From assembly GCA_964554375.1 (NCBI GenBank), contig CAZKOL010000001.1, positions 24,597 through 88,596 on the forward strand: a stretch of 64,000 bases of DNA. Reading direction: 5' to 3'. The notes under the pieces were generated by a model. That model searched no databases and had not been told where the DNA came from. It was given only the letters and a program-made list of their open reading frames with translations. The translations under genes were made by a program, and so were the position numbers. Positions 1 through 64,000 of this stretch are shown here, one piece after another. This stretch comes from an uncultured Dehalococcoidales bacterium. GTDB taxonomy: Bacteria; Chloroflexota; Dehalococcoidia; GIF9; UBA5629. The first letter of the stretch is position 1. Each line of letters starts with the position of its first letter.

Positions 1-1128
1 ATTGAGACCTTTATCGAGAAGCATCTGGGTATAACGGCCATGGAGGGAGGCTGGCTTGCGCTGGTATTTCCTTTAATGGCGATCCTGTTCTCGATTCCGT
101 TTGGAATGCTGATCGACCGCAAGGGGATCAGGTGGGGTCTCGGCACAGGCGTTATCATACTCGCAGTCTTCGGTTGCCTGCGGCTGATCAGCCCGGAATC
201 ATATCCGGCGCTGCTGATCTCCCAGATAGGCGCCGGCGCCGGTACAGCCTGTATCCTGAACGGCATAACCAAGATCGCGGTGACCTGGTTTCCCGAGAAA
301 GAAGAGGCCACCGCCGTCAGCCTGGGCTCGGTGGCGATGTTCATCGGCATGTTGATCGGCCTGGGCGTCACACCGATGCTGCTGCTGGAGCTTGGATATA
401 ATAACCTGCTGCTGACTTACAGCATGCTTGCTGTGCTCAGCATGGTGCTGTTCTTCATATTCGTCAAAGAGAAGCCGCCGACACCGGCGAGGCTGGTCCC
501 GGCAACCACCGAATTTTCGGATATGAGCCAGTGGAAGAGCCTCAAAGACATCCTCAAGAAGCGCAACTTCATCATCCTGAGCATCATCTTCCTCATCGGC
601 ACCGGTTGCTTCAACGGTCTTGCGACCTGGATAGAGAAAATCCTGAACGAGTTGCACAATATTCCCCTGGCCGATGTCGGTTATGTATCCGGGTTGATGA
701 TCATCGGCGCTATCATCGGCTGCATCGTCATCCCCATCATATCGGATAAGATAATGAAGAGGAAGCCGTTCCTGTTCCTGGCGCTGGCGGGCGGGGCTGT
801 CTGTGTGACTTTACTGATCTTCCCGTCAGGCATGACGGCGACCATGATCATTGCTTTCTTTATGGGTTTCTTCCTGATTTCCGCGCTTCCCATCATGATG
901 ACACTATCGGTCGAGTATGCCGGCCAGCAATTCGCCGGTATTTCGCTGGGATGGCTCTGGCTGGTGGGCAACGCCTGCGCGGTGGTGGTCGTTCCCTCCA
1001 TGGAGATGCTGCGCACAGAGACCGGCCAGTTCACATTACCGATACTCCTGCTGGTCGTCCTGCTGGCTGTTGCCTTCATCCTCGCTTTTATGCTCAAGGA
1101 GCCCAAAAGCGGAACCAGCGGAAATTAA
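1..1128 (+). CDS. MFS transporter, 5'-truncated by window edge (reading frame open from position 1)
   Basis: 362-aa ORF with multiple hydrophobic helices (12-TM-like layout), G/A/L/I-rich; no stop upstream in frame. Confidence 0.7.
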   Translation: METFIEKHLGITAMEGGWLALVFPLMAILFSIPFGMLIDRKGIRWGLGTGVIILAVFGCLRLISPESYPALLISQIGAGAGTACILNGITKIAVTWFPEKEEATAVSLGSVAMFIGMLIGLGVTPMLLLELGYNNLLLTYSMLAVLSMVLFFIFVKEKPPTPARLVPATTEFSDMSQWKSLKDILKKRNFIILSIIFLIGTGCFNGLATWIEKILNELHNIPLADVGYVSGLMIIGAIIGCIVIPIISDKIMKRKPFLFLALAGGAVCVTLLIFPSGMTATMIIAFFMGFFLISALPIMMTLSVEYAGQQFAGISLGWLWLVGNACAVVVVPSMEMLRTETGQFTLPILLLVVLLAVAFILAFMLKEPKSGTSGN

Positions 1129-1190
1129 AAGCAATAACAGGAGGCCGTCAGCCGGCTTCCAGGTGAATAATTAGATATGAGGTGGTACAA

Positions 1191-2942
1191 ATGTCAGAGC
1201 TGATTCCGAAAGGATTACCCAAAGGCCAACAGATACTGGAAAAAGGCAGAAAAACCGGCCGGGCCATTGAGATGGGCGTGAGCGCCTTCCAGCGCGAGAG
1301 GGGTCTCACCCTGTCGGACTGGAGGCGTCAGAATACCGGGGCAGGCAACGTGCTCTTCGTGGCGCAGATGGGGCTGGCCACGATCAAGGAACACGTGGAG
1401 GCGATGAAGGAGCTGTATGACAGGTGCAAGGAAAGGGGCACCGACGTGGGCGCCATGATCGTCACCAGCAACTGGGTCAACGGGCTGCCGCGCGGCGATT
1501 TACGCAGCAAGGCGCCCCGGGGCACCAGCTTTATCCTGGACGGCCCCGAGGACTTTGCCAGAGTAGCCCAGGCGGCGCCCATCATGCCGCTTTTCGCCGA
1601 CAACATGGTCGGCACGCCCAACTCGGTCAGCAACGCCGTCAACGCGCTCAAGGCGGGCGCCCCCGGCCTGGGCACCATGTCCCAGTTCACCTGGAACTAC
1701 CCCTACTGGCACGACGACGTGGGACAGGTCACGGCCACGGTCGAAGCCCTGGGCATACTGGCCGGCAAGCGCGAGCAGGGCGCGGGCATCGGCAGCTACA
1801 TGGGCGACGGCACTTCGGCCGGGTTCATCGACCACGCCTCAGAGGTCGGCTACTGCCTGCTCGAGCAATATATCGTGGAGAAGCTCTGCGGCGCCCGCTA
1901 TATGACCGGCCTGGGCGGGCTGATCAGCCATATACCCTCGAAGATGGCCACCTGGCTTGCGAGCCATGAAGTGCTCAAAGCGGCCCTGGGGACGGACGAT
2001 ATCGTCATGGTGCACGTGGAGGGCAATACCATCGAGGTCAGCGAGGACGCCCAGTCCAACTACGGCCTGGTGCTGGCGGACTTCCTGCCCTACGCCATCC
2101 TGGAACGTAAATACAAGACCGGCGCGTTCTACAGCGCCAAGCCGGTGATGGAGGCCGTCAGGGTCCCCACACTGACCGAGATAGCCGATGTCGTACTGGC
2201 CTGCGCGGCGGCACTGCGCAAGGCGCCCGAGTTTGAAGAGGCCAAGATTTTCAACGAGACCGAGATCAACAAGCTCAAGCGAGTGCTGGTAGTCAACGGC
2301 AGGAAGTTCTTCAGAAATATCCTGAAGGGCCTGCCAGAGATGGGCGTGGATATCAACGACCCCGTCCAGGTGCTGCTGGCGGTCCGCCGGCTGGGCGGTG
2401 CGAAGCTGGAGCAGCTTTATCATCCGGGCGAGAGGGACCCCAAAAAGTACCGCGGCATCGTCCCGTTTGCGCCCACCGACCTGATCATGATGCAGCAGAT
2501 GATAACCGATTGGACCGTCGATGCCATCCGCGCGGAGAAGCTGGGCGATTCCATCAGCGGCAAGAAGATCGTGGCCGGCTCGACCGACACGCACGAGTTC
2601 GGCCTCTATGTCCTGGAGGGGGTGCTCACCGCCTTCGGCGCCAGCGTTGTACACGCGGGAGTCGACCAGGACGCCGAGCAGATACTGGACGCGGCCCACA
2701 AAGCGGGCACGCCCTATATCGCGGTGAGCACGCACAACGGCCAGTGCCTGGAATGGGGCACAAATCTGGTGGAGGAGTCCCGCAGGCGCAGACAGCCCGT
2801 CACAGTATTCATGGGCGGCGTGCTCAACACCATCGTTGACGGCATCTCCGAGCCGGTCGATGTCACAGACCAGCTTTCGGCGCTGGGCATCAAGACCTGC
2901 GAAGATATCAATGCCATGTTCAAACAAATGGCCGGAGTATAG
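1191..2942 (+). CDS. cobalamin-dependent mutase-family protein: glutamate-mutase-E-like catalytic region fused to C-terminal B12-binding domain
   Basis: C-terminal ~130 aa carries DxHxxG (STDTHEFG), SxL-like and GG (FMGGVL) B12-binding motifs; N-terminal ~450 aa resembles methylaspartate mutase E / 2-methyleneglutarate mutase architecture; RBS gaggtgg upstream of ATG 1191. Confidence 0.5.
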   Translation: MSELIPKGLPKGQQILEKGRKTGRAIEMGVSAFQRERGLTLSDWRRQNTGAGNVLFVAQMGLATIKEHVEAMKELYDRCKERGTDVGAMIVTSNWVNGLPRGDLRSKAPRGTSFILDGPEDFARVAQAAPIMPLFADNMVGTPNSVSNAVNALKAGAPGLGTMSQFTWNYPYWHDDVGQVTATVEALGILAGKREQGAGIGSYMGDGTSAGFIDHASEVGYCLLEQYIVEKLCGARYMTGLGGLISHIPSKMATWLASHEVLKAALGTDDIVMVHVEGNTIEVSEDAQSNYGLVLADFLPYAILERKYKTGAFYSAKPVMEAVRVPTLTEIADVVLACAAALRKAPEFEEAKIFNETEINKLKRVLVVNGRKFFRNILKGLPEMGVDINDPVQVLLAVRRLGGAKLEQLYHPGERDPKKYRGIVPFAPTDLIMMQQMITDWTVDAIRAEKLGDSISGKKIVAGSTDTHEFGLYVLEGVLTAFGASVVHAGVDQDAEQILDAAHKAGTPYIAVSTHNGQCLEWGTNLVEESRRRRQPVTVFMGGVLNTIVDGISEPVDVTDQLSALGIKTCEDINAMFKQMAGV

Positions 2943-2985
2943 GTGTTACTCCCGGAGGTTCTGAAAATACACGGAGGAGACAGTT

Positions 2986-4428
2986 ATGGATAAAGTAAGT
3001 ACGACCAGCCACCGCCTTCCGCCCGTGCAGGGCACGGCCTCGTCCGAGGATATCGCAGCCATAGTTAATAAGCTACGCGACACCTTCAACACGGGTAAAA
3101 CACACGATATAAACTGGCGCCTGGGCCAGCTCAAGGCCATGAAAGCCATGTTGAAGGAGCACTACCGGGAGTTCATCGACGCGCTTACTTACGACACGGG
3201 GCGGCCGCTCTACGAAGCCTGGACCGGCGATGTTTTCTGCGCGCAGAATGAGATAAACGTGGCCATCAAGGGGCTGAAGAAATGGGTCAAGCCCAGGCCG
3301 CTGGAGTCGGACTTCGGCTTTTTCCCATCCAAAGCCTGGACCGTGCTCGATCCTCTGGGAGTGACGCTGGTCATCGCGCCCTGGAACTATCCTCTGGAGC
3401 TGGTGATGAACCCCGCGGTGGGGGCCATCGGCGCCGGCAACTGTGTCGTGATCAAGCCGTCCGAGATAGCGCCCCATACATCGGGGCTGGTGGCAAAATA
3501 CGTGCCGCAGTATATGGATAACGACGCGGTGGCCGTGGTGGAGGGCGGGGTAGCCCAGACCACCGCCCTGCTGGCGCAGCGCTTCGACCATATCTTCTAT
3601 ACGGGGAATGGCCGGGTGGGACGTATCGTACTGGAGGCCGCCGCCAAAAACCTGACCACCGTTAACCTGGAGCTGGGCGGAAAATGTCCCGCCTTTTTCA
3701 CTAAAAACGCCAACATGGGAGTAGCCTGCCGGCGCCTGGCCTGGGGCAAGTACTATAACAACGGTCAGACCTGCACCGCGCCGGACTACGTGCTGGTGGA
3801 GAAATCGGTCGAGGAGACCTTCCTCAAGTGCATGGCCAAGACTATAAAAGAATTCTACGGCGACGACCCCCAGAAAAGCGAGGACTACGGGCGCATCGTG
3901 AACGTGAACCATTTCAGACGTGTGGCCGCGCTGCTCAAAGGGGAGGAGGTCTACGTGGGCGGGCAGACCGACGAGTCGGACCTCTACATCGCTCCTACGG
4001 TGCTGGTCAACGTATCGCCGGACAGCCCGATCATGCAGGAGGAGATCTTCGGTCCCGTCATGCCGGTGATCGCCGTGCCGGACCTGGAGGCGGCCATCAA
4101 GTTCGTGAACGCGCGTCCCAAGCCTCTGGCCCAGTGCATCTACACGGAGAGCCGTGAGGAGGAAAAGATGATACTGGAGCGCACCACCGCCGGCGGCGTG
4201 GATATCAATACGGCCAACCTGCACAGCGCCACGCCGGGCATCCCCTTCGGGGGCGTGGGCGCCAGCGGCATGGGCGCCTATCACGGCAAGCTGAGCTTCG
4301 AGGCCTTCAGCCACCGTAAAAGCATAATCCGCGTGGGCGCCTGGACCGAGCTGGTGAGCCAGGCCATCAACCCGCCGTACACCAAGTGGAAATGGGACCT
4401 GGCCAAGCTGCTTTCGGGGACCTGGTGA
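2986..4428 (+). CDS. aldehyde dehydrogenase family protein (ALDH3-like)
   Basis: ELGGKCP glutamate motif, catalytic Cys in NNGQTCTAPDY, ~480 aa; strong RBS acggaggag. Confidence 0.85.
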   Translation: MDKVSTTSHRLPPVQGTASSEDIAAIVNKLRDTFNTGKTHDINWRLGQLKAMKAMLKEHYREFIDALTYDTGRPLYEAWTGDVFCAQNEINVAIKGLKKWVKPRPLESDFGFFPSKAWTVLDPLGVTLVIAPWNYPLELVMNPAVGAIGAGNCVVIKPSEIAPHTSGLVAKYVPQYMDNDAVAVVEGGVAQTTALLAQRFDHIFYTGNGRVGRIVLEAAAKNLTTVNLELGGKCPAFFTKNANMGVACRRLAWGKYYNNGQTCTAPDYVLVEKSVEETFLKCMAKTIKEFYGDDPQKSEDYGRIVNVNHFRRVAALLKGEEVYVGGQTDESDLYIAPTVLVNVSPDSPIMQEEIFGPVMPVIAVPDLEAAIKFVNARPKPLAQCIYTESREEEKMILERTTAGGVDINTANLHSATPGIPFGGVGASGMGAYHGKLSFEAFSHRKSIIRVGAWTELVSQAINPPYTKWKWDLAKLLSGTW

Positions 4429-4464
4429 TCAAAGCAAGGCGTAAATAACTGAAAGGAGACCAAA

Positions 4465-5340
4465 GTGGCGAAGGGAGAGAAGTTAATTATCACCGCTGCC
4501 CTTTCGGGCGGCGCTACGTTCAAAGCCAACAACCCTAATGTTCCCTACTCCCCGCAGGAATTTGCGGACGAATGCGAAAAATGCGTGAAGCATGGGGTAA
4601 GCATCGTCCACATCCATGCCCGCGATCCGAAAACAGAGATGGCAACTGCGGATCTTGAAATCATAAAAGCAACTGTTATGGCTATTAGGGAGCGATGTCC
4701 CGATATCATCATCAACCTGAGTAGCGCCATCACATCCGGCCTCACCCCGGAGCAGAGGATAGCGCCCATCATCGAGTTCGAACCCGATATCGGCAGCATG
4801 AACACCGCGACCATGAACGACGGCATAGCCGATCACAAGACCGGCGAAGTCTTCTTCGAGTACACATTTGAGAACACGCTCAGCATGATCGCGGATTTCG
4901 CCAGAGTGATGAAGCAGCACGGAGTCAAGCCGGAGTTCGAGGTATACGATCCGGCGGGTATCTACAATATCCTGCTGTTGAGCAAACAAAAGGACCTCTT
5001 TACGGGGCCCATGAACTTCCAGTTCGTATATGGCGCCTTCGGTGGGATCGCCTTTAACCCGATCCTGCATTTGACCATGGTGGGACTGCTGCCCGAGGGG
5101 TCGACATTCGGTGTCTGCGGGGTCGGGCCGAACCAGGTCCCGGCCGCGATTATCAGCGCCCTCACCGGCGGACATGTAAGGATCGGGCTGGAGGACAACG
5201 TCAGGGCGCCGGGCGGTGAGCTTGCCAAAGGCAGTTGGGAACAGGCTAAATGGGTGCAGGAGATCGCCGGGATAATGGATAGGCCTGTTGCCACGCCGGC
5301 GGAAGCCCGCGAGATACTGGGACTGCGCCCTAAAAAATAG
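4465..5340 (+). CDS. BKACE family enzyme (3-keto-5-aminohexanoate cleavage enzyme-like, DUF849)
   Basis: N-terminal LIITAALSGG...VHIHARD and overall TIM-barrel Kce-like sequence, 291 aa; GTG start with RBS gaaaggag. Confidence 0.8.
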   Translation: MAKGEKLIITAALSGGATFKANNPNVPYSPQEFADECEKCVKHGVSIVHIHARDPKTEMATADLEIIKATVMAIRERCPDIIINLSSAITSGLTPEQRIAPIIEFEPDIGSMNTATMNDGIADHKTGEVFFEYTFENTLSMIADFARVMKQHGVKPEFEVYDPAGIYNILLLSKQKDLFTGPMNFQFVYGAFGGIAFNPILHLTMVGLLPEGSTFGVCGVGPNQVPAAIISALTGGHVRIGLEDNVRAPGGELAKGSWEQAKWVQEIAGIMDRPVATPAEAREILGLRPKK

Positions 5341-5385
5341 TTGCGGTCGCAACGGCGTCAATTCAGCTTAAATAAGGAGGGCAAA

Positions 5386-6282
5386 ATGCCTACCAGGATA
5401 AATAATGTCGCCGTCGTCGGCGCGGGCTTCATGGGCGTACAGATTTCCAGTACCGCAGCCCTGGCCGGCAACAGCGTGAAGGTTTTCGACCTTAACCCGG
5501 ATTCCGCTGCCAAAACTATCGGCGATCTCAAGGGCATCTTCGCTTTGAAGGGAATGACCGAACAGGCGGAGAGGATGGATGCGGCCCAGATTAAAATAGC
5601 CTATTGCGATTCACTTTCCAAGGCCGTTGAGGACGCCGACCTGGTTATCGAGGCGATCGTTGAAAATATAGACCTCAAGAAAAAGGTATTCAGCCAGATA
5701 GAAGCTGCTGCTCCGCCTAAGGCGATAATTGCCTCGAACAGCTCCTCCATACCGGTGACGAAGCTGGAGGACGCGGTGTCCCGCAGGGAAAGGGTGCTGA
5801 ACGTCCATTTCGACTCGCCGATGATCGACCTGCCGCTGGTGGACATCATGCCCGGCGCCAGGACCGGCGCTGAGACTATTAAAGCTGTAAAGGAATGGGT
5901 GGAAAGTCTGGGGTGCGTTCCCGTGGTGGTGAAGAAGCCCATCATGGGATACCTGGGCAACCGGCTGTGGCGGGTGGTCAAACGCGAGTCGCTCAAGCTG
6001 TGGGCCGGGGGATACGGGGATTTCATGGATATCGACCGGTCGTGGATGCTGCAGTTTAAAGTCGAGCTGGGTCCGTTCGCCATGATGGATGTGGTGGGGT
6101 TGGACGTGGTCTATGATATCGAAATGGCATACTACAACGAGAGCGGCGAAGCGCAGGACTTGCCACCAAAGGCATTAAAGGAAATGGTTGACAAAGGTCA
6201 GCTCGGTATGAAAACCGGCAAGGGATTTTATGACTGGAGCGACCCGGCCTTTATAAAACCGGGCTTTACCGGAAAAAAGTGA
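5386..6282 (+). CDS. 3-hydroxyacyl-CoA dehydrogenase family protein (Hbd-like)
   Basis: NAD-binding VAVVGAGFMGVQI at N-terminus, 3HCDH N and C domains; RBS aaggagg 8 nt upstream of ATG 5386. Confidence 0.8.
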   Translation: MPTRINNVAVVGAGFMGVQISSTAALAGNSVKVFDLNPDSAAKTIGDLKGIFALKGMTEQAERMDAAQIKIAYCDSLSKAVEDADLVIEAIVENIDLKKKVFSQIEAAAPPKAIIASNSSSIPVTKLEDAVSRRERVLNVHFDSPMIDLPLVDIMPGARTGAETIKAVKEWVESLGCVPVVVKKPIMGYLGNRLWRVVKRESLKLWAGGYGDFMDIDRSWMLQFKVELGPFAMMDVVGLDVVYDIEMAYYNESGEAQDLPPKALKEMVDKGQLGMKTGKGFYDWSDPAFIKPGFTGKK

Positions 6283-6297
6283 CCCTCAGTGTCAAGA

Positions 6298-6370
6298 CCT
6301 GCAGGGGCGGACATTCAGGTCCGCCCGCTTTTTCGGGCTTTTTCGGGCGGGTTTGAAAACCCGCCCCTGC
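6298..6370. repeat. GC-rich palindromic intergenic element (REP/MITE-like), copy A
   Basis: cctgcaggggcggacattcaggtccgcccg...gggcgggtttgaaaacccgcccctgc; two stem-loops flanked by short inverted ends; internal direct duplication ctttttcggg x2; closely related copies at 7639-7755, 38958-39004 and 47077-47140. Confidence 0.65.
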
Positions 6371-7561
6371 TCAGAATAACTCGCCTTTGTGCAAAAGCTC
6401 GCAGAACCTTTCAAACGGCATGACTTCCACCGGTCCGAAACGGTATGACCTCTGGCCAGAGTATACCCCGATCAGCCTGTCCGCCTTCACTTTATCCGCC
6501 GCTTTCAATGACAGCAGTGGCTTTTCCCAGGCGCGGTTCCAGCTACCGGCCCTTTTGACTTCGATCGCCACGATGTGCGGCACGGAATCAGCGTTGCGCC
6601 CGGATATCTCCACCACGAAATCGACTTCCACGCCTGCCGGGGTCCGGTAATAATGCACGGGCCGGTGTCTACGGCTGACCTCGTTGTAAACGCGCAGTTC
6701 GTGGTAGACCAGCGTTTCTAACGCAAAGCCCTGTGAACTGCCCTCAAGCGGATCGCGCACCCGACCGGCGGCCGCCCGGGCAACGCCCGGATCAAACCAG
6801 TAGAATTTTGGATGGGCAGCCTCACGTACTTTAAGTCCGGCGCGCCAGGCGGGCAGGAAATGTCCCAGCAGTGTGTCCACAAGGATAGAGAAATAAGATT
6901 CCACGGTGCTGCGAGCTGCGCCGGCGTCGCGGGCGATGTTCTGCATATTGACCACCTGGCCGTTCACCTGGCCGGCCACCGAGATGAACCGCATGAAGGG
7001 CGGCACGTTGCGCAGCAGCCCTTCCTGCCGTATCTCCTCGCGTATATGCGTGTCGAGATATGCTTCGAGAACGTCGGGGGCCTGCCGCGGGTCGCGCCGG
7101 ACCATGGGCAGCGAACCCCACTCGATAGCTGACGGCAGGTCAAAGGCCTTCCCCAGCTCTGCGGCGGAGAACCCCTCCATATTCAAAGTTATGGCGCGGC
7201 CTGCAAGCAGGTTGGCGCCTCCCCTGCGCAGCTTGCGCGCCGACGATCCGCAGAGCGCGAAACGCCAGTGCTGCGATTCGATCAGGCGGTGCACCTCGTC
7301 GAGCAGGGAAGGTATCTTCTGTATCTCATCCAGCACTATCCAGGCGCCGTCCGGCAGGCCGCCGGCCATGGCCTCGAGCCGGTGGGGGTCGCGTGACAGT
7401 TCGAGGTACAGGGACGCGTCCAGCAGGTCCAGGAAAAGCGCGCCGGGCAGCACATGCCGCAGCCATGTGCTCTTGCCGGTTCCGCGTGGACCAAACAGGA
7501 AGAATGAAACCTCCGGGCATTTCAGCAACCTGTCAATATATGGCTTAGCTACGTTATCCAT
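6371..7561 (-). CDS. AAA family ATPase (AAA_14 + DUF4143 C-terminal domain)
   Basis: Walker A GPRGTGKST, Walker B-like IVLDEIQ, C-terminal DUF4143-like region; 396 aa. Confidence 0.8.
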   Translation of the reverse strand: MDNVAKPYIDRLLKCPEVSFFLFGPRGTGKSTWLRHVLPGALFLDLLDASLYLELSRDPHRLEAMAGGLPDGAWIVLDEIQKIPSLLDEVHRLIESQHWRFALCGSSARKLRRGGANLLAGRAITLNMEGFSAAELGKAFDLPSAIEWGSLPMVRRDPRQAPDVLEAYLDTHIREEIRQEGLLRNVPPFMRFISVAGQVNGQVVNMQNIARDAGAARSTVESYFSILVDTLLGHFLPAWRAGLKVREAAHPKFYWFDPGVARAAAGRVRDPLEGSSQGFALETLVYHELRVYNEVSRRHRPVHYYRTPAGVEVDFVVEISGRNADSVPHIVAIEVKRAGSWNRAWEKPLLSLKAADKVKADRLIGVYSGQRSYRFGPVEVMPFERFCELLHKGELF

Positions 7562-7577
7562 GAAATTTCACACTTCT

Positions 7578-7606
7578 AATGTAATATTACAATGCATTAT
7601 TACATT
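7578..7606. promoter_or_regulatory. operator-like palindrome immediately upstream of the DUF4143 ATPase gene
   Basis: perfect 12-bp palindrome TGTAATATTACA (7580-7591) nested in 9-bp inverted repeat AATGTAATA...TATTACATT; 17 bp upstream of the minus-strand start codon. Confidence 0.35.
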
Positions 7607-7638
7607 TTGGTCGTGATTATGCAAGATTGTACGATTTT

Positions 7639-7755
7639 GTGTAGGGGCGTACCTGCAGGGGCGGACATTCAGGTGCGCCCGTCTTTCCGTGCCCGCTTCG
7701 GGCTGTCATTGCGAGCGCAGCGAAGCAATCTCATTGTAGGGACGCTGCGTCTGTA
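7639..7755. repeat. GC-rich palindromic intergenic element, copy B (rearranged)
   Basis: gtgtaggggcgtacctgcaggggcggacattcaggtgcgcccgtctttccg shares the left arm of copies A and D with an internal duplication; right arm replaced by gtcattgcgagcgcagcgaagcaatctcattgtagggacgctgcgtc. Confidence 0.55.
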
Positions 7756-7856
7756 TAGCTATCCACACGTTCTATTTTCCGATACCTTTCACCGCAACCA
7801 GACCGGGTATTGTAACCATAAGATCAAGGAATGCGCCTGTTGCAATCTCCTCCCCT

Positions 7857-9398
7857 TTACTGCTCCTCCGCCGCCTCTAATATCCGGTCAATCCTGAAAG
7901 TCCTCTCCTCGCCGCGTTTGAGGCAGAAGGCGCGCAGGCCGCGGAAGGTCTTGCCGCCGTAGGTGAAATCCCCCACCGCCAGCGGCCTGATCACGCGCAC
8001 CGACTTCTCGTCGTTGGGCTTGAGGTAGGTGATGCGCAGCTTGCCGCCCTCCGCGATGACCTTCAGGATGAGCTTCTCCTTGTCCTTTGCAGAAAGCAAT
8101 TGCTCGGCCTTGCCGTACTGGTAGCGCGTGACGAAATTCACCACGCGCCAGTCCATCCAGATGTGTTTCTTCTGGACCGGCTGTTTGAGCACGATGCCGC
8201 CCAGCGAGGTGCAGCGGCTGAGCGCCACGTACATCTGCCCGTGGGCGAAGGTGCCCCGCCCGATATCAATGACCACCCGTTCGAAGGTCTTGCCCTGGCT
8301 CTTGTGTATGGTCACCGCCCAGGCCAGCATCAGCGGGTACTGTGTGAAAGTGCCCACCACCTCCGATTTTATCTCCCTGCCCTCCAGCTTGTACTGGAAT
8401 ATCTCCCAGGTGTATGGCTCGACCATCTCGTCCTCGCCATCCGCGATCTGCACATTTATGTAAAGCCCGCCTTCACCATCCTTGCTGAACCCCTTTATTT
8501 TTCCCATGCTGCCGTTGACCCAGCGGCCGGCGGGGTCGTTGTTGAGCATCATCACCTGGGCGCTCGCCTTGACCATGAGAGCCTCGGCTGTGGGCAGGGA
8601 ATCGTCGCTGAATTTGCCGTCCCTGGACGCCCTGAAGGTGTGCAGCTTACCCTTGAGCTTTACCAGTTCTGCGGCGTTGAGGTCCGACGCCATGGCGTTG
8701 GTAGTGGTGAGCCGCACCGAGATCCCCCCTCCGGGCGCGTCCATTTCCGGGATGCAGCGTCTGTTGAGCAGTCCGAGTCCGGCGCCGTCGATGCTGTTGT
8801 TGCGGATAGCGTTGAGCAGTTCGATGAAGCTCTGGTCGTGCTGGCGGTAGACCTTCTCCAGCTCGATGAAATCCATGTCGAAATCCTTGAAAACATGTGA
8901 GCTGAAGAAATAGGGTGTTTCATAAAGCCCGGCGAAGGCTTCCTTATCCCTGGAGGTCACCACGGGCGGGAGCTGGTAGAGGTCGCCCACGAACACCATC
9001 TGGACGCCGCCGAAGGGCTTGCGGGAGTCCGGCCCGTTGAGCCGCAGGAACCGGTCCACGCAGTCCAGCAGGTCCGCCCTGACCATGGATATCTCGTCGA
9101 TCACCAGGATATCCAGCTTCTTGTAAAGGCTGCCGCCCCTTTCCACTTTCTTGACCTTCGGGGGCGTGATGTCGGGTTTGAAGCCGAAGAACGAGTGGAT
9201 GGTCTGGCCCTTGATGTTGAGAGCCGCCACGCCCGTGGGGGCCAGCGCTACGACCTTCTTGGCTGTTATGACGCGGAAATACTCGAGCAGGGTGGATTTG
9301 CCGGTGCCGGCGCGTCCCGTTATGAAAACGCACCTGCCCGTCCTCTCCATGACGTCCAGGGCGCGCCGGAACTGCTCGTTTATCTCGATGTGCTGCAC
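7857..9398 (-). CDS. Pif1/RecD-family (AAA_30) DNA helicase with C-terminal WYL domain
   Basis: Walker A GRAGTGKST, Walker B LVIDEISMV, helicase C region; last ~90 aa contain WYL signature LRAFCLKRGEERTFRIDRI. Confidence 0.8.
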   Translation of the reverse strand: MQHIEINEQFRRALDVMERTGRCVFITGRAGTGKSTLLEYFRVITAKKVVALAPTGVAALNIKGQTIHSFFGFKPDITPPKVKKVERGGSLYKKLDILVIDEISMVRADLLDCVDRFLRLNGPDSRKPFGGVQMVFVGDLYQLPPVVTSRDKEAFAGLYETPYFFSSHVFKDFDMDFIELEKVYRQHDQSFIELLNAIRNNSIDGAGLGLLNRRCIPEMDAPGGGISVRLTTTNAMASDLNAAELVKLKGKLHTFRASRDGKFSDDSLPTAEALMVKASAQVMMLNNDPAGRWVNGSMGKIKGFSKDGEGGLYINVQIADGEDEMVEPYTWEIFQYKLEGREIKSEVVGTFTQYPLMLAWAVTIHKSQGKTFERVVIDIGRGTFAHGQMYVALSRCTSLGGIVLKQPVQKKHIWMDWRVVNFVTRYQYGKAEQLLSAKDKEKLILKVIAEGGKLRITYLKPNDEKSVRVIRPLAVGDFTYGGKTFRGLRAFCLKRGEERTFRIDRILEAAEEQ

Positions 9399-9534
9399 TG
9401 CTGTTTCAGCAGATTATACAACACAACCCGGTCCCTGTTGCCGGTCACTTTACTATCTTGATTTGAAGACCTATCCTAGATGAGTTATATCGAATGAGCG
9501 CAAAATGTGGAACACTGCGATATAATAAAAAAGC

Positions 9535-10047
9535 ATGGAACTTTATACTGTTGGGCACAGCAATCATCCTCCGGAGAAATTTATCAAACTGCTCGAGGAT
9601 AACCTCATCGATTGTATAGTTGATGTGCGGAGCACTCCATACAGTCAGTGGGCACCGTTTGCCAACCGTGAAAACCTGGAAAAGCTGCTTTCGTCAACTG
9701 ACATTCACTATATTTATCTGGGAAATCTATTGGGGGGCCATATTGAAGGTCTGAACAGCAACAAGAAAGCTGAAAGGATGAAAACATACGATTTCCTTCG
9801 CCAGGAGGAATACTTTATCAGAGGTCTTAACAGGCTGCTTGCTGAAATTGATAAACACCGCACGTGTATTCTATGTTCCGAAGAAGACCCTTCTTCCTGC
9901 CATCGCCGCCTTCTCGTAGGATCAAGTATTGCGGCACAAGGGGTACAGGTCATGCACATACGTGGTGATGGCCGCCTGCAATCCGAAGAAGACCTCTGGA
10001 AAGAGGAACAAAAAATAGATCAGAGCCAGGTATCGTTCCATATCTGA
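9535..10047 (+). CDS. DUF488 family protein (copy 1)
   Basis: N-terminus MELYTVGHSNH...FIKLL...IDCIVDVRSTPYS matches DUF488 signature; conserved C..CHR near C-terminus; 170 aa. Confidence 0.7.
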   Translation: MELYTVGHSNHPPEKFIKLLEDNLIDCIVDVRSTPYSQWAPFANRENLEKLLSSTDIHYIYLGNLLGGHIEGLNSNKKAERMKTYDFLRQEEYFIRGLNRLLAEIDKHRTCILCSEEDPSSCHRRLLVGSSIAAQGVQVMHIRGDGRLQSEEDLWKEEQKIDQSQVSFHI

Positions 10048-10057
10048 AACAAATCTG

Positions 10058-10495
10058 ATGCATATATATACTATAGGTTTTACCAAAAGAACGGCAGCGA
10101 ATTTCTTCGAAACGCTTAAGAAAAGCGGCGCAAAGCATTTATTGGATATCCGCCTCAACAACACCTCACAGCTGGCAGCGTTCACCAAAAAGCAAGACCT
10201 CCCTTATTTTCTGAAGAGCTTGGCCGGCATTGAGTACCATGAGATGCCGGAGCTTGCTCCCAGCGATCCAATACTGAAAGAGTATCGCCGCAGTAAAAAC
10301 TGGAAAACCTATGAGGATGCATACAATAAGCTACTTGGGAAAAGAAAGGCTGAGAAATCTGTGTCCAAAGTATGGCTAAAAGAGGGCGCTGTAATGCTAT
10401 GCAGTGAGCACGACGCTACCAAATGCCACCGCCGCCTGGCTGCCGAATACATAGCTAATAAAAACACCGGTAAAATAACAGTCACGCACTTATAA
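10058..10495 (+). CDS. DUF488 family protein (copy 2, diverged paralogue)
   Basis: MHIYTIGFTKR...HLLDIRLNNTS and C-terminal CSEHDATKCHRRL parallel copy 1; 145 aa; 10-bp spacer after copy 1. Confidence 0.7.
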   Translation: MHIYTIGFTKRTAANFFETLKKSGAKHLLDIRLNNTSQLAAFTKKQDLPYFLKSLAGIEYHEMPELAPSDPILKEYRRSKNWKTYEDAYNKLLGKRKAEKSVSKVWLKEGAVMLCSEHDATKCHRRLAAEYIANKNTGKITVTHL

Positions 10496-10501
10496 AAGAA
10501 T

Positions 10502-11245
10502 TTGCGCCAGAAGATTGTGATCACTGACCTGACACAGATGCCGCAAGGCAATAAGGTATGCGTGATCGGCATCAATGAGCAGGGCAGGACGATAAGGCCG
10601 ATACACGATAATGGTTTCCTGAAAAATTATCTATACAACAGGTCTCAACTAATAATCTTTCCGCGTGCCATTATAGAGTTCGATTTTATCGGAGAAAAGC
10701 CTCAACCACCACACATAGAAGATATGGACTTTGATCCAACATTCATTAAATATCATGGACTAAGCGATGACACCAAGTGGGAGAGTACGTTGTTAATCAC
10801 CTCTTTCAATACCGTAAACAAAATATATGAAGGTAATCTCAAATATGGAAAATGGGTACCGCCTGGTGCTAAAACAAGATCAATAGCCACACTATCCGGT
10901 TCAACCGAACACTCATTTATCATTGAAGAAGGACGAGCACCTAAAACGCGTATCCGGTTTCTGGACGCATCTGGAAATGAATACAACCTGCCGGTGAGCG
11001 ATCTGGCAATCCGGGAATTATGTTTTAGCGAAGTAATAAGAAAAGGGAAAGCTGTAGCTGATGTTGCCGGTGAATTGAATAGGGCCATCGCACAGATTCG
11101 GAAGATTTACTTGAGGGTTGGTCTAGCCCGCGCATATAAAGTGGAGGGTGCCGAAACAGAACATTGCTATCCTCAGATAACAGGCATCCATACTATACCG
11201 GATTACTTGAACGGCAAAACCTTTGCTGATTTTGCCAAGCGCTAG
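10502..11245 (+). CDS. hypothetical protein, no recognisable domain; start codon uncertain (TTG 10502, GTG 10517 or ATG 10538)
   Basis: 247-aa ORF, AT-rich codon usage like the adjacent DUF488 genes; 6 bp after DUF488 copy 2. Confidence 0.5.
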   Translation: MRQKIVITDLTQMPQGNKVCVIGINEQGRTIRPIHDNGFLKNYLYNRSQLIIFPRAIIEFDFIGEKPQPPHIEDMDFDPTFIKYHGLSDDTKWESTLLITSFNTVNKIYEGNLKYGKWVPPGAKTRSIATLSGSTEHSFIIEEGRAPKTRIRFLDASGNEYNLPVSDLAIRELCFSEVIRKGKAVADVAGELNRAIAQIRKIYLRVGLARAYKVEGAETEHCYPQITGIHTIPDYLNGKTFADFAKR

Positions 11246-11478
11246 TGAGCGCAGATGATCTACCCCAATATACTTACAGTTTATTCAGGCGTAATGATTC
11301 TATTTCTCATCTTAACCAGGGCATAAACAATTTCAGGCATTTGTCCCAGACCGCATCGCTATAATTATATGGCGGCCTATGAACTTGACGCCATCCCTGC
11401 CAGCGGCATCCTTAACGGCACGTGAAGCGTCATGCGGCGTTTTGAAGTTGCTGTGTAATGCAATTCGTCCACCCTAAA

Positions 11479-12009
11479 TTAATTGCCGGTTTCGATACCT
11501 TGTTTCGCTATAGATGCTAAAAGAGCCGTGAGACCCCCCTGCATGACAACCGGAAAATATTTCCGCACCTCCATCTGAAACTGCACATTTATCTGTTCTG
11601 AAATCTGCCTGTCGTCGTATAAATGCAATCGGGCAAATGGGATATCACCCGTACCGATACCTTCTCTATCACAGACAACCGCAAACCATTGCATCTGGGG
11701 ACCGATCCTAAGTGCAAGGAAATATCCGGCATACCCGTCTACCGCGCGCTGGCGCAAACAAGAAAAATCCTTTTGCTGAACGATTATGCCCTTCCCTGTC
11801 GTTATCTTTAATTCAAACGAATAACAGCCGCCTCTGCTATCAATTGCGTCTATGTCCGCGTCTTCCGATATATGATTACGTATACTGTTCCATTTCAACT
11901 CATGTAACGCCAACACCATAATGCACTGGCAAATTTTACCTAACTGCGTAGTGCCATATTTGTCATTCAATTGCAGCAGCAATTGTTCACAGTCGTTTTC
12001 AAACGTCAT
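11479..12009 (-). CDS. hypothetical protein, third gene of the SMC-like ATPase operon (possible PD-(D/E)xK-like nuclease)
   Basis: 176-aa ORF starting 2 bp after the ATPase stop; motif D57...E66-L-K68 (AIDSRGGCYSFELK) compatible with a restriction-endonuclease-fold catalytic core; inference only. Confidence 0.45.
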   Translation of the reverse strand: MTFENDCEQLLLQLNDKYGTTQLGKICQCIMVLALHELKWNSIRNHISEDADIDAIDSRGGCYSFELKITTGKGIIVQQKDFSCLRQRAVDGYAGYFLALRIGPQMQWFAVVCDREGIGTGDIPFARLHLYDDRQISEQINVQFQMEVRKYFPVVMQGGLTALLASIAKQGIETGN

Positions 12010-12010
12010 C

Positions 12011-14131
12011 TCAGTTTATATCGGGGCCATTGGACGGATCCCAGCCACTGAATTCAATTACTTTCATGCTCATAGTCAAATTGTCCTTTAACATGACCAG
12101 AAGTTCCGAATCCATCGTGCTGACGATTACCTGACGCGTCTTGGCCGCGTCAGAAATAAGTTCCGCTATCCTTTCCTTATGATGCTTTGCCATACTTTGG
12201 GAAGGATCATCAAAGATAATAGCATTAAACGGTAAATCCTTTGTATTAGATGCACCGATACCGTAAAAAATGGACAAAGCCAGTGCATTAAGATCGCCCT
12301 GGCTCAGAATGGGAATAACATCATCACCAGAACTGTCGCGAAATAGAAAGTTTTCGTTACCACGTGATTGTTCCAGGCACATCTCCAAATCGACTATACC
12401 CGGGTTCTCCGCTATTCTGTCGAAACATTTTTTGATGGATTCTTTGGAGCTATTCACCCTCGATGCTCCTTCTTCATCCCGAATAGCCTTTACAGCCTTT
12501 AAAATTGCTTCTATATCGAGGATCTTCCACTCGGCATATTCGCGTAGAGTGGACAGCTGCTTGTAATTCGAATCATCCTTAACATTTGACAGGCGCTTGA
12601 TGTGTTCCTTGTTTTCCAAAATCCTGCAATAATCAATGATGGCATCGGAGTCGTCCTCTATTGCCCGGATTCTCGGTTCGAGGGACTTTAATGCATCCTC
12701 GAGTTGAAGCTTGGCTTCTTTTGCTGGCTTTATTTTGCCCGCGATGACTATCGCGAGATCCTCCCCCTTTTGCAAACTTATCTTAAGATCCTTCGCTACG
12801 CGGTCGCAGTTTTCAGCATATGACGTTCTCAGGGATGCTTCCGGTACGGTAAGGGTTAAGATCTTGTTTAATAAACCCGTAGCGCTTTCTATTTCTTTGG
12901 TTTTTCCATCCACACATTGGGATAAGGTCATGACTTCTGAGTCAGTCAACTGCTTCAATTTGTTGGCCAGATAAGAAATCTGATCCTGAGTGTCGCTTCC
13001 ACAGGCAGGGCATTGCGCGGCGCCCGTACCAGTCCCACTGTCTCTCATATATCGGTAGAGCGGATCTATAGCGGCATAAAGAGCGTTTATCCTGGCCAGA
13101 CTGGCTTCTATTTGCTTTTTTTCTTCAGTTAAACCGCTGATTTTGCCCTTAATTGATACTTCGTCACCATTTTGTGCTATGAACTCCGACATTTTTTTTC
13201 CGGCCACATCCAAATCCAGCTTCAATTTATTAATTACAGCCAATTTCCCTTCATAATTAACAATCTCTTCAGCTATCGCCTGATTACGAATGCTTGTAGG
13301 CGAGTGAATGAAATATTCACGCGCCAGTCGTTTAATCTGCATTACTCTTTCGTAAATATCTTTATGCCCTTGGATTTTTTCCGCGCTACCTGTGTCCCCG
13401 GTTCCACCCGTCGACTCAGTTAGCTTCTTTTGAAGTGACATGGCTTTCTGTTGCGCATTTTCGATTGAGACAAGGTTTACATTGAGTGCAAGTTTCTTGG
13501 CAATTTCTTCGTTCTGGCTGTTATAGCTTAATATACGGTCCTGAATCCGTTTGTTGATGCCATCTATAGATAGCTGCACCTTACTGGACCATTTATCATA
13601 TTTGCTGGCGGCAATAGTGCTCATCAACGAGTTGTACTCACCCAAACCCAACATCCTGTTGATTATTTCACGTTTATCTCGGGGTTCGGCAAGAGCCAGA
13701 TGCCGTATATTCTCCTGGTGTTGATAGACCATGGCCATAAAATCCATGAACTGACCGACTTGCTCATTTACCCACATATTGGCCGCGTCGCTCTTAATAA
13801 CTTTTTGGCTCATAGTTACGGTCAGTCCGTTATTACCTAATTTCGGGGTGCGCTCAAATATTATCGTATCTTGATCATTGTGACATGTCAGAATAACCCG
13901 GCAGGCGTGTGTCCTTGTGCGATTTTGCGGCTTCCAGTCTTTCCTTTCACGAATGCCGGTAGAGAGCCCGACGCATTTATCGCCAAACAGGCACCATTCA
14001 ACGGCATTTAGCGTGCTGCTTTTACCCTGGGCATTATTGCCGTACAACACGGTCACAGGACTGGTGAAATCAATTGTCTTCCCGCTTGTAAACGCGCGAA
14101 AACCCTGGATAGTAATTTTATCAATCCTCAT
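12011..14131 (-). CDS. Rad50/SbcC-like SMC-family ABC ATPase with central CxxC zinc-hook
   Basis: N-terminal Walker A GNNAQGKSST in an AAA_23-like head, long coiled-coil middle, CPACGS at aa 374-378 (apex), C-terminal signature LSQGDLNALALS and Walker B AIIFDDPSQS; 706 aa. Confidence 0.75.
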   Translation of the reverse strand: MRIDKITIQGFRAFTSGKTIDFTSPVTVLYGNNAQGKSSTLNAVEWCLFGDKCVGLSTGIRERKDWKPQNRTRTHACRVILTCHNDQDTIIFERTPKLGNNGLTVTMSQKVIKSDAANMWVNEQVGQFMDFMAMVYQHQENIRHLALAEPRDKREIINRMLGLGEYNSLMSTIAASKYDKWSSKVQLSIDGINKRIQDRILSYNSQNEEIAKKLALNVNLVSIENAQQKAMSLQKKLTESTGGTGDTGSAEKIQGHKDIYERVMQIKRLAREYFIHSPTSIRNQAIAEEIVNYEGKLAVINKLKLDLDVAGKKMSEFIAQNGDEVSIKGKISGLTEEKKQIEASLARINALYAAIDPLYRYMRDSGTGTGAAQCPACGSDTQDQISYLANKLKQLTDSEVMTLSQCVDGKTKEIESATGLLNKILTLTVPEASLRTSYAENCDRVAKDLKISLQKGEDLAIVIAGKIKPAKEAKLQLEDALKSLEPRIRAIEDDSDAIIDYCRILENKEHIKRLSNVKDDSNYKQLSTLREYAEWKILDIEAILKAVKAIRDEEGASRVNSSKESIKKCFDRIAENPGIVDLEMCLEQSRGNENFLFRDSSGDDVIPILSQGDLNALALSIFYGIGASNTKDLPFNAIIFDDPSQSMAKHHKERIAELISDAAKTRQVIVSTMDSELLVMLKDNLTMSMKVIEFSGWDPSNGPDIN

Positions 14132-14370
14132 AGGTCTCCTTCTTCCCGGTTCGACTCTGAATCTATCTCTTGACAGCCGTCTAATGCCCCACTTTCCAGC
14201 TCCTCCGCTGTGCCCTGAATGCTACCACCCATTTCATTTAAAAAGGCCTTCACAGAATCCTCTCCCCCCTGATCCAACTTGTCACATATCAGTTGAAACA
14301 TCTTTAGCCTTTCTTCTGACCGGGATGTACTGAAACTCACAATTTTCTGCTTGATCTTTTCCAGTTCCAT
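14128..14370 (-). CDS. small acidic protein, first gene of the SMC-like ATPase operon
   Basis: 80-aa ORF, strong RBS gaggagg, stop overlaps ATPase start (ATGA); Glu/Asp-rich. Confidence 0.5.
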   Translation of the reverse strand: MELEKIKQKIVSFSTSRSEERLKMFQLICDKLDQGGEDSVKAFLNEMGGSIQGTAEELESGALDGCQEIDSESNREEGDL

Positions 14371-14839
14371 TTAGCCTCCTCATGTGATGATTGCAGAGCG
14401 TCAAACCTTATTTATCGTTAAGAATAAGTTGCATATCCAGAATGACTACAATTGTTCAGGTAAATGCCGGTAAGCAGTACGGGTGAATATCTTTCCCCTG
14501 TCCCCCACACAGCCTGTCTCATACCAATTCCTCGGATGGCCAAATGCCGGCCAGTATGCCATTACACTACCTCCCGGATCATCATTTCGACATCTGCCCT
14601 ATATTACAACATCGTCCGTCTGCAATCAATATTGAACAGCTTATACGTACACAATAAGTCTACGACTATTGACAATAAAATGTTAATATGTCCAATCAGT
14701 AATGATTGAGTCGATTTATTCATAGGGAGTCACAGCTCCTTATACGTGGGATTTTTATGTATAAATGACTTAATAGCGGAATGTGATACTAATATATTAT
14801 TTGTGTCATAATATGCAGTATGCTCATGGAGGTGCAGAA

Positions 14840-15121
14840 ATGATAGTTAAGAATAAGTACAAATTAACGATAAAGGAAGCCCTTATTCTTTTCTTGAAAA
14901 ATCAGCCTAGCATGCAGGCTCGCTTATCTGAAATATACTTAGGTGTAAATGGTATCTTAAAAAGGGATGTGGCACCATCCGTTATTAGAGGTGTCATATA
15001 TATGGAAATGAAAAGATCTCAAGATCGCAAAGCTACAATAATCACACGTGTTGCCCCGGGTATTTATCGCTTAGCTAGTGGGGGAGCTAGCCAAGCCCGC
15101 CGTAATGTCCACAAAGGTTAA
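14840..15121 (+). CDS. small winged-helix protein (Mrr_N-like DNA-binding domain), putative regulator
   Basis: 93-aa product (MIVKNKYKLTIKEALILFLKN...GIYRLASGG) resembles the restriction-system Mrr N-terminal wHTH; RBS ggaggtg; sits between two defence modules. Confidence 0.4.
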   Translation: MIVKNKYKLTIKEALILFLKNQPSMQARLSEIYLGVNGILKRDVAPSVIRGVIYMEMKRSQDRKATIITRVAPGIYRLASGGASQARRNVHKG

Positions 15122-15330
15122 CACGCAAGACGAAGTTCTTGTAATAAGATGTTCTAGTGTCCCGATGCCCAATTTCGTATTATTGAAATCCTACAGGTTG
15201 AATATTAAGGTATTACAGCGTAGGATATTGCCTGTAGTGATCTTCAGTTGTGCTGATTGTTCTTAATGTGAGACTGAAAAAACTGGGAGTATAGTAAATT
15301 GCTGAAGGAAAAATATTAGAGCCGAAAACA

Positions 15331-18300
15331 ATGTCATCTGATCTCACTTTTCTAACCAACGAACCAGAAAATACCCTGCTTGACCGTTTCTTAGTGTTAC
15401 TCAAGAAAGACTCGCGGTTTTTCGATTGTCTTGTAGGCTATTTTTTTATTAGTGGCTTCTATAAGCTTTATCCAGCTCTGGAGAATGTCGAAAAGATTCG
15501 TATTCTAATTGGTCTTCAGACCGACCGTGCCGCGTATGATCTTATACAAAGGGCTAACCAGCAGTATACTTTGCCTCTTGAATCCCATGCCACTGTGATC
15601 GAACACATTCCTTGTAATGTACTTGGTGAGTTAGAGAAGTCCGCCGATAGTTCAGACGTTGAAGCTGGCGTTCATAAGTTCGTCGAGTGGATTCGTTCGG
15701 GGAAATTGGAAATCAAAGCCTACCCTGGCGAAATACTCCATGCGAAGGTCTACATCATGACCTTTGCGGAAGGTGACCGTGATAAAGGGCGGGTAATCAC
15801 GGGGTCAAGCAACTTTACTCAATCAGGGCTACAGTTAAATCTTGAGTTCAATGTCGAGTTGAAAAACAGTGCTGATTATGATTTTGCCATTAATAAATTT
15901 AATGAGCTTTGGGCTGTCGCCGTGGATGTCTCCATGCCTTACGAAGACACCATCATTAATCGTTCGCCGTTCGCTCATTTTACGCCATATGAGCTTTATC
16001 TTAAATTCTTGTATGAGTATTTTAGAGACGAACTAAACCGGCCCGCTGAGCTTGAAGATATCTATGTACCTGACGAATTCAAACGCCTTAAATATCAAGA
16101 GGAAGCAGTTATCAGTGCCCGTAAAGTGCTTGAGGAATATGGTGGTGTGTTTTTAGCGGACGTCGTTGGTCTCGGCAAGACCTATATGGCTGCCTTGCTT
16201 GCCCAGCAGCTCGAGGGGCGCTCATTAGTTATAGCACCCCCTCATTTGTTGGATAAGCAGAATCGTGGCTCCTGGCCCAACGTCTTCGGTGATTTCCGTG
16301 TTCCCCATACTGACTTTGAATCTATTGGAATGCTGGAAAGCCTGTTAACACGCGATATATCAAAGTATTCCAATGTTTTCATCGACGAGTCACATCGTTT
16401 CCGTACTGAAACGAATCAAACCTATGAGATGCTTGCGCAAATTTGCCGCGGCAAGCGGGTTATCCTGGTTTCGGCAACACCTCTTAACAATACCCCACGG
16501 GATATACTCAGCCAGGTCAAGCTATTTCAGAACGGCAAGAATAGCACCATCCCTAATGTCCGCAATCTTGAAGCCTTTTTCTCGCAGCTTGAAAAAAACC
16601 TTAATAACCTTGATCGTCGGACCGACCGTGAACAATATTTCTCTGTAGTCCAGGCCAACGCCAAATTAACACGAGAGAATATTTTGAAGTACTTAATGAT
16701 CAGGCGAACACGCAATGAAATCATGAAATATTACGGGGATGACCTGAAAGCCCAGGGCTTTAAATTCCCCGATGTCGCCGATCCGCAGCCTCTATTCTAT
16801 AAGCTCAACAAAACTGAAAATGAAATATTTAACGAAATGGTACGTCTGATAACGCAGGCGTTTGTTTACGCTCGCTATAAGCCATTAACCTATTATGAGG
16901 GAAAGCGAGAACAACGTGATATACAAAGCCAGCGCAACCTGGCCAAATTTATGAAGATTCTCTTAATTAAACGGTTGGAGAGCAGCTTCCATGCCTTCCG
17001 TTTAACTCTCGATCGCTTTATCCACTCCTATGATCGCTTTATTGAGGAATATGATAATGGATATGTGTATATCAGCAAAAAGCATATAGGTAAAATACTG
17101 GAACTTCTGGAAACGGATGACCAAGAAGCCGTTGACCGGTTGCTTGAATCGGATAAGGCCGAGCGTTTAAATGCGAAGGACTTTAATGCGGAGTTTATCA
17201 ATGACCTCAAGGCTGACCGAAAGGTCCTGCAGGAAATTGACACCCTTTGGAAGCGGATCAAGCGGGATCCCAAATGGGAGGCTTTTCGTGCCGTTCTGAC
17301 TACTGATTCCACGCTAAAGAAAGGCAAAGTTATCATCTTTACTGAATCAAAAGAGACTGCCGAATATCTTTCTCAGAAGATTGCCGCTGAAGTTGATAAA
17401 AAGGTGCTTTTATATACCGGCCATTCTGACGAGTCTGTTCGTAAAACCGTTATATCTAATTTTGATGCCCGCGCTTTTCAGCCCCAGGACGAATATCGGA
17501 TTCTGGTCGCTACAGAAGTACTTTCCGAAGGTGTCAACCTTCACCGGTCAAACATTGTAGTTAACTACGATATACCATGGAATCCCACCCGTCTCATCCA
17601 GCGTGTCGGGCGGGTAAACCGGGTTGATACAACATTCCCCATCATCCACACTTACAATTTTTTCCCAACTGAAGAGAGTAATGATCTGATTAAACTAAAA
17701 GAAGCGGCTGAAGCCAAAATCCATGCTTTCATCGAAATGCTCGGCGCCGATGCCCGTCTGCTTACTGAAGGCGAAGAGATCAAATCGCATGATTTGTTTG
17801 CCAAGTTGATTTCTAAGAAAACGATAACGGGTGAGGATGAAGAGGAACAGAGCGAACTGGAATATCTCACTGAAATTCGTGGGGTTCGTGATAATCAACC
17901 CGACATGTTCTTACGCATTAAGAGATTACCCCGGAAGGCCCGTTCGACCAGGCTTTCATCGGTGCAGGATAATGCTGAAGTGAAACAATATCCTTCCCTG
18001 ATAACCTATTTTCGCCAGGGCAGGCTTGATAAATTTTTCCTTGCCGGTATTGGCCCTGCTGATCCCATAGAGCTCGATTTCTTTAACACAGTATGTATTC
18101 TTAAGCCTGCCGACACTGAAGAAAAACTACAAGCAATACCGCATGATTTTTATACCCTATTAAATAGAAATAAACACGCCTTCGAAACAGCCACCAGCAC
18201 GGACATGGGTGATACCATCTCCCCGCAAAAGGGTGTGGCGAATGATGTTTATATACTAAAGCGCCTTAAGGCGAAGGAAATCCGTCACTATCATGGTTTC

Positions 18301-18549
18301 ACCGAGGATGATGAGCTGTACATTCGACAGGTAATCCAGCTCCTGACAGATGGGGCGCTCCCCAGGCCTACGACCAAAAAGGTAGCCGACGCTCTAAAAA
18401 AAGAAATGGAACCTCTTAAAGTTTTGGGGATTTTAAGGCGTGACATCCCATATCAGTTCTTCCAGGCAACCCGAGCGCAACAGACTGCTCAAGCATTCAA
18501 GCCTCGTGAAGTAATTCTTTCATCTTATCTATTGGAGGAAGGATCATGA
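15331..18549 (+). CDS. PLD-family nuclease fused to SNF2/SF2 helicase (putative restriction subunit)
   Basis: N-terminal PLD motif LHAKVYIM...GSSNFT; helicase motifs GLGKT (I), DESH (II), QRVGRVNR (VI); ~270-aa uncharacterised C-terminal region; 1072 aa. Confidence 0.8.
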   Translation: MSSDLTFLTNEPENTLLDRFLVLLKKDSRFFDCLVGYFFISGFYKLYPALENVEKIRILIGLQTDRAAYDLIQRANQQYTLPLESHATVIEHIPCNVLGELEKSADSSDVEAGVHKFVEWIRSGKLEIKAYPGEILHAKVYIMTFAEGDRDKGRVITGSSNFTQSGLQLNLEFNVELKNSADYDFAINKFNELWAVAVDVSMPYEDTIINRSPFAHFTPYELYLKFLYEYFRDELNRPAELEDIYVPDEFKRLKYQEEAVISARKVLEEYGGVFLADVVGLGKTYMAALLAQQLEGRSLVIAPPHLLDKQNRGSWPNVFGDFRVPHTDFESIGMLESLLTRDISKYSNVFIDESHRFRTETNQTYEMLAQICRGKRVILVSATPLNNTPRDILSQVKLFQNGKNSTIPNVRNLEAFFSQLEKNLNNLDRRTDREQYFSVVQANAKLTRENILKYLMIRRTRNEIMKYYGDDLKAQGFKFPDVADPQPLFYKLNKTENEIFNEMVRLITQAFVYARYKPLTYYEGKREQRDIQSQRNLAKFMKILLIKRLESSFHAFRLTLDRFIHSYDRFIEEYDNGYVYISKKHIGKILELLETDDQEAVDRLLESDKAERLNAKDFNAEFINDLKADRKVLQEIDTLWKRIKRDPKWEAFRAVLTTDSTLKKGKVIIFTESKETAEYLSQKIAAEVDKKVLLYTGHSDESVRKTVISNFDARAFQPQDEYRILVATEVLSEGVNLHRSNIVVNYDIPWNPTRLIQRVGRVNRVDTTFPIIHTYNFFPTEESNDLIKLKEAAEAKIHAFIEMLGADARLLTEGEEIKSHDLFAKLISKKTITGEDEEEQSELEYLTEIRGVRDNQPDMFLRIKRLPRKARSTRLSSVQDNAEVKQYPSLITYFRQGRLDKFFLAGIGPADPIELDFFNTVCILKPADTEEKLQAIPHDFYTLLNRNKHAFETATSTDMGDTISPQKGVANDVYILKRLKAKEIRHYHGFTEDDELYIRQVIQLLTDGALPRPTTKKVADALKKEMEPLKVLGILRRDIPYQFFQATRAQQTAQAFKPREVILSSYLLEEGS

Positions 18550-21500
18550 ATCGTGATCAGGCTTACACCCAGGTTAAGCAGACCTTCACTCACGGCTTTG
18601 ATGCAGAGCAGTTCCGTAATTTTGTGATCAATCTATTGAATCATGTTGATATATCCAAGGCGCAGTCGTGGAATAGTCAATATGTTAAGGGCGCTTTTAA
18701 GGAACATGTTCAACGGTATGAGCGTCTTGGTACATATACCTCGCCAAGTGGTGAGAAACTGGATTTGCTTGTTGTTTATTTGACGAGTGCTACGAAGCTT
18801 GAACGTGCCCGCACAGCCATTCGTAACTTCGTCGCCGATCACCTCAAGACACGGGATGAAAAAGATGCCGCTCTGGTTGCTTTTGTATCCCCGCTGGAAA
18901 AGCAGTGGCGGTTTTCCTATGTCAAAATGGAATACGCTACCTTTGTAAAGGAATCTGGCAAGGTGGGCGTGGAAACACGGCTCACTCCGGCCCGCCGCTT
19001 CTCATATATCGTGGGAGAAGGCGAAAGCTGTCATACGGCTCAAACCCGGTTTTTCAGTTTGCTTCAGGACACGAAAACCGACCCTACACTTGCGGTCATT
19101 GAGGAAGCATTTAGTGTCGAGGCGGTCACCGCAGAATTCTTTAAGTGCTATGTGGAGCTTTTCGAGGGTATTCATTATGCGCTGGAACAGCGCATCCAAA
19201 AGGACAAGTCTATCCGTGATGAATTTCAGGAAAAAAATATCAATGCTGTGGACTTTTCTAAAAAGCTCATGGGGCAGGTTGTGTTTCTCTATTTTCTTCA
19301 AAAAAAAGGGTGGCTTGGTGTTGAAAACGGGCATGCCTGGGGCACTGGCCCGCGCGATTTCCTTCGCCGCCTCGCTAAAGGCGAATATGGTAAGTACTCA
19401 AACTTTTTCAATGATGTACTTGAACCGCTTTTCTATGACACCCTTGCTACTGACCGTGGCCATGATGCATGGTGTGATCACTTTAAGTGTCGCATCCCTT
19501 TTCTTAATGGCGGTTTGTTTGAACCGCTCTCTGGTTATAATTGGCGTACTACAAATATTCTCCTTCCGAATCACCTGTTTCTTAATGACAAATTCGTAGA
19601 GGAGGGCATTACAGGTACGGGCGTACTCGATGTATTTGACCGCTATAACTTTACTGTCAATGAAGCTGAACCGTTGGAAAAGGAAGTTGCAATTGACCCG
19701 GAGATGTTGGGTAAAGTCTTTGAGAATCTGATTGAAGAAAACCGGCGCAAAGGCTTGGGGTCATATTATACACCGCGCGAAATAGTGCATTATATGTGCC
19801 AGGAGAGCCTCATCAATTACCTTGATACTGTATTGAATACAGAAAGCCAATTGGTTCCCAGAGATGATATTGAAAACTTTATTTACTTAGGCGAGCAAAT
19901 CTCGCATTACGAGTCCGTGGATACCAAGTATCCTATTAAGATGCCCGCTACTATTGAGTCAAATGCTCGCTTGATTGATGCCAACCTGGCTGAGATTACA
20001 GTATGCGACCCTGCCGTTGGGTCCGGTGCGTTCCCTGTAGGGATGATGGCCGAGATCGTTCACGGTCGCTGCGCACTCACTCCCTATTTCAACGCCGTCC
20101 AGGAGCGCACCCCTTACCATTTCAAGAGACATGCAATACAAAATTGTCTTTATGGCGTGGATATCGACCCCGGCGCTGTCGAGATCGCCAAGCTGCGTCT
20201 TTGGCTTTCACTTGTCGTCGACGAGGAAGATGTTAAGCAAATAAAACCGTTACCGAACTTGGACTATAAAATTGTCACAGGAAACTCTATTCTTGGTTTC
20301 CCATTCAAATCGCAAAGGGTGACTGCTATAGAGAGCTTAAAGCAGCAATTCTTTGATGAGTATGATCAAGAAAAAAAAGCAGCGCTAAAATCTCAAATAG
20401 ATGAGCAATTGCGCGCGGCCTTTGTGGCTTCTAAAAAGACTCTTGGATACGATGTGAGCTTCGATTTCGAGATATTTTTTTCAGAAGTATTTTATAAGGG
20501 TGGGTTTGATATAGTTATCGCCAATCCACCATATGTAAGCTACGGGCTGCGTGGAGCACAGAAGATGTCACAACAAGAGAAAGATCTCCTTAAGCAGCTC
20601 TTCCCTGATTCTGCTGAATATAAGATCAGTCTATACGCGATCTTTATGGATAAGGCAATTCAATTAGCCAAGGTGGGCGGAGTACAAACGTTAATTGTTC
20701 CAGATAGCTTTCTTATGGGCAGGTTCTTTTCAAAAATAAGAAGCCTAATCCTTCGCAAGAACAAAATGATTGAGTTATTGGTTTTACCTTATGGAGTATT
20801 TGATACTACTGTGGGCTTCTCAATCGTGTATCTTTTTCAACGAAGTGACTCTGTGAATGCATCCTGCAAAGTCGTAACAAGATATATAGATTCAAAAGAC
20901 AAGGTGATGAATAAGACCCTAAGAACCTTCTCGTACCCACAAGATTACTTTAAGACTATTCGTTACAATCGGTTCAGGTTATTTTTTGATGAAACGACAA
21001 TGAATTTGATATCTAAAATTTCATCTGGAACAACACCACTCGGAGATATAATAGACTTTAATAGCGGTTTGATTGCTAAAGGCGGCAAGGATTCTATTGT
21101 TGCTACAGAAAAATTAAATAAATATTGGTTACCTGGACTATCATCCGGTGGTGAAATCAGGCGATTCGTATTAAAACCGAAAGGCTACTATATTCTATAT
21201 CAGAAAGATAAGATACATAGCGGGTATGATTGCGTAGATTATTTTACTGACAAATTATTTATGCGGCAGACAGGGGATTCTCTCATATGTGCAATTGATG
21301 ATATTCACTTGCTTTGCTTGAATAATGTTCATGTTGGAAATCTAAAAGACGACGATTATTCCTTAAAATATATTGCTGCCCTAATTAATAGTAAATTATT
21401 GAATTACTATTATAGGTCGCTTGCTTTAGAAAGTGGCAGAGCTATGGCTCAAACTGATATCGAAACCATAGAGGAACTGCCAATAAAAAAGATGTCAAGA

Positions 21501-21689
21501 ACCTATGAAATTCAAATCATTGAATTAGTTGACAATATCCTCGCCATTACTAAGGATGAGGATTACTTGGTTAACTCGACCAAACAAGATAGAGTCAACG
21601 GGCTTGAATTCCAGATTGACCAAATGATTTATGAAATTTATGATTTGACGCATAAAGAAATAACCAGCGTGAAGGGCAAAGCGTTTTGA
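18546..21689 (+). CDS. Eco57I/TaqI-like N6-adenine DNA methyltransferase with C-terminal target-recognition region
   Basis: LGSYYTPREIVHYM, AdoMet motif DPAVGSGAF, catalytic NPPY (VIANPPYVSY); ATGA start/stop overlap with the upstream helicase; 1047 aa. Confidence 0.8.
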   Translation: MNRDQAYTQVKQTFTHGFDAEQFRNFVINLLNHVDISKAQSWNSQYVKGAFKEHVQRYERLGTYTSPSGEKLDLLVVYLTSATKLERARTAIRNFVADHLKTRDEKDAALVAFVSPLEKQWRFSYVKMEYATFVKESGKVGVETRLTPARRFSYIVGEGESCHTAQTRFFSLLQDTKTDPTLAVIEEAFSVEAVTAEFFKCYVELFEGIHYALEQRIQKDKSIRDEFQEKNINAVDFSKKLMGQVVFLYFLQKKGWLGVENGHAWGTGPRDFLRRLAKGEYGKYSNFFNDVLEPLFYDTLATDRGHDAWCDHFKCRIPFLNGGLFEPLSGYNWRTTNILLPNHLFLNDKFVEEGITGTGVLDVFDRYNFTVNEAEPLEKEVAIDPEMLGKVFENLIEENRRKGLGSYYTPREIVHYMCQESLINYLDTVLNTESQLVPRDDIENFIYLGEQISHYESVDTKYPIKMPATIESNARLIDANLAEITVCDPAVGSGAFPVGMMAEIVHGRCALTPYFNAVQERTPYHFKRHAIQNCLYGVDIDPGAVEIAKLRLWLSLVVDEEDVKQIKPLPNLDYKIVTGNSILGFPFKSQRVTAIESLKQQFFDEYDQEKKAALKSQIDEQLRAAFVASKKTLGYDVSFDFEIFFSEVFYKGGFDIVIANPPYVSYGLRGAQKMSQQEKDLLKQLFPDSAEYKISLYAIFMDKAIQLAKVGGVQTLIVPDSFLMGRFFSKIRSLILRKNKMIELLVLPYGVFDTTVGFSIVYLFQRSDSVNASCKVVTRYIDSKDKVMNKTLRTFSYPQDYFKTIRYNRFRLFFDETTMNLISKISSGTTPLGDIIDFNSGLIAKGGKDSIVATEKLNKYWLPGLSSGGEIRRFVLKPKGYYILYQKDKIHSGYDCVDYFTDKLFMRQTGDSLICAIDDIHLLCLNNVHVGNLKDDDYSLKYIAALINSKLLNYYYRSLALESGRAMAQTDIETIEELPIKKMSRTYEIQIIELVDNILAITKDEDYLVNSTKQDRVNGLEFQIDQMIYEIYDLTHKEITSVKGKAF

Positions 21690-21877
21690 GCATGTTGTGT
21701 CCTTCTTTCGACGAAACGCCGGAGACTTTGTTTATAGGATTGGGATTCTCGCCACTTGACACTCGATTTCCTTTAGTGTCTGAAATATTTGATTTTGCTA
21801 TGTAACTTTGGGGCCTGTGGCACATAGGCAAACTGATTCTGGTGGGCACAATTGGCGAGTAACTGTTAATAATAGAG

Positions 21878-22405
21878 ATGTCTGACTTCACGTTTGAATT
21901 GGCTGGAGAGCAATTTAGAAGAGCCTATCTTCTTTACATTATAGAAATTCGTCATAGCAAAGATAGGTATTTCTACATCGGGCAAACCGGCGACAACCAT
22001 TATGTAACTGCTCGTCCTGCATTCCGGCGGTTATTCGGGCACCTGGAAGATAGTGGAGGAAGTACCCAGAATCAAATATACAAATATATTGCTACTAAGA
22101 TCCTCAGTTATAGCAAGTCTAATACCAGAGAAAAGTACAGTAATGAGTGTAAGCAGGCTGTTGAAGATTTCCTGGTAGGTTCTATTGTGCGCATGCACGT
22201 TTACAACGTGCTGCCTTTTAATCCTGCCATTAGCCGCCTTGACCATCTTGCAAACGTTAAAAAAGTTACTCTATTAGAAAAATATGTTATTAAAGCTTTT
22301 GCTGATTCAGGCAAGTCTCTTATTAACAAAGCCGTAAGGGCGCCGATTGGACCATGTCCGTATCCGCGACAACTCGCCCGAATTAAGGGTGAGTTCGATC
22401 TCTAA
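21878..22405 (+). CDS. GIY-YIG domain protein (putative nuclease)
   Basis: YLLYIIEI...YFYIGQTGD...RRLFGH fits GIY-x(10)-YIG-x(n)-R..H; 175 aa. Confidence 0.5.
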   Translation: MSDFTFELAGEQFRRAYLLYIIEIRHSKDRYFYIGQTGDNHYVTARPAFRRLFGHLEDSGGSTQNQIYKYIATKILSYSKSNTREKYSNECKQAVEDFLVGSIVRMHVYNVLPFNPAISRLDHLANVKKVTLLEKYVIKAFADSGKSLINKAVRAPIGPCPYPRQLARIKGEFDL

Positions 22406-22482
22406 AAACATCATTTATTAACCATTTCTTTCGGCTGATTCATGCCGGATACTGTACGTAACCGGTACATCATGCCAACCTA

Positions 22483-23250
22483 TCAACCGTATTTCGCGCT
22501 GAATGAATCCACTACATCCAACAGCCGCGCATCCAGCAAAGCTCTGACTTTCTTTATGATGTGGTCATCGATAGTTTTATAGTACGCCTGCGCTATCCCC
22601 CCGGTTATACAGGCCTGTGTATCGGTATCCCCACCCAAGGAAATGGCTTTACGGACGGCGTCTTCATAAGTGCTCGACTCCAGGAAGGCGATAATCGCCT
22701 GCGGCACGGATCCCTGGCAGGTTGGATCAAATCTGTAGCCGGGGCGGATTTCAGCCAGCGTTGCACTGAGGTCGTAATCAAAAGTAGTCTCGATGTAATC
22801 CTTTATTTCCTTTTTACCTTTACCTGTTCTTGCAAGAAAGATGGCTGCCGCTGTGGCCTGGGCGCCCTTGATGCCCTCCGGGTGGTTGTGGGTGACTTCT
22901 GCGCTTTTCTTCGCCTCTTCGAGGACTTTATCCAGAGTATCGAATGCAAAGCCGACCGGGCTGACCCTCATGGCTGAGCCGTTGCCGAAGCTGTTATAAG
23001 GTCGACTATTATTATTCCTCAGCCACTGCCTGAACATGCCGCCGTAACCGGCGTGGGGGAACAGGCGGCCCCACTCCTTGTACGCCGCCGCATATCCTTT
23101 ACCCGTCAGGATGCTGTCCGCTGTTGCAACGGTCATGACGGTGTCATCGGTGAACCTGCACCCCGGGCTGAACAGCGGGAAGTCCTCCGTTTTAACCGGG
23201 TGGGCTTCATAGACAGACCCGATGATGTCACCGGCGATGACTCCGATCAT
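22483..23250 (-). CDS. ADP-ribosylglycohydrolase family protein (ARH/DraG-like)
   Basis: N-terminal GDIIGS, C-terminal GGDTDTQACITGGIAQA metal-binding motif; 255 aa. Confidence 0.8.
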   Translation of the reverse strand: MIGVIAGDIIGSVYEAHPVKTEDFPLFSPGCRFTDDTVMTVATADSILTGKGYAAAYKEWGRLFPHAGYGGMFRQWLRNNNSRPYNSFGNGSAMRVSPVGFAFDTLDKVLEEAKKSAEVTHNHPEGIKGAQATAAAIFLARTGKGKKEIKDYIETTFDYDLSATLAEIRPGYRFDPTCQGSVPQAIIAFLESSTYEDAVRKAISLGGDTDTQACITGGIAQAYYKTIDDHIIKKVRALLDARLLDVVDSFSAKYG

Positions 23251-23391
23251 TTATTACGGATTCCCAAATAACATTTTTGACTGTTACTTCAATCTAACCG
23301 CTATAAAAATGGGGGCGGAGTTCGTTCTCAGGTATATAACGAAAATGAGTCGAAAATTGCGATTACTTCGTTTCCTGACAAACGCCTGAGG

Positions 23392-23643
23392 TTAGGCGAC
23401 ACCAGTCGGCTCCAACTCCAGGGTCACCAGAAGCGACGGATTGGGTACCAGGCCGAAATCAGCGGGATCTTCCCCTTCAAGGTGAAGCGCTACCGCCTCT
23501 TTTAGATTGGCAATAGTCTCATCCAATGTTTTCCCCTGCGTGACTACTGCTATCTCGTGACATTCAGCCACATAATAATCATCACCTTTATAAACGAAAG
23601 CCTTTATCGAGCTATGCATTGCTTTACTCCCGGTCCTTTCCAA
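23392..23643 (-). CDS. HicB-family (UPF0150) antitoxin-like protein
   Basis: FVYKGDDYYVAECHEIAVVTQGKTLDETIANLKEAVALHLE matches HicB/UPF0150 fold signature. Confidence 0.6.
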   Translation of the reverse strand: MERTGSKAMHSSIKAFVYKGDDYYVAECHEIAVVTQGKTLDETIANLKEAVALHLEGEDPADFGLVPNPSLLVTLELEPTGVA

Positions 23644-23700
23644 TCTATCTCAAAATGATACACCTATATTCCTCAATTGTAATCAATCTTCGCTGATTAC

Positions 23701-24027
23701 TCAATTAAGTATCTGATGATTTTCCACCTTCACCGGAGGTTTCCCCCGCATGAGACGTTCGGCGGCCTTTCTCATCCTCGGCTGTATCCGGATAACACCT
23801 GGCACTGAGGACGCCGATTGTAATTTGTCCCCGCACAAGCTCACCATGTCCTCGATGGCCAGCTCCTGCAGCGTACCCCGGACCATGCCGTAAGCCTCAT
23901 TCACATCGTCACCCATTTTGAAGCCGTCCACCACCGCCTCAAAAAGGTCCATTATCTCTATCTCATCTTTGCCACAGCTCGCCAGGTAGTTGATCACCTT
24001 TGCACCGGTTTCGATATTCTTTTTCAT
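23701..24027 (-). CDS. hypothetical protein upstream of HicB-like gene (non-HicA partner)
   Basis: 108-aa ORF; lacks the GSH motif of HicA. Confidence 0.4.
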   Translation of the reverse strand: MKKNIETGAKVINYLASCGKDEIEIMDLFEAVVDGFKMGDDVNEAYGMVRGTLQELAIEDMVSLCGDKLQSASSVPGVIRIQPRMRKAAERLMRGKPPVKVENHQILN

Positions 24028-24063
24028 GGATTTCTTTGCTCCTCCTTTTTATCCTCCGCAATA

Positions 24064-24675
24064 TCACGGGGCCAGCAATACCTTTACAGCGGAAACAACG
24101 GCCAATGCCGCGATCAAGACCACGGCCAGCACCAGCACGGCTGCGCCCAGTGTGCATAATGTGGCCGTGATGCAGAAACCGGCGCTGACCTTTGCCGCTG
24201 TCCACCCTTTTCCCATCCTGCTCAGCCCGCGCGTTTTTACCGCGGCGAAACAGGCAATGGCCAGGATCAGGGCGCCTGTGATTGTGAACCACAGGTTGAA
24301 CGGCATTAACATGAGACCTACCCCCAGGGGAATGCTGCAGAAAAGGGCCACCCGCTGCCAGGTCAAGGACGGCCAGGGCAGTATGCCGGGCTTATTTGCG
24401 GGGCGCGGCGGCGGGGGCGCCGTGCGGGTACGGCTCTGGCTGCTTCCACCGCTCCTCTGCCGGCAGTAAAGGTCGTACCACGTCTTTCTCTGCGGATCGG
24501 ACAGCACCTCGTAGGCTTCGTTGATCTCCTTCATGCGCTGCGCCGATCCGCCGGTATCAGGGTGGTACTTCCGCGCAAGCGCCGTGTAGGCAGCCCTGAC
24601 CACCTCAGTCTCCGCGCCGGGATTTACGCCCAGGATGCCGTAATAGTTTTTCCAGTTAAGCTCGTATTGCTCCAT
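24064..24675 (-). CDS. J-domain (DnaJ-like) membrane protein
   Basis: J-domain YYGILGV...YHPD; Pro-rich linker; two C-terminal TM helices. Confidence 0.75.
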   Translation of the reverse strand: MEQYELNWKNYYGILGVNPGAETEVVRAAYTALARKYHPDTGGSAQRMKEINEAYEVLSDPQRKTWYDLYCRQRSGGSSQSRTRTAPPPPRPANKPGILPWPSLTWQRVALFCSIPLGVGLMLMPFNLWFTITGALILAIACFAAVKTRGLSRMGKGWTAAKVSAGFCITATLCTLGAAVLVLAVVLIAALAVVSAVKVLLAP

Positions 24676-24678
24676 GGG

Positions 24679-24927
24679 TCAGATCTGTACGACGCCGCTT
24701 CCCCCACAGACGTGGCAACGCTTCCGGGACTCGAAGCCCGGTGAGCCGGCCTCCTCCATGCCCGTACCTCCGCACCTGTTGCACCAGCTGTCCCCCTGAT
24801 CCATCCTCACCCTGCCACTGCCGCCGCAGACTCCGCAGTCATGGGGCTTGTTAAAGGCGCCGTAATGCCCCTGCCGGCCTGTGCCGCCGCAACCCCTGCA
24901 GTTGACTACTCTACTCTGATCTTTCAT
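24679..24927 (-). CDS. DnaJ-type CxxCxGxG zinc-finger protein
   Basis: four CxxCxGxG repeats (CRGCGGTG, CGVCGGSG, CNRCGGTG, CHVCGGSG) in 82 aa. Confidence 0.7.
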   Translation of the reverse strand: MKDQSRVVNCRGCGGTGRQGHYGAFNKPHDCGVCGGSGRVRMDQGDSWCNRCGGTGMEEAGSPGFESRKRCHVCGGSGVVQI

Positions 24928-24941
24928 GTGATCCTCCTTGA

Positions 24942-26282
24942 TTATTTATAGTAGATATCTTCTTTCTTGAAACCGATGGGCCCGTTGTTCCTGCGGCTGA
25001 TCCTGCGCAGGACGGCGTCCACCTCCTCCCTGGTGAACCTGTAGCCCTTCCTGATGTCGTACAGGCTCCTGCTCTGTATCACCAGCCCGTAGATCACCTC
25101 CTGCACCTGCGCCGGCGTGTAGCCCTCCGTCATGCAGACCACGTGCTCCTGCACCGCCGGGTCGAGCGGTATCCTGCGGCACAGGTTGCGCACGATCTCC
25201 CGGCGCAGCTCCCTGCCGGGCGGACGCATGGTGATGACGCGGTCGAAACGCGAGGGACGCTGGCTGAGGGCGTCGTCCAGGGCCTCGGCGTAATTGGTGG
25301 TGGCGATGGTCACGACCTCGCTGCACTCCCTGACACCATCCAGGATGTCCAGCAGCTCGTTGAGGGCGTCCCCGCGGGCGCCCGGGCCGCCCCTGCTCTC
25401 CCCGATCAGGTCGATGTCCTCCAGGAAGACGATGGCGGGCCTGAGGTCGCCGGCTATGTCGTAGAGCTCCCTGATGTAGCGGGCGTGCACCAGCAGCGCC
25501 GGGTCGGCCGCCAGGCAGGTGACTCCGGGACTGTTGCTCATCAGAACTTTGGAGATGAGCGTCTTGCCTGTGCCCGGCTTCCCCGCCAGTATCAACCCCC
25601 GCTTGCGCGGTATGCCGTATTTTGCCAGCTCCTTGCTCCGTTTAAGGAAGCCCACCGTGTTGGCCACCAGCTCCTCCTTGATCTCGGGCTGCAGCGACAG
25701 GTCGTCCCAGGTCTTTGCGCCGGGCTGAAGGAACTCCAGGCCGCCGTTGTACTTTATCTTCTGACCCTTATAGAGCTGGAGTTTCTTTACAGTTCTGTCG
25801 ATGTCGGCGGCGAAGCGTTTTACCTCGTTTTTGATGCCAGCCGGCCCTTCGACGGCTATCCAGGCGCGTTCACCGTGGCGGCTGAACTTGACTCGCACCT
25901 CCAGCCGGCTGCCGGCGCGGCTCAGCAGCAGTCGTCCCTGGGTCAGCACGTTGACCCGCCTGCCCGGACCCGCCTCGATCTCGTTGTAATCGGGCTTCGA
26001 GTCTTTGTACAGGCCCAGCGCCCGCACGACCTTCCACTTTTCGCTTTTCAGGTAATCCTTGAGCGCCAGAGCCAGCAGGTTCTCGTAATAATGCTCCACC
26101 ACAACCGGCAACTCGGTTTTCTTGCCTCCACCCAGAAAGCCCTCGCCCATGTACGCCTGTTTTGCCCGCTGTTCGGCTATCTTAGACAGCGACGTGTTTT
26201 TCGGGGCGTCAACCTCGTCATCCTCGTCGTCTTCATCGCCGACGCACTCGATCATGTCGTACATTAGTCCGGGGTCCATTTT
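24942..26282 (-). CDS. AAA+ ATPase (classic AAA/CDC48 clade) with acidic N-terminus
   Basis: Walker A GKPGTGKT, Walker B IVFLEDID, second region of homology; start set at MDPGLMY with RBS agaaaagaggt; the longer ORF to 26510 lacks an RBS. Confidence 0.75.
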   Translation of the reverse strand, partial: KMDPGLMYDMIECVGDEDDEDDEVDAPKNTSLSKIAEQRAKQAYMGEGFLGGGKKTELPVVVEHYYENLLALALKDYLKSEKWKVVRALGLYKDSKPDYNEIEAGPGRRVNVLTQGRLLLSRAGSRLEVRVKFSRHGERAWIAVEGPAGIKNEVKRFAADIDRTVKKLQLYKGQKIKYNGGLEFLQPGAKTWDDLSLQPEIKEELVANTVGFLKRSKELAKYGIPRKRGLILAGKPGTGKTLISKVLMSNSPGVTCLAADPALLVHARYIRELYDIAGDLRPAIVFLEDIDLIGESRGGPGARGDALNELLDILDGVRECSEVVTIATTNYAEALDDALSQRPSRFDRVITMRPPGRELRREIVRNLCRRIPLDPAVQEHVVCMTEGYTPAQVQEVIYGLVIQSRSLYDIRKGYRFTREEVDAVLRRISRRNNGPIGFKKEDIYYK

Positions 26283-26428
26283 CACGTTTCTTACCTCTTT
26301 TCTAAGACTGCCATGATACTTTATAACGGGGCCGGGACAGCTATCTGTCACTCCGCCGGGGGACGGGTCAAGCGGGACTTTTTTATATGCCGATGATACG
26401 ATTAATTGTTGGAATATATAACAATCTC

Positions 26429-26458
26429 TTGACATGTTTTCATACCAAACAATATAAT
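26429..26458 (+). promoter_or_regulatory. sigma70-like promoter for the XRE-Panacea antitoxin operon
   Basis: TTGACA (26429-26434) - 18 nt - TATAAT (26453-26458), ~35 nt upstream of ATG 26493. Confidence 0.5.
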
Positions 26459-26492
26459 ATATTGTGTATAAAATGCAGATTTGGAGAATGTC

Positions 26493-27260
26493 ATGACTGA
26501 AATTAATCAACGAATAAAGACGTTGCGGCTAAATATAGGGGTAAGCCAGCAAAAACTCGCTGACATGCTGGGCGTTTCCCGTCCAACAATTACGCAGATA
26601 GAAGCAGGTGACCGGAAGATATCCTCTGCTGAACTGGTAAAGCTGTCTGAAATATTCAATCTCTCTGTCGATCAGTTGATTTGTTTGCAGGACGAGCCGC
26701 AGGTAATACTGCAAAATAAAATTCCGGGTAAGAAAATGGAACCCAGGATGAGGATTAATGTCCCACAAAAGAACCTGGACAAGTTTAAGGAAATCTTGAT
26801 TTATATCCTGAATAAAGTCGGCTCGAAGCCGAACATCGGCGAGACCGTGATTTACAAGCTCCTGTATTTCATCGATTTTGATTTTTATGAAAAGTACGAG
26901 AAACAATTGATCGGCGCCACTTACGCAAAAAATCATTATGGGCCAACGCCGCTGGAATTTAAGAAAGTGGTTGCAAAGATGATCTCCGACAACGATATCA
27001 CGAAGGTTCAGAATAGCTACTTCGATTACCCTCAGACTAAATATCTGCCCCTGAGGAAGGCCCATCTATCCGGATTAAATGCACACGAAGTTGAATTAAT
27101 AGATGGCGTACTGAATAAGCTGTCTGATATGAATGCCTCTCAAATAAGCGAATACTCCCACAACGACGTACCCTGGTTAACTACGGGAAGCGGGAAAATA
27201 ATTGAATATGAGGCTGTCTTTTACAGAACACCTTTGTATTCCGTAAGGGAATATTCCTGA
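26493..27260 (+). CDS. XRE-family HTH fused to Panacea (DUF4065/SocA-like) domain antitoxin
   Basis: N-terminal HTH LGVSQQKLADMLGVSRPTITQIE; C-terminal ETVIYKLLYFIDFDFYEKY...YGPTPLEF typical of Panacea domain. Confidence 0.75.
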   Translation: MTEINQRIKTLRLNIGVSQQKLADMLGVSRPTITQIEAGDRKISSAELVKLSEIFNLSVDQLICLQDEPQVILQNKIPGKKMEPRMRINVPQKNLDKFKEILIYILNKVGSKPNIGETVIYKLLYFIDFDFYEKYEKQLIGATYAKNHYGPTPLEFKKVVAKMISDNDITKVQNSYFDYPQTKYLPLRKAHLSGLNAHEVELIDGVLNKLSDMNASQISEYSHNDVPWLTTGSGKIIEYEAVFYRTPLYSVREYS

Positions 27261-27642
27261 TGGGTGTTTTTAAAAATCTTTCCCGGCTTCCTGAATTCGA
27301 TGAAGAATTGGCGAAACTTGGAAAGAGATTTAGAACTATCCAGGACGACCTGGGAATATTTATTGAAAAGCAACTATTTCTTTATCACAAATTAAAGATA
27401 GATAACAGGGGAATCTTTCAAATTACCGGTTTGTCGATAGATGATCCCAAGTTATTTAAAGCGAAAAAATTGCCTGCCGGTCTTTACCGGGCAGGGGAGT
27501 TCAATCCGGTATAAGAGTGATTTACGCATACTTTGAGAAACAGGATAAAATCGAGCTGGTGGAAATATATTTTAAGGGCGATAAGGAAAACGAGGACAGA
27601 CTTAGGATTCTTAAATACTACGGTGAACGCAGACAGCCGTGA
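27260..27642 (+). pseudogene. RelE/ParE-superfamily toxin gene, apparently frameshifted (frame 2 27260-27514 then frame 1 to 27642)
   Basis: 84-aa frame-2 ORF overlaps the antitoxin stop (ATGA); downstream frame-1 segment translates to IRVIYAYFEKQDKIELVEIYFKGDKENEDRLRILKY, the conserved RelE/ParE C-terminus; A6 run at 27464-27469 and G4 run at 27494-27497 are candidate slip sites. Confidence 0.55.
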
Positions 27643-27710
27643 TTTCCGCCGCACGTTGAACGACCGGCGCATGTGGTATAATTTTTTTCGGCGATGTAGA
27701 GGTGTGAGCC

Positions 27711-28703
27711 ATGAGGGAGAATAAGAAGGACAGGCTGGCGCGGCTGAGCAGGGTGGAACACCTGCTCTACCAGTGCCCGGACGGCCTGACCGTCATCGCC
27801 ATAGCTGAAAAATGCGGCGTTTGCACAAGAACGGCGCGCCGCGACCTTGTAGCCCTGGAGGCAATCGGGGTGCCCATATGGGAAGATAAATCCAGACGTG
27901 GCATCGCGCCGGGATACTTCCTGCCGCCCATCTCCTTCACACTGCCCGAGGCCATGACGATTTTCCTGGCGGCGCGGCTGCTGCTATCGTACAGCAACAC
28001 CTACAACCCCAGTATCGACTCCACCTTCGTCAAGCTTAACTCCGCCGTGCCCGCGCCGCTGAGGGACCAGGTGACGCGTACTATAGCCTGGATGCAGAAG
28101 CTCAATAAAAACGATAGGCTGCGCTGCACCATGGACACGCTGGCCCACGCCTGGATAAACGGACGCAGGGTGAGGATACGCTACCAGGCGCTGGGACGCC
28201 CCATCGCCAATGACAGGGTCATCGAGCCCTACTTCATCCAGCCGGCCACCTTCGAACGCGCCAATTACGTGATCGCCTACTGCAACCACGCCCGCAGGGT
28301 GCTGACCTTCAAGGTCGACCGTATCCAGGATATTGAGCTGCTGGACGAACGCTACTCCATCCCGGGGGACTTCGACGCCAATAAATTCCTGGAGCCGGCC
28401 TGGGGTATAACCGTCTACGGCAAACCGGTTTCCGTGAAGCTCAGGTTCAACTCTGAGATAGCCAGGCTGGCCCTCGAGACGAGATGGCACCCGTCACAGG
28501 CCGTGAAGACTCAGCCGGACGGCTCGGCCGTGGTCACGTTCAAAGTGCCGGTAACAGATGAGTTCATCGCCTTCGTGACGCGCTGGGGCGAGAAGGTGGA
28601 GGCGCTTCAACCCAATAGCCTGCGCAAGAAGGTCTCGGGAATAGCACGGGGGATGGTAAACATGTATGACACAACTATGAGCAGGGATAGAAAGTTGTTA
28701 TAA
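27711..28703 (+). CDS. WYL-domain transcriptional regulator (HTH-WYL-WCX; BrxR/CapW-like)
   Basis: N-terminal wHTH; WYL core RRVLTFKVDRIQDIELLDERY; C-terminal extension; 330 aa. Confidence 0.75.
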   Translation: MRENKKDRLARLSRVEHLLYQCPDGLTVIAIAEKCGVCTRTARRDLVALEAIGVPIWEDKSRRGIAPGYFLPPISFTLPEAMTIFLAARLLLSYSNTYNPSIDSTFVKLNSAVPAPLRDQVTRTIAWMQKLNKNDRLRCTMDTLAHAWINGRRVRIRYQALGRPIANDRVIEPYFIQPATFERANYVIAYCNHARRVLTFKVDRIQDIELLDERYSIPGDFDANKFLEPAWGITVYGKPVSVKLRFNSEIARLALETRWHPSQAVKTQPDGSAVVTFKVPVTDEFIAFVTRWGEKVEALQPNSLRKKVSGIARGMVNMYDTTMSRDRKLL

Positions 28704-28736
28704 TTCTAATCAACCAATGATAATTGGAGCTGATAA

Positions 28737-28946
28737 ATGAGATTTACCATCACTCTGGAAAAGGACGAAAACGGTTTCATTATTGCCAGTTGCCCTGCCC
28801 TGCAGGGTTGTCATTCCCAGGGAAAAACTAAAGAGGAAGCCTTAGCTAACGTCCAGGAAGCCATAAAGGGATACATCGCCAGTATGCGTAAGCACGGTGA
28901 GAAGATACCGGTTACAGAGACTGAAGAGGTAGAGGTCGGTATATAG
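28737..28946 (+). CDS. hicB: HicB-family antitoxin
   Basis: MRFTITLEKDENGFIIASCPALQGCHSQGKTKEEALANVQEAI UPF0150 signature; 69 aa. Confidence 0.75.
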   Translation: MRFTITLEKDENGFIIASCPALQGCHSQGKTKEEALANVQEAIKGYIASMRKHGEKIPVTETEEVEVGI

Positions 28947-29170
28947 TGGGCAAACTCCCGGCAATTTCCGGGGACGAATTCGTCAAGGCAGTTAACCGTA
29001 TCGGGTATACCTGGGATCACACAGAGGGCAGCCATATGATCCTGCTAAACCAGAATGGGAGAAGAGTGGCCGTTCCAAAACACAAGGAACTGGGACCGGG
29101 TTTGCTACGCAAATTAATTCGAGATGTCGGGTTAACAAGAACTGAATTCATGGAACTTCTTGAGAGATAA
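28946..29170 (+). CDS. hicA: HicA-family mRNA interferase toxin
   Basis: KLPAISGDEFVKAV...GYTWDHTEGSHMIL... GSH motif, YcfA-like; start overlaps hicB stop. Confidence 0.75.
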   Translation: MGKLPAISGDEFVKAVNRIGYTWDHTEGSHMILLNQNGRRVAVPKHKELGPGLLRKLIRDVGLTRTEFMELLER

Positions 29171-29203
29171 TCCGGCATTGAAGTTTATGTTATATCCTTT
29201 GCT

Positions 29204-29743
29204 ATGAAGAGCAAAACTGAAACAGCAGTCTTCGGCGGCGGCTGTTTCTGGTGCACCGAGGCGATCTTCGCCGAGCTCAAGGGGGTTATCAAGGTCATGC
29301 CCGGATACACGGGCGGCCGCACCGCTAACCCCACCTACCAGCAGGTGTGCAGCAGGACCACCGGGCACGTGGAAGCTGCCAGGATCGAATACGACCCGAC
29401 GCTGATCAGCTTCAACGACCTGCTGGAGGTATTCTTTTATACACACGATCCGACCACGCCCAACCGCCAGGGCAACGACGCAGGCGAACAATACCACTCC
29501 ACCATCTTCTACATAGACGAAGCCCAGAAAGAACTGGCCGAGAAATTTATTGAAAAACTGAATGCCTCAGGGGAATTCAATGCCCCCATCGTCACCACGT
29601 TGAGGCCGCTGACCAAATTCTTCGAGGCCGAGGACTACCACCGGGACTACTATCAGAAGAATACGGGGCACGTCTATTGCCGGATGGTCGTCGCACCTAA
29701 ATTGGCTAAACTCAGGGCAAAATTTAAGAACGCTACGAAATAA
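29204..29743 (+). CDS. msrA: peptide-methionine (S)-S-oxide reductase
   Basis: active-site GGGCFWC, full-length MsrA similarity; 179 aa. Confidence 0.9.
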   Translation: MKSKTETAVFGGGCFWCTEAIFAELKGVIKVMPGYTGGRTANPTYQQVCSRTTGHVEAARIEYDPTLISFNDLLEVFFYTHDPTTPNRQGNDAGEQYHSTIFYIDEAQKELAEKFIEKLNASGEFNAPIVTTLRPLTKFFEAEDYHRDYYQKNTGHVYCRMVVAPKLAKLRAKFKNATK

Positions 29744-29748
29744 TCGCC

Positions 29749-30387
29749 TTAAACAAATTTCTCGCAGAGATAGACCGCCGCCATCGCATCTTCCCCGTGG
29801 CCATCGCAGCCCATCTCTTTGGCCAGGCCCGGCGTGGTGCAGGCGCCGCCCAGGATGACCTTCACCTGGTCCCGCAGACCGGCCCTGGTGATCTCCTCTA
29901 CCGTGGAACGCAAGGAGACGACCATGGGAGTGAGCAGCATCGAGAGCGCCACGATCTTTGCCCGGTGCGCGCGCACCGCATCGACTATCCTCACTGCCGC
30001 AACGTCGGACCCCAGGTCGATCACCTCAAAACCGGAGGCGTTCAGCATCATGCCCACCAGGTTCTTGCCCATGTCATGGATATCCCCCTTGACGGTCGCC
30101 AGCACCACTGTGCCCTTGCCCTGTACATCTGTATGCGTCAGCAAAGGCTCCAGCGGGACCAGGCCGGCCTTCATCACCTCGCCCGCCAGCAACAGCTCGG
30201 TTAAAAAATATTCGCCGCTCTGGAAGCGCTCGCCCACGACCCTCATGCCTGCGCTCAGGCCGTCGTTCAGCACGGCGCGCGGGTCGGCGCCCGCCTCCAG
30301 GGCAGCGCCCACCTGTCCCGCCACCGCGTCTATATCCAGGCTGACAACCGCATCCAGCACAGCTTTTATAGCATCACGTTCGTTCAT
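29749..30387 (-). CDS. methyltransferase cognate corrinoid protein (B12-binding)
   Basis: B12-binding cap domain + Rossmann domain with DIHDMGKN (DxHxxG), SxL, ILGGA motifs; 212 aa. Confidence 0.8.
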   Translation of the reverse strand: MNERDAIKAVLDAVVSLDIDAVAGQVGAALEAGADPRAVLNDGLSAGMRVVGERFQSGEYFLTELLLAGEVMKAGLVPLEPLLTHTDVQGKGTVVLATVKGDIHDMGKNLVGMMLNASGFEVIDLGSDVAAVRIVDAVRAHRAKIVALSMLLTPMVVSLRSTVEEITRAGLRDQVKVILGGACTTPGLAKEMGCDGHGEDAMAAVYLCEKFV

Positions 30388-30404
30388 CGCTCACCTCGCC
30401 TATC

Positions 30405-31574
30405 TCAGGCTAATTTAAGGGGGTAGGCCCCGTAGCGGTGGGTATCTTCAATCATCCAGCGGGTATTCTCGACCTTCACCGCATTGTGCGAGTTGGTCAT
30501 GGCCATGATGAACCCGCCGTCCACGGCGGCATCCTTCAGCATCGCCTTGACCGCTGCCTCCACCTCCTCCCGCGTGCCCTCGCTCAGGACGTGGGAGATG
30601 TCCATGTTGCCGAATATGCACATGCGCTTCCCCAACTGCTTTTTCACCGCCGCAATGTTTATGCCGGCGGTCGGTTCCAGCGAGTGCACGCCGTCGAAGC
30701 CCCAGTCCGCGAAAAGCTCCAGCAACTGGTTCACGTTGCCGCAGGAATGTATGATGATCTTGATGCCGCGCTTGTGGGCCTCTTCGCAGATCCTGCGCAG
30801 GCTGGGTCCGAAAAACTCGTCCAGCACGCGCGGCGGCGTCTGCGGGCCGCTCTTGTGGCCCATGTCGTCGGAATAAACGAAGGCCGGCATGCCTGCATCG
30901 GCCGTCGCATTGATGGTCGCCAGGTAAATCTTCTCGTAGTATTTCACCATGCGCCGCACAAAGTCGGGGTTGCGGCGCAGAGTCACGGCGAAGGCCGCCA
31001 GGCCCATCGACTGGGAGGCGGACTCCCACAACCCGGAGAACAGGCTGCCCATCAAATAAATTTTATCTCCGTAGCGCTTCTGCAGGTCGGCGAATACCCG
31101 GTATATGGTCTTGTAAAACTTGTCGGGATCGGGGTGGCTCCAGGCCTCCCACAGCTCCGGCGTGCTCAGCAGCCCCTGCCGGTACATGGGCGTGTCCACG
31201 TTTCCATCCGGGTCGGCCACCAGGTCGTACAGCTTACCCCAGATGTCGGTGGACTGACGGTTGCCCCTCAAATTGAAAATCGACGAGTACATCAGCCACG
31301 AGCAATCGTAGCCCAGGGCGATGTCGGCCTCGAGCTTCTTGCCCATGAATTTCTCCGTCTCGCGGGTCATCCAGCCGACGCGGTTGATCAGCGGGGCGGT
31401 CAGCTTGAACAGCGCCCCCGTCACCCCTTCCCTGATCAGTTTCAGCGGAAGGGCCCCGTCTTTATTGCCCAGGACCTCGTAAATCTGGTTCTGCTCCTCG
31501 GTGCAGGAGAATACGGGCACGCGGTCCGGCGCCCCCAGGTTTAATGCGATCGCGGTTCGCTCGTGGCTGTTCAT
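30405..31574 (-). CDS. uroporphyrinogen decarboxylase-family methyltransferase (MtaA/CmuA-like, methylcorrinoid:acceptor)
   Basis: URO-D fold family similarity over 389 aa; co-oriented with and 17 bp upstream of the corrinoid protein. Confidence 0.7.
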   Translation of the reverse strand: MNSHERTAIALNLGAPDRVPVFSCTEEQNQIYEVLGNKDGALPLKLIREGVTGALFKLTAPLINRVGWMTRETEKFMGKKLEADIALGYDCSWLMYSSIFNLRGNRQSTDIWGKLYDLVADPDGNVDTPMYRQGLLSTPELWEAWSHPDPDKFYKTIYRVFADLQKRYGDKIYLMGSLFSGLWESASQSMGLAAFAVTLRRNPDFVRRMVKYYEKIYLATINATADAGMPAFVYSDDMGHKSGPQTPPRVLDEFFGPSLRRICEEAHKRGIKIIIHSCGNVNQLLELFADWGFDGVHSLEPTAGINIAAVKKQLGKRMCIFGNMDISHVLSEGTREEVEAAVKAMLKDAAVDGGFIMAMTNSHNAVKVENTRWMIEDTHRYGAYPLKLA

Positions 31575-31814
31575 AGGCTACTCCTACCTCCCTGATTTCC
31601 CATTTCAATTATGAGCCTGGCAGTTATCTTACCTCGTCAGCCCCGGCCCTGATAGTATCCCTTTGCCCGGTGACTGTCAATTAGCGGCGGACTGTTCTAA
31701 ACCGGGGAGGCGGGCTTTATCAACAGCATTGCATCCTATGCAAAGAGCTATAATATTGTTATAATACATGCGTATGTATGCCTTTATGTATCTATGCCTG
31801 CATGGAGGAAATCA

Positions 31815-32075
31815 ATGAGCAGAAGAATGACCGTGGTCTTTCATGATGATGAGTTGTATACCGATTTAAAAGTAGCGGCAGTTCGCCGCCGCCGTACAGC
31901 CAGTGAAATAATCGCCGAGGCTGTGACCGAGTGGCTTGAAAGCCGTGAGGATGCGGCGCTTGCGCCTGTAATTAAGGCTGCGCGTACCGAATATCAGGCG
32001 AAGGGTGGACGTCCCTGGGAAAAGGTCCGGCAGGAAGTAAACCAGGCCATCGCCAAGAGAAATGGGAAGAGATAA
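31815..32075 (+). CDS. ribbon-helix-helix (CopG-like) antitoxin
   Basis: MSRRMTVVFHDDELYTDLKVAAVRRRRTASEII RHH pattern; directly upstream of a RelE gene. Confidence 0.6.
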   Translation: MSRRMTVVFHDDELYTDLKVAAVRRRRTASEIIAEAVTEWLESREDAALAPVIKAARTEYQAKGGRPWEKVRQEVNQAIAKRNGKR

Positions 32076-32090
32076 CCCCCCAGGATCCTT

Positions 32091-32375
32091 ATGGCAAACT
32101 CGCCGCCCTACCATGTTGAAGTCTCACCTGCTGCTAACCGTGATCTTCAGAAACTAAAAGAGCGGATACTCAAGCAGGATTTTGACCGCTTGTGTAAAGC
32201 TGTCGATAAATTGGTTAAAGAACCACGTCCCCACGGAGTCAGGAAGATTAAAGGCGCTGTCACTGCCTATCGGATAAGGGTAAGCAATTACCGCATTGTT
32301 TACGATGTATATGATGAAGAAAAGCTCGTCGTTATACTTCAGGTTAAGCGGCGCAGCGAAACCACCTATAAATAA
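32091..32375 (+). CDS. RelE/ParE-family toxin
   Basis: C-terminal AYRIRVSNYRIVYDVYDEEKLVVILQVKRR typical of the RelE/ParE fold; 94 aa. Confidence 0.75.
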   Translation: MANSPPYHVEVSPAANRDLQKLKERILKQDFDRLCKAVDKLVKEPRPHGVRKIKGAVTAYRIRVSNYRIVYDVYDEEKLVVILQVKRRSETTYK

Positions 32376-32428
32376 TATAATATGAGAGGCAGAATAACCA
32401 TTTCGCCTGGTTTTCACGACACACGGCG

Positions 32429-32947
32429 CTAGCTTTTGGCTGCGTCCTTTGCCTGCTGTTCCAGTATCAACTCAACCGCCATAGAGGCGACTTCCCCGAC
32501 CAGTGAGGAACACCTCTCCAGCGCCCCGGCATTGAGCGCGGCCTCGATCTCTGAAGGCTCCAGCAGGTTGAAAAAGCGCCCGAAGAACTTGGTCTGAAGC
32601 TCATGGCAGCGGCACACGCCGTACTCTCCCATGAACCTGTTCTCAAGCTGCTGGCAAAGCAAAAGCGCCTTCAGCATCTTGCCGCGGCGATGGAAGTCCT
32701 CTTTTTTTCGTCCGAAAATATAGCTGATGGCCATCACCGCGCCCGACAAAGCCCCGCAGTGGCCGTCACCCGTCAGCCCGATGCCGTCGGCAAAGCCCGT
32801 GGCGGCACGGAAAACATCGTCGTTCTGTATGCCCAGCGTTTCAGTGACGCCGGCGAAAACGCCCTGCGCGCAGGCGCCGTTCTCCATCTCGTACTTCTTC
32901 GCCAGCGCATATGCCCTGTCCTTGATCTCCTGCCTCGATTTCTCCAT
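32429..32947 (-). CDS. C_GCAxxG_C_C family protein
   Basis: CAQGV and CGALSGA motifs, conserved Cys pattern; 172 aa. Confidence 0.75.
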   Translation of the reverse strand: MEKSRQEIKDRAYALAKKYEMENGACAQGVFAGVTETLGIQNDDVFRAATGFADGIGLTGDGHCGALSGAVMAISYIFGRKKEDFHRRGKMLKALLLCQQLENRFMGEYGVCRCHELQTKFFGRFFNLLEPSEIEAALNAGALERCSSLVGEVASMAVELILEQQAKDAAKS

Positions 32948-33083
32948 ATCTTTAATACTCCCTCTCAGCAGATTCTTGTTTTATGGAATTTTAGCATAGC
33001 AGGGATCTTCTCGTCCCCTATCACCAACTTCTTTAACACACCAATTAAATATTGTTGTATAATCCGGGTGTACGGAGATAATT

Positions 33084-33296
33084 ATGCTGGTAAAGGTTGA
33101 AAGCTATTTTGACGGTGATTGCTGGTGCGCACGCGGCATCGGCGAAGACATATTCACTCAAGGTAAGACCCTGGATGAATTGCATGAAAATATCAAAGAG
33201 GCCGTTGCATGTCATTTTGGGGATACATCCGAACCTATAACTATTCTCACTCTTTCTGAGGTTAAGCTGGCAGATGCCAAAGCTTCCGCAGGTTAG
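33084..33296 (+). CDS. hicB: HicB-family antitoxin (second pair)
   Basis: UPF0150-like MLVKVESYFDGDCWCARGIGEDIFTQGKTLDELHENIKEAV; 70 aa. Confidence 0.7.
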   Translation: MLVKVESYFDGDCWCARGIGEDIFTQGKTLDELHENIKEAVACHFGDTSEPITILTLSEVKLADAKASAG

Positions 33297-33522
33297 TGGC
33301 AGCCGACTCGTCAGTTTGCTTATATCACTTGGTTATACTTTTGACCGTCAGAAAGGTAGCCATGCTACTTACGAGAAGACCACTAAAATCGGTAAGCACA
33401 CCATCACTGTTCCTTTACACAAAGAGGTTACGAAAGGCACTTTCAACGATATCCTCAACAAAATCAGCCTGTTTAACAGTATCACCAAAGAAGCTCTCGT
33501 CGATAAACTGAAGAAACTGTAA
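33274..33522 (+). CDS. hicA: HicA-family toxin (second pair)
   Basis: MPKLPQVSGSRLV...GYTFDRQKGSHATY GSH motif; 23-nt overlap with hicB. Confidence 0.7.
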   Translation: MPKLPQVSGSRLVSLLISLGYTFDRQKGSHATYEKTTKIGKHTITVPLHKEVTKGTFNDILNKISLFNSITKEALVDKLKKL

Positions 33523-33636
33523 CTATACCAGGCTGCTATCTACATCTGCTTAACTGTTTCAGGCAATATACCTTGGTCCGTCCATCCCCGGCGCCTTGCC
33601 TAACCACCCGCCCGACACTATACTGAGTGTAACACG

Positions 33637-34731
33637 ATGAAAATCACGGACGTGGGTCGGGATATCCGGATCATCTCCCTCACGGGCGATGTCTCGTCGG
33701 CCATGGAGCAGGAGCTAAACGAACTCCTCATCACAACCCCCGGGACAGGAAAAAGCACGACTATACTTGATTTCCAGGCCGTGCGGTCTTTGGATAACAC
33801 GGGCATCAGCATGCTGGTACGCCTGCACAACAGCGCAGGGCATAAAGGTCTGCGGCTCATGGCAGCCAGGCTGGGCGGCCGGCTTCCGGATATCTTTCGA
33901 CTGACGCGCCTCAACGAGGGCATACCCTGCTACGGCGATATCCCCACAGCCCTGCGTCACGCGGGTTACAGGGGTCAGCCGCCGCAAGACGTGGCTAATC
34001 CGGCACACGATACGACCACAGCAGCCACCAAGGACGTGAACGATGCCTGGGCAAGGCCCGTCTCAAGGCTGGAAGTCAAAGCTATGCCGAAGGTGGCTAT
34101 TGATCTTAACGTAAAGGGACGCAGGGTGGCAGGCCCTATGCAGGGTTTCGGCCAGCTCTGGCAAAAGACCTACTCGATATCACTGCCGGGCAAGGGTTTG
34201 GACCCCGCCCGCGCCATCGCAATACTCAAAGAAAATTTCACCTCCTTCCAGCCGCCGGCCAACCGCTTCTACCCTCCCCCGGACGGCATCAAGCCGGGCG
34301 GGGTCATCTTGATCAACGCCGATACGCCGGGAGGGCTGGTGGCCACGGGAGTGATGACGCTGTATTCCAGCCGGGATAGCTTCACATTCATCACGCCGGA
34401 GGGACATCCCGAAGCCGGCTGGGTCACCTTCTCGTCCTTCCGGGAGCAGGATTCTACGGTGGTGCAGATCCAGGGGCTGGCGCGGGCCAGCGACCCCATA
34501 TATGAGCTGGCTTTTCGCATCCTGGGATCGAAACTCCAGCAGGACATCTGGTCACACGTGCTGCAGTCCATGCTCAACTACCTCGGCGGCAGCGGAGGCG
34601 TGCAGGTGACACCCCTGCTCCTGGACAGTCGCCTGCAGTGGTCGCGCTTCTTCAACCTCTTGCTCAACGCCCAGATACTCACCCTGCTCTATATGCCCGC
34701 GCTGCTCTGCCGCAGACTGTTTAAACGGTAA
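33637..34731 (+). CDS. STAS-domain (anti-sigma-factor-antagonist-like) protein fused to ~250-aa uncharacterised C-terminal domain
   Basis: N-terminal ~110 aa SpoIIAA-like (ILDFQAVRSLDNTGISMLVRL); remainder without clear motif. Confidence 0.55.
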   Translation: MKITDVGRDIRIISLTGDVSSAMEQELNELLITTPGTGKSTTILDFQAVRSLDNTGISMLVRLHNSAGHKGLRLMAARLGGRLPDIFRLTRLNEGIPCYGDIPTALRHAGYRGQPPQDVANPAHDTTTAATKDVNDAWARPVSRLEVKAMPKVAIDLNVKGRRVAGPMQGFGQLWQKTYSISLPGKGLDPARAIAILKENFTSFQPPANRFYPPPDGIKPGGVILINADTPGGLVATGVMTLYSSRDSFTFITPEGHPEAGWVTFSSFREQDSTVVQIQGLARASDPIYELAFRILGSKLQQDIWSHVLQSMLNYLGGSGGVQVTPLLLDSRLQWSRFFNLLLNAQILTLLYMPALLCRRLFKR

Positions 34732-34748
34732 TGTAATCAGGCTTGCTC

Positions 34749-36173
34749 ATGGTATTAACCGGCAGCGAAGACTCTTATATCGTCGGCTCGGGGCCCAACG
34801 GCCTCTCGGCAGCTATCGCCCTGGCCCGGTCGGGATTGCGCGTCTGCGTGATCGAAGGCAACCCATCCTTCGGCGGCTGCGCCCGTTCGGCGGAACTGAC
34901 CCTGCCCGGCTTCGTGCACGATACCGGCTCGGCGGTACACCCCATGGCCACAGCCTCCCCCTTCTTTAAATCCCTGCCCCTCAGCGATTACGGACTCGAG
35001 TGGATACAGCCTCCCGCAGCCATGGCACACCCCTTCGACGACGGCGCCTCCGCCCTGCTCTGCAGGTCGGTGCAGGAGACCGCCGAAACGCTGGGCCGGG
35101 ACTCCCGCAGGTACAGCGACCTGTTTACGCCCCTGATAGAAGACTGGGACAGCCTTTTGCCGGAGCTTTTAGGCACGATGAGGATGCCGCGGCGCCCCCT
35201 GGCGCTGGCCCGTTTCGCCCTCAAAGCCCTGCAGCCCGCCACGCGCCTGGCGAAGGGCTGTTTCCAGGATGAGCGCGCCCGCGGCTTCATAGCCGGACTC
35301 TGCGCGCACTCGATACTGCCTCTGGAAGAGACGCCCGCCTCCGCCTTCGGGCTGGCACTGGGGCTGGCAGGGCATGCCGTGGGCTGGCCCATACCGAAGG
35401 GAGGCGCGGGCAACATAACCGCTGCGCTGGCCGGTTACCTCACGGCCATGGGCGGCAAGTTAATTGCAGGCCGCTATATTAAATCAGCGGACGAGCTGCC
35501 CGCCGGCAGCTCCGTTTTCTGGGACGTTACACCCGCGCAACTGCTGCGCATGGCCGGCCTTAAATTGCCCGCCGGCTACCGCAGGTCGCTGCGGAGATAC
35601 CGCTACGGGCCGGGCGTCTTCAAGGTCGACTGGGCGCTCAGCCAACCCATCCCCTGGAAATCCCGGGCATGCAAGCTGGCGGGGACCGTGCACCTGGGCG
35701 GGACCCTGGAAGAAATAGTCATGTCGGAAAAAATAGTCTGGCGTAATAAGGTCTCGCAAAAACCCTTCGTGCTGCTGGCGCAGCCCAGCCTCTTCGACGA
35801 TTCCCGCGCGCCCGCGGGCAAACACACCGCCTGGGCCTACTGCCACGTGCCCAACGGGTATCAAGGCGATATGACCGACCTGATCGAGGCGCAGGTCGAG
35901 CGCTTCGCGCCGGGCTTTCGAGAGGTCATACTGGCGCGCCATGCCGTGGGCCCGGCCGAGCTCGAGCGCGATAACCCCAACCTGGTGGGCGGCGATATCA
36001 GCGGGGGAGCTCAATCACTGCGGCAACTGTTCGCCCGGCCCGCGCTGCGCCTCGATCCCTATAGGATACCCGGCGAAAATATGTATATCTGCTCCTCGTC
36101 CACTCCACCGGGCGCAGGCGTGCACGGCATGTGCGGCTTTCACGCCGCCGCGTCTTACCTCAAACATATATGA
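34749..36173 (+). CDS. FAD-dependent oxidoreductase, phytoene-desaturase (CrtI) family
   Basis: N-terminal dinucleotide fold YIVGSGPNGLSAAIALARSGLRVCVIE...GG; ~475 aa. Confidence 0.7.
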   Translation: MVLTGSEDSYIVGSGPNGLSAAIALARSGLRVCVIEGNPSFGGCARSAELTLPGFVHDTGSAVHPMATASPFFKSLPLSDYGLEWIQPPAAMAHPFDDGASALLCRSVQETAETLGRDSRRYSDLFTPLIEDWDSLLPELLGTMRMPRRPLALARFALKALQPATRLAKGCFQDERARGFIAGLCAHSILPLEETPASAFGLALGLAGHAVGWPIPKGGAGNITAALAGYLTAMGGKLIAGRYIKSADELPAGSSVFWDVTPAQLLRMAGLKLPAGYRRSLRRYRYGPGVFKVDWALSQPIPWKSRACKLAGTVHLGGTLEEIVMSEKIVWRNKVSQKPFVLLAQPSLFDDSRAPAGKHTAWAYCHVPNGYQGDMTDLIEAQVERFAPGFREVILARHAVGPAELERDNPNLVGGDISGGAQSLRQLFARPALRLDPYRIPGENMYICSSSTPPGAGVHGMCGFHAAASYLKHI

Positions 36174-36316
36174 CCTGCAGTCAATTACGACTCATCGCCG
36201 GAACCCTCCCCTGCACGAATGATAATAGTAGCCCTGCGGTCAAGTATGCTACAATCTGGCCTGAAGATGACGGGACACAAAATTCTCAGCGGTCATCTTA
36301 AGGCGGGTGACGGTAA

Positions 36317-36724
36317 ATGATTGAAAAAGTGCACACCCACATAATCGCGGAGCTCGAGCAGAACACCAAGACGGACATCATATTCATACTGGCTTCGATA
36401 CTGCTCAACCTGATCACGCTGGCCATCAATACCGGTGTCGCCAACTCTTCCGATAAGAACGGCCCGCAGTGGGTCATCTTCTTCACCTTCATCGTCCTGG
36501 TGATCGTGGTCAACCTGGTGGCGGAGATCGGCATCATCAAGGGCAAGCAGAACCGGCAAAAGCTGATAGACGGCCTTCTCAAGATGTACAAGGACCAGGG
36601 CGTGGACGGCTACTACGACCCGTCGTTGCTCGGTAATTACAACATGCGCTACAACCTGTTCATGCTGGTAGTGCTGGTCACCGGATTGATCGCCATCGTC
36701 GTCCCCGTCGTATTGATAAAATAG
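36317..36724 (+). CDS. small integral membrane protein
   Basis: 135 aa with 3-4 predicted TM helices. Confidence 0.5.
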   Translation: MIEKVHTHIIAELEQNTKTDIIFILASILLNLITLAINTGVANSSDKNGPQWVIFFTFIVLVIVVNLVAEIGIIKGKQNRQKLIDGLLKMYKDQGVDGYYDPSLLGNYNMRYNLFMLVVLVTGLIAIVVPVVLIK

Positions 36725-36755
36725 TCAGTCAGCGCACCGGCCGGCAACGTTGCTC

Positions 36756-37574
36756 ATGAAAAACATCGAGATTATTACACCCGCCGAATGCGCCCGTATC
36801 CGGGGCATACTCTTCGACATCGACGATACCTTCACGCACGAGGGTAAAATGCTGCCCGCAGCCTTCCAGGCCCTGTGGGACCTGCACGACGCCGGCCTGA
36901 TCACGGTACCCCTCACCGGACGCCCGGCCGGGTGGTGTGACCACATCGCCCGCATGTGGCCCGTGGACGGCGTGGTGGGCGAGAACGGCGCCTTCTATTA
37001 CTACTATGACCGCGACGCTGGCAAACTGCGCCAGCGCTACATCTTCACGCCGGAACAAATAGCCGGCAAACGGGGCGAGCTGGAGGCTATTAAACGGGAG
37101 GCGCTGCAGAGGGTGCCGGCCGCCGGCATGGCCTCCGACCAGCCCTTCCGGCTGTTCGACCTGGCCATCGACTTCCGCGAGGACGTCAGCCCGCTCAGCG
37201 AGGGCGAGATCGACGAGATCTGCCGCATCTTCGCGGAGCACCAGGCCACGTATAAAATAAGCTCGATCCACGTTAACGGGTGGTTCGGCGACTACAACAA
37301 GCTTTCCACGGCCAGGCTATTTTTAGAGGAGAGGTTCTCGCTCAAATGGGACGAGGCTGCACGGACCATGCTCTTCGCGGGGGACTCCCCCAACGACGAG
37401 CCGATGTTCGAGGCCCTCGATCTAACCGTGGGCGTGGCCAACATCAAGAATTTCAGACATAAGATGAAACACCTGCCGAAGTATGTCACGGGCAAAAGCG
37501 GCGGGCACGGCTTCGCCGAGATGGCCAGCATCATACTGGATAAAAGAAAAACGGCTAAAGGAGCAGATAAGTGA
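36756..37574 (+). CDS. HAD-IIB family hydrolase (sugar-phosphate phosphatase-like)
   Basis: motif I ILFDIDDTFT, C-terminal GDSPND motif IV; 272 aa. Confidence 0.75.
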   Translation: MKNIEIITPAECARIRGILFDIDDTFTHEGKMLPAAFQALWDLHDAGLITVPLTGRPAGWCDHIARMWPVDGVVGENGAFYYYYDRDAGKLRQRYIFTPEQIAGKRGELEAIKREALQRVPAAGMASDQPFRLFDLAIDFREDVSPLSEGEIDEICRIFAEHQATYKISSIHVNGWFGDYNKLSTARLFLEERFSLKWDEAARTMLFAGDSPNDEPMFEALDLTVGVANIKNFRHKMKHLPKYVTGKSGGHGFAEMASIILDKRKTAKGADK

Positions 37575-38953
37575 GCGCTAAACCGGTTGTATCGATCGTC
37601 AAGGGTAAATTCCCTCCTGACAGGCAGGATATTAATAGCCTGGTGCGCAGGGCCGTCGACCTGGCGGGCGGGCTGCAGGGCAAGATCAAGAAGGGCAGCC
37701 ACGTCGTGCTCAAGCCCAACCTGTTTGCGCCCTATCCCCCGCCGATCTCGGTGGACCGGCGCGTCATCTCCAGCATGGTCAGGCTGGCGCGCGAGGCGGG
37801 GGCCAAACGCGTCACCGTGATCGAGGGCGTCAGCGTGGGCACACTGATGAAACGCGTCAGGCCTTCCACCACGCCCTGCGGCATGAGCAGGGGATTCAAG
37901 ACAGCCGAGATCATGCGCATGCTGGGGATCAAACGCGAGGTCGAGGAGGCGGGCGGAGAGGTCATAGGCGTCGAGGACGCCGAAAAAGTTGAAGTCGATA
38001 TCAAGGGCGGCATCGCCCTGCACCGGGTCAATTACCCCAAAGTGGCGCTGGACGCCGACTGCTTCATCAATATACCGGCCATGAAGACCCATACCATGAC
38101 CATGGTGACCCTTTCCATCAAGAACCTGCAGGGGCTGCTGGATGAAAGGGGCAGGTACTATTCACACCGCGACGACCTGAACCAGCACATGGTCGACATC
38201 AGCAAGATACGCAAGCCGGACCTGGTGCTGCTGGACGGACTGCTGGGCATGGAGGGGATGGGCGCCGGCGAGGGGGGCACACCCGTGGAGATGGGCGTGA
38301 TCATGGCGAGCTATGACACGGTAGCCCTGGACTCCATAGCCTCGATGTGCATGGGCATCGATAACCCGCTGGTCGTCGCCACCACCAGGCTGGCGGCCCA
38401 CGACGGGCTGGGCACTGCCAACCCCTTCCTGATCGAAGTCGCGGGTGAAACCATAGCTGCGGTCAAGAAGAAGTTCCAGCTCCCGGTCACCTATACCATG
38501 CCCATCGACAGCCTGGTCACGGGCCTCTACCCCAACATCGACGTCTATATCGGGGGCGCCTGCTCGACCTGCTGGCTGATGGCCGCGCTGGCCGAGGGGC
38601 TGCTGGCTAAGGCGCCTCAGCGCTTCTCGCTGATCGTGGGAGTCGATCCCAAGATCCCTCCGAAGTTGAAGACCGATATGGCGCACACCTTCTTCCTGGG
38701 GGAATGCGCCCTGGCCACGGGCGGCGACCTGCTGGAGCTGCGCAATGCCATGCAACTGGCGGGCTACGACCGCTTCCTGGGCGGCTGCCCGCCCTACGAG
38801 CAGAGCCTGGTCAAGCTCGAGGATATCCTGATCAGCATGGGCTACCTCGACCCGCAGGAGCTGGTTGAGAAAGCCAATAAGCACAGGGAGGAGTTCTTTA
38901 ATTATTACCGTAAATGTGATCCGACCTGGGAACCGGAATTTGAGACGCTATAA
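37571..38953 (+). CDS. DUF362 domain protein
   Basis: KGSHVVLKPNL and overall DUF362 pattern; 460 aa; start overlaps HAD stop. Confidence 0.65.
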   Translation: MSAKPVVSIVKGKFPPDRQDINSLVRRAVDLAGGLQGKIKKGSHVVLKPNLFAPYPPPISVDRRVISSMVRLAREAGAKRVTVIEGVSVGTLMKRVRPSTTPCGMSRGFKTAEIMRMLGIKREVEEAGGEVIGVEDAEKVEVDIKGGIALHRVNYPKVALDADCFINIPAMKTHTMTMVTLSIKNLQGLLDERGRYYSHRDDLNQHMVDISKIRKPDLVLLDGLLGMEGMGAGEGGTPVEMGVIMASYDTVALDSIASMCMGIDNPLVVATTRLAAHDGLGTANPFLIEVAGETIAAVKKKFQLPVTYTMPIDSLVTGLYPNIDVYIGGACSTCWLMAALAEGLLAKAPQRFSLIVGVDPKIPPKLKTDMAHTFFLGECALATGGDLLELRNAMQLAGYDRFLGGCPPYEQSLVKLEDILISMGYLDPQELVEKANKHREEFFNYYRKCDPTWEPEFETL

Positions 38954-38957
38954 TTGT

Positions 38958-39004
38958 CCGGGCGCACCGTGTAGGGGCGGGTTTTTAAACCCGCCCGCGT
39001 GTAG
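38958..39004. repeat. GC-rich palindromic intergenic element, copy C (short form)
   Basis: cgggcgcaccgtgtaggggcgggtttttaaacccgcccgcgtgtag: contains the gggcgggttt..aaacccgccc hairpin and the gtaggggcg terminus shared with copies A, B, D. Confidence 0.55.
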
Positions 39005-39025
39005 ATTTTATTTTAGGAGGTTGAC

Positions 39026-40597
39026 ATGGCTGAGAAGAAATATGTGATCGCGATCGACTCCGGCACGCAGAGCGTGCGGGCTGTGATCTTCGACCGGCAG
39101 GGGAACCAGGTGGCCATCGAGCAGGCCGAGCACGAGCCCTATTTCTCGCTGCAGCCCGGCTGGGCCGAGCAGAACTCGCAGGACTACTGGACCAAACTGT
39201 GCTTCTGCACCAAAGGCGTCATGGCCAAAGCAAGGATCCCCGCCGACGAGATCACGGGGCTGGGCATCACCACGCAGCGGTCGGCCTCCTTCCCCGTGGA
39301 CCGCGAGGGCAATCCGCTGCGCCCGGCCATCATCTGGCTGGACCAGCGCGTCACCGAGAACGCCCCACCCATCAGCGCCAAGGCGCGCCTGATATTCCAG
39401 GCCATGGGGCTGGGGGACGCCATGGACAAGGCGCACCGCGAGTCCAAGTTCCTCTGGATCCAGGAGCACGAGCCCGAGATCTACAAAAACACCTACAAGT
39501 TCCTGCAGATCTCCGGCTGGCTGGTCAAGAAGATCACGGGCGAGTTCAAGGACTCGCTCGGCATGATGGTGGGCGCCTGGCCCATGGACTACAAGGCCCT
39601 CAAATGGCACGCCCTGGGCCTGGCCTACGAGACGCTGGCCGTCAAACGGGAGCACTGCGTGGACCTCTTCCCGCCGGACACCGTGCTGGGCCACGTCACC
39701 AAGAAGGCCGCTGAGGAGACCGGCCTGCCCGAGGGGCTTCCCGTGGTGGTGGGCGCAGGTGACAAGCAGTCCGAGCTGCTGGGCGCGGGCGCCATCGACC
39801 CGGCCATCGGCGTGATCAGCTATGGCACGGCCACCTGCATGGAGGTGATCAGCTACAAGTACATCTCCGAGAAGCATATGAAGTTCTATACCTGGCCCTC
39901 GGCGCTGCCCAAAGCCTGGAACCTGGAGATGTTCATCTTCCGCGGTTTCTGGATGGTCACATGGTTCAAGCAGGAGTTCGGCCACCGTGAGGCGCTGGAG
40001 GCCGAGAAACGCGGCGTGGCGCCGGAGGTGGTGATGGACGAGGTCATCAGCAAGATACCGCCCGGCTCGCTGGGCCTGATGCTCCAGCCCTACTGGACGC
40101 CCATGATCTACGACAAGTACGCCAAGGGCTCCATCATAGGCTTCGGCGAGGTGCACACACGCGCGCACCTCTACCGGGCCATCCTCGAGGGCATAGGCTA
40201 CGAGCTGAAGCGCATGTACGATGAAACGCGCAGGAAGACGGGCATCCCCATCAGGGAGATACGCGTGGGCGGCGGAGGCTCCAAGAGCGACGTGGCGGTT
40301 CAGATAGCCGCCGACCTCTTCAACCTGCCGGTCTCGCGCATGGCTACCTCCGAGATATGCGCGCTGGGCGCGGCCATCGACGCCGCTGTGGGCACGGGTA
40401 TGTTCGGCTCATTCAAGGAGGCGGTCGCCTCAATGGTGAAGAAGGGCAAGACCTTCCAGCCCAACCCCGACAGCCACCACGTATACCAGCAGCTATATGA
40501 AGAGGTATACCTCAAGACCTATAAGTCGCTCGAGCCCCAGTACCGTAAAATAGCCAGGATCACCGGCTACCCGGTCATCTATAAGCCTTCTAAGTAG
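39026..40597 (+). CDS. FGGY-family carbohydrate kinase (xylulokinase/glycerol-kinase-like)
   Basis: N-terminal YVIAIDSGTQSVRAVIFD, FGGY_N and FGGY_C domains; 523 aa. Confidence 0.8.
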   Translation: MAEKKYVIAIDSGTQSVRAVIFDRQGNQVAIEQAEHEPYFSLQPGWAEQNSQDYWTKLCFCTKGVMAKARIPADEITGLGITTQRSASFPVDREGNPLRPAIIWLDQRVTENAPPISAKARLIFQAMGLGDAMDKAHRESKFLWIQEHEPEIYKNTYKFLQISGWLVKKITGEFKDSLGMMVGAWPMDYKALKWHALGLAYETLAVKREHCVDLFPPDTVLGHVTKKAAEETGLPEGLPVVVGAGDKQSELLGAGAIDPAIGVISYGTATCMEVISYKYISEKHMKFYTWPSALPKAWNLEMFIFRGFWMVTWFKQEFGHREALEAEKRGVAPEVVMDEVISKIPPGSLGLMLQPYWTPMIYDKYAKGSIIGFGEVHTRAHLYRAILEGIGYELKRMYDETRRKTGIPIREIRVGGGGSKSDVAVQIAADLFNLPVSRMATSEICALGAAIDAAVGTGMFGSFKEAVASMVKKGKTFQPNPDSHHVYQQLYEEVYLKTYKSLEPQYRKIARITGYPVIYKPSK

Positions 40598-40598
40598 A

Positions 40599-42002
40599 CT
40601 ATGTAGCTAACTTGATCATCTCGGCGTATTTACGGCTGCCCTCGTAGAGCGTGCGCTTGCAGGTGGCGAAATCGACGTGGTACAGGCCGAACCTGGCCTC
40701 GAAGCCGTGCGCCCACTCGAAGTTGTCCATCAGGGTCCAGTATAAATAGCCTTTGACGTTCATGCCGTCCGCGATGGCCTTGTTTATCACCAGCAGGTGG
40801 TCCTCGATATATTTCGCCCTCTTGGTGTCGGCGGCATCGGCGATGCCGTTCTCCGTGATGTAGATGGGCTTGGATGTGTAGGAGGTGATCAGCTTGAGTG
40901 AACGGTACATGCCCTCGGGGTAGACGGCCCAGCCCATATCGGTCAGCTCCTCGCGCGGCGCCTTGGTGATCTCGATGAACTGCTCCTTGGCGAAGGGCTT
41001 GAAGACGCGGTAGTGGTTGGTGTAGTAGTTGAGGCCGATGAAATCGAAGGCGTCCTTCTGCCCGCCCCTGAATTTCTCGCTGACTACGCCCGGTATGGAA
41101 AAATCGAAACGCCCGTTCACCAGGTAATCGAAGTGCGAGTTGTTCATGTTGTTGTTGAGCATGCGCGCGATCAGGATATCCAGCAGGCTCCACTGGCCCG
41201 GCGGATCGAACAGCGCCACGTGCACCACCAGCCCTACCTGCGCGTCGGGCTTGATCTTCTTAATGGCGTTATAGGCCGCCGTGTGCGCCAGCAACTGGTT
41301 GCGGTAAACCCTGGCCGCCTTGACGGCGTCCTTCAGCGCCGGCGGGAACTCGGCGCTGAAATAGCTCAGGACGGCGTAGATGGCCGGCTCGTTAATGGTG
41401 CACCACAGCTTGACCTTCGGCCCCAGCCTTTGAACGACGCGCTCGACGAACCTGGTGAAGATGGCTGGGGAATCGTCCTGCAGGAAGGCGCCCTGGTCTT
41501 CGAACCAGATGGGGTTGCTGAAGTGGTGCAGCGTGATCATGGGCTCGATGCCGTTGGCCAGCATCTCATTCACTTCCTGCACGTAGTGGTCCAGGGCCGC
41601 CTCGTCGAACTCGCCCTCCCTGGGCTCGATCTTGCTCCACTCGACGGAGAAGCGGTAGGCGTTGAACGAGAGCGCCTTCATCAACTGGACGTCCTCTTTA
41701 TAACGATTCCACGCGTCGCAACACAGGCCGGCCTTCTGGCCGTTGAGTATGCGGGGCTTGCCCTGCTCGTTCACTGCCGACTCGAACTGGTACCAGTTGT
41801 TGTTGGCGCAGCCACCCTCTATCTGGTGGGAGGCCGTGGCGCTGCCCCATAAAAAGTCCTTGCCGAAGCGCAGCGGGGCCTGCTTCAACTGGTTGAAATC
41901 GAACTTCAGGTTGAGCAGGCGGTCCCTCAGGCTGAGGACCAGAACGATATAAAGGATGACCAGTGCCGCGATGACCAGTGCCGTTACTAACATGCCGCTC
42001 AT
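40599..42002 (-). CDS. glycoside hydrolase family 1 (beta-glucosidase-like), N-terminal membrane anchor
   Basis: nucleophile motif YITENG, acid/base region TINEP, GH1-wide similarity; start at MSGMLVTAL with RBS ggaggtaaggag. Confidence 0.85.
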   Translation of the reverse strand: MSGMLVTALVIAALVILYIVLVLSLRDRLLNLKFDFNQLKQAPLRFGKDFLWGSATASHQIEGGCANNNWYQFESAVNEQGKPRILNGQKAGLCCDAWNRYKEDVQLMKALSFNAYRFSVEWSKIEPREGEFDEAALDHYVQEVNEMLANGIEPMITLHHFSNPIWFEDQGAFLQDDSPAIFTRFVERVVQRLGPKVKLWCTINEPAIYAVLSYFSAEFPPALKDAVKAARVYRNQLLAHTAAYNAIKKIKPDAQVGLVVHVALFDPPGQWSLLDILIARMLNNNMNNSHFDYLVNGRFDFSIPGVVSEKFRGGQKDAFDFIGLNYYTNHYRVFKPFAKEQFIEITKAPREELTDMGWAVYPEGMYRSLKLITSYTSKPIYITENGIADAADTKRAKYIEDHLLVINKAIADGMNVKGYLYWTLMDNFEWAHGFEARFGLYHVDFATCKRTLYEGSRKYAEMIKLAT

Positions 42003-42204
42003 AATCTGCTCCTTACCTCCAATTCTCGATGCCGGAACGCCCGCCATGATAGGATTTCACATAGCCGTTGTCAAGATACATCTCCGATTTATTGACAACC
42101 GGGGACATCTTCTATAGTATGATTCACAATTATTCCCGGCCGCTGCCAGGCGGCTGAAGCGGAGCCCGGCACAAGCAGTCGCCCGAGAGGCAGGGAAGCA
42201 GCAG

Positions 42205-43605
42205 ATGGAAAATATAAAGATCGGTTTCGTGCCCGCGCACCGTGAGCCGTTCGACGATGCCTGGGCGGTTCAGATGCGCAAACGCTGCCTGGACACCCTC
42301 TCCCATATCAAAGGCCTTCAAGTGGTTGCACCCGATGCGAAGCTGACTCAGGGAGGGCTGGTGCGCGACGACGGCGACGCCGACAAAACGATACGCCTGT
42401 TCCGCGACGAGAAGATCGACGGGCTGGTCATCGGCGCCATGACCTTCGGGGACGAGGTGTCGGCGCTGGCCGTGGCGTCGGCCTTCCGCGACCTCCCCAT
42501 CCTGCTCTTCGGCACAAAGGAAGGCGACTTCACCTCGGACGGCGGGCGCAGGTCGGACTCGTTCTGCGGCACGCTGGCGGTCTCCTCCGGCCTGCACCGC
42601 AGGAAGATACCCTTCCTCTTCTCCGGCATTATTTTCCCCGAGGACAGCACCTTCAAGCCGGACATCGAGAATTTCATGGCCGTCTGCTCCATAATCAAAG
42701 GTTTCATCGGCGCCAGGATCGGACTGGTCGGGCCGCGCCCGGAGCGCTTCGAGACCTGCATCTGCAACGAGGACGCGCTGCTGAACAGCTTCAACCAGAG
42801 GGTGGCGCCCACCTCCCTGCTGGATATCATGCTGCGGGTGGAAGGGCTCAAAGACAATGCCCCCGAGCTAAAAAAAATAATCGGCGAGATGAAAAAAGAG
42901 GCAGACCTGTCAAGCGCGGGGGCAGACAAGGTGAGGACCATCGCAGGGCTGCAGTTGGCTCTTAAACAGTTTGCCGCCGAAAAAGGGCTCTCGGCCCTGG
43001 CCGTTCAGTGCTGGACCGCCATCCAGCAGGCCTACGGCATCTCCGCCTGCTACGCGCTGGGACGACTGACCGACAGCGGCCTGATGACGGCCTGCGAGGT
43101 GGACGTTTACGGCGCGCTGACCATGCTGATCCAGAACCTGGCCACGTTGAAGACGGTACCACCGCATTTCATCGACTGGACCATCAGACACCAGAGCAAG
43201 AAGAACCAATTCCTCTCCTGGCACTGCGGCAATGCCCCGCCCTCGCTGGCCTGCAGGGCACAGGGGATCGCCATTCACCCGCACAGTATACTTAGCAAGC
43301 AACTGGGAAAGGAACGCTCGATGGGGACCGCCGAGTTTCAGCTCAAGCCGGGGGTCGTGACCCTCTGCCGGCTGACGGAATTAGACGGCGAATTCAAGAT
43401 GCTGGTAACGAAGGGCGAGATAGTGGAATCGACCCAGCGCCTGAGGGGATCGTGGAGCTGGGTCAAGGTACCCGACCTGGACAGGCTCTATATGACGCTG
43501 GTTGAAGAGGGATTTACGCACCATGCCAGCCAGATCCACGGGGACTACACGACGCCCATCGAGGACGCCTGCAATTTTTTGGGAATAGAGGTCGTCAGTG
43601 TTTGA
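42205..43605 (+). CDS. L-fucose/L-arabinose isomerase-family protein (putative sugar isomerase)
   Basis: 466 aa; weak resemblance to the FucI/AraA superfamily; context with kinase, GH1 and sugar symporter. Confidence 0.4.
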   Translation: MENIKIGFVPAHREPFDDAWAVQMRKRCLDTLSHIKGLQVVAPDAKLTQGGLVRDDGDADKTIRLFRDEKIDGLVIGAMTFGDEVSALAVASAFRDLPILLFGTKEGDFTSDGGRRSDSFCGTLAVSSGLHRRKIPFLFSGIIFPEDSTFKPDIENFMAVCSIIKGFIGARIGLVGPRPERFETCICNEDALLNSFNQRVAPTSLLDIMLRVEGLKDNAPELKKIIGEMKKEADLSSAGADKVRTIAGLQLALKQFAAEKGLSALAVQCWTAIQQAYGISACYALGRLTDSGLMTACEVDVYGALTMLIQNLATLKTVPPHFIDWTIRHQSKKNQFLSWHCGNAPPSLACRAQGIAIHPHSILSKQLGKERSMGTAEFQLKPGVVTLCRLTELDGEFKMLVTKGEIVESTQRLRGSWSWVKVPDLDRLYMTLVEEGFTHHASQIHGDYTTPIEDACNFLGIEVVSV

Positions 43606-43676
43606 TAACGATATATCCGGCATCTGCCACAGGTATCTGCCGGAGATAACCGCTGAAATAATATAAGGGGTTGAAA

Positions 43677-45059
43677 ATGGAAGATAAGAAACTGCCACTG
43701 GGAACCAAGCTCGGCTACGGATTCTGCGATTTCGGAGGCAACCTGTTCTTCACTGCCACGGCCTTCGTGCTGATGAATTTCCTCACGGATACCGTGGGGC
43801 TGGCTGCAGCGCTGGCAGGCATCGCGCTTATGGTCGGGCGCATCTGGGACGCCTTCTACGACCCGATCATCGGCTTCATCTCTGACAAGACAGTAAATAA
43901 AATGGGCCGGCGCCGGCCTTACATGCTGGGAGGCGCAATCCCGCTGTTTATCGCCGTGGTCCTGATGTTTACCAACCCGTCGCTGATCGCCGGCGCAGGC
44001 GTCAGCCAGATGACATTGTTCATTTATGCCCTGGTGGTCTACATCATCCTCTGCACGACGTACTCCACGGTGAACATACCCTATTCGTCACTGGGACCTG
44101 AGCTGACCGCCGACTATCACGAGAGGACCTCGCTCAACGGCTACCGCTTCGGGTTTGCCGCAGTCGGCACATTGCTGGGAGCAGGGTTGGCCCTCCCGAT
44201 CGTGGCCATGGCCCCTGACAAAAACCTGGGATTCGTGCTGATGGGACTCATCTTCGGCGGCGTGATGATGATATCCGCCCTGGTCACGGTCTTTACCGTC
44301 AAGGAACCGACCCATACCCGGCCGGCCCAGACCCTGGGCTTCGTCGATACCTACAAAGCGGTGTTCAAGAACAAGCCCTACGTGCTGATCCTGATGACAT
44401 ACATCGTCCACATACTGGCCATCACCGTGGCCAGCGCCATCGTGATCTATTACTTCAAGTACATACTGGGTGACGAGGGCGCCACCACCTTCGCCATGCT
44501 CATACTGATCGCCACCGGCATGATCTTCATACCGGTCAGCGTGGCCCTGAGCAAGCGGATAGGCAAGAAGCTGGTATACGGGATCGGCTTCGTAGTGATG
44601 GCCATCATGCTGATGATAATCTTCATCTTCGGCCAGACCATGGGCGTGACCTTCACACTGGTCTGCATGTTCTTCGCCGGCACTGGCTTCGGGCTGCTCT
44701 ACGCCATGCCCTACGCCATCGTGGCCGACGCCATCGAGTACGACTATCTGAACACCGGCGAGCGACGCGAGGGCGCATTCTTCGGCATCTGGACCTGGGG
44801 GCTGAAGATCGGACAGGCCCTGGCCATCTTCCTGATGGGCGTAATGCTGGAGGGGATGGGCTACGTGCCCAACATCATGCCGCAGTCCGCCAGCTCTCAG
44901 CTGGCCATCACCCTGTTCCTGGGACCCATATCGGCAGGCCTCTTCCTGCTGGCCGCCGTCTTCCTCTATTTCTATCCCATCACTGAGGCGAAATACAAGG
45001 AGATACAGGCGGGCATCGCAGAGATGGAGGCCAAGAAGGGCAAAGTCACCCCAGCTTGA
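43677..45059 (+). CDS. MFS transporter, glycoside-pentoside-hexuronide (GPH):cation symporter family
   Basis: 12 TM helices, GPH-type N-terminal motif (GYGFCDFGGNLFF...DTVG); 460 aa. Confidence 0.8.
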   Translation: MEDKKLPLGTKLGYGFCDFGGNLFFTATAFVLMNFLTDTVGLAAALAGIALMVGRIWDAFYDPIIGFISDKTVNKMGRRRPYMLGGAIPLFIAVVLMFTNPSLIAGAGVSQMTLFIYALVVYIILCTTYSTVNIPYSSLGPELTADYHERTSLNGYRFGFAAVGTLLGAGLALPIVAMAPDKNLGFVLMGLIFGGVMMISALVTVFTVKEPTHTRPAQTLGFVDTYKAVFKNKPYVLILMTYIVHILAITVASAIVIYYFKYILGDEGATTFAMLILIATGMIFIPVSVALSKRIGKKLVYGIGFVVMAIMLMIIFIFGQTMGVTFTLVCMFFAGTGFGLLYAMPYAIVADAIEYDYLNTGERREGAFFGIWTWGLKIGQALAIFLMGVMLEGMGYVPNIMPQSASSQLAITLFLGPISAGLFLLAAVFLYFYPITEAKYKEIQAGIAEMEAKKGKVTPA

Positions 45060-47052
45060 AATCGAGGACCTCGGGGAACCTCTGCCTGATATCCAGCATG
45101 GCGCCCAGCGTGAGCGCCACGGTCCAGGCCACGCAGGTGTGGAAACGTCCCTTTGTGCCCAGTACCCTGTGCTTGTAGTCCCAGTTGGTCTGGTTCATCT
45201 GCTCGGGCTGCCATCCCAGGAACTGGCTACTTTTTCCCAGCATGTCCCGCGGGCTTGAGATGAGCTGGCCGCAGGCGCCGATCATGGCGAGGGCGCATCT
45301 CTTCCATATCTCTTCGCCGCCGGCCTGCCACAGCCTGAGGAAATCGAACGCGATGAAAAGGCCGTAGAAGTCCAGGTGGTGGTGGGCTACCGAGACCGAC
45401 GTCATGCCCAGCGTTTTGAAATCCCTCCTGCCCAGGGGGCTGCGCGGATCGAAGGCGACGTTGTAGGTGTACATCCAGCTTAAGATATAGCCGGCGCAAA
45501 GGCGCGCGTGCTCCAAATAGAAATCGCCGCCCGACCTTTCGTACAGGTCGAGGAAGGCACGCAGCAGAGCCACCCCGGCCTCCTTGTCCACGCAGTCGGC
45601 GTCCAGCGTATCGGCGTAGAAGGCGCCTTTATCTACCAGCGACGCATAGTGCCTGCCCGCCTTCTCCAGCGCCCTGTCGATATCGTCCCTTTTGCCCGTC
45701 ATTTTCTCGAGCTCGACCAGCAGGCTGACTATATAGGCGCCGTTGGCGCCCAGCGTATTCATGGGCCTGCCCGTTATATCCCACCACCTGCCGAAGCTGC
45801 CCTCTTCCTCTCCACCGAGCTGATGCTCGAGGTAAAAAGCCGCGTTTTTAACCGCCAGGTCGAAAAACTCCGGCCTGTCACGTCCCACTTCCTTCAAAAG
45901 CTTATACAGCCTCAGGTAATTGAACATGACCTCGCCGTTGCAGCGCGTGTTGGCGCCGAGCTGCAGCTCGGGAGGCGTGCCCACGCCTATATAACCACCC
46001 CAGCGGCCGTCCTTGAGCGAGTAACAATCACGGTGCAGCCCGTTGGGCAGCGCGCCCCCCAGGAAAAATTTGCCGATCCTGTCAGCTATATCCGTGTATT
46101 TGATATGGCCCGTCTCCCTGCCGGCGCGCGCATAGATGGTGGCCGCCTCCAACCCCTTCACCAGGAAGGACCCGGCGGCGAACTCGTAAAACGATTGAAA
46201 GAGGCCGTTGCCCCTGCCCATCTTGATAGCTGTCATCCGGCCATCGTCTATCAGCAGGAAGCGGAGGTGATTGAGCTTGAGCGAGGCGATCTCGGACCAG
46301 TCTGCCGCAGCGGGGACGCCCGTACCCGGAAACTCCTTGAGCGCCAGATCAGACAGCCGCATGAATATCTGACTCCTGTGCAAGCAGCGGCCGTAGGCGA
46401 TATAGAAGGTGCGCGAGTACTCAAATGGGACTTTCCTTACCTTGAACAGCCTCTCGGTGCGCCTGGTCAATCCTCCGATGACTATGCCTTTCTCGGTATA
46501 GGTGCGGGGCTCTTCGCAGTACGGGACCCTTATCTCGAAGGCGGGCTGTTTATCCCGCAGGTATGTCTTTACGCTGGATATCTCTCCTTCGTCCGGGGCC
46601 GGCTCTGTAAACACAGCCTGCCAGTCTGAGCCGTCGTGCAGGATGGAGCATGAGGGAACGGGTATCCTGTCCTCCCGGAACGACCAGCCCGTCTCTATTC
46701 CGCCACGCGGGAAGCGTCCCGTACCCATTACATTTTTATCGTACATAACGGATGGCACCAGCCACTGCCTTAATTGGGACGGAGGGCAATAGCCGAATCC
46801 CAGTTGCCAGCTTCCCGGCTGCGATATCTTCCAGCGCCTGTCGACCCGCGCCAGCCCCTGGCTAAAAGTGTACCGGTCCGCTATCTCCGCATGCTTGAAA
46901 ACGATCCTCACTGAATTGCCGGGGCCGGTCACTACCTGCTCCGCATCCAGCCAGTCGTTTCCCCGTCTTACGGAGTAATAAAACGTCCCCAGCCTGACTC
47001 CATCGCGGAATAATCCGACCGTCTTTCCGTCCTGCCTCAGATCGATATCCAT
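45046..47052 (-). CDS. hypothetical protein (possibly an uncharacterised glycoside-hydrolase-like fold), 668 aa
   Basis: long ORF with good coding character; no motif I can name with confidence; embedded in sugar-utilisation cluster. Confidence 0.35.
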   Translation of the reverse strand: MDIDLRQDGKTVGLFRDGVRLGTFYYSVRRGNDWLDAEQVVTGPGNSVRIVFKHAEIADRYTFSQGLARVDRRWKISQPGSWQLGFGYCPPSQLRQWLVPSVMYDKNVMGTGRFPRGGIETGWSFREDRIPVPSCSILHDGSDWQAVFTEPAPDEGEISSVKTYLRDKQPAFEIRVPYCEEPRTYTEKGIVIGGLTRRTERLFKVRKVPFEYSRTFYIAYGRCLHRSQIFMRLSDLALKEFPGTGVPAAADWSEIASLKLNHLRFLLIDDGRMTAIKMGRGNGLFQSFYEFAAGSFLVKGLEAATIYARAGRETGHIKYTDIADRIGKFFLGGALPNGLHRDCYSLKDGRWGGYIGVGTPPELQLGANTRCNGEVMFNYLRLYKLLKEVGRDRPEFFDLAVKNAAFYLEHQLGGEEEGSFGRWWDITGRPMNTLGANGAYIVSLLVELEKMTGKRDDIDRALEKAGRHYASLVDKGAFYADTLDADCVDKEAGVALLRAFLDLYERSGGDFYLEHARLCAGYILSWMYTYNVAFDPRSPLGRRDFKTLGMTSVSVAHHHLDFYGLFIAFDFLRLWQAGGEEIWKRCALAMIGACGQLISSPRDMLGKSSQFLGWQPEQMNQTNWDYKHRVLGTKGRFHTCVAWTVALTLGAMLDIRQRFPEVLDFKLG

Positions 47053-47076
47053 CGTTACTCTCCTTTGTCAGACCAC

Positions 47077-47140
47077 CCGTAGGGGCGTACCTTCAGGTGC
47101 GCCCGTCTTTTCGGGCGGGTTTGAAAACCCGCCCCTACAG
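47077..47140. repeat. GC-rich palindromic intergenic element, copy D
   Basis: ccgtaggggcgtaccttcaggtgcgcccgtcttttcgggcgggtttgaaaacccgcccctacag; near-identical architecture to copy A. Confidence 0.65.
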
Positions 47141-47192
47141 AATTTGACCTCCTTTATTTTTTATATATATAGACTTATAATCATATTAACAT

Positions 47193-47486
47193 ATGGAAAA
47201 CGAGGGCGCGCCGATAAATCCCGACTTCGCCTGCTACAACCATCCCGATAGGCGGGCCACCAGTGGTTGCTGGCGCTGCCAGCAGCTTATCTGCGACGAG
47301 TGCAGCGAAACTATTCTGGGCAAGACCTACTGTAAAAAATGCGCTGAAGAGGTGGCGCAACTTTCGTCAGGACCGGATGAACCCCATATCCTCAAGCGGG
47401 AGGTCAATTCCCCGGCCCTGATGGTCTTCATCATCATCATTACACTGCTGATAGCCGCCGCCGAGATCTGGGTGATGACCAGATAA
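47193..47486 (+). CDS. B-box/zinc-ribbon membrane protein
   Basis: C..HP...(n)C..C...C..C..(n)C..C pattern followed by a single TM helix; 97 aa. Confidence 0.5.
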   Translation: MENEGAPINPDFACYNHPDRRATSGCWRCQQLICDECSETILGKTYCKKCAEEVAQLSSGPDEPHILKREVNSPALMVFIIIITLLIAAAEIWVMTR

Positions 47487-47565
47487 ACAGACGTCGGCCC
47501 GGAACACCCCATAGCCCGGCGCGGCAGCCTCGTGGAGAGCTTCAAAAACTGCTATACTTCTGCCC

Positions 47566-48948
47566 ATGGACAATGTTCGCCGCCTGAAACCATTCTTCGA
47601 ACCCCGCTCCATCGCCATCATCGGGCTTTCCAGGAAAACGGGCGCCGGGTCATACAACGCACTGGAGAACCTGGTCGGCTACGGCTACAGCGGGCGTATC
47701 TACCCGGTAAACCCCAACGCCGGCGAGATCATGGGCTTCAAGGCCTACGCGTCGGTCAACGATATAGCTGACCCGGTGGACCTGGCCGTGATATCCACGC
47801 CGCGCGCAAGGGTACCGTCCCATGTGAGGGATTGCGCGGCCCGCGGCATCACGTGCGTAAGCATCGTGACACAGGGCTTTAACGATACGGGCGATGATGA
47901 GGGCCACAGGCTTTTCAACGAGCTAAAAGAGATCGCCGCCTCAACAGGCTGCAGGATACTCGGCCCCAACAGCTTCGGCAGCGCTAACGTCTTCTATAAT
48001 TTCAGCTCGGCCTTCGCCAGGATATCCATGCAGTCAAACCCCGTCGGGCTGGTCAGCCAGACGGGCGGCATCTTCAACGGTGTCTCGGAGTTCAGGTTCG
48101 TGGGAAAGGGCATCGACGTGGGCAACATCTGCAACGTAGATTTCGCCGACTGCCTGGAATACTTCGAGCACGACCCGCAGGTCAAGGTGATCGCCCTGCA
48201 CATCGAGGGCATGCCGGACGCCCGGCGCTTCATGGATATCGCCAGGCGCATCTCTCCACATAAACCCATAGTGGCGCTCAAAACGGGCAGGAGCAGGCAG
48301 GCCGTTAAAGCGGCCCGATCGCACACCGGCTCGCTGGCGGGCAGCAGCGAGGTGTGGGAGGCGGCCTTGAGACAGGCCGGGGTCATCAGCGTGAACAGCC
48401 TGGAGGAGCTGGTGGACCTTACCCGCGCACTCTGCATGCTGCCGCCGCTCAGCAACCCCAACATCTGCGTCGCCACCTTCAGCGGCGGCGCCGCTATCAT
48501 GGCGCTGGACGCCATGCAGGGCACGGACCTGCTGGCCGCGGACCCGGCGCCGGCCACCAGGGAGAAAATAGCCAGGCTGGCGCCCCCCTGGCTGGGTATA
48601 GGAAATCCCGTGGACTACTGGCCGATGGTAATGGGCACTGAATCCGTGGCACGCTCGATCAAGGGCATCATGGAGATTCTGCTGGCGGACGGGACTTTCG
48701 GCGGCTGGATGTTCATCCAGATCGTACCGGACAGCAGGATAAGCGCGGAGATAAGGGACCTGTTGAAGGATCTGGCCTCCGGGCATCCCGGCAAGCCGCT
48801 GGCATGCGTGCTGACCGGCGCTCACGGCTCAGAGCTTGTCAAAGAGCTGCAGGAAGACGGCCGCGTACTGGCTTTCCCCACACCGGAAAGGGCGTCCCGC
48901 GCTCTGGCCGGACTCTACCGCTATCACCGCTACCGTAGCGCCCCGTGA
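47566..48948 (+). CDS. CoA-binding protein, acetate--CoA ligase (ADP-forming) alpha-like family
   Basis: N-terminal CoA-binding Rossmann (PRSIAIIGLSRKTGAGSY...YPVNP) and succinyl-CoA-synthetase-like flavodoxin domain; 460 aa. Confidence 0.65.
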   Translation: MDNVRRLKPFFEPRSIAIIGLSRKTGAGSYNALENLVGYGYSGRIYPVNPNAGEIMGFKAYASVNDIADPVDLAVISTPRARVPSHVRDCAARGITCVSIVTQGFNDTGDDEGHRLFNELKEIAASTGCRILGPNSFGSANVFYNFSSAFARISMQSNPVGLVSQTGGIFNGVSEFRFVGKGIDVGNICNVDFADCLEYFEHDPQVKVIALHIEGMPDARRFMDIARRISPHKPIVALKTGRSRQAVKAARSHTGSLAGSSEVWEAALRQAGVISVNSLEELVDLTRALCMLPPLSNPNICVATFSGGAAIMALDAMQGTDLLAADPAPATREKIARLAPPWLGIGNPVDYWPMVMGTESVARSIKGIMEILLADGTFGGWMFIQIVPDSRISAEIRDLLKDLASGHPGKPLACVLTGAHGSELVKELQEDGRVLAFPTPERASRALAGLYRYHRYRSAP

Positions 48949-49716
48949 TCAGCGGGGTACGCACCTGATTACGATCACGTCGCTCAGCATGGGAAAGATG
49001 CCCGATATCCTGTCCAGCGACAGGACGATAAAGCGGGTAAGCCCGGCCGGAAAAGCGGCCAGCATATCGCCCCAGCCCGGCGTGCAGCAGAGCATGGAAA
49101 CGCCTGTGACTTTCTCCATCTTCATATAACGGTTGGCCATACCCATGAGCGTTCGATAGTCGAATTTGAACGTGTGGTCGGGCGGCAGTTCCCAGGGCAA
49201 TCGCTTGTAAGGGTTTTTAATCCCCAGCAGTTTCCTGCAGCCGAATATCAACTTGCCGATCTTGAATCCCAGGCTCTCGAAGTTGGCGATGGCTATGACG
49301 GCCCTGCCACCCGGCTTTATGGCCATGGCTATTTGTTCGAGGGCCCTGTCCGGGTCCGAGAAATGGTCCAGGGCGCCCTTGCAGAGTATCTTATCGATGG
49401 AGCCGGGGACTACGGGGATGCTCTCCCCGATAGCCTGCAGCACAGCGGTGTTGTGACCGTCCAGTTTGAGGGATTCGCGAGCGTGCGACAGCATGACGAA
49501 CGAGGGCTCCACGCCGATCAGGTCGGCGCCCGAGCCCGACATGTTGACGATGTCGATGGCGCGGCCGCACCCGATATCCAGTATGCGCTCACCCGGGTGC
49601 GGGTCTACCATCTCCAGCGTGGCGCGGCTCATGCGGCTGAAAAGGAACTCCACGTCCGGCCTGAGCTTATCCGGCAGGACCTCGTTGTCGTCCCAGTTGA
49701 GATCAACCCTGTTCAT
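48949..49716 (-). CDS. class I SAM-dependent methyltransferase
   Basis: motif I ILDIGCGRA, Methyltransf_11-like; 255 aa. Confidence 0.75.
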   Translation of the reverse strand: MNRVDLNWDDNEVLPDKLRPDVEFLFSRMSRATLEMVDPHPGERILDIGCGRAIDIVNMSGSGADLIGVEPSFVMLSHARESLKLDGHNTAVLQAIGESIPVVPGSIDKILCKGALDHFSDPDRALEQIAMAIKPGGRAVIAIANFESLGFKIGKLIFGCRKLLGIKNPYKRLPWELPPDHTFKFDYRTLMGMANRYMKMEKVTGVSMLCCTPGWGDMLAAFPAGLTRFIVLSLDRISGIFPMLSDVIVIRCVPR

Positions 49717-49814
49717 CGGCGCGCGCGGAGAGACAAAGAATTCATGGCTGTTAAAGTATATCAGAATTGTCTGCCGGCATGCGGGATGGCCGGGTGCGCC
49801 TGAGATGAAGGCGG

Positions 49815-50924
49815 TCAGCGCGGCAGACTATTAACAGCCTGCTCCAGCTCGGAGTAGCGGGTCATGGCGGATACGCGGTCCACGAATTCGGACAGCGAGC
49901 CGGACGCGTCACGCAGCTTTCTCATCTGCCCGTATATGGGGCTGGCTGAGCCGGGGTCCTTTCCATAGATTCCGTGAAAGGCGAAATAGGCCTGGTTCAG
50001 CTTCCTGATACGGTAACCGTTATCATTGAAAAAGATCCTCCGCTGCTCCATATACGCTTCCGCTTCATCGATCCCGCCGGCTACGAGAAGCTCATCCACG
50101 TGACGCCGTGTGAGGCGCATCTCCGCATTGAAATCAAAGCCGTCCGCGGCCCCTCCGGCCTGCTGCGGGACCGGGCTTTCACCATAGCGCCGGTAGACTA
50201 CGTCCCCTATCTCTTCGGCAATCATACCGGCCAGCGTCTCGTTCATAATGATCACATTGGGGTCCTGGCTGAAGCCCAAACAATCCAAGAAATAGAGGAA
50301 GCCCAGCGGCCGCAGGGCTAAATACTGGTGCGCCCATTCCTCCACAGCCGCCTCCACGATGTTTTTCAGCGGCATGGAAGGCGATACGATGGACGGATAA
50401 GCGGCCCCGAAGCCGCCGATCTTCACCACCAGCGAGGACAGTCCCAGGGCGTCGATTGCGTTCTCGACTTCCGCGACCTGGCTGCCGTCCAGGCCGGGCT
50501 GTAAAAGCAGCCTGTCTAAATACTGGATACGCTCCCTGGGCGATACCACCAGCAGGAGAGGCGGGGCCTGGAGCCTGGTCCTGACGGGTGGCACGGCTGC
50601 AATCTCTTGCTCTTTCAATGCCTGCTCGATATCCCGCTCCAGCGCGTCAGGCGAGACGGGCAGAACGGACGCGTTAGAGACCAGCGAAATGCGAGCAAAG
50701 GTGTTTTGCGTCTCCCAGGCCACGAGATGCAACGCGTAAGGCTCCGCGATACGTTGTATCTCAGCCCCGCTATCCTGCCCGCCGCCCGGCAGGCACCCGG
50801 CTGAAAAGACCAGCAGCATAAATAGCAGGTACAACGGGTTTTTATGAATTGAGTGGAGGCTGAACACCCTGGCTAATCCTTTACGCCCCGGCCGGCGTTT
50901 AATTCTGACACTGTCGTTTCCCAT
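49815..50924 (-). CDS. hypothetical lipoprotein/secreted protein
   Basis: N-terminal hydrophobic segment with Cys (LVFSAGC); no recognisable catalytic motif; 369 aa. Confidence 0.4.
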   Translation of the reverse strand: MGNDSVRIKRRPGRKGLARVFSLHSIHKNPLYLLFMLLVFSAGCLPGGGQDSGAEIQRIAEPYALHLVAWETQNTFARISLVSNASVLPVSPDALERDIEQALKEQEIAAVPPVRTRLQAPPLLLVVSPRERIQYLDRLLLQPGLDGSQVAEVENAIDALGLSSLVVKIGGFGAAYPSIVSPSMPLKNIVEAAVEEWAHQYLALRPLGFLYFLDCLGFSQDPNVIIMNETLAGMIAEEIGDVVYRRYGESPVPQQAGGAADGFDFNAEMRLTRRHVDELLVAGGIDEAEAYMEQRRIFFNDNGYRIRKLNQAYFAFHGIYGKDPGSASPIYGQMRKLRDASGSLSEFVDRVSAMTRYSELEQAVNSLPR

Positions 50925-51137
50925 CGAAATAACAAAATACGGTTTTTATTGTGCCCTAAAACCCCCTCCCGGCCAAATCCACGCCACGCTGCAACTAAGC
51001 ATTTCTGCCTAATCCCTTTCATTCATTTATGCGCTTGTGCGCAAATTTAAATTAAGCGTCACGACGGATGTCCCTGCGCTTCCTGCATGTTAAATTTAAA
51101 GCGTAAGAAATAAGGATCAGGAATAACAAAGGAGGCA

Positions 51138-51482
51138 ATGAAAATGGCTGAATTAATGGAAAAGGTCCAGAACACTGACACGGCACAGGAAGCTTCCAGG
51201 TTCAATTTCTGGGCTGACAAGCAGCCCTGCTGGGAGAAGTGCCATTGCCCCGAGATGATAAAGGCAGAGTGCCCGTCCACCATGTACCAGTTCGTGCCCT
51301 GCTGGGAGATCGAGGGCACCTATTGCAAGCTGGACGATCAGGGGGCAACCGGCAAGGACACCAGCATCTGCGAGGTCTGCCGGGTATACAAGAAGTACGG
51401 CAACGGCGAACCCATCAGGCTCAAGGTTTTCGGCAAGGGCATGGACACCCAGCTGAAATCCCTGGAAAAAATAGCCCGCTGA
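51138..51482 (+). CDS. small cysteine-rich protein (putative metal-binding)
   Basis: 114 aa with 8 Cys in C-x-C/C-P pairs (CWEKCHCP, CP, CWE, CEVC). Confidence 0.45.
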   Translation: MKMAELMEKVQNTDTAQEASRFNFWADKQPCWEKCHCPEMIKAECPSTMYQFVPCWEIEGTYCKLDDQGATGKDTSICEVCRVYKKYGNGEPIRLKVFGKGMDTQLKSLEKIAR

Positions 51483-51626
51483 ACGATCACCGCACAGAAA
51501 GCTATCAAGGCTGGCCTTTTAAAGGCCAGCCTTTCTTATTTCCGGCATTAATCTTTCATCAAATGTGACTTTTATTACTTGCGCTAGCGAAAAAATTGAT
51601 ATAATTGGCTTACTGGCGAACGGAGG

Positions 51627-52160
51627 ATGCAAATGAAAGATGGGCAGAATGCCATTATAGCTGCGTTGAAATATGCGTTGCAGATGGAGATCGACGGCAA
51701 GAAGTTCTATACGCTGGCAGCACGGGAGAGCAACAACAGGGTGGGCAGGGACCTTTATTCGTGGCTGGCCGACCAGGAGGGGCTGCACTACAAGCGCTTC
51801 GAAGAGATCTATGCAGCCATAACAGCCGACAGGGGCTGGCCTGCGGCAAGCGTAGAGCCAGGAAAACCTGTTAAGCTGGGAACTCTTTTTTCAAAACTTA
51901 TCAACGAGGCGGCCAAGCCGTCCGGAACGGGGTCGGCGGAGATAGGCTCGACCGATCAGGCGATTGAGCTTGAGATAAAATCCCGCGATTATTACAGGCA
52001 GAGAGAAAATGAAGCTTCCTCGGACGACGAAAGGAAGTTTTTCAAGACTATTTCCGCTGAAGAGCAGGGGCACTACCTGGCGCTGGTCGACTACAAGGAA
52101 TATATCACCGATCCCGAAGGCTGGTTTACCCGCACGGAACACCATCTCCTCGAAGGGTGA
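51627..52160 (+). CDS. rubrerythrin-like ferritin-fold diiron protein
   Basis: two E-x-x-H-containing helices pairs (EIDGKKFY...QEGLHYKRF; ELEIKSRDYY...AEEQGHY); 177 aa; RBS ggagg. Confidence 0.65.
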   Translation: MQMKDGQNAIIAALKYALQMEIDGKKFYTLAARESNNRVGRDLYSWLADQEGLHYKRFEEIYAAITADRGWPAASVEPGKPVKLGTLFSKLINEAAKPSGTGSAEIGSTDQAIELEIKSRDYYRQRENEASSDDERKFFKTISAEEQGHYLALVDYKEYITDPEGWFTRTEHHLLEG

Positions 52161-52195
52161 TGCTCATTTAATAGTATGGAGGTGAAATACATATT

Positions 52196-52879
52196 ATGAA
52201 CGCCAAGGCCCTGTACTCTCTTACCTACGGCCTTTTCGTCGTGTCATCCGTGAAGGGTGACAGGATCAACGGGCAGATCGCCAATACGGTCATCCAGGTA
52301 TGCTCCGAGCCGCAGGTGATCCAGGCCGTGATCAACCGCAGCAATCTCACGCATGAATATATATCCGGCAGCAAGGTCTTCACGGTTTCCATACTGTCTG
52401 AAGAAACGCCTCTCAGCTTCATCGGTGGTTTCGGGTTCAAGAGCGGCCGCGACGTCGACAAGTTCAATGGAATAGGCTACAAGACCGGGCAAAGCGGCGC
52501 GCCGGTGGCGCTGGACAACTCCCTGGCATATCTCGAGGCCAAGGTGATAATGCAGACGGACGTTCATACTCATACCATATTTGTGGGGCAGCTCATCGAC
52601 GCCGATGTCATCAAAGAAGGCGAACCGATGACCTACGCCTATTATCAGCAGGTCAAGCGGGGCGCCACACCCAAAACGGCGCCAAGCTATATTGCAGATA
52701 AAAAGGAGGAGAAAGTCATCATGGACAAGTACCAGTGCAGTGTTTGCGGGTATATTTATGACCCTGAGAAAGGCGACCCCGACGGCGGTATCAAGCCCGG
52801 CACGAGGTTCGAAGATATTCCCGACGACTGGACCTGCCCTGTTTGCGGCGCAGAAAAAAGCCAGTTTAAAAAACTCTAA
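52196..52879 (+). CDS. flavin reductase-like domain fused to C-terminal rubredoxin (high-molecular-weight rubredoxin)
   Basis: Flavin_Reduct N-domain; C-terminal [10 protein letters not shown]...[10 protein letters not shown] rubredoxin motif. Confidence 0.8.
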
Positions 52880-52891
52880 GCGGAGGTTGTT

Positions 52892-54076
52892 ATGAAAAGG
52901 CTGCAGATCAGGCCCGGCATCGACCCGGTGGGCGCCATAGACTGGGACCGCCGGCTGTTTGACTCGCTGATCCCACTGCCCGACGGCACCAGCTACAACT
53001 CTTACCTCGTCCGCGGCAGCGAAAAAACCGCGCTCATCGACACGGTTGATCCTCCAATGGACATGGTCCTTACGGGAAACCTCGACGACCTCAAAGTCGA
53101 TCGGATTGATTATGTCATCTGCAACCATGCGGAACAGGACCATGCGGGCAGCATCCCCCTGATACTGGACCTGTACCCGGAGGCAAAGGTTGTCTGCACG
53201 CCCAAATGCAAAGGCATGCTGATCGACCTTTTACACCTCGATGAGGGCGTCTTCATGACTGTCAACGACGGCGACACGTTGTCGCTGGGCAATAAGACCT
53301 TCGAATTCATCCATGCGCCCTGGGTGCACTGGCCTGAGACCATGGTCTGCTACCTGCGCGAGGATAAAATCCTCTTCTCATGCGACTTCTTCGGCGCCCA
53401 CCTGGCGCAGTCCGCCCTCTACGCGCAGGATGAATGCCAGGTATATGAGTCCGCCAAGAGGTATTTCGGCGAGATTATGATGCCCTTCAGGGCCAACATC
53501 AAAAAGAACCTGGAACGTCTTAAGGCTTACTCCATCGAAATCATCGCGCCCAGCCACGGGCCGGTCTACGACAGGCCGCAGTTCATCCTCGACGCCTACA
53601 GAAGCTGGGTTTACGACGAACCCCGGAACATGGTCCTGCTGCCTTACGTTTCCATGCACGGCAGCACCAGGGAGATGGTCGACCACCTGGTAGGGGCGCT
53701 GATTGAGCGTGGCGTGAACGTCAGGCAGTTCGACCTCACGGTAGCCGACCCCGGCAAGATAGCCATCGCACTGGTGGATTCGGCCACGCTGGTGCTGGGC
53801 GCCTGCACGGTGCTGGGCGGGGCGCACCCGCTGGCAGCCAATGTAGTTTTCCTGGCGAACGCCCTCCGTCCCAATCTTAAATTCGCCACCATCATCGGCT
53901 CCTTCGGCTGGGGCAGCCGCACCATAGAGCAGATCACCGGCATGCTGACCAATATAAAACCCGAGGTGTTGCCGCCCGTATACATCAAGGGCAATCCGGC
54001 GGAAGCCGACTTCGCCTCCCTCGATGCGCTGGCGGAAACCATCGCTCAGAAACACCGGGAGAACGGCTACAAATAA
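52892..54076 (+). CDS. flavodiiron protein (FprA/Roo-type; metallo-beta-lactamase + flavodoxin domains)
   Basis: diiron site H-x-E-x-D-H (CNHAEQDHAGS), C-terminal flavodoxin-like domain; 394 aa. Confidence 0.8.
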   Translation: MKRLQIRPGIDPVGAIDWDRRLFDSLIPLPDGTSYNSYLVRGSEKTALIDTVDPPMDMVLTGNLDDLKVDRIDYVICNHAEQDHAGSIPLILDLYPEAKVVCTPKCKGMLIDLLHLDEGVFMTVNDGDTLSLGNKTFEFIHAPWVHWPETMVCYLREDKILFSCDFFGAHLAQSALYAQDECQVYESAKRYFGEIMMPFRANIKKNLERLKAYSIEIIAPSHGPVYDRPQFILDAYRSWVYDEPRNMVLLPYVSMHGSTREMVDHLVGALIERGVNVRQFDLTVADPGKIAIALVDSATLVLGACTVLGGAHPLAANVVFLANALRPNLKFATIIGSFGWGSRTIEQITGMLTNIKPEVLPPVYIKGNPAEADFASLDALAETIAQKHRENGYK

Positions 54077-54097
54077 CCGCTGAGAGGAGTACCGATA

Positions 54098-54640
54098 ATG
54101 ACTCACTGGATGTGCGAAAAATGCAGCTTCGTGATCGAATCGCCCAAACCGCCCGACCCCTGCCCGAACTGCCAGGTTAAATGCGCCTTCAACGATGTCA
54201 CCTGCTACACGCCTGACTGCGGGGGCCTCGGCACGCTGGATTCCAGGCTGGTGGCCCAGCGCGTAATGAAAAAGGAGAAACCGGGAAAGGTAATGCATTT
54301 CAGCGACCTGGTCAGGGGACGTACCTCCGAAGGCAGGGAGAAACACATCCCCGGCATCGAGCTGATCAAGGGACAGGGTAAAATGGGCAAGGACCTGGTG
54401 GAGATCGTGGTAGGAAGGGAATCACCCCATCCCAATACGGCGGAACACTACGTAGTCTGGATCCAGGCTTTCGGCGCTAAAAAAGACGGCCGCATCATGG
54501 ACCTGGGAAGAGAGATATTCAAGCCCGAAAAAGGCCAGCCTATTTATGCATTCGAGATCAATTCATCCGAGTATAAACACCTTTTCTCCTTCAGCTACTG
54601 CACCCAGCACGGCGTCTGGGAACAGCACCTGGAGCTGTAA
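54098..54640 (+). CDS. superoxide reductase (desulfoferrodoxin/neelaredoxin family) with N-terminal Cys4 zinc-ribbon
   Basis: EKHIP motif ([10 protein letters not shown]), C-terminal CTQHGVWE (C-x-x-H-G-x-W); N-terminal CEKC...CPNC ribbon; 180 aa. Confidence 0.75.
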
Positions 54641-56931
54641 TGCCGGGGCAGGATAAGCCCGCAATCCCAAAAACCACCTTCGCCGTAAGCGGGATGTCAT
54701 GCGCATCCTGCGTTTCCCGCGTCGAAAAGTCCCTGCAGGGTCTGCCGGGCGTGGTTTCAGTCGCGGTCAACCTCGCATCCAACAGGGCGGTCGTCGAGCA
54801 CACCCGTGATGCCGACATCGCAGGGATTCTGCGCGCAGTGGCTGACGCCGGCTACAAGATGGAGGTGGTGACGGCGGAAGAGGGCAGGGTGGATACGGCC
54901 TCGCAGCGCGAGATGTCCGAACTCAGGAACCAGTTTATATTCGCTTTATGCGTGGCAGCCGTGATCATGCTGCTTAGCATGACCTCCGCACTCGATTACG
55001 CCTGGAAGCCCTACCTGCTCTGGGCGCTGGCCACGCCGGTACAGTTCTGGGCCGGCCTGCGCTTCTACAGGGGCGCCTGGGGCGCACTCAAGCACAGGGC
55101 GGCGGATATGAACACGCTTATAGCCGTGGGCGCCTCGGCGGCCTATTTGTACAGCGTGGCGGTGGCGCTCTTCCCGCATTTCTTCGCCGCGGCAGGGATC
55201 GGCCACGGCTTGTACTTCGACACGTCAGCCATGATCATAGCCCTGATACTGATGGGCCGTTACCTGGAATCGCGCGCCAAGGGCCAGACTTCCGAAGCCA
55301 TAAAGAAGCTCATCGGCCTGCGTCCCAACAGGGCCACGACCATACGCGACGGGAATGAGGTGGATGTACCGGTGGAAGAAGTGGTGGAGGGTGATATTTT
55401 ACTGGTGAAACCGGGAGAGAAGGCGCCGGTGGACGGCATTGTCAGCGAGGGCTATTCAACCGTGGATGAGTCCATGCTGACGGGCGAGAGCATGCCGGTT
55501 GAAAAAAGGGCGGGGGACAGCGTCACCGGCGCCACGCTCAACATGACTGGCAGCTTCAGGTTCAGGGCGACCAGGGTCGGCAGGGACACGGTGCTGGCCC
55601 AGATCATCAGGCTGGTCGACGAAGCACAGGGAAGCAAGGCGCCCATCCAGAGGCTGGCGGATATCATCGCCGGCTATTTTGTGCCTGCGGTCATCGCCAT
55701 CGCCGTCATCACCTTTTTTATCTGGCTGATAATCGGGCCCCAACCCACCTTCACCTACGCCCTGCTCAATTTCGTGGCCGTGCTGATCATCGCCTGTCCC
55801 TGCGCGCTGGGGCTGGCCACACCCACGGCCATCATTGTGGGGACGGGCAAGGGCGCCGAATACGGGATACTCATCAAAAACGGGGAAACGCTGGAGCGCA
55901 CGCACAGGATAACCACGGTTATGCTGGATAAAACCGGCACCCTCACCCTGGGGCGTCCCCGGCTGACCGACGTGATAGCCATTTCTCCTTTCTCCGAAGG
56001 CGAGGCGCTGCGGCTGGCAGCGGCGGCTGAGCGGAACTCCGAGCATCCTCTGGCGCAGACTATTGTAAGGTACGCTCAGGAACGGGGCCTCACCGTTCCC
56101 GTGCCGGAGGCTTTTCAAGCCCTGCCCGGCCTGGGTATCAAAGCAGGAATTGAAGGCCATGCGGTATTAATCGGCAACAGCGCGCTGATGCAGGATAACG
56201 GCGTTGAGACGGTCGCGGCGGACAGGGCGGCCGAGCAGCTCTGGAATGAAGGAAAAACCGTGCTCTTTATGAGCGTCGATAACAGGATATCGGCCGTATT
56301 CGCGCTCTCAGACACTCTCAAACCCAATGCGGCGGCGGCCGTCTCCGCATTGGGAAAAATGGGGCTTCGCGTAGTAATGCTTACAGGTGACAACCTGCGC
56401 GCGGCCAATTATATTGCCGGACAGGCGGGAATCGAGGAAGCAATTGCGGGAGTGCTGCCTGAAAATAAATCGTCGGAAGTGCTAAAATTACAGCAGGCCG
56501 GCCAGGTAGTGGCGATGGTCGGAGACGGTATAAACGATGCGCCGGCCCTGGCCCAGGCCGATATAGGCATAGCCATGGGCACAGGAACTGATGTGGCAGT
56601 CGAAACGGGTGACATCACTCTCATGAGGGGAGACCTCGGCGGTATAGTCACGGCCATCTCGCTCAGCAGGCAATCGATGCGCACCATCAAGCAGAACCTG
56701 TTCTGGGCCTTCGCCTACAACGTTATCCTCATACCCGTGGCGGCGGGCATACTGTATCCATTCTTTTCTGCCGGGAACGTCCCGCCCGGGCTCCAGTTCA
56801 TATTCGGCCGGTATGGTTTCCTCAACCCCATGCTGGCCGCGCTGGCCATGGCAGCCAGCTCGGTTACGGTGGTATCCAACTCCCTGCGGTTGAAGAGGTT
56901 CAAACCTGTGGAGCTGTCCTGCGCAAAATGA
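54640..56931 (+). CDS. copA: copper-translocating P1B-type ATPase
   Basis: HMA domain [17 protein letters not shown] motif, phosphorylation site [15 protein letters not shown] hinge; 763 aa. Confidence 0.9.
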
Positions 56932-57004
56932 TGACTTACGTCACATACAAAGGTAACAAATTTTTAGTAATCTGCGATCAACGCAGGTTGACGCATGTAA
57001 ATAG

Positions 57005-57850
57005 ATGGAGGTGGAATTGAAAAAATCAGAGATCGTCGAACTGCTGAACATGGACATCGAGGGGGAACATGCAGCCATCATCCAGTACCTGGCCCATGCC
57101 TATGCCATGGGTGAAGGTGAGTTGTCCTGCGAGATCGAGGCCATCGCGCGCGAGGAGATGCGCCACCTCGATTGGCTGGCTGAGACGGTGACCGAACTGG
57201 GAGGAGTCCCCAGCTTCACGCGCGGCAAAATGCGCCAGGGCGGCAAGACCGTGACCGCCTGGATGAAAAACGACGTCCTGGCCGAGCAAGAGGCTGTTAC
57301 TATGTACCGGGAGCATATCGGCCTTATCAAGGACGCCAGGATCAAGAGATTGCTGGAGCGCATACTCTCCGATGAGATGTCGCACCACGGCGACTTTGTG
57401 GGCTTCGTCAGCGAGACCGCCGAAGAGAAGATGAAGGACCTGCGCGGCAAGCGCGACGACAAGGTTACCCGTGTGCTCGACTGGGGCATCGAGCACGAAT
57501 ACACCGTGATTATCCAGTATATGCTCCACTCTTACCTGTCCCCCAACGAGGAGATGAAAAAGGAGATGCAGGACCAGGCCGTCAACGAGATGCAGCACCT
57601 CGGGTGGCTGGCGGAAAAAATGGTGAGCAGGGGCGGGCACCCTCATATAGAACACTCTAAAATAGTCAGGCCGAAGACGCCCGCTAAGATGCTCGACGCC
57701 GATATCAAGATAGAAAAACAGGTTGCAGCACAATACGACAAGGCGGCCCGCGAGATAGACGACAGAAAGCTCAAGAAGCTATTGACCAGGATTCGAGACC
57801 ACGAGCTATACCACATAAAAGTATTCAATGACCTGAAAAGGGCGCTCTAG
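57005..57850 (+). CDS. tandem ferritin-like domain protein (bacterioferritin/rubrerythrin superfamily)
   Basis: two repeats each with E...E-x-x-H pairs (EGEHAAIIQY, EEMRHLDW; EHEYTVIIQY, NEMQHLGW); 281 aa. Confidence 0.6.
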   Translation: MEVELKKSEIVELLNMDIEGEHAAIIQYLAHAYAMGEGELSCEIEAIAREEMRHLDWLAETVTELGGVPSFTRGKMRQGGKTVTAWMKNDVLAEQEAVTMYREHIGLIKDARIKRLLERILSDEMSHHGDFVGFVSETAEEKMKDLRGKRDDKVTRVLDWGIEHEYTVIIQYMLHSYLSPNEEMKKEMQDQAVNEMQHLGWLAEKMVSRGGHPHIEHSKIVRPKTPAKMLDADIKIEKQVAAQYDKAAREIDDRKLKKLLTRIRDHELYHIKVFNDLKRAL

Positions 57851-57871
57851 GAATATTAAGGAGGGACAGAA

Positions 57872-58450
57872 ATGGCATACGAGGCAAAGGATTACGCCAG
57901 GCTGTTGGGAATGGAGGGGTTCAGCGACGGATTGCTGAACACACATTTTACTCTTTACAAGGGCTATGTCGCCAACACCAACAAGCTGCTTGACAGTCTA
58001 TCGGGTATGCTCAAGGATGGTAAGACCGGGACCCCCGAGTATGCCGAGCTTAAGCGCAGGATGGGCTGGGAATTCAACGGCATGAGGCTGCACGAGTACT
58101 ACTTCGAAAACCTGGGCGGCAAAGCAGCGCTCAACAAGGACGGGAAGCTGGGCAAGCTGCTGGCCGCCGACTTCGGCAGCTACGACGCCTGGCTGCAGGA
58201 CATGAAGGGCACGGCATCCATGCGTGGGATCGGTTGGACCATACTTTACCGGGACGCGGCCGGGGGCAGGCTATTTAATCAGTGGATCAACGAGCATGAC
58301 GCCGGCCACCCGGCCGGGTGCCAGCCGCTGCTCGTGCTGGATGTCTTCGAACACGCCTTTATAACCGATTACGGCCTCAAGCGGGCCGACTATATCGAGG
58401 CTTTCATCAAGAATATCGACTGGAAGGCCGTTGAAGAGCGCGTCCGCTGA
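57872..58450 (+). CDS. Fe/Mn-family superoxide dismutase
   Basis: metal ligands conserved (THF, RLHEYYF, DVFEHAFI = D-x-x-x-H); 192 aa. Confidence 0.75.
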   Translation: MAYEAKDYARLLGMEGFSDGLLNTHFTLYKGYVANTNKLLDSLSGMLKDGKTGTPEYAELKRRMGWEFNGMRLHEYYFENLGGKAALNKDGKLGKLLAADFGSYDAWLQDMKGTASMRGIGWTILYRDAAGGRLFNQWINEHDAGHPAGCQPLLVLDVFEHAFITDYGLKRADYIEAFIKNIDWKAVEERVR

Positions 58451-58496
58451 CCGCACGCTGGTAAAAATAAAGACGGCGGAAAAGGCAGGTGGCGTT

Positions 58497-59156
58497 ATGT
58501 TTAACTCTCACACTGCACGTACGGTGGTCCTGTTACTTGCAATCCTGCTCACCTGGGCGCCGGCCGGATGCCAGTCGCCTGACCAGCAGACTCAACCCGT
58601 TTCCCAACCACCTGCCCCTGCGCCGGCAGCCGGCACAGAGCCCGCGGAACAGCCGGCAGCGACGGCCGGCGGCAACGTAATAGCCTGGGCTGCGGACGGT
58701 GTGATAACGCCGGGGGAGTACCGGAGTAATAAATCCTTCGGTGACTATGAGCTCTGGTGGACTGCCGATGACCAGTACGTTTACATGGGCATGAAGGCTA
58801 AAACGCCGGGATGGGTGGCCGTGGGCTTCGACCCCGAATCGATGATGCAAAACTCCGATATCGTCGAGGGGTTTGTTAAAGACGGGCAGCTATCTATTGC
58901 AGACATGTACAGCACGGGCCAATTCGGGCCCCACCCTCCCGATACGCAACTGGGCGGGACGGACGATATACTGGCATCGGGGGGCAAATCGGACAGCGGT
59001 TATACAACGATTGAATTCAAGCGGAAGCTGGACACCGGCGACAAGTATGACAAGCCGCTGCACAGTGGGACAAACAAGATTATCTGGGCCTATGGCAGCG
59101 ACCCGCAGTTTACCATCAAACATATGGCACGCGGACAGGGAGAGATCGACCTTTAG
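58497..59156 (+). CDS. DOMON-domain lipoprotein (putative haem/sugar-binding, exported)
   Basis: signal peptide with lipobox LTWAPAGC; DOMON-like beta-sandwich segment YVYMGMKAKTPGWVAVGFDP; RBS aggtgg. Confidence 0.55.
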   Translation: MFNSHTARTVVLLLAILLTWAPAGCQSPDQQTQPVSQPPAPAPAAGTEPAEQPAATAGGNVIAWAADGVITPGEYRSNKSFGDYELWWTADDQYVYMGMKAKTPGWVAVGFDPESMMQNSDIVEGFVKDGQLSIADMYSTGQFGPHPPDTQLGGTDDILASGGKSDSGYTTIEFKRKLDTGDKYDKPLHSGTNKIIWAYGSDPQFTIKHMARGQGEIDL

Positions 59157-59193
59157 AAAATATTCGTGCAAATAATCAATACCGAGGTGCGCC

Positions 59194-59436
59194 GTGGATG
59201 CGTTTTTTCACTCTCAAACAGCCCTGAACATAATCTTGGCTTTCAGCATATCCAATATCGTACTGGGCGTGCTCGTCTTTTTCACCTGCCGCTGCATGCC
59301 GGGGTTCAAGTTTGCGCGCGGCCTCATGCATAACAAGACATACCTCAAATTCTATAAATTCCACGGCTACCTGTGGCTTATCTTCCTGGCATCGGTCATG
59401 ATACACGCCGTGTTCGCCATTAACTTCGCAAGGTGA
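59194..59436 (+). CDS. small membrane protein
   Basis: 80 aa, two TM helices. Confidence 0.4.
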   Translation: MDAFFHSQTALNIILAFSISNIVLGVLVFFTCRCMPGFKFARGLMHNKTYLKFYKFHGYLWLIFLASVMIHAVFAINFAR

Positions 59437-59572
59437 ATTTGAACAATGATGCGGCTTAGCCATCTTTTCGCGGGAATTAAAACCTATTTGCCTATATAAT
59501 ATTAAACAGCCAATATCGACGACGGAGTAAAATAACATCCCCGCTGCAAATTGAAATAGGAGAACACTGTGA

Positions 59573-60691
59573 ATGATAATGCCGGAGAAATGTGAAGGGG
59601 CAAACCGAAAACAGATCAACTCTGCGTCGCCAGGCTATTTGCCGACCATGACGCCGGACTATAGCCAGATTTCAGATACGGCAAAGGCGGTAGCTTCCAG
59701 GATGTTGCCGGAGATCATCGCTTTCATTCAATCCATTTCCCCTCAAATAGCCCGTATGTCTTCCGGGATGTCTTTTACGATGGCTGATTACGGCGCTGCA
59801 GATGGCGTCAACTCAAGCGGGTTATTCACCCGGATTATCGAACATATACATGCTATAAATCCTTCAGTAAAAATAAAATTGCTTTATATAGATATAGCAG
59901 GCCGGGCCCCTTTCGATAAGTTCTGTAAAATTTCAGGATTAGCCGGGTCTGAGCGCGCAGAAGCTGAATATATCCAGCGCTCCTTTTATAGACCGTTCCC
60001 TGAAATAACCGGGGAACTTCATCTCGGCTTTTCTTCTACATCGCTGCATTGGCTCGACACTGAAAATGTGGACTCCGCTTTTTTTCAACATCCTGCCTGT
60101 ATACAATCCAACCAGTTACCGGATACTGAACGTCAGAAATTCGTTGAAAAATGGAAAACCGATTGGAGAGTTTTTCTCCGGGAACGTTCGGACGAACTGG
60201 TTAAAGGCGGCGCCCTGTTTCTGGCAAACCTGACAAACCGGGGCCATTCTCTATGGCCGGCATCGGTGGGGTATAACAATCTTCGCGATATTTGCCACGA
60301 TTTATGCCGGGAACATAAGATCTCAAAAAAAGAGTTGAACGCCATTTTTGTGCCCGACTATTTTGCCACGCCGGAAGAGATTAACTCTCTGCTGACAGAA
60401 AATGAAATGAACAAGCTTTTTTATCTCAAATCATGCCATGACCTGACGGTCCCCTGCGCTTATTTTACACCGGTGAAAAATCAGCTCGATAAGCCGCAGG
60501 TAAGGGCTGATCTCGCCGATAAACTGGCGCATGTTGTCCGTGCATGGAGTGAATCTTCTATCAGGACAGGACTTTCCCTGAAAAATAAAGGCGTGATCGA
60601 AGAAATTTACCGGCGGTTAAGGGATAAGTTTTATGAAACCCCCAGAGGCCTGCCTTATGAGTACTGCCTGCTTGCACTCATAAAAAGGTAA
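59573..60691 (+). CDS. SABATH-family SAM-dependent carboxyl methyltransferase homologue (PF03492-like)
   Basis: MADYGAADGVNS... and FSSTSLHWLD (family motif F-x-x-x-SLHWLS), ~370 aa; AT-richer than surroundings. Confidence 0.6.
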   Translation: MIMPEKCEGANRKQINSASPGYLPTMTPDYSQISDTAKAVASRMLPEIIAFIQSISPQIARMSSGMSFTMADYGAADGVNSSGLFTRIIEHIHAINPSVKIKLLYIDIAGRAPFDKFCKISGLAGSERAEAEYIQRSFYRPFPEITGELHLGFSSTSLHWLDTENVDSAFFQHPACIQSNQLPDTERQKFVEKWKTDWRVFLRERSDELVKGGALFLANLTNRGHSLWPASVGYNNLRDICHDLCREHKISKKELNAIFVPDYFATPEEINSLLTENEMNKLFYLKSCHDLTVPCAYFTPVKNQLDKPQVRADLADKLAHVVRAWSESSIRTGLSLKNKGVIEEIYRRLRDKFYETPRGLPYEYCLLALIKR

Positions 60692-60723
60692 CGTGCACCT
60701 GCCTCTGATGGGAAATTTATATA

Positions 60724-61125
60724 TCAGGTCCTTTTCCTGACGGCCAGGGAGAGCCCTTCGATCGCGGTTACTATCACCTCGTCCCCGGCCTTCAGTTCGC
60801 TATCGGGGCAGGACGCCTTCCACAATTCCCCCTCTATCCTGACCCATACTTCATTCTGCATAATAGTCTCCACCGCGCCCGTGCTTCCGATGATGGAATC
60901 AGGGCCGGTCACTCCCTCATATAAAACCGTGGGATGTCCCACGCGGTACATGATATAGCAGTACACGGCGTAACAGGCCAGCACGGCTGCCACAACCCAC
61001 GCAGGGACCTTTACCCCGAAGGCGGGAAGTACCCACAGCAGCAGCGCGGCTATAGCTATCTCCTGGATAGTGCTGCTGATGATAGAGTATATCGTGTGCC
61101 AGCGGCCCGATCTGCGCTTTCTCAC
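60724..61125 (-). CDS. NfeD-like membrane protein (C-terminal OB-fold)
   Basis: N-terminal TM helices plus C-terminal beta-rich VWVRIEGELWKASCPDSELKAGDEVIVTAIEGLSLAV; 133 aa. Confidence 0.65.
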   Translation of the reverse strand: MRKRRSGRWHTIYSIISSTIQEIAIAALLLWVLPAFGVKVPAWVVAAVLACYAVYCYIMYRVGHPTVLYEGVTGPDSIIGSTGAVETIMQNEVWVRIEGELWKASCPDSELKAGDEVIVTAIEGLSLAVRKRT

Positions 61126-61146
61126 CTGTTCCCCGACTGCCGCGGC

Positions 61147-61908
61147 CTAATCATCGAATATCGCCACTACACGGCTCCAGCCTGCGCTGCCGCCGGTCAA
61201 CTTGACCGGGAAGCAGGCCACCTTGAACCCGGTTGGCCGGGGCAACTTATCGAGGTTGGCCAGTTTCTCGATGTGGCAGTATTCCTTTTTAATGCCGGCC
61301 TTGTGGGCGGTCCAGATCAACTTCTTATCGTGCGTCCTGTCGAATTCCTCCTTGATGGCCGCAAAAGGCCGGTCCCAACCCCAGGCATCGATGCCCATGA
61401 CACGGCTGCCCTGGTCTATCAGCCACAGGGTGGATTCCTCCGTCATGCCGCACCCCGCCGAAAAATAATCCGGCTTGCCCCACAATTTATCCGCGCCCGT
61501 CTGAATCATGACTATGTCCCACGGCTTGATAGTGTAGTTTATCTTTTTGAGGGCCGCCTTCAAATCGTCTACACTGACGCCTGAGCCCTGCGGCTTATGC
61601 CTCATATCCAGCACCACCCCGTCGTGATAAAACCATTCCAGCGGCATCTGGTCGATGGTCTTGGCTTTTTTGCCCTCGGAAACAGGTGAATAATGCCAGG
61701 GCGCGTCCACGTGCGTGCCCGCGTGCGCCCCCAGCGTTGCGGCATCGTCGGCCCACCCCAGACCGTCCGCCAGGTCCTCCTTTTTTCCTCCCAGGAACAT
61801 CTCGATAATGCCCAGGCTCAACTCATGTCCCTTATGCTCAACCTTGAGGGGAAGGGGTTCGCTGGGGCTGTCTTCCGTGGGCACGCTTAAATCGTATAAC
61901 CTGGTCAT
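61147..61908 (-). CDS. cyclase-family protein (kynurenine-formamidase-like metal hydrolase)
   Basis: H-x-G-T-H-x-D-A-P-x-H motif (GAHAGTHVDAPWH); 253 aa. Confidence 0.8.
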   Translation of the reverse strand: MTRLYDLSVPTEDSPSEPLPLKVEHKGHELSLGIIEMFLGGKKEDLADGLGWADDAATLGAHAGTHVDAPWHYSPVSEGKKAKTIDQMPLEWFYHDGVVLDMRHKPQGSGVSVDDLKAALKKINYTIKPWDIVMIQTGADKLWGKPDYFSAGCGMTEESTLWLIDQGSRVMGIDAWGWDRPFAAIKEEFDRTHDKKLIWTAHKAGIKKEYCHIEKLANLDKLPRPTGFKVACFPVKLTGGSAGWSRVVAIFDD

Positions 61909-62078
61909 TATCAGCCTCCTTATCGCTATTCAGAATGATTATGTCACAAAGGCAATAGAGCGTAAAGCCAGAGGTGTATTTGGACGTGCAAAATACCCTT
62001 CATATAACTCCCCTGTCTTTTTGCGGTAGCTGTTGGCACTGCTATACTTAATATGCGCAGGTACGATATAATGTTGCT

Positions 62079-62295
62079 GTGCCCACCGTATCAAGAATTA
62101 AGGGATTTCGCTTCTTCTTTTTCAGTAATGAGGCTAAAGAACCAGTTCATGTTCATGTTGAGTCTGATGATAAGTATGCTAAATTTTGGCTGGAGCCAGT
62201 ACTGCTTGCAAAATCGGTTGGCTATAGCGCAAAAGAGCTGAGCGAGATAAGAAAATTGATTGTAGAAAATGCCGATGATTTCAAAAGGAGTTGGG

Positions 62296-62315
<20 letters not shown>
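62079..62315 (+). CDS. DUF4160 family protein
   Basis: IKGFRFFFFSNEAKEPVHVHVESDD...AKFWLEP; 78 aa. Confidence 0.65.

Positions 62316-64000
<1,685 letters not shown>

Follow-up and report, generated by a model that had tools for sequence, protein, structure and literature searches.

Two diverged DUF488 genes and a gene for a dual OB-containing protein (DuOB) form a real cassette whose three members are inherited together. The genes were analysed in a window of 64,000 nt, which is the whole stretch of DNA under study. The encoded proteins are read here as a DUF488 heterodimer and a DuOB partner that would act on DNA, most likely against invading DNA. We give this reading as a whole a probability of about 40%.

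The features of the trio and its neighbours are listed in Table 1. The initial annotation had described three open reading frames separated by 10 and 6 bp and flanked by a Pif1-WYL helicase gene and an SMC-like operon. Reading of the sequence returned the same three frames on the same strand, with spacers at 10048–10057 (between copy 1 and copy 2) and 10496–10501 (between copy 2 and the DuOB gene), and both flanks were located as described. Some gene callers assign a 242-aa product with a GTG start to the DuOB gene. The 247-aa form is favoured because the N-termini of homologues, M(R/K)(Q/K)x(L/I)VITDLTQM, align with the N-terminus that is read from the TTG start. The AT-rich composition attributed to the trio was also recovered: its GC content is 0.44–0.46, as in the low-GC block at 9399–22405, compared with 0.58–0.60 in the flanks, and the Pif1 gene resembles the remainder of the window. 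Upstream of copy 1 the leader contains TATAAT at 9521–9526, 8 nt ahead of the ATG, which was left unscored by a consensus promoter scan; this leader may be a promoter for a leaderless or near-leaderless mRNA. Around the cassette, no promoter or terminator signals above background and no flanking repeats, tRNA or Rfam match were detected.

Table 1. Positions of the cassette genes, their leader and the neighbouring genes in the 64,000-nt window.
Feature	Position	Strand	Remarks
Pif1+WYL helicase gene, neighbour of the trio	7857–9398	−	GC 0.60
Conserved upstream leader of the cassette	9498–9534	+	Start of the block of about 80% nucleotide homology with locus L011
DUF488 paralogue 1 (copy 1, long type)	9535–10047	+	170 aa, ATG start
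DUF488 paralogue 2 (copy 2)	10058–10495	+	145 aa, ATG start
DuOB protein, third gene	10502–11245	+	247 aa, TTG start
Lamassu (LmuB SMC-type) system, adjoining the trio	11479–14370	−	Same low-GC island
SMC/LmuB-like gene, neighbour of the trio	12011–14131	−	PADLOC LmuB-like match

Inheritance as a unit was assessed across genomes in which this DuOB occurs. In 75 of the 77 evaluable ones DuOB has both DUF488 paralogues next to it, so the recurrence of the trio exceeds chance and the triplets do co-occur, as the initial annotation had proposed to profile. The order copy 1–copy 2–DuOB on one strand is kept at 74 of the 77 evaluable loci, and one further locus is permuted. Pairwise correlations between the identity matrices of the three proteins are r = 0.85–0.88, a level reached by none of 500 permutations; for copy 1 and copy 2 the value is 0.88. 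The trio was present at all six diverged metagenome loci, each time among unrelated neighbours. The DNA shared by the window and locus L011 consists of the trio block (9498–11229, 80% identity) and an ADP-ribosylglycohydrolase gene, and nothing else. Start and stop codons of cassette genes overlap by 4 bp at loci L012, L015, L017 and L100, and at locus L106 a copy 1-type and a copy 2-type DUF488 are fused in a single 377-aa ORF that is followed by DuOB. An ancient duplication or a heterodimer had been suggested for the two DUF488 genes; the constancy of the pair, its co-divergence, the overlaps and the fusion bear this out, the heterodimer itself being probable. An alternative left flank was considered for the cassette at locus L001. 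The alignment is identical to the window into the Pif1 gene and diverges only inside it, and a different flank was rejected in favour of an internal deletion, a rearrangement or an assembly chimera.

Both paralogues belong to the Pfam DUF488 family (PF04343, gathering score 22.2 bits), with 76.7 bits for copy 1 (E = 2.9e-21) and 78.6 bits for copy 2 (E = 8e-22). Copy 2 is also a member of DUF488-N3a (PF22751, 'Active DUF488-N3 subclade'; 43.6 bits, E = 4.2e-11, gathering score 27 bits). Copy 1 scores 19.7 bits against this profile, below its threshold, and has no DUF488-N3i match either. The two proteins share 28% identity (BLASTP E = 2e-11), in keeping with the distant similarity noted at the outset, and the (Y/H)T(V/I)G(H/F) and C...CHRR-type motifs were found in both. 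Copy 1 carries YTVGHS near its N-terminus and CSEEDPSSCHRR; its conserved residues are GHS, D30-x-R32, LGG and C114-x-E116...C122-H123-R124, and it ends in a C-terminal HIRGDG extension. The corresponding elements of copy 2 are YTIGFT near the N-terminus and CSEHDATKCHRR, with GFT, D30-x-R32 and C115-S-E117...C123-H124-R125-R126. Neither copy shows any change at D30, R32, C114/115, E116/117, H123/124 or R124/125 across 79 cassettes. The second cysteine is retained in 78 of 79 (C122, copy 1) and in all 79 (C123, copy 2). Because copy 1 matches neither N3a nor N3i and all of the motif residues are kept, the two proteins look, from their sequences, like two active enzymes and not like an active/inactive pair. 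The lack of an assigned function for DUF488 that had been noted agrees with the searchable literature, in which no experimentally assigned function, no functional study of DUF488 or DUF488-N3, no established activity and no solved structure were found. Sequence and profile comparisons likewise returned no solved structure of a DUF488 or DuOB relative. NCBIfam profiles gave no match for the cassette proteins, and PHROGs gave weak matches only, to families of unknown function.

The AlphaFold2 model of copy 2 (pLDDT 89.9) has five strands that alternate with helices in a Rossmann-like manner. In the model and alignment, the invariant cysteine ends a central strand and the invariant arginine opens the helix that follows. 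The only structural neighbours among PDB and viral structures were weak ones: PRL cysteine phosphatases, tetrapyrrole-type methylases and the RapZ C-terminal domain (RapZ-C). The best value against cysteine phosphatases (E = 0.02, probability 0.51) is statistically insignificant. PTP/PRL phosphatases and RapZ-C have a Rossmann-like α/β fold in which the placement of Cys and Arg on strand and helix is analogous to that in DUF488. The phosphatases, however, use C-X5-R, and this PTP/DSP active-site loop is absent from DUF488, in which the loop C115-S-E-x5-C123-H-R125-R126 corresponds to C-X9-R. The Rossmann-like fold, the cysteine at a strand end and the Cys-His-Arg group at the start of the next helix resemble cysteine phosphatases and RapZ-C. 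More tentatively than for the heterodimer, we suggest that DUF488 probably performs phosphate or sugar-phosphate chemistry on the terminal nucleotide, in DNA-end processing or modification. We know of no phosphatase activity for DUF488. Work by Burroughs and Aravind from 2023 reportedly unites the PRL phosphatases, the tetrapyrrole-type methylases and RapZ-C, and is said probably to describe this system.

The third protein had been put down as having no recognisable domain. This did not hold: it is a member of Pfam DuOB (PF22557, 'Dual OB-containing domain') with 36.9 bits against a gathering score of 27 bits. The match spans residues 10–229, equivalent to profile positions 6–210 of 210, and homologues are annotated alike. 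The placement of the gene in the same unit as the DUF488 pair and its conservation stood, and structure prediction gave a confident two-OB model (AlphaFold2, pLDDT 94.3, pTM 0.91) with successive β-barrel segments at residues 2–87 and 128–232. The best Foldseek matches in the PDB were the tandem-OB proteins TEBP-alpha, Teb1 and POT1 together with SSBs, at marginal values (E = 1e-3 to 1e-2, probability 0.66–0.97, TM 0.25–0.37, 7–11% identity). These proteins have two consecutive OB barrels, as modelled in DuOB, but lack its invariant P-H-x-E-D and Arg/Ser residues. The resemblance is structural only; no sequence match of DuOB to PDB chains of SSB/POT1-type families was obtained. In all 79 cassettes C20, R32, P70-H71-x-E73-D74, S127, T130 and R205 are invariant; G207, L208 and R210 persist in 78, C222 in 77 and D234 in 76. 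For R126, invariance is limited to the 40-sequence alignment (A1). The invariant H-x-E-D motif and a number of Arg, Ser and Asp residues that are likewise invariant suggest that DuOB, instead of binding passively, may have catalytic activity of its own. Relatives of DuOB are fused to a full RecQ helicase (DEAD, Helicase_C, RecQ_Zn_bind, RQC and HRDC), to RQC and HRDC, to HRDC alone or to HEAT repeats. Because these RecQ, RQC, HRDC or HEAT fusions recur, DNA is the likely substrate, and from the model DuOB is predicted to be the subunit that binds single-stranded DNA (ssDNA) or DNA ends. Some DuOB proteins carry an N-terminal extension of about 140 aa; a fused DUF488 was considered there and rejected (hhalign probability below 1%).

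PADLOC assigns copy 1 to PDC-M45B (E = 1.2e-43) and copy 2 to PDC-M45C (E = 3.8e-54), both over essentially their full length, and the cassette of locus L100 gives the same B and C matches. PDC-M45 in PADLOC-DB v2 has A, B and C components, of which B and C are common to the window cassette; it is a candidate system, not a validated one, and PADLOC has no model for the DuOB of the window. PDC-M45A was matched neither in the window nor among 18 chosen neighbours or 141 immediate neighbours. A divergent DuOB family stands beside DUF488 pairs in another gene order, for example on the Agrobacterium plasmid pAt1D1108a (NZ_CP032923.1, cassette at about 31.2–33.2 kb), and is related to DuOB with an hhalign probability of 90% (E = 1.4e-6, 204 columns). 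PDC-M45A is likely to be this DuOB-like family of about 233 aa, which is encoded upstream of the DUF488 pairs. If so, the window cassette would be a variant in gene order and subfamily, with the canonical DuOB downstream. No functional study was found in the literature on PDC-M45, DuOB or 'dual OB'. The trio had already been recognised, in the PADLOC models PDC-M45B and PDC-M45C and the Pfam families DUF488-N3a, DUF488-N3i and DuOB, two of which (N3a and DuOB) take in copy 2 and the third protein, respectively. The cassette is thus a good experimental lead and not a new kind of system: PADLOC and Pfam already list it as an untested candidate conflict system.

The genomic surroundings give a mixed case for a defence role. 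Besides the LmuB-like SMC gene, the island in the window contains a PLD-SNF2 helicase together with a type IIG methyltransferase. At locus L013 the cassette adjoins BrxL, OLD/UvrD and ThsB-TIR genes, at L011 it adjoins PDC-M11A/B and HicB, and at L100 it comes after HerA and a Dam-like methyltransferase. The association with a defence island that had been claimed therefore stands for the window and for L011, L012, L013 and L100. It is weak in the wider sample: among the immediate neighbours in species-representative genomes only about ten of 141 (about 7%, a figure that has no matched baseline) are credible matches to defence models, and those in Chloroflexota genomes are mostly metabolic or housekeeping genes. 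In nine Dehalococcoidia genomes the cassette converges on ruvB, within a housekeeping neighbourhood that is conserved and includes znuA and ABC transporter genes; at L015 it interrupts a nuo operon and at L017 it follows an AlkD-type DNA_alkylation gene. The 505 neighbours fall into 408 clusters. A recurrent fourth gene was sought among them and rejected, the recurrence of ABC transporter, RuvB and ZnuA genes being lineage synteny. The Pif1-WYL helicase was also rejected as a fourth component, given its GC content of 0.60 versus 0.45, its divergent transcription and its absence from all diverged loci. The Lamassu system adjoins the trio in the same low-GC island and accompanies it in every contig with the identical cassette, but it lies on the opposite strand, and an LmuB-like gene is absent from L011–L017 and L100; since the trio occurs there without LmuB, the two are separate systems and the trio was rejected as a part of Lamassu.

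In the mechanism that we propose, the two DUF488 proteins would form a heterodimeric enzyme with cysteine-phosphatase-like chemistry. DuOB would be its targeting subunit, gripping ssDNA, a junction between single- and double-stranded DNA or a DNA 3′ end in a manner analogous to POT1/TEBP, and would present the gripped DNA to the DUF488 pair, which might in turn process or modify the terminal nucleotide. The role would most likely be to counter invading DNA, which would make the cassette a candidate system of the PDC-M45 type against phages or mobile elements. Three features suggest such a role: the cassette moves as a discrete block of about 1.7 kb, is patchily distributed and often resides in defence islands, that of the window among them. 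A more specific version, which we consider unlikely, makes the DUF488 heterodimer and DuOB a hitherto uncharacterised type of immune effector that senses invading linear DNA by its free single-stranded ends, as telomere-end binders sense 3′ overhangs. It would modify or demodify the terminal nucleotide through phosphate or sugar-phosphate chemistry that relies on cysteine and has yet to be described for DNA, and so block the replication, circularization or packaging of phage genomes, with the fused RecQ making the substrate in some lineages.

The serious rival to defence is DNA repair, which we hold to be possible, if somewhat doubtful. The same complex of a DUF488 heterodimer and a DuOB DNA binder would then serve endogenous maintenance, acting on damaged or blocked DNA ends or ssDNA gaps during recombination or replication restart, with RecQ- or RuvAB-type partners. 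The fusions of DuOB to bona fide RecQ modules, RQC and HRDC among them, suit such a role, although RecQ-like helicases also occur in defence systems (DpdF and PsyrT model matches). The HEAT fusions, the AlkD-type gene at L017, the ruvB-convergent lineage and the roughly 93% of immediate neighbours in species genomes that are not defence genes point the same way, as does a solo DUF488-N3a-like gene that lies directly 3′ of a UvrA paralogue on many enterobacterial conjugative plasmids. The distribution argues against it: a search of 185,579 species genomes returned no more than 139 relatives, almost all of them in Chloroflexota, unlike core repair genes. So does the movement of a discrete 1.7-kb block between unrelated contexts, even into a nuo operon. 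Furthermore, the closest relatives of the window copy lie among defence genes and the DUF488 pair is itself a PADLOC defence candidate.

Two further explanations depart from DNA as a target or from a benefit to the host. DuOB might be an S1/cold-shock-like RNA binder and the DUF488 pair a processor of RNA termini (2′,3′-cyclic phosphate, 5′-phosphate or ADP-ribose-linked) in RNA repair or an RNA-targeting conflict. RNA is a common ligand of OB folds; the DuOB profile matches ribosomal protein uS4 weakly (E = 0.0037), ribosomal OB proteins appear in the Foldseek list, DUF488 weakly resembles the C-terminal domain of RapZ, a small-RNA adaptor protein, and ADP-ribosylglycohydrolase genes occur in the island of the cassette in both the window and L011. 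The uS4 and RapZ-C matches are nevertheless insignificant, the top structural matches of DuOB are ssDNA binders and its recurrent fusion partners (RecQ helicase core, RecQ_Zn_bind, RQC and HRDC) are DNA-specific, which makes an RNA target improbable. We give even less credence to a selfish toxin–antitoxin addiction module, in which one DUF488 would be a toxin neutralized by its paralogue or by DuOB and the cassette would persist and move through post-segregational killing instead of host benefit. It would account for small, tightly coupled and co-inherited genes in a discrete mobile block and for the HicB and PemK genes that adjoin the cassette in some contigs, and the 'active' and 'inactive' DUF488-N3 subclades of Pfam can be read as an enzyme and a pseudo-enzyme inhibitor. 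Neither paralogue is pseudo-enzyme-like, however, with every motif residue kept across the 79 cassettes apart from the single loss of C122. The single-chain fusion at L106 would be unusual for a toxin–antitoxin pair, the DuOB–RecQ fusions imply a constructive handling of DNA, and in one lineage the cassette is stably retained in a housekeeping context.

For DUF488, a large and widespread family, the cassette defines the partners, namely a paralogue in a probable heterodimer and a predicted dual-OB DNA binder, and the RecQ-fused variants make DNA a probable substrate. Because these partners and the probable DNA substrate are defined, the function of DUF488 becomes directly testable, and the homologous cassette on a plasmid of Agrobacterium tumefaciens 1D1108, which is in culture, is a tractable place to start. 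If the cassette is defensive, the known immune repertoire would gain a chemistry directed at DNA ends; if it acts in repair, it would represent an accessory end-processing pathway in Chloroflexota. DuOB was not found by tblastn in PLSDB plasmids or INPHARED phages, and IMG/VR contains one DuOB match in 2.9 million contigs. Homologues of copy 2 form more than 1,457 clusters, and DUF488 members are also encoded by jumbo phages and by more than 120 enterobacterial plasmids.

Three open reading frames lie on the plus strand at exactly the positions proposed in the initial annotation, with spacers of 10 bp between the two DUF488 genes (copies 1 and 2) and 6 bp between copy 2 and the third gene. Copies 1 and 2 scored far above the Pfam DUF488 threshold, carry the motifs described for them and are indeed distantly alike, with a mutual identity of 28%. 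The third product had been described as lacking a recognizable domain; it instead matches the Pfam Dual OB-containing domain (DuOB) at 36.9 bits (cut-off 27). Its start codon is supported by the N-terminus MRQK(L/I)VITDLTQM, which its homologues share. The GC content of the trio (0.44–0.46) is that of the whole block 9399–22405, in line with the AT-rich, island-like composition noted earlier; the Pif1–WYL helicase gene, which is divergent to the trio, has a GC content of 0.60, as has the remaining window. CopA, encoded at the far end of the window, shares 82–85% identity with proteins of Dehalococcoidia MAGs, which most likely places the host in the Chloroflexota. The features are listed in the following table.

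Coordinates of the cassette, its neighbours and the compared loci (window positions unless a locus is named)
Feature	Position	Strand	Description
Copy 1, DUF488	9535–10047	+	170 aa
Copy 2, DUF488	10058–10495	+	145 aa
DuOB protein	10502–11245	+	247 aa, TTG start
Lamassu-like operon	11479–14370	−	Three ORFs
176-aa protein	11479–12009	−	
LmuB-like SMC ATPase	12011–14131	−	PADLOC LmuB E = 2e-36
80-aa ORF	about 14128–14370	−	Lamassu-like operon
PLD (HKD)–SNF2 helicase locus	15331–21689	+	Helicase 1072 aa; PADLOC 'HKD+Snf2' E = 3e-50, DrmD-like
AAA_14/DUF4143 ATPase	6371–7561	−	PADLOC PDC-S01 E = 1e-50
Pif1 helicase	7857–9398	−	C-terminal WYL domain
AAA+ ATPase	24942–26510	−	522 aa; IetA-like PADLOC matches E = 1e-21
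ADP-ribosylglycohydrolase gene	22438–23249; L011 3611–4421		255 aa; 82% identity
L118, pAt1D1108a (NZ_CP032923.1)	2597–4441		233-aa DuOB-like, copy1-type DUF488 (35% to copy 1), DUF488-N3a (46%)
L015/L066, Thermoflexales MAG JBGSMF010000263.1	7025–10617		Cassette and 615-aa protein
L117, E. coli IncX5 plasmid NZ_CP086392.1	record 53524–56798		Solo DUF488-N3a-like gene
L001, truncated Pif1–WYL gene	2287–2802		

A search with the DuOB alignment gave 139 relatives, almost all from Chloroflexota; 80 of their loci were taken from species-representative genomes, and gene order was counted in the 77 with intact upstream DNA. Copy 1, copy 2 and DuOB follow one another in the same order and on the same strand in 74 of these, so the DUF488–DUF488–X triplets whose co-occurrence the initial annotation had suggested examining do recur; one locus has a permuted order and two carry DuOB alone in metabolic contexts. 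Six diverged metagenome loci have a trio of identical make-up among unrelated neighbours. Between the window and one compared locus, L011, the common block starts 37 bp ahead of copy 1 and extends through the end of DuOB (80% identity), and the only other gene in common encodes an ADP-ribosylglycohydrolase. The three proteins co-diverge across 79 cassettes (matrix correlations of 0.85–0.88, with none of 500 permutations as high) and 4 bp start/stop codon overlaps are frequent. The cassette is therefore a unit. In a further locus, L106, copy1-type and copy2-type DUF488 domains occupy one 377-residue reading frame followed by DuOB; together with the co-evolution, this fusion strongly suggests that the paralogues form the heterodimer proposed earlier. 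The L011 island otherwise differs from that of the window (PDC-M11A/B and HicB), and the relative order of the trio and the ADP-ribosylglycohydrolase gene differs between the two.

Copy 2 also matches Pfam DUF488-N3a ('Active DUF488-N3 subclade'), of which Pfam holds a sister family, DUF488-N3i ('Inactive'). Of the seven residues in the motifs D30-x-R32, C-x-E and C-H-R, six never vary in either paralogue across the 79 cassettes; the exception, C122 of copy 1, is present in 78. A further invariant signature is particular to each paralogue (GH, S37 and LGG in copy 1; GFT, Q38, W82 and R96 in copy 2). Because of the full motifs and separate signatures, both look like functional, subfunctionalized enzymes rather than an enzyme and a pseudo-enzyme. 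The DUF488-N3a model of copy 2 (pLDDT 89.9) is a Rossmann-like α/β domain for which no significant neighbour was found among solved structures; the best weak matches were PRL cysteine phosphatases, tetrapyrrole-type methylases and the RapZ C-terminal domain, and a viral structure library returned phage DUF488 proteins and a RapZ-C domain protein. Burroughs and Aravind reportedly united these three groups in 2023, and the weak neighbours of the predicted model appear to agree with that assignment. DUF488 has C-X9-R in place of the canonical C-X5-R signature of cysteine phosphatases. Both window copies also match another PADLOC candidate, PDC-M19A (E = 1e-13 to 1e-16), in which a C-terminal DUF488 domain (profile positions ~150–294) is fused to an N-terminal domain of ~150 residues.

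The AlphaFold2 model of DuOB, calculated with 40 homologues (pLDDT 94.3, pTM 0.91), has two β-barrels in succession. Its best matches among solved structures were Oxytricha TEBP-α, Teb1, human POT1 and SSBs, all marginal (E = 1e-3 to 1e-2); TEBP-α, Teb1 and POT1 are tandem-OB binders of single-stranded DNA and 3' ends. Polar positions are strikingly conserved in the aligned sequences: R32, P70-H71-x-E73-D74, S127, T130 and R205 do not vary in any of the 79 cassettes, R210 is kept in 78 and D234 in 76; in an alignment of 40 DuOB sequences (A1), R126 is likewise invariant. Among 1.84 billion representatives, a profile search picked up 1435 relatives, many of them fusions: to a complete RecQ (DEAD, Helicase_C, RecQ_Zn_bind, RQC and HRDC), to RQC and HRDC, to HRDC alone, to HEAT repeats, or to TPR and a RecQ-like helicase. 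One DuOB–RecQ protein (P0221) still has the two DUF488 genes upstream, and HerA and a Dam-like methyltransferase are encoded in the same operon. These fusions tie the system to DNA, probably single-stranded DNA, junctions or ends made or handled by a 3'–5' helicase. Six relatives (P0275, P0278, P0280, P0285, P0289 and P0310) share an N-terminal domain of ~120–140 residues without a Pfam match, with a coiled-coil-like start and YRV...W...WYTY motifs; its identification as DUF488 was rejected, and some of these proteins combine it with C-terminal RQC/HRDC or HEAT modules.

We propose that copy 1, copy 2 and DuOB would form a complex in which DuOB binds single-stranded DNA or DNA ends and delivers them to the DUF488 heterodimer; the latter may act on the terminal nucleotide by cysteine-dependent phosphate or sugar-phosphate chemistry.

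Copies 1 and 2 match PADLOC PDC-M45B (E = 1e-43) and PDC-M45C (E = 4e-54), respectively, so the system is already catalogued as a phage-defence candidate, and the window cassette belongs to a candidate system recognized computationally (Pfam DUF488-N3a and DuOB, PADLOC PDC-M45B/C). No PDC-M45A match was obtained with the PADLOC models in the window, 18 chosen neighbours or 141 immediate neighbours. Profile–profile comparison related DuOB to a divergent family of ~233 residues (probability 90%, E = 1.4e-6, 204 columns) whose genes precede DUF488 pairs in other loci, one of them on Agrobacterium tumefaciens pAt1D1108a; we infer that this A–B–C order is PDC-M45. The window cassette differs from that archetype in its downstream, canonical DuOB and its two apparently active DUF488 copies. 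The Agrobacterium locus, a version from a cultured organism, is flanked by HTH and ImmA/IrrE, TcmP and DUF5131, and integrase genes. With this cultured homologue, a defined set of partners, the Rosetta-stone fusion and the fusions to RecQ, the function of DUF488, long an open question, can be tested directly.

A role in conflict or defence is our leading, tentative reading (probability about 0.4). It is favoured by the PADLOC candidate status, by the patchy distribution and by the company the cassette keeps: an LmuB-like SMC operon and a PLD–SNF2 helicase with a type IIG methyltransferase in the window island, PDC-M11 and HicB in L011, BrxL, OLD/UvrD and ThsB–TIR genes beside one relative, a PLD nuclease beside another and HerA with a methyltransferase beside a third. 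Its insertion into a NADH dehydrogenase (nuo) operon in L015 also speaks for this role. The proposed defence-island association holds for the window and several relatives, but among the 141 genes directly next to the cassette in species genomes only ~10 match credible defence models, and most of the other genes among the 505 neighbours surveyed are metabolic. Those counts favour a repair function, a serious rival that we rate somewhat less probable and that draws further on nine Dehalococcoidia genomes in which the cassette adjoins ruvB within a conserved stretch of housekeeping genes, an AlkD-type gene preceding it in L017, and a solo DUF488-N3a-like gene directly after a UvrA paralogue on enterobacterial conjugative plasmids. 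An RNA-directed activity and an addiction module both rank well below conflict and repair.

At the nuo insertion, the cassette and a 615-residue protein without a Pfam or significant PADLOC match lie after the 51 kDa subunit gene and before the molybdopterin/Fe–S subunit gene. The solo gene on the IncX5 plasmid, 45% identical to copy 2, directly follows the plasmid's UvrA paralogue and is itself followed by frmR and an alcohol dehydrogenase gene; by tblastn, such DUF488 genes occur on 123 plasmids, most of them conjugative, from Enterobacter, Klebsiella, Citrobacter, Escherichia and Salmonella.

Assignment of the cassette to the adjacent Lamassu-like operon or the Pif1–WYL gene was rejected. 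No recognizable LmuA effector was found in that operon, and its 176-residue protein is unmatched in Pfam, PADLOC, NCBIfam and PHROGs. The PLD–SNF2 gene overlaps by 4 bp that of a type IIG-like Eco57I/TaqI_C methyltransferase (1047 residues; REase_MTase_IIG E = 3e-232), and the two are a separate restriction-like or DISARM-like system in the low-GC block. Just outside this block, the AAA_14/DUF4143 ATPase and Pif1–WYL genes, of host-like GC content (~0.60), may be further defence-related genes of composition unlike the island; the IetA-like ATPase lies just past it. In the compared contig L001 the Pif1–WYL gene is truncated: the exact match to the window ends at about 9170, beyond which the contig carries HGD-D and PemK genes, owing to an internal deletion, a rearrangement or a chimeric assembly.

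Follow-up and report, generated by a model that had tools for sequence, protein, structure and literature searches.

A translationally coupled PLD-SNF2 helicase-nuclease and gamma-class N6-adenine methyltransferase: a candidate two-subunit restriction-modification system from an uncultured Dehalococcoidales bacterium

Among the closest described relatives of the gene pair considered here are restriction motors in which a PLD nuclease is joined to an SF2 ATPase. MtsD of the MANTIS system is a dimeric motor of this kind; in that system methylase loading requires an extra ATPase, MtsA, together with MtsB, and cleavage by MtsD still awaits reconstitution in vitro (preprint 10.64898/2026.09.23.753747), so that the nuclease action of such effectors is partly inferred. 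SauUSI is likewise a dimeric PLD-SF2 restriction motor, arranged in the order PLD, SF2 ATPase, C-terminal extension (PMC7913695). Dyads of an SNF2 helicase and a PglX-like methylase form the core of class 1 DISARM, ARMADA and Type-3 BREX (PMC12458937, PMC12839542), and the mechanism of BREX is still unclear (PMC12839542). DISARM and ARMADA need a YprA helicase.

We analysed a window of 64,000 nt from an uncultured Dehalococcoidales bacterium (GCA_964554375.1, contig CAZKOL010000001.1, positions 24,597 to 88,596, forward strand). Two adjacent + strand genes, each opening with ATG, encode a 1072-aa PLD(HKD)-SNF2 helicase-nuclease at 15331..18549 (gene 1, the proposed R subunit supplying motor and nuclease) and a 1047-aa gamma-class N6-adenine DNA methyltransferase with a C-terminal target-recognition domain (TRD) at 18546..21689 (gene 2, the proposed M+S subunit). 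The coordinates, lengths and motifs assigned to them by the initial annotation were all recovered in the ORF list and at the motif positions given below. At the coupling junction (18534..18549, +), read directly from the sequence as ...GGAGGAAGGATCATGAATCG, a GGAGGA Shine-Dalgarno for gene 2 lies within gene 1 (18534-18539), and the gene 2 ATG (18546-18548) overlaps the gene 1 TGA (18547-18549) in a 4-bp ATGA; this -4 overlap is common to most related loci. The locus is part of a defence island of low GC, which also carries a Lamassu-like LmuB, PDC-M45 DUF488/DuOB genes and a PIF1-WYL helicase.

Gene 1 gives Pfam matches above the gathering cut-offs to PLDc_2 (aa 55-194, 15493..15912; 40.5 bits against a GA of 27) and to ResIII (aa 253-384), SNF2-rel_dom (315-467) and Helicase_C (650-765), within an SNF2-type SF2 ATPase core at aa 253-765 (16087..17625); the PADLOC profile C3a139 'HKD+Snf2' matches aa 14-799 with 169.5 bits. 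A motif scan finds HxK in a single copy across the whole protein, as HAK at aa 137-139 (H137/K139, 15739-15747), with GSSNFT at aa 158-163 (GSSN, 15802-15813). With a single HKD per chain, each active site requires two chains to dimerise, as happens in Nuc, BfiI, SauUSI and MtsD. The motor carries Walker A GLGKT (aa 280-284, 16168-16182), DESH (352-355, 16384-16395) and motif VI QRVGRVNR (757-764, 17599-17622), all three invariant among 64 homologues with identity down to 48%. In the same set H137, K139 and GSSN are kept in at least 97%, H137 being the residue on whose conservation the initial annotation had made its reading depend. Full-length homologues of 74-84% identity are found in many phyla, and the helicase is 72-85% identical between Pseudomonadota, Verrucomicrobiota, Acidobacteriota, Chloroflexota and others; such extreme conservation between phyla points to frequent horizontal transfer. 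The C-terminal ~270 aa (aa 800-1072, 17728..18546), described before as without assignment, indeed gave no Pfam match past ~aa 800 and none in the PDB. This region is conserved in the family (identity 0.52-0.84 per 50-aa block in the 64 homologues) and is modelled by AF2, taken alone, as mostly helices at a pLDDT of 49.3; distant PLD-SNF2 homologues are without it, and tblastn alignments to plasmid homologues end at ~aa 820.

Gene 2 gives Pfam matches above the gathering cut-offs to Eco57I (aa 533-750, 113 bits), N6_Mtase (45 bits) and TaqI_C (aa 867-980, 66 bits). Its catalytic domain (aa 477-790, 19974..20915; Pfam Eco57I, N6_Mtase and MmeI_Mtase) carries motif I DPAVGSGAF (aa 488-496, 20007-20033) ahead of motif IV NPPY (aa 660-663, 20523-20534), which is the gamma-class order, and both motifs hardly vary among 53-55 methylase homologues. 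The target-recognition region (aa 791-1047, 20916..21686, with TaqI_C at 21144-21485) is hypervariable, identity being 0.11-0.23 per block and the mean pairwise identity among homologues 0.25. The best-conserved part of the methylase (0.65-0.87 per 50-aa block) is the stretch that links the N-terminal domain to the methyltransferase fold (aa 236-470, 19251..19955), for which Pfam offers only a marginal N6_Mtase N-terminal match (E=0.016).

The N-terminal domain itself (aa 1-235, 18546..19250) is conserved and confidently modelled as alpha/beta (AF2 pLDDT 85.8), and occurs only N-terminally in proteins of ~1000-1300 aa (1276 clusters at 50% identity), with D73, K106, K127(R), E160 and H163 invariant. 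It has no Pfam match; Foldseek gave no match at E<=1e-3 in the PDB and BFVD (TM ~0.2), with a few sub-threshold PD-(D/E)XK/Cas4 fold matches in BFVD, and a canonical D...(D/E)xK is absent, the D73 strand reading D-L-L. The PDB as searched includes MmeI, DrdV and BsaXI structures, and presumably that of BpuSI. A PDB profile search found no match N-terminal of the methylase catalytic domain: the family profile aligns with CamA, M.BseCI, PglX/BrxX and M.TaqI from profile position ~650 on only, and meets MmeI, DrdV, BsaXI and PglX in the methylase/TRD part only. We consider aa 1-235 a candidate docking domain for the gene 1 product or, alternatively, a candidate cryptic nuclease. With no nuclease recognisable in the methylase, the sole identifiable one of the pair is the helicase's PLD domain, and for the same reason the 'Type IIG' label given by PADLOC probably misdescribes the system.

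Adjacency of helicase and methylase, mostly with the same 4-bp overlap, recurs at about 60 genome loci in more than 10 phyla. At helicase-seeded loci the methylase follows directly downstream almost everywhere, and among the 59 methylase-seeded metagenome loci with sufficient upstream DNA the helicase lies upstream on the same strand in 57; the pairing is beyond chance. Clustering of all flanking ORFs revealed no third recurrent gene, and the neighbour genes in the window were not found at related loci. Separated pairs have a gap of 0.35-1.9 kb holding unrelated cargo (toxin-antitoxin pairs, AlbA_2-like ATPases, DUF1016), and Type I operons likewise carry unrelated cargo between their genes. 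In sequenced phages the pair is essentially absent. Computed over non-independent sequence pairs, the pairwise identity of the helicase correlates with that of methylase aa 1-590 at r=0.85 and with that of the TRD at r=0.14; where helicases are at least 75% identical, 75% of the pairs have TRDs less than 30% identical. The TRD thus appears, from these comparisons, to vary freely of the helicase/methylase core, like that of specificity-swapping restriction systems. The initial annotation had proposed a translationally coupled, restriction-modification-like module of PLD-SNF2 protein and methylase with its own TRD, and this reading is strengthened by the near-obligate pairing in both directions without a conserved third partner, by the co-variation of motor and methylase core beside a hypervariable TRD, and by the low-GC defence-island setting.

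We propose, at a probability of roughly 60%, that the two genes encode a split, two-subunit, ATP-dependent restriction-modification enzyme in which a dimeric PLD-SNF2 cutter is guided by the methylase. The gene 2 product would be the subunit for modification and specificity, in which the hypervariable TaqI-type TRD would read a short, probably asymmetric, DNA sequence, and the gamma-class NPPY domain would add m6A at host sites, probably on a single strand. The gene 1 product would be the restriction subunit and would combine a metal-independent PLD nuclease with a dsDNA translocase of SNF2 type on one chain. At an unmethylated site, aa 1-590 of the methylase might recruit or license the motor; the complex would then travel along the DNA, driven by ATP hydrolysis, and PLD cleavage would follow, most likely after a collision or some communication from site to site, the pattern of Type ISP, Type III and MANTIS. 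We infer that the two products interact, that sites become hemimethylated, that the complex translocates and cleaves in this mode, and that the pair acts against phages; it is the co-inheritance of helicase and methylase that suggests their contact. In the literature we found neither a characterisation of, nor an experiment on, any member, nor a methylation motif, the one mention found being a passing table entry on comparable pairs of a PLD-helicase and a Type II methylase. The pair is an unnamed minimal candidate system; standard tools assign it to the single-protein "Type IIG" enzymes. Since related multi-gene systems need an extra loading ATPase or a YprA helicase, two genes alone might be insufficient, and the two-gene version might rely on unlinked factors.

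Such reliance also figures in a different reading, BREX- or DISARM-like exclusion, in which methylation marks self and foreign DNA is blocked with the help of unlinked host or island factors or by means other than classical double-strand cleavage. The nearest named relatives sit in multi-gene systems (DrmD/DrmMI, PglX, BrxHII, MtsD-type PLD_Helicase), and the demand of MANTIS for MtsA and MtsB, its nuclease step still to be reconstituted, and the unclear mechanism of BREX all agree with it. We nevertheless regard exclusion as unlikely: no DUF499, DUF3780, PglZ, BrxC, DrmA or DUF1998 gene lies near the pair in the window or is recurrent among about 140 related loci, DrmA and DUF1998 being the ones that the initial annotation had suggested looking for, and the retained PLD catalytic residues argue that the nuclease is in use. 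Slightly less credible still would be a true Type IIG enzyme assisted by a helper, aa 1-235 of the methylase being a divergent nuclease that cuts near the site and the PLD-SNF2 protein an accessory that boosts or extends restriction. The REBASE-derived PADLOC profile REase_MTase_IIG (PDLC03596) does match gene 2 with 772 bits, aa 1-451 included, Milman et al. describe such CDSs as homologous to Cj0031, a Type IIG enzyme (PMC9881135), and the alpha/beta domain has both its invariant residues and its weak sub-threshold PD-(D/E)XK/Cas4 matches; yet the D-L-L strand, the lack of any Foldseek match at E<=1e-3 in a PDB that includes MmeI, DrdV and BsaXI, and the confinement of profile matches to the methylase/TRD part all speak against a nuclease there, and if that first nuclease were sufficient, it would be difficult to see why the methylase is near-obligately coupled to a second, intact one.

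We give little weight to the notion that the pair is not primarily antiviral but a selfish addiction module or an epigenetic or repair device, spreading horizontally, whose methylase sets the methylome and whose remodeller-nuclease works on host DNA. The helicase identity of 72-85% between phyla and the toxin-antitoxin genes often nested between the two genes would suit it; restriction-modification systems are likewise selfish and mobile, however, so mobility is not exclusive to this notion, while TRD diversification and the defence-island setting are the kind of outcome that arms-race selection yields, and sequenced phages essentially lack the pair. Hardly any weight goes to a SauUSI-like Type IV modification-dependent motor nuclease merely adjoining an independent methylase. 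Gene 1 does share the layout of SauUSI, and its C-terminus had been proposed to be a DNA-modification reader, but that proposal fits poorly with a region that is conserved rather than variable, is predicted helical at low confidence, and shows no SRA, EVE or other reader domain in Pfam or the PDB; moreover, the host's own DNA would come under attack from a modification-dependent nuclease that is strictly inherited together with an active methylase and translationally coupled to it.

Returning to the guided two-subunit enzyme, how does it compare with known systems? MANTIS (Gao_RL, the Type-2 DUF499-centred BREX-related system, MtsA-D) has an effector built like gene 1, its N-terminal HKD/PLD nuclease being joined to an SF2/SNF2-type ATPase and each chain bearing a single HKD, and MANTIS-type profiles do match gene 1 (NF042964, 149 bits; PADLOC PLD_Helicase, 94 bits). 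The NCBIfam score is, however, far under the cut-off of 1100, the DUF499 AAA+ ATPase (MtsA) and the small co-regulator MtsB (DUF3780) are absent from the window and related loci, and the methylase and helicase here have a family-specific 470-aa N-terminal half and 270-aa C-terminus, respectively. Class 1 DISARM (DrmA, DrmB, DrmC, DrmD, DrmMI) shares the PLD nuclease, SNF2 helicase and N6A methylase, and its DrmD, DrmMI and DrmC profiles match the pair in part. The description of the pair as a DISARM core without DrmA/DrmB holds only at the level of domains: the matches behind it are weak, with scores well under the equivalog cut-offs (DrmD 140 bits, cut-off 610; DrmC 19.5, cut-off 133), and in contrast to DISARM, PLD and SNF2 lie on one chain here, and DrmA (YprA helicase) and DrmB (DUF1998) are missing from the window and related loci.

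Type IIG/IIL enzymes (Eco57I, MmeI, BpuSI, DrdV, Cj0031) resemble gene 2 in their large methylase-TRD polypeptide and the Eco57I/MmeI_Mtase Pfam families, but they are ATP-independent single chains, whereas gene 2 has no detectable nuclease domain and a near-obligate ATPase-nuclease partner. SauUSI (Type IV) and CglI/NgoAVII (R + H subunits) share with the pair a PLD nuclease driven by a helicase-like ATPase. Type ISP enzymes (LlaGI, LlaBIII) share the combination of nuclease, dsDNA translocase, gamma-class m6A methylase and single TRD, and by analogy with them we would expect asymmetric sites, hemimethylation and post-translocation cleavage. In those enzymes a single chain joins an Mrr/PD-(D/E)XK nuclease to an HsdR-like motor, whereas the present pair is made of two chains, with a motor of SNF2 type and a PLD nuclease that needs to dimerise. 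Type III systems (Mod + Res) also consist of two genes, for a specificity-giving methylase and a dependent helicase-nuclease, and act on asymmetric, orientation-dependent sites that are hemimethylated. Their Mod is a beta-class dimeric methylase, their Res carries a C-terminal PD-(D/E)XK nuclease, and their gene order is mod-res; the present pair instead has a gamma-class methylase, an N-terminal PLD, SNF2-rel_dom as well as ResIII, and the order R then M. The earlier term 'type ISP/III-like' is thus apt as a functional analogy and not as a statement of membership: in its mode of action the pair probably resembles Type ISP, Type III or MANTIS, while belonging to none of DISARM, MANTIS, BREX or Type IIG.

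The two open reading frames at the centre of this analysis lie exactly where the initial annotation had placed them, with a helicase gene (15331-18549, + strand, 1072 aa) followed by an N6-adenine methylase gene (18546-21689, + strand, 1047 aa), and all of the motifs it had quoted were located in the two proteins. The helicase contains PLDc_2 (aa 55-194), SNF2-rel_dom together with ResIII (aa 253-467) and Helicase_C (aa 650-765), all above the Pfam gathering threshold, and carries HAK (137-139), GSSNFT (158-163), GLGKT (280-284), DESH (352-355) and QRVGRVNR (757-764). The Nuc/BfiI-type signature of the PLD superfamily, HxK...GSxN with its conserved His, Lys and Asn, is present, and since the chain holds a single HxK motif, and hence one copy of the PLD motif, the helicase would be predicted to dimerise. 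The methylase matches Pfam Eco57I (aa 533-750) and TaqI_C (aa 867-980) as well as N6_Mtase and MmeI_Mtase, and its motif I (DPAVGSGAF, 488-496) lies N-terminal to NPPY (660-663), an order that makes it a gamma-class enzyme. At the junction, GGAGGAAGGATCATGA, the methylase ATG at 18546 overlaps the helicase TGA ending at 18549, the stop/start overlap that the initial annotation had noted, with a ribosome-binding site, GGAGGA, six bases 5' of the methylase start. A promoter and terminator scan gave counts indistinguishable from those of shuffled sequence and was left unused.

A very large number of metagenome proteins are full-length homologues of the helicase at 74-84% identity. Scanning a single genome for each species gave 80 loci, distributed over Pseudomonadota, Verrucomicrobiota, Syntrophaceae, Planctomycetota, Chloroflexota, Chlorobiaceae, Acidobacteriota, Nitrospirota, Elusimicrobia, Peregrinibacteria, Ignavibacteria, Cloacimonadota and one Nanoarchaeia MAG, the helicases of distant phyla being 72-85% identical. 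A methylase homologue is present in 77 of 86 helicase-seeded loci (the 86 including the window's own island in six copies), its start lying either only a few bases from where the helicase ends or a short gap away, and the identical 4-bp overlap recurs at the ORF level in ~35 of the ~60 loci in which both genes were called. In the reverse test, 80 metagenome loci were seeded with methylase residues 1-590, and the helicase lay upstream on the same strand in 57 of the 59 with at least 1.5 kb of upstream sequence. When every ORF of 100 aa or more in the 80 genome loci was clustered against all others, two recurrent real families emerged, helicase (74 loci) and methylase (67 loci), with the next real families at 6 loci each and no recurrent third component, and the window's flanking ORFs (those of 112 aa and 175 aa, the ADP-ribosylglycohydrolase, the Lamassu-like genes and DuOB) have no homologues in the related loci. 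The conserved unit is therefore the two genes.

Where the two genes are separated, the gap measures 0.35-1.9 kb and is filled with unrelated cargo, as at 11237-12778, 4210-4910, 4552-5284 and 11404-12567 of the related loci L021, L031, L039 and L041 (examples within L019-L085). Judged by sequence appearance, this cargo includes HigBA-, VapBC- or MazF-like toxin-antitoxin genes, AlbA_2-type ATPase-like proteins of ~480-510 aa, a DUF1016/YhcG-like nuclease, four-helix-bundle proteins and DUF3800-like pairs; cargo is embedded likewise in Type I restriction-modification operons. A blastn search of E. coli in distant mode gave no match, and phages gave only 3 weak matches, to the helicase only. On plasmids homologues were found only below 36% identity, yet these too adjoin N6 methylases. 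Two such plasmid PLD-SNF2 proteins, at 30-33% identity, are coupled to their methylases in different ways: Thermus oshimai pTHEOS02 (L087, 4578-11363) has the order methylase, 412-aa hypothetical protein, helicase, and a Parabacteroides distasonis plasmid (L088, 8001-14664) has the helicase followed by a 1133-aa methylase, which aligns to aa 68-1042 of the window methylase. The helicase-methylase dyad thus comes with its genes ordered and split in several ways.

The helicase is conserved over its full length, its unassigned C-terminus included (identity 0.52-0.84 per 50 residues), with K139, G158-S-S-N161 and H137, the catalytic PLD histidine whose conservation the initial annotation had made one condition of its reading, at least 97% conserved among homologues and GLGKT, DESH and motif VI invariant. 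In the methylase, conservation extends over residues 1 to ~590, and NPPY is retained; beyond ~residue 700, as far as the C-terminus, identity is down to 0.11-0.23. Across 1128 locus pairs, helicase identity follows that of methylase residues 1-590 (r=0.85) and is uncorrelated with that of the target-recognition region (TRD, aa 791-1047; r=0.14); the locus pairs are statistically non-independent, and the contrast between the r values is large. Three quarters of the pairs with helicases at least 75% identical have TRDs less than 30% identical. Such a pattern is characteristic of systems that exchange specificity on a conserved restriction-and-modification chassis, such as Type I, Type ISP, BREX and MANTIS. 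Programmed TRD inversion has been reported at similar loci (PMC9881135); at 14300-24500 of the window there are no long inverted repeats and no spare TRD copies that would indicate an inversion or shufflon.

The REBASE-derived PADLOC profile REase_MTase_IIG (PDLC03596) matches the methylase with 772 bits, covering residues 1-451 too, so that pipelines will label it a Type IIG enzyme. A confident AlphaFold model of residues 1-235 (pLDDT 85.8) starts with two helices, continues into a beta-sheet region interrupted by one helix, and ends in further helices. Foldseek against the PDB, a library that includes structures of MmeI, DrdV, BsaXI and PglX and presumably that of BpuSI, gave no match at E<=1e-3 and top TM-scores of ~0.2; against BFVD there was no significant match, the few PD-(D/E)XK/Cas4/EEP entries at E ~0.01-0.1 being non-evidential, and Pfam gave none even at E<=5. 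A family profile run against all PDB sequences matched CamA, M.BseCI, PglX/BrxX, M.TaqI, BsaXI, DrdV and MmeI, every match starting at profile position ~650 or later. The domain forms 1276 clusters at 50% identity and is always the N-terminus of proteins of ~1000-1300 aa. Its invariant residues are D73, R89, R93, K106, W121, R122, S124, R151, S153, E160, H163, E186, E192 and E197, among which the D...(D/E)xK pattern is absent, the D73 strand reading D-L-L. Conservation, model, Foldseek, Pfam and profile search thus agree in giving no significant match to a nuclease in this region.

In several homologues (L041, 12668-16789; L044, 3659-7945; L078, 2312-6256; L084, 7250-11380; L051, 8826-12983) an insertion of ~250-320 aa keeps the frame, and the methylase ORF runs on through it; it lies at ~aa 431-437 or 523, in the loop that is least conserved within the N-terminal half. 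From its motifs (NLPHWTREG...AVIMPNHVHLLLEP...ESYDHIVRS) we take it to resemble the domain of a REP-associated tyrosine transposase (RAYT / IS200 Y1), and the protein P0136 has Pfam Y1_Tnp. On either side of the insertion are short peptides repeated in tandem, with the look of REP repeats in translation; the insertion may be a mobile element that the frame tolerates, or else a domain that has been domesticated.

The ~270 aa left unassigned at the helicase C-terminus in the initial annotation remain so, with zero Pfam domains beyond ~aa 800; the accompanying suggestion that this extension reads DNA modification is unsupported, the region matching no reader family and being conserved rather than fast-evolving. 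A Pfam search of residues 790-1072 relaxed to E<=5 gave no match, neither to SRA nor to any other reader family, and the PDB profile search found nothing past the helicase C-lobe. Modelled alone from 51 sequences of little diversity (70-79% identity), this part came out mostly helical at low confidence (AF2, pLDDT 49.3), too poor for a fold search. Distant plasmid PLD-SNF2 homologues align with the helicase only up to ~residue 820, so that the C-terminus is specific to this subfamily, like the N-terminal half of the methylase. This would fit a mutual interface between the two segments, without proving it.

The pair sits within a composite defence island (window 7857-28703) with a low-GC core at ~10000-24000, GC being 0.40-0.45 from ~10 kb to 24 kb compared with ~0.58. 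To its left are a PIF1-WYL helicase (7857-9398, -), two DUF488 genes and a DuOB gene (9535-11245, +; the DUF488 genes match PADLOC candidate PDC-M45B/C), and a Lamassu-like LmuB SMC ATPase (12011-14131, -) with two partners without a family match, of 176 aa (11479-12009) and 80 aa (14128-14370). Small ORFs flank the pair directly, one of 112 aa (93 aa in metagenome records; 14783-15121, +), which we assume to resemble a HARE-HTH-type DNA-binding protein, and one of 175 aa (21878-22405, +); neither has a Pfam or PADLOC match or lies beside the pair in other genomes. Then follow an ADP-ribosylglycohydrolase (22483-23250, -), DnaJ (24064-24675), AAA (24942-26510) and HTH-SocA_Panacea (~26493-27260) genes and a WYL-WCX regulator (27711-28703). 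As a marker of mobility, no tRNA gene was found anywhere in the window. Metagenome contigs from several samples keep the island core with differing flanks: L001-L006 carry two genes identical to the window's with flanks that vary between samples, L005 and L006 differing in what lies to the left of DUF488 and L002 passing directly to a WYL-WCX gene without HTH-SocA_Panacea, which points to strain-level reshuffling around a constant core.

We propose, with a probability of roughly 0.6, that the pair is a split, two-subunit, ATP-driven restriction-modification module in which the methylase directs a PLD-SNF2 motor nuclease. The methylase would recognise a short sequence through its TRD and methylate an adenine; the helicase would be a dsDNA translocase and PLD nuclease, two chains of which would be needed to build one HKD active site. 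Unmethylated sites with methylase bound would license the motor, and cleavage would come after ATP-driven movement, probably on collision or through site-to-site communication. SauUSI offers one analogue (PMC7913695), and MANTIS MtsD, the PLD-SF2 effector of that system, another, a dimer at 2.2 A with one composite PLD site whose cleavage is yet to be reconstituted (10.64898/2026.09.23.753747). What is observed is the domain content, the intact motifs, the linkage of the two genes, their co-variation and the shuffled TRDs; presumed by analogy with SauUSI, MtsD and Type ISP/III enzymes are a contact between the subunits, hemimethylation, translocation, the geometry of cleavage and an effect on phages.

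Other readings need to be weighed against this one. The pair might work in a BREX- or DISARM-like mode dependent on unlinked factors, which we regard as unlikely; DrmA/DrmB, DUF499, DUF3780, PglZ and BrxC are not recurrent in helicase-seeded related loci. About as unlikely is a genuine Type IIG enzyme aided by a helper motor. The methylase does share with Type IIG the gamma-class N6A methyltransferase and single TRD; its near-obligate linkage to an ATPase-nuclease gene (57/59) argues against autonomy, Type IIG enzymes acting alone and without ATP. A mainly selfish or epigenetic module seems improbable to us. A Type IV motor that merely adjoins an unrelated methylase is highly improbable; SauUSI-type enzymes end in an SRA domain, which helicase aa 790-1072 did not match in Pfam (E<=5) or the PDB profile search.

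Our verdict is that the observation is real and that linkage, co-variation and intact motifs support the two-gene restriction-modification-like module of the initial annotation; the pair probably represents a minimal, widespread two-gene PLD-SNF2-driven restriction-modification module, routinely and probably wrongly labelled Type IIG. If two genes suffice, it would be the simplest methylation-guarded defence system of the SNF2 helicase plus PglX-like methylase type, a growing group (DISARM, ARMADA, Type-3 BREX, Hma/BR, MANTIS) that is hard to dissect; a specialist would not be astonished by it. MANTIS restriction is yet to be reconstituted in vitro (10.64898/2026.09.23.753747). A two-protein version would allow direct study of how a PLD motor nuclease receives an unmodified site from a methylase, and so might be a tractable model for such nucleases in larger BREX-related systems. 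For annotation, it counts that the family is large and that tools name the methylase Type IIG and overlook the partner with the only recognisable nuclease. The swap-prone TRDs would be a source of many natural specificities on a single conserved chassis, and the pair exposes two conserved domains without known fold.

Lastly, the relation to named systems needs to be considered. In the full-text literature, a coverage that leaves out most subscription journals and REBASE, we found neither experimental work on the pair nor a name for it; the nearest mention is one table entry of Milman et al., listing Cj0031-like Type II restriction-modification CDSs with an adjacent PLD and SNF helicase CDS (PMC9881135). 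The SNF2 helicase and PglX-like methylase dyad is common to class 1 DISARM, ARMADA, Type-3 BREX and the DUF499-centred BR/Hma/MANTIS (PMC12458937; PMC12839542). The Type-2 BR/MANTIS effector is an HKD-Snf2 fusion. The pair shares these building blocks and lacks the defining features of each system. Class 1 DISARM encodes DrmA and DrmB with DrmC, DrmD and DrmMI; no DUF1998 (DrmB) or YprA-like (DrmA) gene was found by Pfam among the ORFs near the pair and 10 other large window ORFs, NCBIfam scores are 140.5 bits for DrmD (cut-off 610), 81 for DrmD_b (950) and 19.5 for DrmC_I (133), and PADLOC DrmMI reaches 93 bits over methylase aa 480-585 only. The likeness to a DISARM core without DrmA/DrmB noted initially holds for the shared building blocks and that absence, but not for DrmC/DrmD, whose scores fall far under the equivalog cut-offs. 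The N-terminal HKD nuclease-SF2/Snf2 helicase architecture of MANTIS / Type-2 BR (Gao_RL) is also that of the helicase (PLDc_2, SNF2/Helicase_C), which at 149 bits against an NF042964 cut-off of 1100 shares it with MtsD without being an orthologue; MtsA (DUF499 AAA+ ATPase) and MtsB (DUF3780) occur neither in the island nor in related loci. BREX PglZ phosphatase and BrxC ATPase are absent from the scanned window ORFs and the related loci, and PglX models give the methylase 84 bits against cut-offs of 400-900. Type ISP enzymes join an Mrr-like nuclease, HsdR-like motor, methylase and TRD in a single polypeptide, from which two ORFs with their own start and stop codons, a PLD nuclease and an SNF2-rel_dom motor set the pair apart; Type III systems have a beta-class Mod methylase and a Res with C-terminal PD-(D/E)XK nuclease, from which a gamma-class methylase (Eco57I/N6_Mtase families) and an N-terminal PLD do so. 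The earlier comparison with type ISP/III may hence serve as a functional analogy, but not as membership of either. The top PADLOC match of the helicase is a bare profile, 'HKD+Snf2' (C3a139, 169.5 bits). Tentatively, at somewhat short of even odds, we suggest that the pair founds a large, phylum-spanning, unnamed class of split ATP-dependent restriction-modification systems, in which the N-terminal domain of the methylase-TRD subunit, of a fold unseen before, would recruit a dimeric PLD-SNF2 motor nuclease and license it without needing an AAA+ loader or YprA helicase, in contrast to MANTIS, DISARM and ARMADA, and which would have been misfiled as single-chain Type IIG.

Follow-up and report, generated by a model that had tools for sequence, protein, structure and literature searches.

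The question raised by this locus is why the second gene of an apparent toxin–antitoxin operon stops after 84 codons while the next reading frame continues. An earlier note on the 64,000-nucleotide stretch of DNA analysed here (the window) had offered three explanations: (i) a sequencing indel, (ii) an inactivated toxin leaving an orphan antitoxin, and (iii) programmed frameshifting controlling toxin dosage. We consider it very likely that the locus is a PanA–PanT type II operon in which the deletion of a single T has produced a recent toxin pseudogene and an orphan antitoxin.

Operon Layout and Antitoxin

The regulatory region and the first gene contain the following features:

26429..26458, + strand: sigma-70-type promoter of the panA–toxin operon, with TTGACA at 26429-26434, an 18-nt spacer, and TATAAT at 26453-26458
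26449..26465, no strand assigned: perfect palindrome ACAATATA-A-TATATTGT, centred on the -10 hexamer
26493..27260, + strand: panA, intact, 255 aa, with HTH_3 at residues 8-62 and Panacea/DUF4065 at residues 121-228

The TTGACA-N18-TATAAT promoter claimed earlier is borne out: the hexamers match the consensus at 12 of 12 positions, the match is unique within the window (0.04 expected from shuffles), and both hexamers and spacing are kept in the relatives L009, L011, L097, and L017. The arms of the palindrome (8+8 nt) are 100% complementary, and relatives have a palindrome at the equivalent place with a changed sequence, for example TGAGATAT-A-ATATCTCA in L017. On this basis, the palindrome may be the operator bound by the HTH domain of PanA, through which the antitoxin would repress its own synthesis.

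The panA gene starts with ATG at 26493 (an alternative TTG is located at 26481), and GGAG occupies positions 26483-26486, 6 nt 5' of this ATG. Its TGA stop codon (27258-27260) shares the A with the ATG of the toxin gene in a TGATG overlap (27258-27262), which confirms the reported overlap of the antitoxin stop with the start of the 84-codon ORF. An antitoxin-first bicistron with a TGATG overlap, a promoter, and a candidate operator is the layout of a type II toxin–antitoxin system. In the mechanism that we propose, the strong promoter, whose -10 hexamer lies within the putative palindromic operator, would direct transcription of the HTH-Panacea antitoxin gene, and translation of a 127-aa toxin with a predicted RelE/ParE fold would be coupled to that of panA via the TGATG overlap.

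The domain assignment of the antitoxin, including its XRE-type HTH, agrees with the Pfam results: HTH_3 (PF01381) is matched with E 7e-15, and SocA_Panacea (PF13274) is matched at 68.3 bits against a cutoff of 25.7 (E 1.3e-18), i.e., above the gathering score, over profile positions 2-112 of 113. The exact PanA protein was found on 14 contigs, and the sister PanAs are likewise 255 aa long. In all 80 of the best-scoring genome loci (80 of 111, a choice that favours intact copies), belonging to many phyla, a PanA homologue with 53-88% identity lies directly upstream of the toxin gene, on the same strand and abutting it; PanA and a small toxin-like protein are thus encoded side by side as a conserved gene pair.

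The combination of an N-terminal HTH and a Panacea domain is the architecture of 343 PanAs described by Kurata et al. 2022 (PMC8832971). In that paper and in Ernits et al. 2023 (PMC10440598), ParE and MqsR-like domains are among the toxin domains listed as partners of PanA, and RelE/ParE is named as a recurrent fold in the PanA network. The present operon resembles PanAT systems both in its antitoxin, with an N-terminal HTH and a Panacea domain above the Pfam threshold, and in being a two-gene operon with a small toxin. It differs from them in that no Pfam, NCBIfam, or PADLOC model recognises the toxin family and that the toxin is frameshifted in the window; the family may or may not be one of the published PanT clusters, and neutralisation by the PanA of the window is putative.

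Position of the One-Base Deletion

The toxin gene is divided into the following parts:

27260..27471, + strand: 5' part of the toxin gene, codons 1-70 and two bases of codon 71, original frame
27470..27471, + strand: lesion, TT in place of the TTT or TTC of Phe71, a 1-nt deletion directly 3' of the A6 run (27464-27469)
27472..27514, + strand: out-of-frame tail of the truncated product; together with the leftover TT, the codons at 27470-27511 read LPAGLYRAGEFNPV
27472..27642, + strand: 3' part of the toxin gene, codons 72-127 and the stop codon, -1 frame, encoding the beta-sheet core and C-terminal helix ACRSLPGRGVQSGIRVIYAYFEKQDKIELVEIYFKGDKENEDRLRILKYYGERRQP

The 5' part aligns to residues 1-70 of intact homologues (HMM match 1-71 in the original frame), and the 3' part gives an HMM match at 69-124 in the second frame, with no further defects and with a single amino acid difference from each of the two close homologues P0281 (G122D) and P0001 (Q126K). 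The -1 frame has no stop codon between 27460 and the one at 27640-27642 and reads SEKIACRSLPGRGVQSGIRVIYAYFEKQDKIELVEIYFKGDKENEDRLRILKYYGERRQP; in it, the 84-codon ORF continues for 56 further homologous codons, giving a joined product of 127 aa. The statement that the two frames can be joined by a -1 shift is therefore correct. The joined product has more than 1,268 homologues, and among the 120 listed nearly all are 122-127 aa long and cover 93-100% of the query; it is these near full-length matches that make the split between frames meaningful.

According to the DNA alignment, the closest intact allele, P0281 (loci L097/L098, 98% aa identity), reads AAAAAATTTGCC where the window reads AAAAAATTGCC, and the sister loci L009-L012 read AAAAAATTCGCC, with TTC at Phe71. 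This phenylalanine is invariant in 40 of 40 aligned homologues, and its codon is TTT or TTC in 69 of 69 motif-matched genome loci. The alignment with intact homologues, which had been suggested as a way to place the shift, puts the missing T at 27470-27471. Both proposed slip sites, the A6 run and the GGGG run at 27494-27497, are present in the sequence, but the missing base belongs to neither. The change from the intact to the present sequence at 27470-27471 is the loss of one T from the Phe71 codon.

Because of the missing T, translation ends after 84 residues at the TAA codon 27512-27514, which closes the ORF 27260-27514; the out-of-frame tail has no counterpart in intact homologues. In the structure model, which was built for the 90%-identical homologue P0001, the 5' part corresponds to strand 1, helices 1-2, the short strand, and roughly half of the long strand that follows (64-74). 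The beta-sheet core and most of the conserved basic and aromatic residues, with R74, R86, Y89, Y104, K106, and K109 lying downstream of the lesion, are never made, from which we infer that the toxin is inactive. The locus is fitted best by the second of the three explanations, an inactivated toxin with an orphan antitoxin, and the module would now consist of an orphan, probably self-repressed, antitoxin gene beside a toxin pseudogene.

Toxin Family and Predicted Fold

The toxin family comprises 659 clusters at 50% identity and is spread over many bacterial phyla and some archaeal MAGs; in the best 80 of 111 genome loci, the closest relatives are Dehalococcoidia/Chloroflexota MAGs. The repaired toxin matches no Pfam or NCBIfam model even at E ≤ 1, 40 family members compared with Pfam gave no match to a RelE/ParE family, and the PADLOC models gave nothing informative for the repaired toxin. 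Its sole sequence-model match is phrog_5869 (PHROGs, E 1e-4), a family of unknown function. The profile search of the PDB gave a best HigB-2 match with a non-significant E of 0.12, covering the G-x-G...R-V/I-I-Y...Y-K region; a reductase match in the same search was spurious.

The AF2 model of P0001 (pLDDT 84.4, pTM 0.80) contains the elements E6-9, H11-21, H27-43, E52-54, E64-74, E81-92, E97-105, and H114-121, i.e., a predicted topology of a strand, two helices, four strands (one of them short), and a helix. The top 50 Foldseek matches in the PDB are toxins of the RelE/HigB/YafQ/YoeB/ParE/PfiT type or small proteins of the HP0892/HP0894 type, with probability up to 1.00 and target-normalised TM from about 0.36 to 0.69. 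The predicted structure thus places the toxin in the RelE/ParE superfamily, and the sequence models do not. The RelE/ParE C-terminus recognised in the earlier note accordingly stands as far as the predicted fold is concerned, with no Pfam or NCBIfam match behind it and the HigB-2 match below significance. Overall, the earlier identification of the second gene as a frameshifted toxin of the RelE/ParE type is supported at the level of predicted fold.

The toxin also resembles the RelE/HigB mRNA interferases, whose topology and fold are matched by the prediction: the best Foldseek matches have probability 1.00 and target-normalised TM of 0.57-0.69. Examples of this type are RelE of P. horikoshii (1wmi), HigB-2 of V. 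cholerae (5ja8/8a0x), and RelE (4fxh) and YafQ (4q2u) of E. coli. Conserved basic and aromatic residues are likewise located in the sheet, and the conserved residues of the family include K67, K69, K70, R74, R86, Y89, Y104, and K106. Unlike these toxins, the present one has only 11-20% identity to them and no significant sequence-model match; it is about 125 aa long, compared with about 85-95 aa for classic RelE, and its partner is PanA rather than RelB or HigA. The likeness to RelE (a ribosome-dependent RNase) or to ParE (a gyrase poison) is one of predicted fold only, and we infer that the intact toxin may act as an RNase.

The Deletion as a Real Mutation

The exact 84-aa truncated ORF is carried by 23 or more contigs of different samples (32 blocks in the index), originating from NCBI, JGI (3300028162), ENA (many ERZ272489xx entries with k141_ names), Logan, and GEM, the longest of these contigs being 218,694 bp. 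All eight contigs that were read carry the same deletion, and their flanks differ by 1-4%. The repaired toxin, with either F71 or I71, is absent from a collection of 15 billion proteins.

These data bear directly on the possibility that the toxin is intact in the genome and that one base was dropped by sequencing or assembly in a homopolymer context. The sequence around the lesion is indeed rich in homopolymers (A6, then T2/T3), and single-contig frameshifts elsewhere in the toxin family could partly be errors of this kind. However, an identical broken ORF on so many contigs from different samples and different pipelines (JGI, ENA k141_, NCBI, Logan) excludes a sequencing error, the eight contigs agree in the deletion despite their divergent flanks, and an intact version of the window allele is missing from the protein collection. 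The k141_ names denote MEGAHIT short-read contigs; in short-read contig data, systematic single-base deletions at a T3 run are rare. We therefore reject the sequencing indel, to which we assign a nearly negligible probability; the deletion is a real mutation carried by every contig read of the lineage of the window.

Programmed Frameshifting as an Unlikely Alternative

The presence of the allele on every contig read of this lineage also counts in favour of a programmed or tolerated recoding. Low-level -1 ribosomal frameshifting, or RNA-polymerase slippage, at the A6 run would yield full-length toxin at a low toxin:antitoxin ratio. The A6 run does lie inside the only stretch in which a -1 shift joins the two frames (27460-27511), and it is followed at a short distance by a hairpin:

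27473..27496, + strand: hairpin CCUGCCGGU-CUUU-ACCGG(G)CAGG, 3 nt downstream of A6

The minimum free energy of the 47-nt segment containing it is -17.2 kcal/mol, with z -2.06 and 5 of 200 shuffles as good. Nevertheless, the intact sister L009 has this hairpin to the same extent, and a structure of this kind is missing from the frameshifted L013 and L015, whose folds reach -7.0 and -8.9 kcal/mol (family median, -8.3 kcal/mol). These comparisons speak against a conserved stimulator, and the hairpin of the window is probably incidental.

The run itself also speaks against recoding. The zero-frame codons are GCG AAA AAA TTG, so that the heptamer is G AAA AAA rather than X XXY YYZ, A AAA AAT is out of register, and no Shine-Dalgarno-like stimulator lies upstream of A6. 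Slippage at A6, or insertion of a further A there, would give KKIAC, i.e., F71I at an invariant residue. A slippery run conserved across the family was also considered and rejected: AAA AAA occurs in only 8 of 69 intact homologues and AAG AAA in 28 of 69. The window shares with the E. coli dnaX site (A AAA AAG with an upstream SD-like element and a downstream hairpin) and with the A-run sites of IS1/IS3 transposases an A-rich run of Lys codons and a hairpin shortly downstream. It departs from these sites in the register of the heptamer, in the missing upstream SD-like element, in a spacer of only 3 nt, in a shift that is not conserved among homologues, and in a shifted product that alters an invariant residue.

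The undamaged downstream frame is what continued use through recoding would predict, and two other lineages, P0168 (L013-L014) and P0257 (L015-L016), are also one base short in the A-run with their downstream frames intact. Such recurrent losses fit a homopolymer mutation hotspot; a recoding site would look alike. Against recoding, the nearest relative, P0281, is intact at 98% aa identity, which leaves the frameshift of the window without evolutionary depth, and disruptions at other sites of the toxin gene are frequent. The frameshift is not conserved in diverged homologues, with a single ORF in the best 80 of 111 genome loci, and a single toxin ORF is likewise found in 61 of 80 PanA-anchored metagenome loci. 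Taken together, the lost T of Phe71, the non-canonical heptamer, the F71I product, the rarity of the A-run, the shared hairpin, and the many toxins broken at scattered sites beside intact panA genes leave the claim of programmed frameshifting unsupported, and we regard such recoding as very unlikely.

A related possibility is that the one-base loss is a recurrent, selected throttle on a RelE-fold toxin, with rare -1 slippage supplying trace toxin under the control of PanA. It starts from the observation that three independent lineages have each lost one base inside the same nine nucleotides (AAAAAATTY) and kept the downstream frame. If true, it would make the locus a recoding-gated toxin–antitoxin module of wider interest, although we give it very little credence.

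Age of the Deletion and Decay among Relatives

Within positions 26340-30000, there are no differences among the eight frameshift-carrying contigs. Relative to L097, the 3' part of the toxin gene shows six synonymous changes and one non-synonymous change, of which, according to outgroup polarisation, at most 1-3 fall on the branch of the window, all synonymous and too few for testing. The downstream frame without a second defect indicates that the deletion is recent; with zero variation inside the frameshifted lineage, "recent" and "still selected" are inseparable.

Selection would be at work if the 84-aa product had kept or gained a role, for instance as a non-toxic co-repressor or a partner of PanA, and the truncated allele were maintained for that reason. 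Its short strand, two helices, and adjoining strands, though lacking most of the sheet core, might suffice for binding to PanA. The block 26340-30000 is identical in strains whose flanks are up to several percent apart, which suggests that it spread recently, and translation of the 84-aa ORF is still coupled to that of panA. The uniformity of the block, however, is not tied to the toxin allele, since WYL, HicAB, and MsrA genes are located there as well; a partial RelE-fold fragment is, judging by the P0001 model, unlikely to fold stably; and the other disrupted members of the family break elsewhere or lack the gene, with no conserved truncated form among them. A retained role is, in our estimate, improbable.

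The preferred reading, a recent toxin pseudogene beside an orphan antitoxin, has its parallels among the relatives. In the PanA-anchored metagenome loci (n = 80), which are a sample of relatives with a best listed match of 94% and without the lineage of the window among the matches listed, the toxin is intact in 61 and disrupted or missing in 12, with breakpoints near HMM positions 27, 29, 38, 57, 70, 88, and 102. About 16% of these relatives thus have a broken or missing toxin, at scattered sites. In addition, a frameshift-like pattern with a break within positions 65-99 is seen in at least 27 of the 150 representatives of toxin clusters.

Decay of the toxin gene with retention of the antitoxin gene is a known outcome of type II toxin–antitoxin evolution. 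The locus resembles such decayed modules with orphan antitoxins in that the antitoxin, promoter, and operator are intact and a single frameshift interrupts the toxin; nothing notable differs, and the recency of the lesion and its presence on all contigs read are established here as well.

As it stands, the locus is mainly a point of annotation: the called 84-aa and 41-aa ORFs are the halves of a single toxin pseudogene, next to which PanA stands as an orphan. The finding that roughly one toxin in six is disrupted or missing although its antitoxin is intact provides a background for counting "functional" toxin–antitoxin systems in metagenomes. A large family that is strictly paired with HTH-PanA, has a RelE-type predicted fold, and is covered by no Pfam or NCBIfam model deserves a family model of its own.

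Organization of the panA–toxin module

The gene panA, coding for an antitoxin with HTH and Panacea domains, precedes a toxin gene split over two frames.

26429–26458, promoter TTGACA-N18-TATAAT, perfect match
26449–26465, perfect 8+8 palindrome ACAATATA-A-TATATTGT, straddling the −10 hexamer
26483–26486, GGAG, between the promoter and the 255-codon ORF
26493–27260, panA ORF, 255 codons
27260–27514, 84-codon ORF, 5′ piece of the toxin, its ATG sharing one base with the panA TGA
27460 to stop at 27640–27642, open −1 frame, including IRVIYAYFEKQDKIELVEIYFKGDKENEDRLRILKY
27464–27469, A6 run
27494–27497, G4 run

The textbook promoter, the antitoxin–toxin overlap (a single base), the continuation in the next frame with its quoted peptide, and both homopolymer runs are present as an earlier, sequence-only note had described them. 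The promoter is the single such site in the 64-kb window (0.04 expected from shuffles), and its hexamers and spacing are kept in relatives. PanA matches HTH_3 (E 7e-15) and SocA_Panacea (68.3 bits; gathering score 25.7), which confirms the noted domain assignment, and its length of 255 aa equals that of its relatives; the antitoxin side of the module is intact.

In relatives, the palindrome is retained at the same place with a changed sequence (e.g., TGAGATAT-A-ATATCTCA in contig L017), as would be expected of a candidate operator co-evolving with its HTH. Its outer bases vary among the related contigs L009, L011, L097, and L017 and the window (ACAATATA/TATATTGT; ATATATAT-type; TGAGATAT/ATATCTCA), and most differences of PanA from P0273 fall in the HTH region (12 of 16 substitutions within the first 50 residues), which together hints at operator–HTH co-evolution or module swapping. 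The G+C content of the module (~38–44%, flanks ~60%) is typical of horizontal acquisition.

Position and origin of the lesion

Read across the join, the two frames encode a 127-aa protein. It has more than 1,268 relatives in the databases, and nearly all of the 120 listed have lengths of 122–127 aa, with 93–100% query coverage; an exhaustive profile search for the family returned 659 clusters at 50% identity. The join falls in a motif that is invariant in alignments, K67-A-K-K-F71-A-C-R-S-L. The two pieces together make up one gene.

At this site the syntenic sister lineage (toxin P0001, 90% aa identity; gene order PanA-toxin-WYL...MsrA-B12 binding) reads AAAAAATTCGCCTGC, and P0281 on L097/L098, the intact allele nearest to that of the window (98% protein identity), reads AAAAAATTTGCC; the window reads AAAAAATT-GCCTGC. 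The Phe71 codon has therefore lost one T, leaving TT at 27470–27471 in place of TTT. The alignment with intact homologues that the earlier note suggested thus places the shift directly 3′ of the A6 run, outside both this run and the G4 run, which had been proposed as slip sites.

A sequencing indel, one of three explanations first offered, is excluded. The exact 84-aa product occurs on at least 23 contigs (32 blocks in the index) from different samples and pipelines, including JGI 3300028162 and many ENA ERZ272489xx assemblies, and is also contained in NCBI, Logan, and GEM; the longest contig measures 218,694 bp. Eight contigs compared with the window are distinct strains, since their overall identity to it is 96.1–99.2%, and all eight show zero differences from the window in the toxin region; L001 and L004, aligned at the lesion, carry the same deletion. 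Neither in silico repair of the toxin, with Phe or Ile at residue 71, was found in a collection of 15 billion proteins.

The 3′ part of the toxin has no second defect. It differs from L097 by six synonymous changes and one non-synonymous change, of which outgroups assign only 1–3, all synonymous, to the window's branch. The pN/pS values against the sister contig L009, 0.04 for codons 72–127 and 0.18 for codons 1–70, mostly reflect pre-deletion history. The eight frameshifted contigs are identical across ~26340–30000. A very recent deletion would explain these data, and so, with much lower probability, would continued use of the downstream frame.

Neighbourhood

The ~3.7-kb block at 26340–30000, with panA, the toxin pseudogene, the WYL regulator, hicBA, and msrA, shows little or no variation among the eight contigs L001–L008. 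Their flanks diverge from the window by ~1–10% per 250-bp bin, both towards the AAA ATPase and towards the B12-binding/URO-D genes, which suggests that the block spread recently by recombination or in a gene-specific sweep.

24942–26285 (−), AAA ATPase, 447 aa, divergent, upstream of the module promoter
27674–27682, TGgTATAAT, extended −10-like motif near the WYL regulator
27711–28703 (+), HTH-WYL-WCX regulator, directly 3′ of the toxin in the window and sister lineages
28737–29170, hicB-hicA (HicB_lk_antitox and HicA_toxin), flanked by the WYL gene and msrA

In L009–L011, the syntenic sister lineage, a DUF4258/DUF2283 pair takes the place of hicB-hicA, which makes this position a small hotspot of TA module exchange. 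The WYL regulator strongly matches the PADLOC 'Cas3c' model over the N-terminal 320 positions of the model (E 8e-67), as well as CRISPR-associated WYL models. The AAA ATPase matches PADLOC IetA (E 9e-22) and TRIP13 models and in related contigs precedes an 82-aa ORF and a gene with a DnaJ domain; on these grounds it may be defence-related.

Identity and conservation of the toxin

The earlier note saw a RelE/ParE hallmark in the C-terminus, and this stands at the level of predicted fold but not of sequence. The repaired toxin had no match among Pfam, NCBIfam, or PADLOC models, none of 40 relatives matched Pfam, and a PDB profile search gave only HigB-2, below threshold (E 0.12), so that family membership is unsupported by these searches. 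AlphaFold2 modelled P0001 with confidence (pLDDT 84.4, pTM 0.80), giving in order a strand, two helices, four strands, one of them short, and a final helix. Against the PDB, the 50 top Foldseek hits of this model are RelE, HigB-2, HigB, YafQ, YoeB, ParE, and PfiT toxins and small HP0892/HP0894-type proteins (probability up to 1.00, target-normalised TM ~0.36–0.69). Model and matches together support a RelE/ParE-type fold, with which an intact toxin may be either an RNase or a gyrase poison. The truncation deletes most of the predicted sheet and the conserved R74, R86, Y89, Y104, K106, and K109, from which it is reasonable to infer that the toxin is non-functional.

A PanA homologue (53–88% identity) abuts the toxin gene upstream on the same strand in 80/80 genome loci, the best-scoring 80 of 111, a selection favouring intact copies; the hosts are Chloroflexota, Planctomycetota, Nitrospirota, WOR-3, Aminicenantes, Atribacterota, Patescibacteria, and two archaeal MAGs. 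The two genes are a conserved pair. Intact pairs occur both in many bacterial phyla and in MAGs bearing the labels Aenigmatarchaeota, Woesearchaeota, and Patescibacteria (L025, L088, L090); toxin identities of 55–70% imply wide horizontal transfer. Outside the window, the predicted 3,334-aa protein P0151 has the toxin domain at the very C-terminal end (profile 2–123 on residues 3209–3330, E 6e-30); it may be either a fusion in the style of polymorphic toxins or an artefact of gene calling.

PMC8832971 describes PanA antitoxins that bear an N-terminal HTH and, among the partners of PanA, ParE and MqsR-like toxins; the RelE/ParE fold is among the recurrent folds listed in PMC10440598. The window module resembles PanAT systems in pairing such a PanA with a toxin of predicted RelE fold.

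Toxin inactivation versus programmed frameshifting

Programmed −1 frameshifting, which was proposed to control toxin dosage, is unsupported. The zero-frame codons GCG AAA AAA TTG give the heptamer G AAA AAA, not X XXY YYZ. At the A6 run, slippage by −1 or one additional A in the transcript would yield KKIAC, replacing a Phe71 that is present in 40/40 aligned homologues and encoded by TTT or TTC in 69/69 motif-matched genome loci. The A-run is not a family feature, with AAA AAA in only 8/69 intact genes and AAG AAA in 28/69, and the frameshift lacks depth because the 98%-identical allele is intact. The intact sister allele shares the hairpin at 27473–27496, for which a 47-nt segment folds at −17.2 kcal/mol (z −2.06).

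In favour of recoding, two other lineages have lost one base in the same A-run with the downstream frame intact, each in two samples: P0168 on L013/L014 (A7 to A6) and P0257 on L015/L016 (A6 to A5). Neither forms a hairpin of similar stability downstream of the run (−7.0 and −8.9 kcal/mol; family median −8.3).

A further point against programming is how often a broken toxin adjoins an intact PanA gene, with the breaks at scattered positions. Among the matches listed, 80 PanA-anchored metagenome loci comprised 61 intact toxins, 5 cut by contig ends, 2 ambiguous, and 12 disrupted or missing; homology in the disrupted toxins ends near profile positions 27, 29, 38, 57, 70, 88, and 102, and none of the 80 breaks at the KAKKF frameshift site. 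At least 27 of the best 150 cluster representatives are frameshift-like, with breakpoints over positions 65–99, and several more have internal deletions. In L158 and L165 (about 2264–2787), toxin positions 1–38 are followed ~130 nt on by positions 30–122 in a different frame, an arrangement suggestive of an insertion or duplication; in L143 and L145 (Hainich groundwater contigs), the PanA match is full-length and the toxin not detectable.

Homopolymer runs are expected hotspots of single-base loss. We therefore read the recurrence at the A-run as a mutational hotspot in a gene whose loss is tolerated or favoured, and consider recoding-gated toxin expression at this run highly improbable. Of the three explanations, an inactivated toxin beside a retained antitoxin is the best and very probably the correct one; the locus is a decayed PanAT module with a toxin of predicted RelE fold, a kind of system already known.
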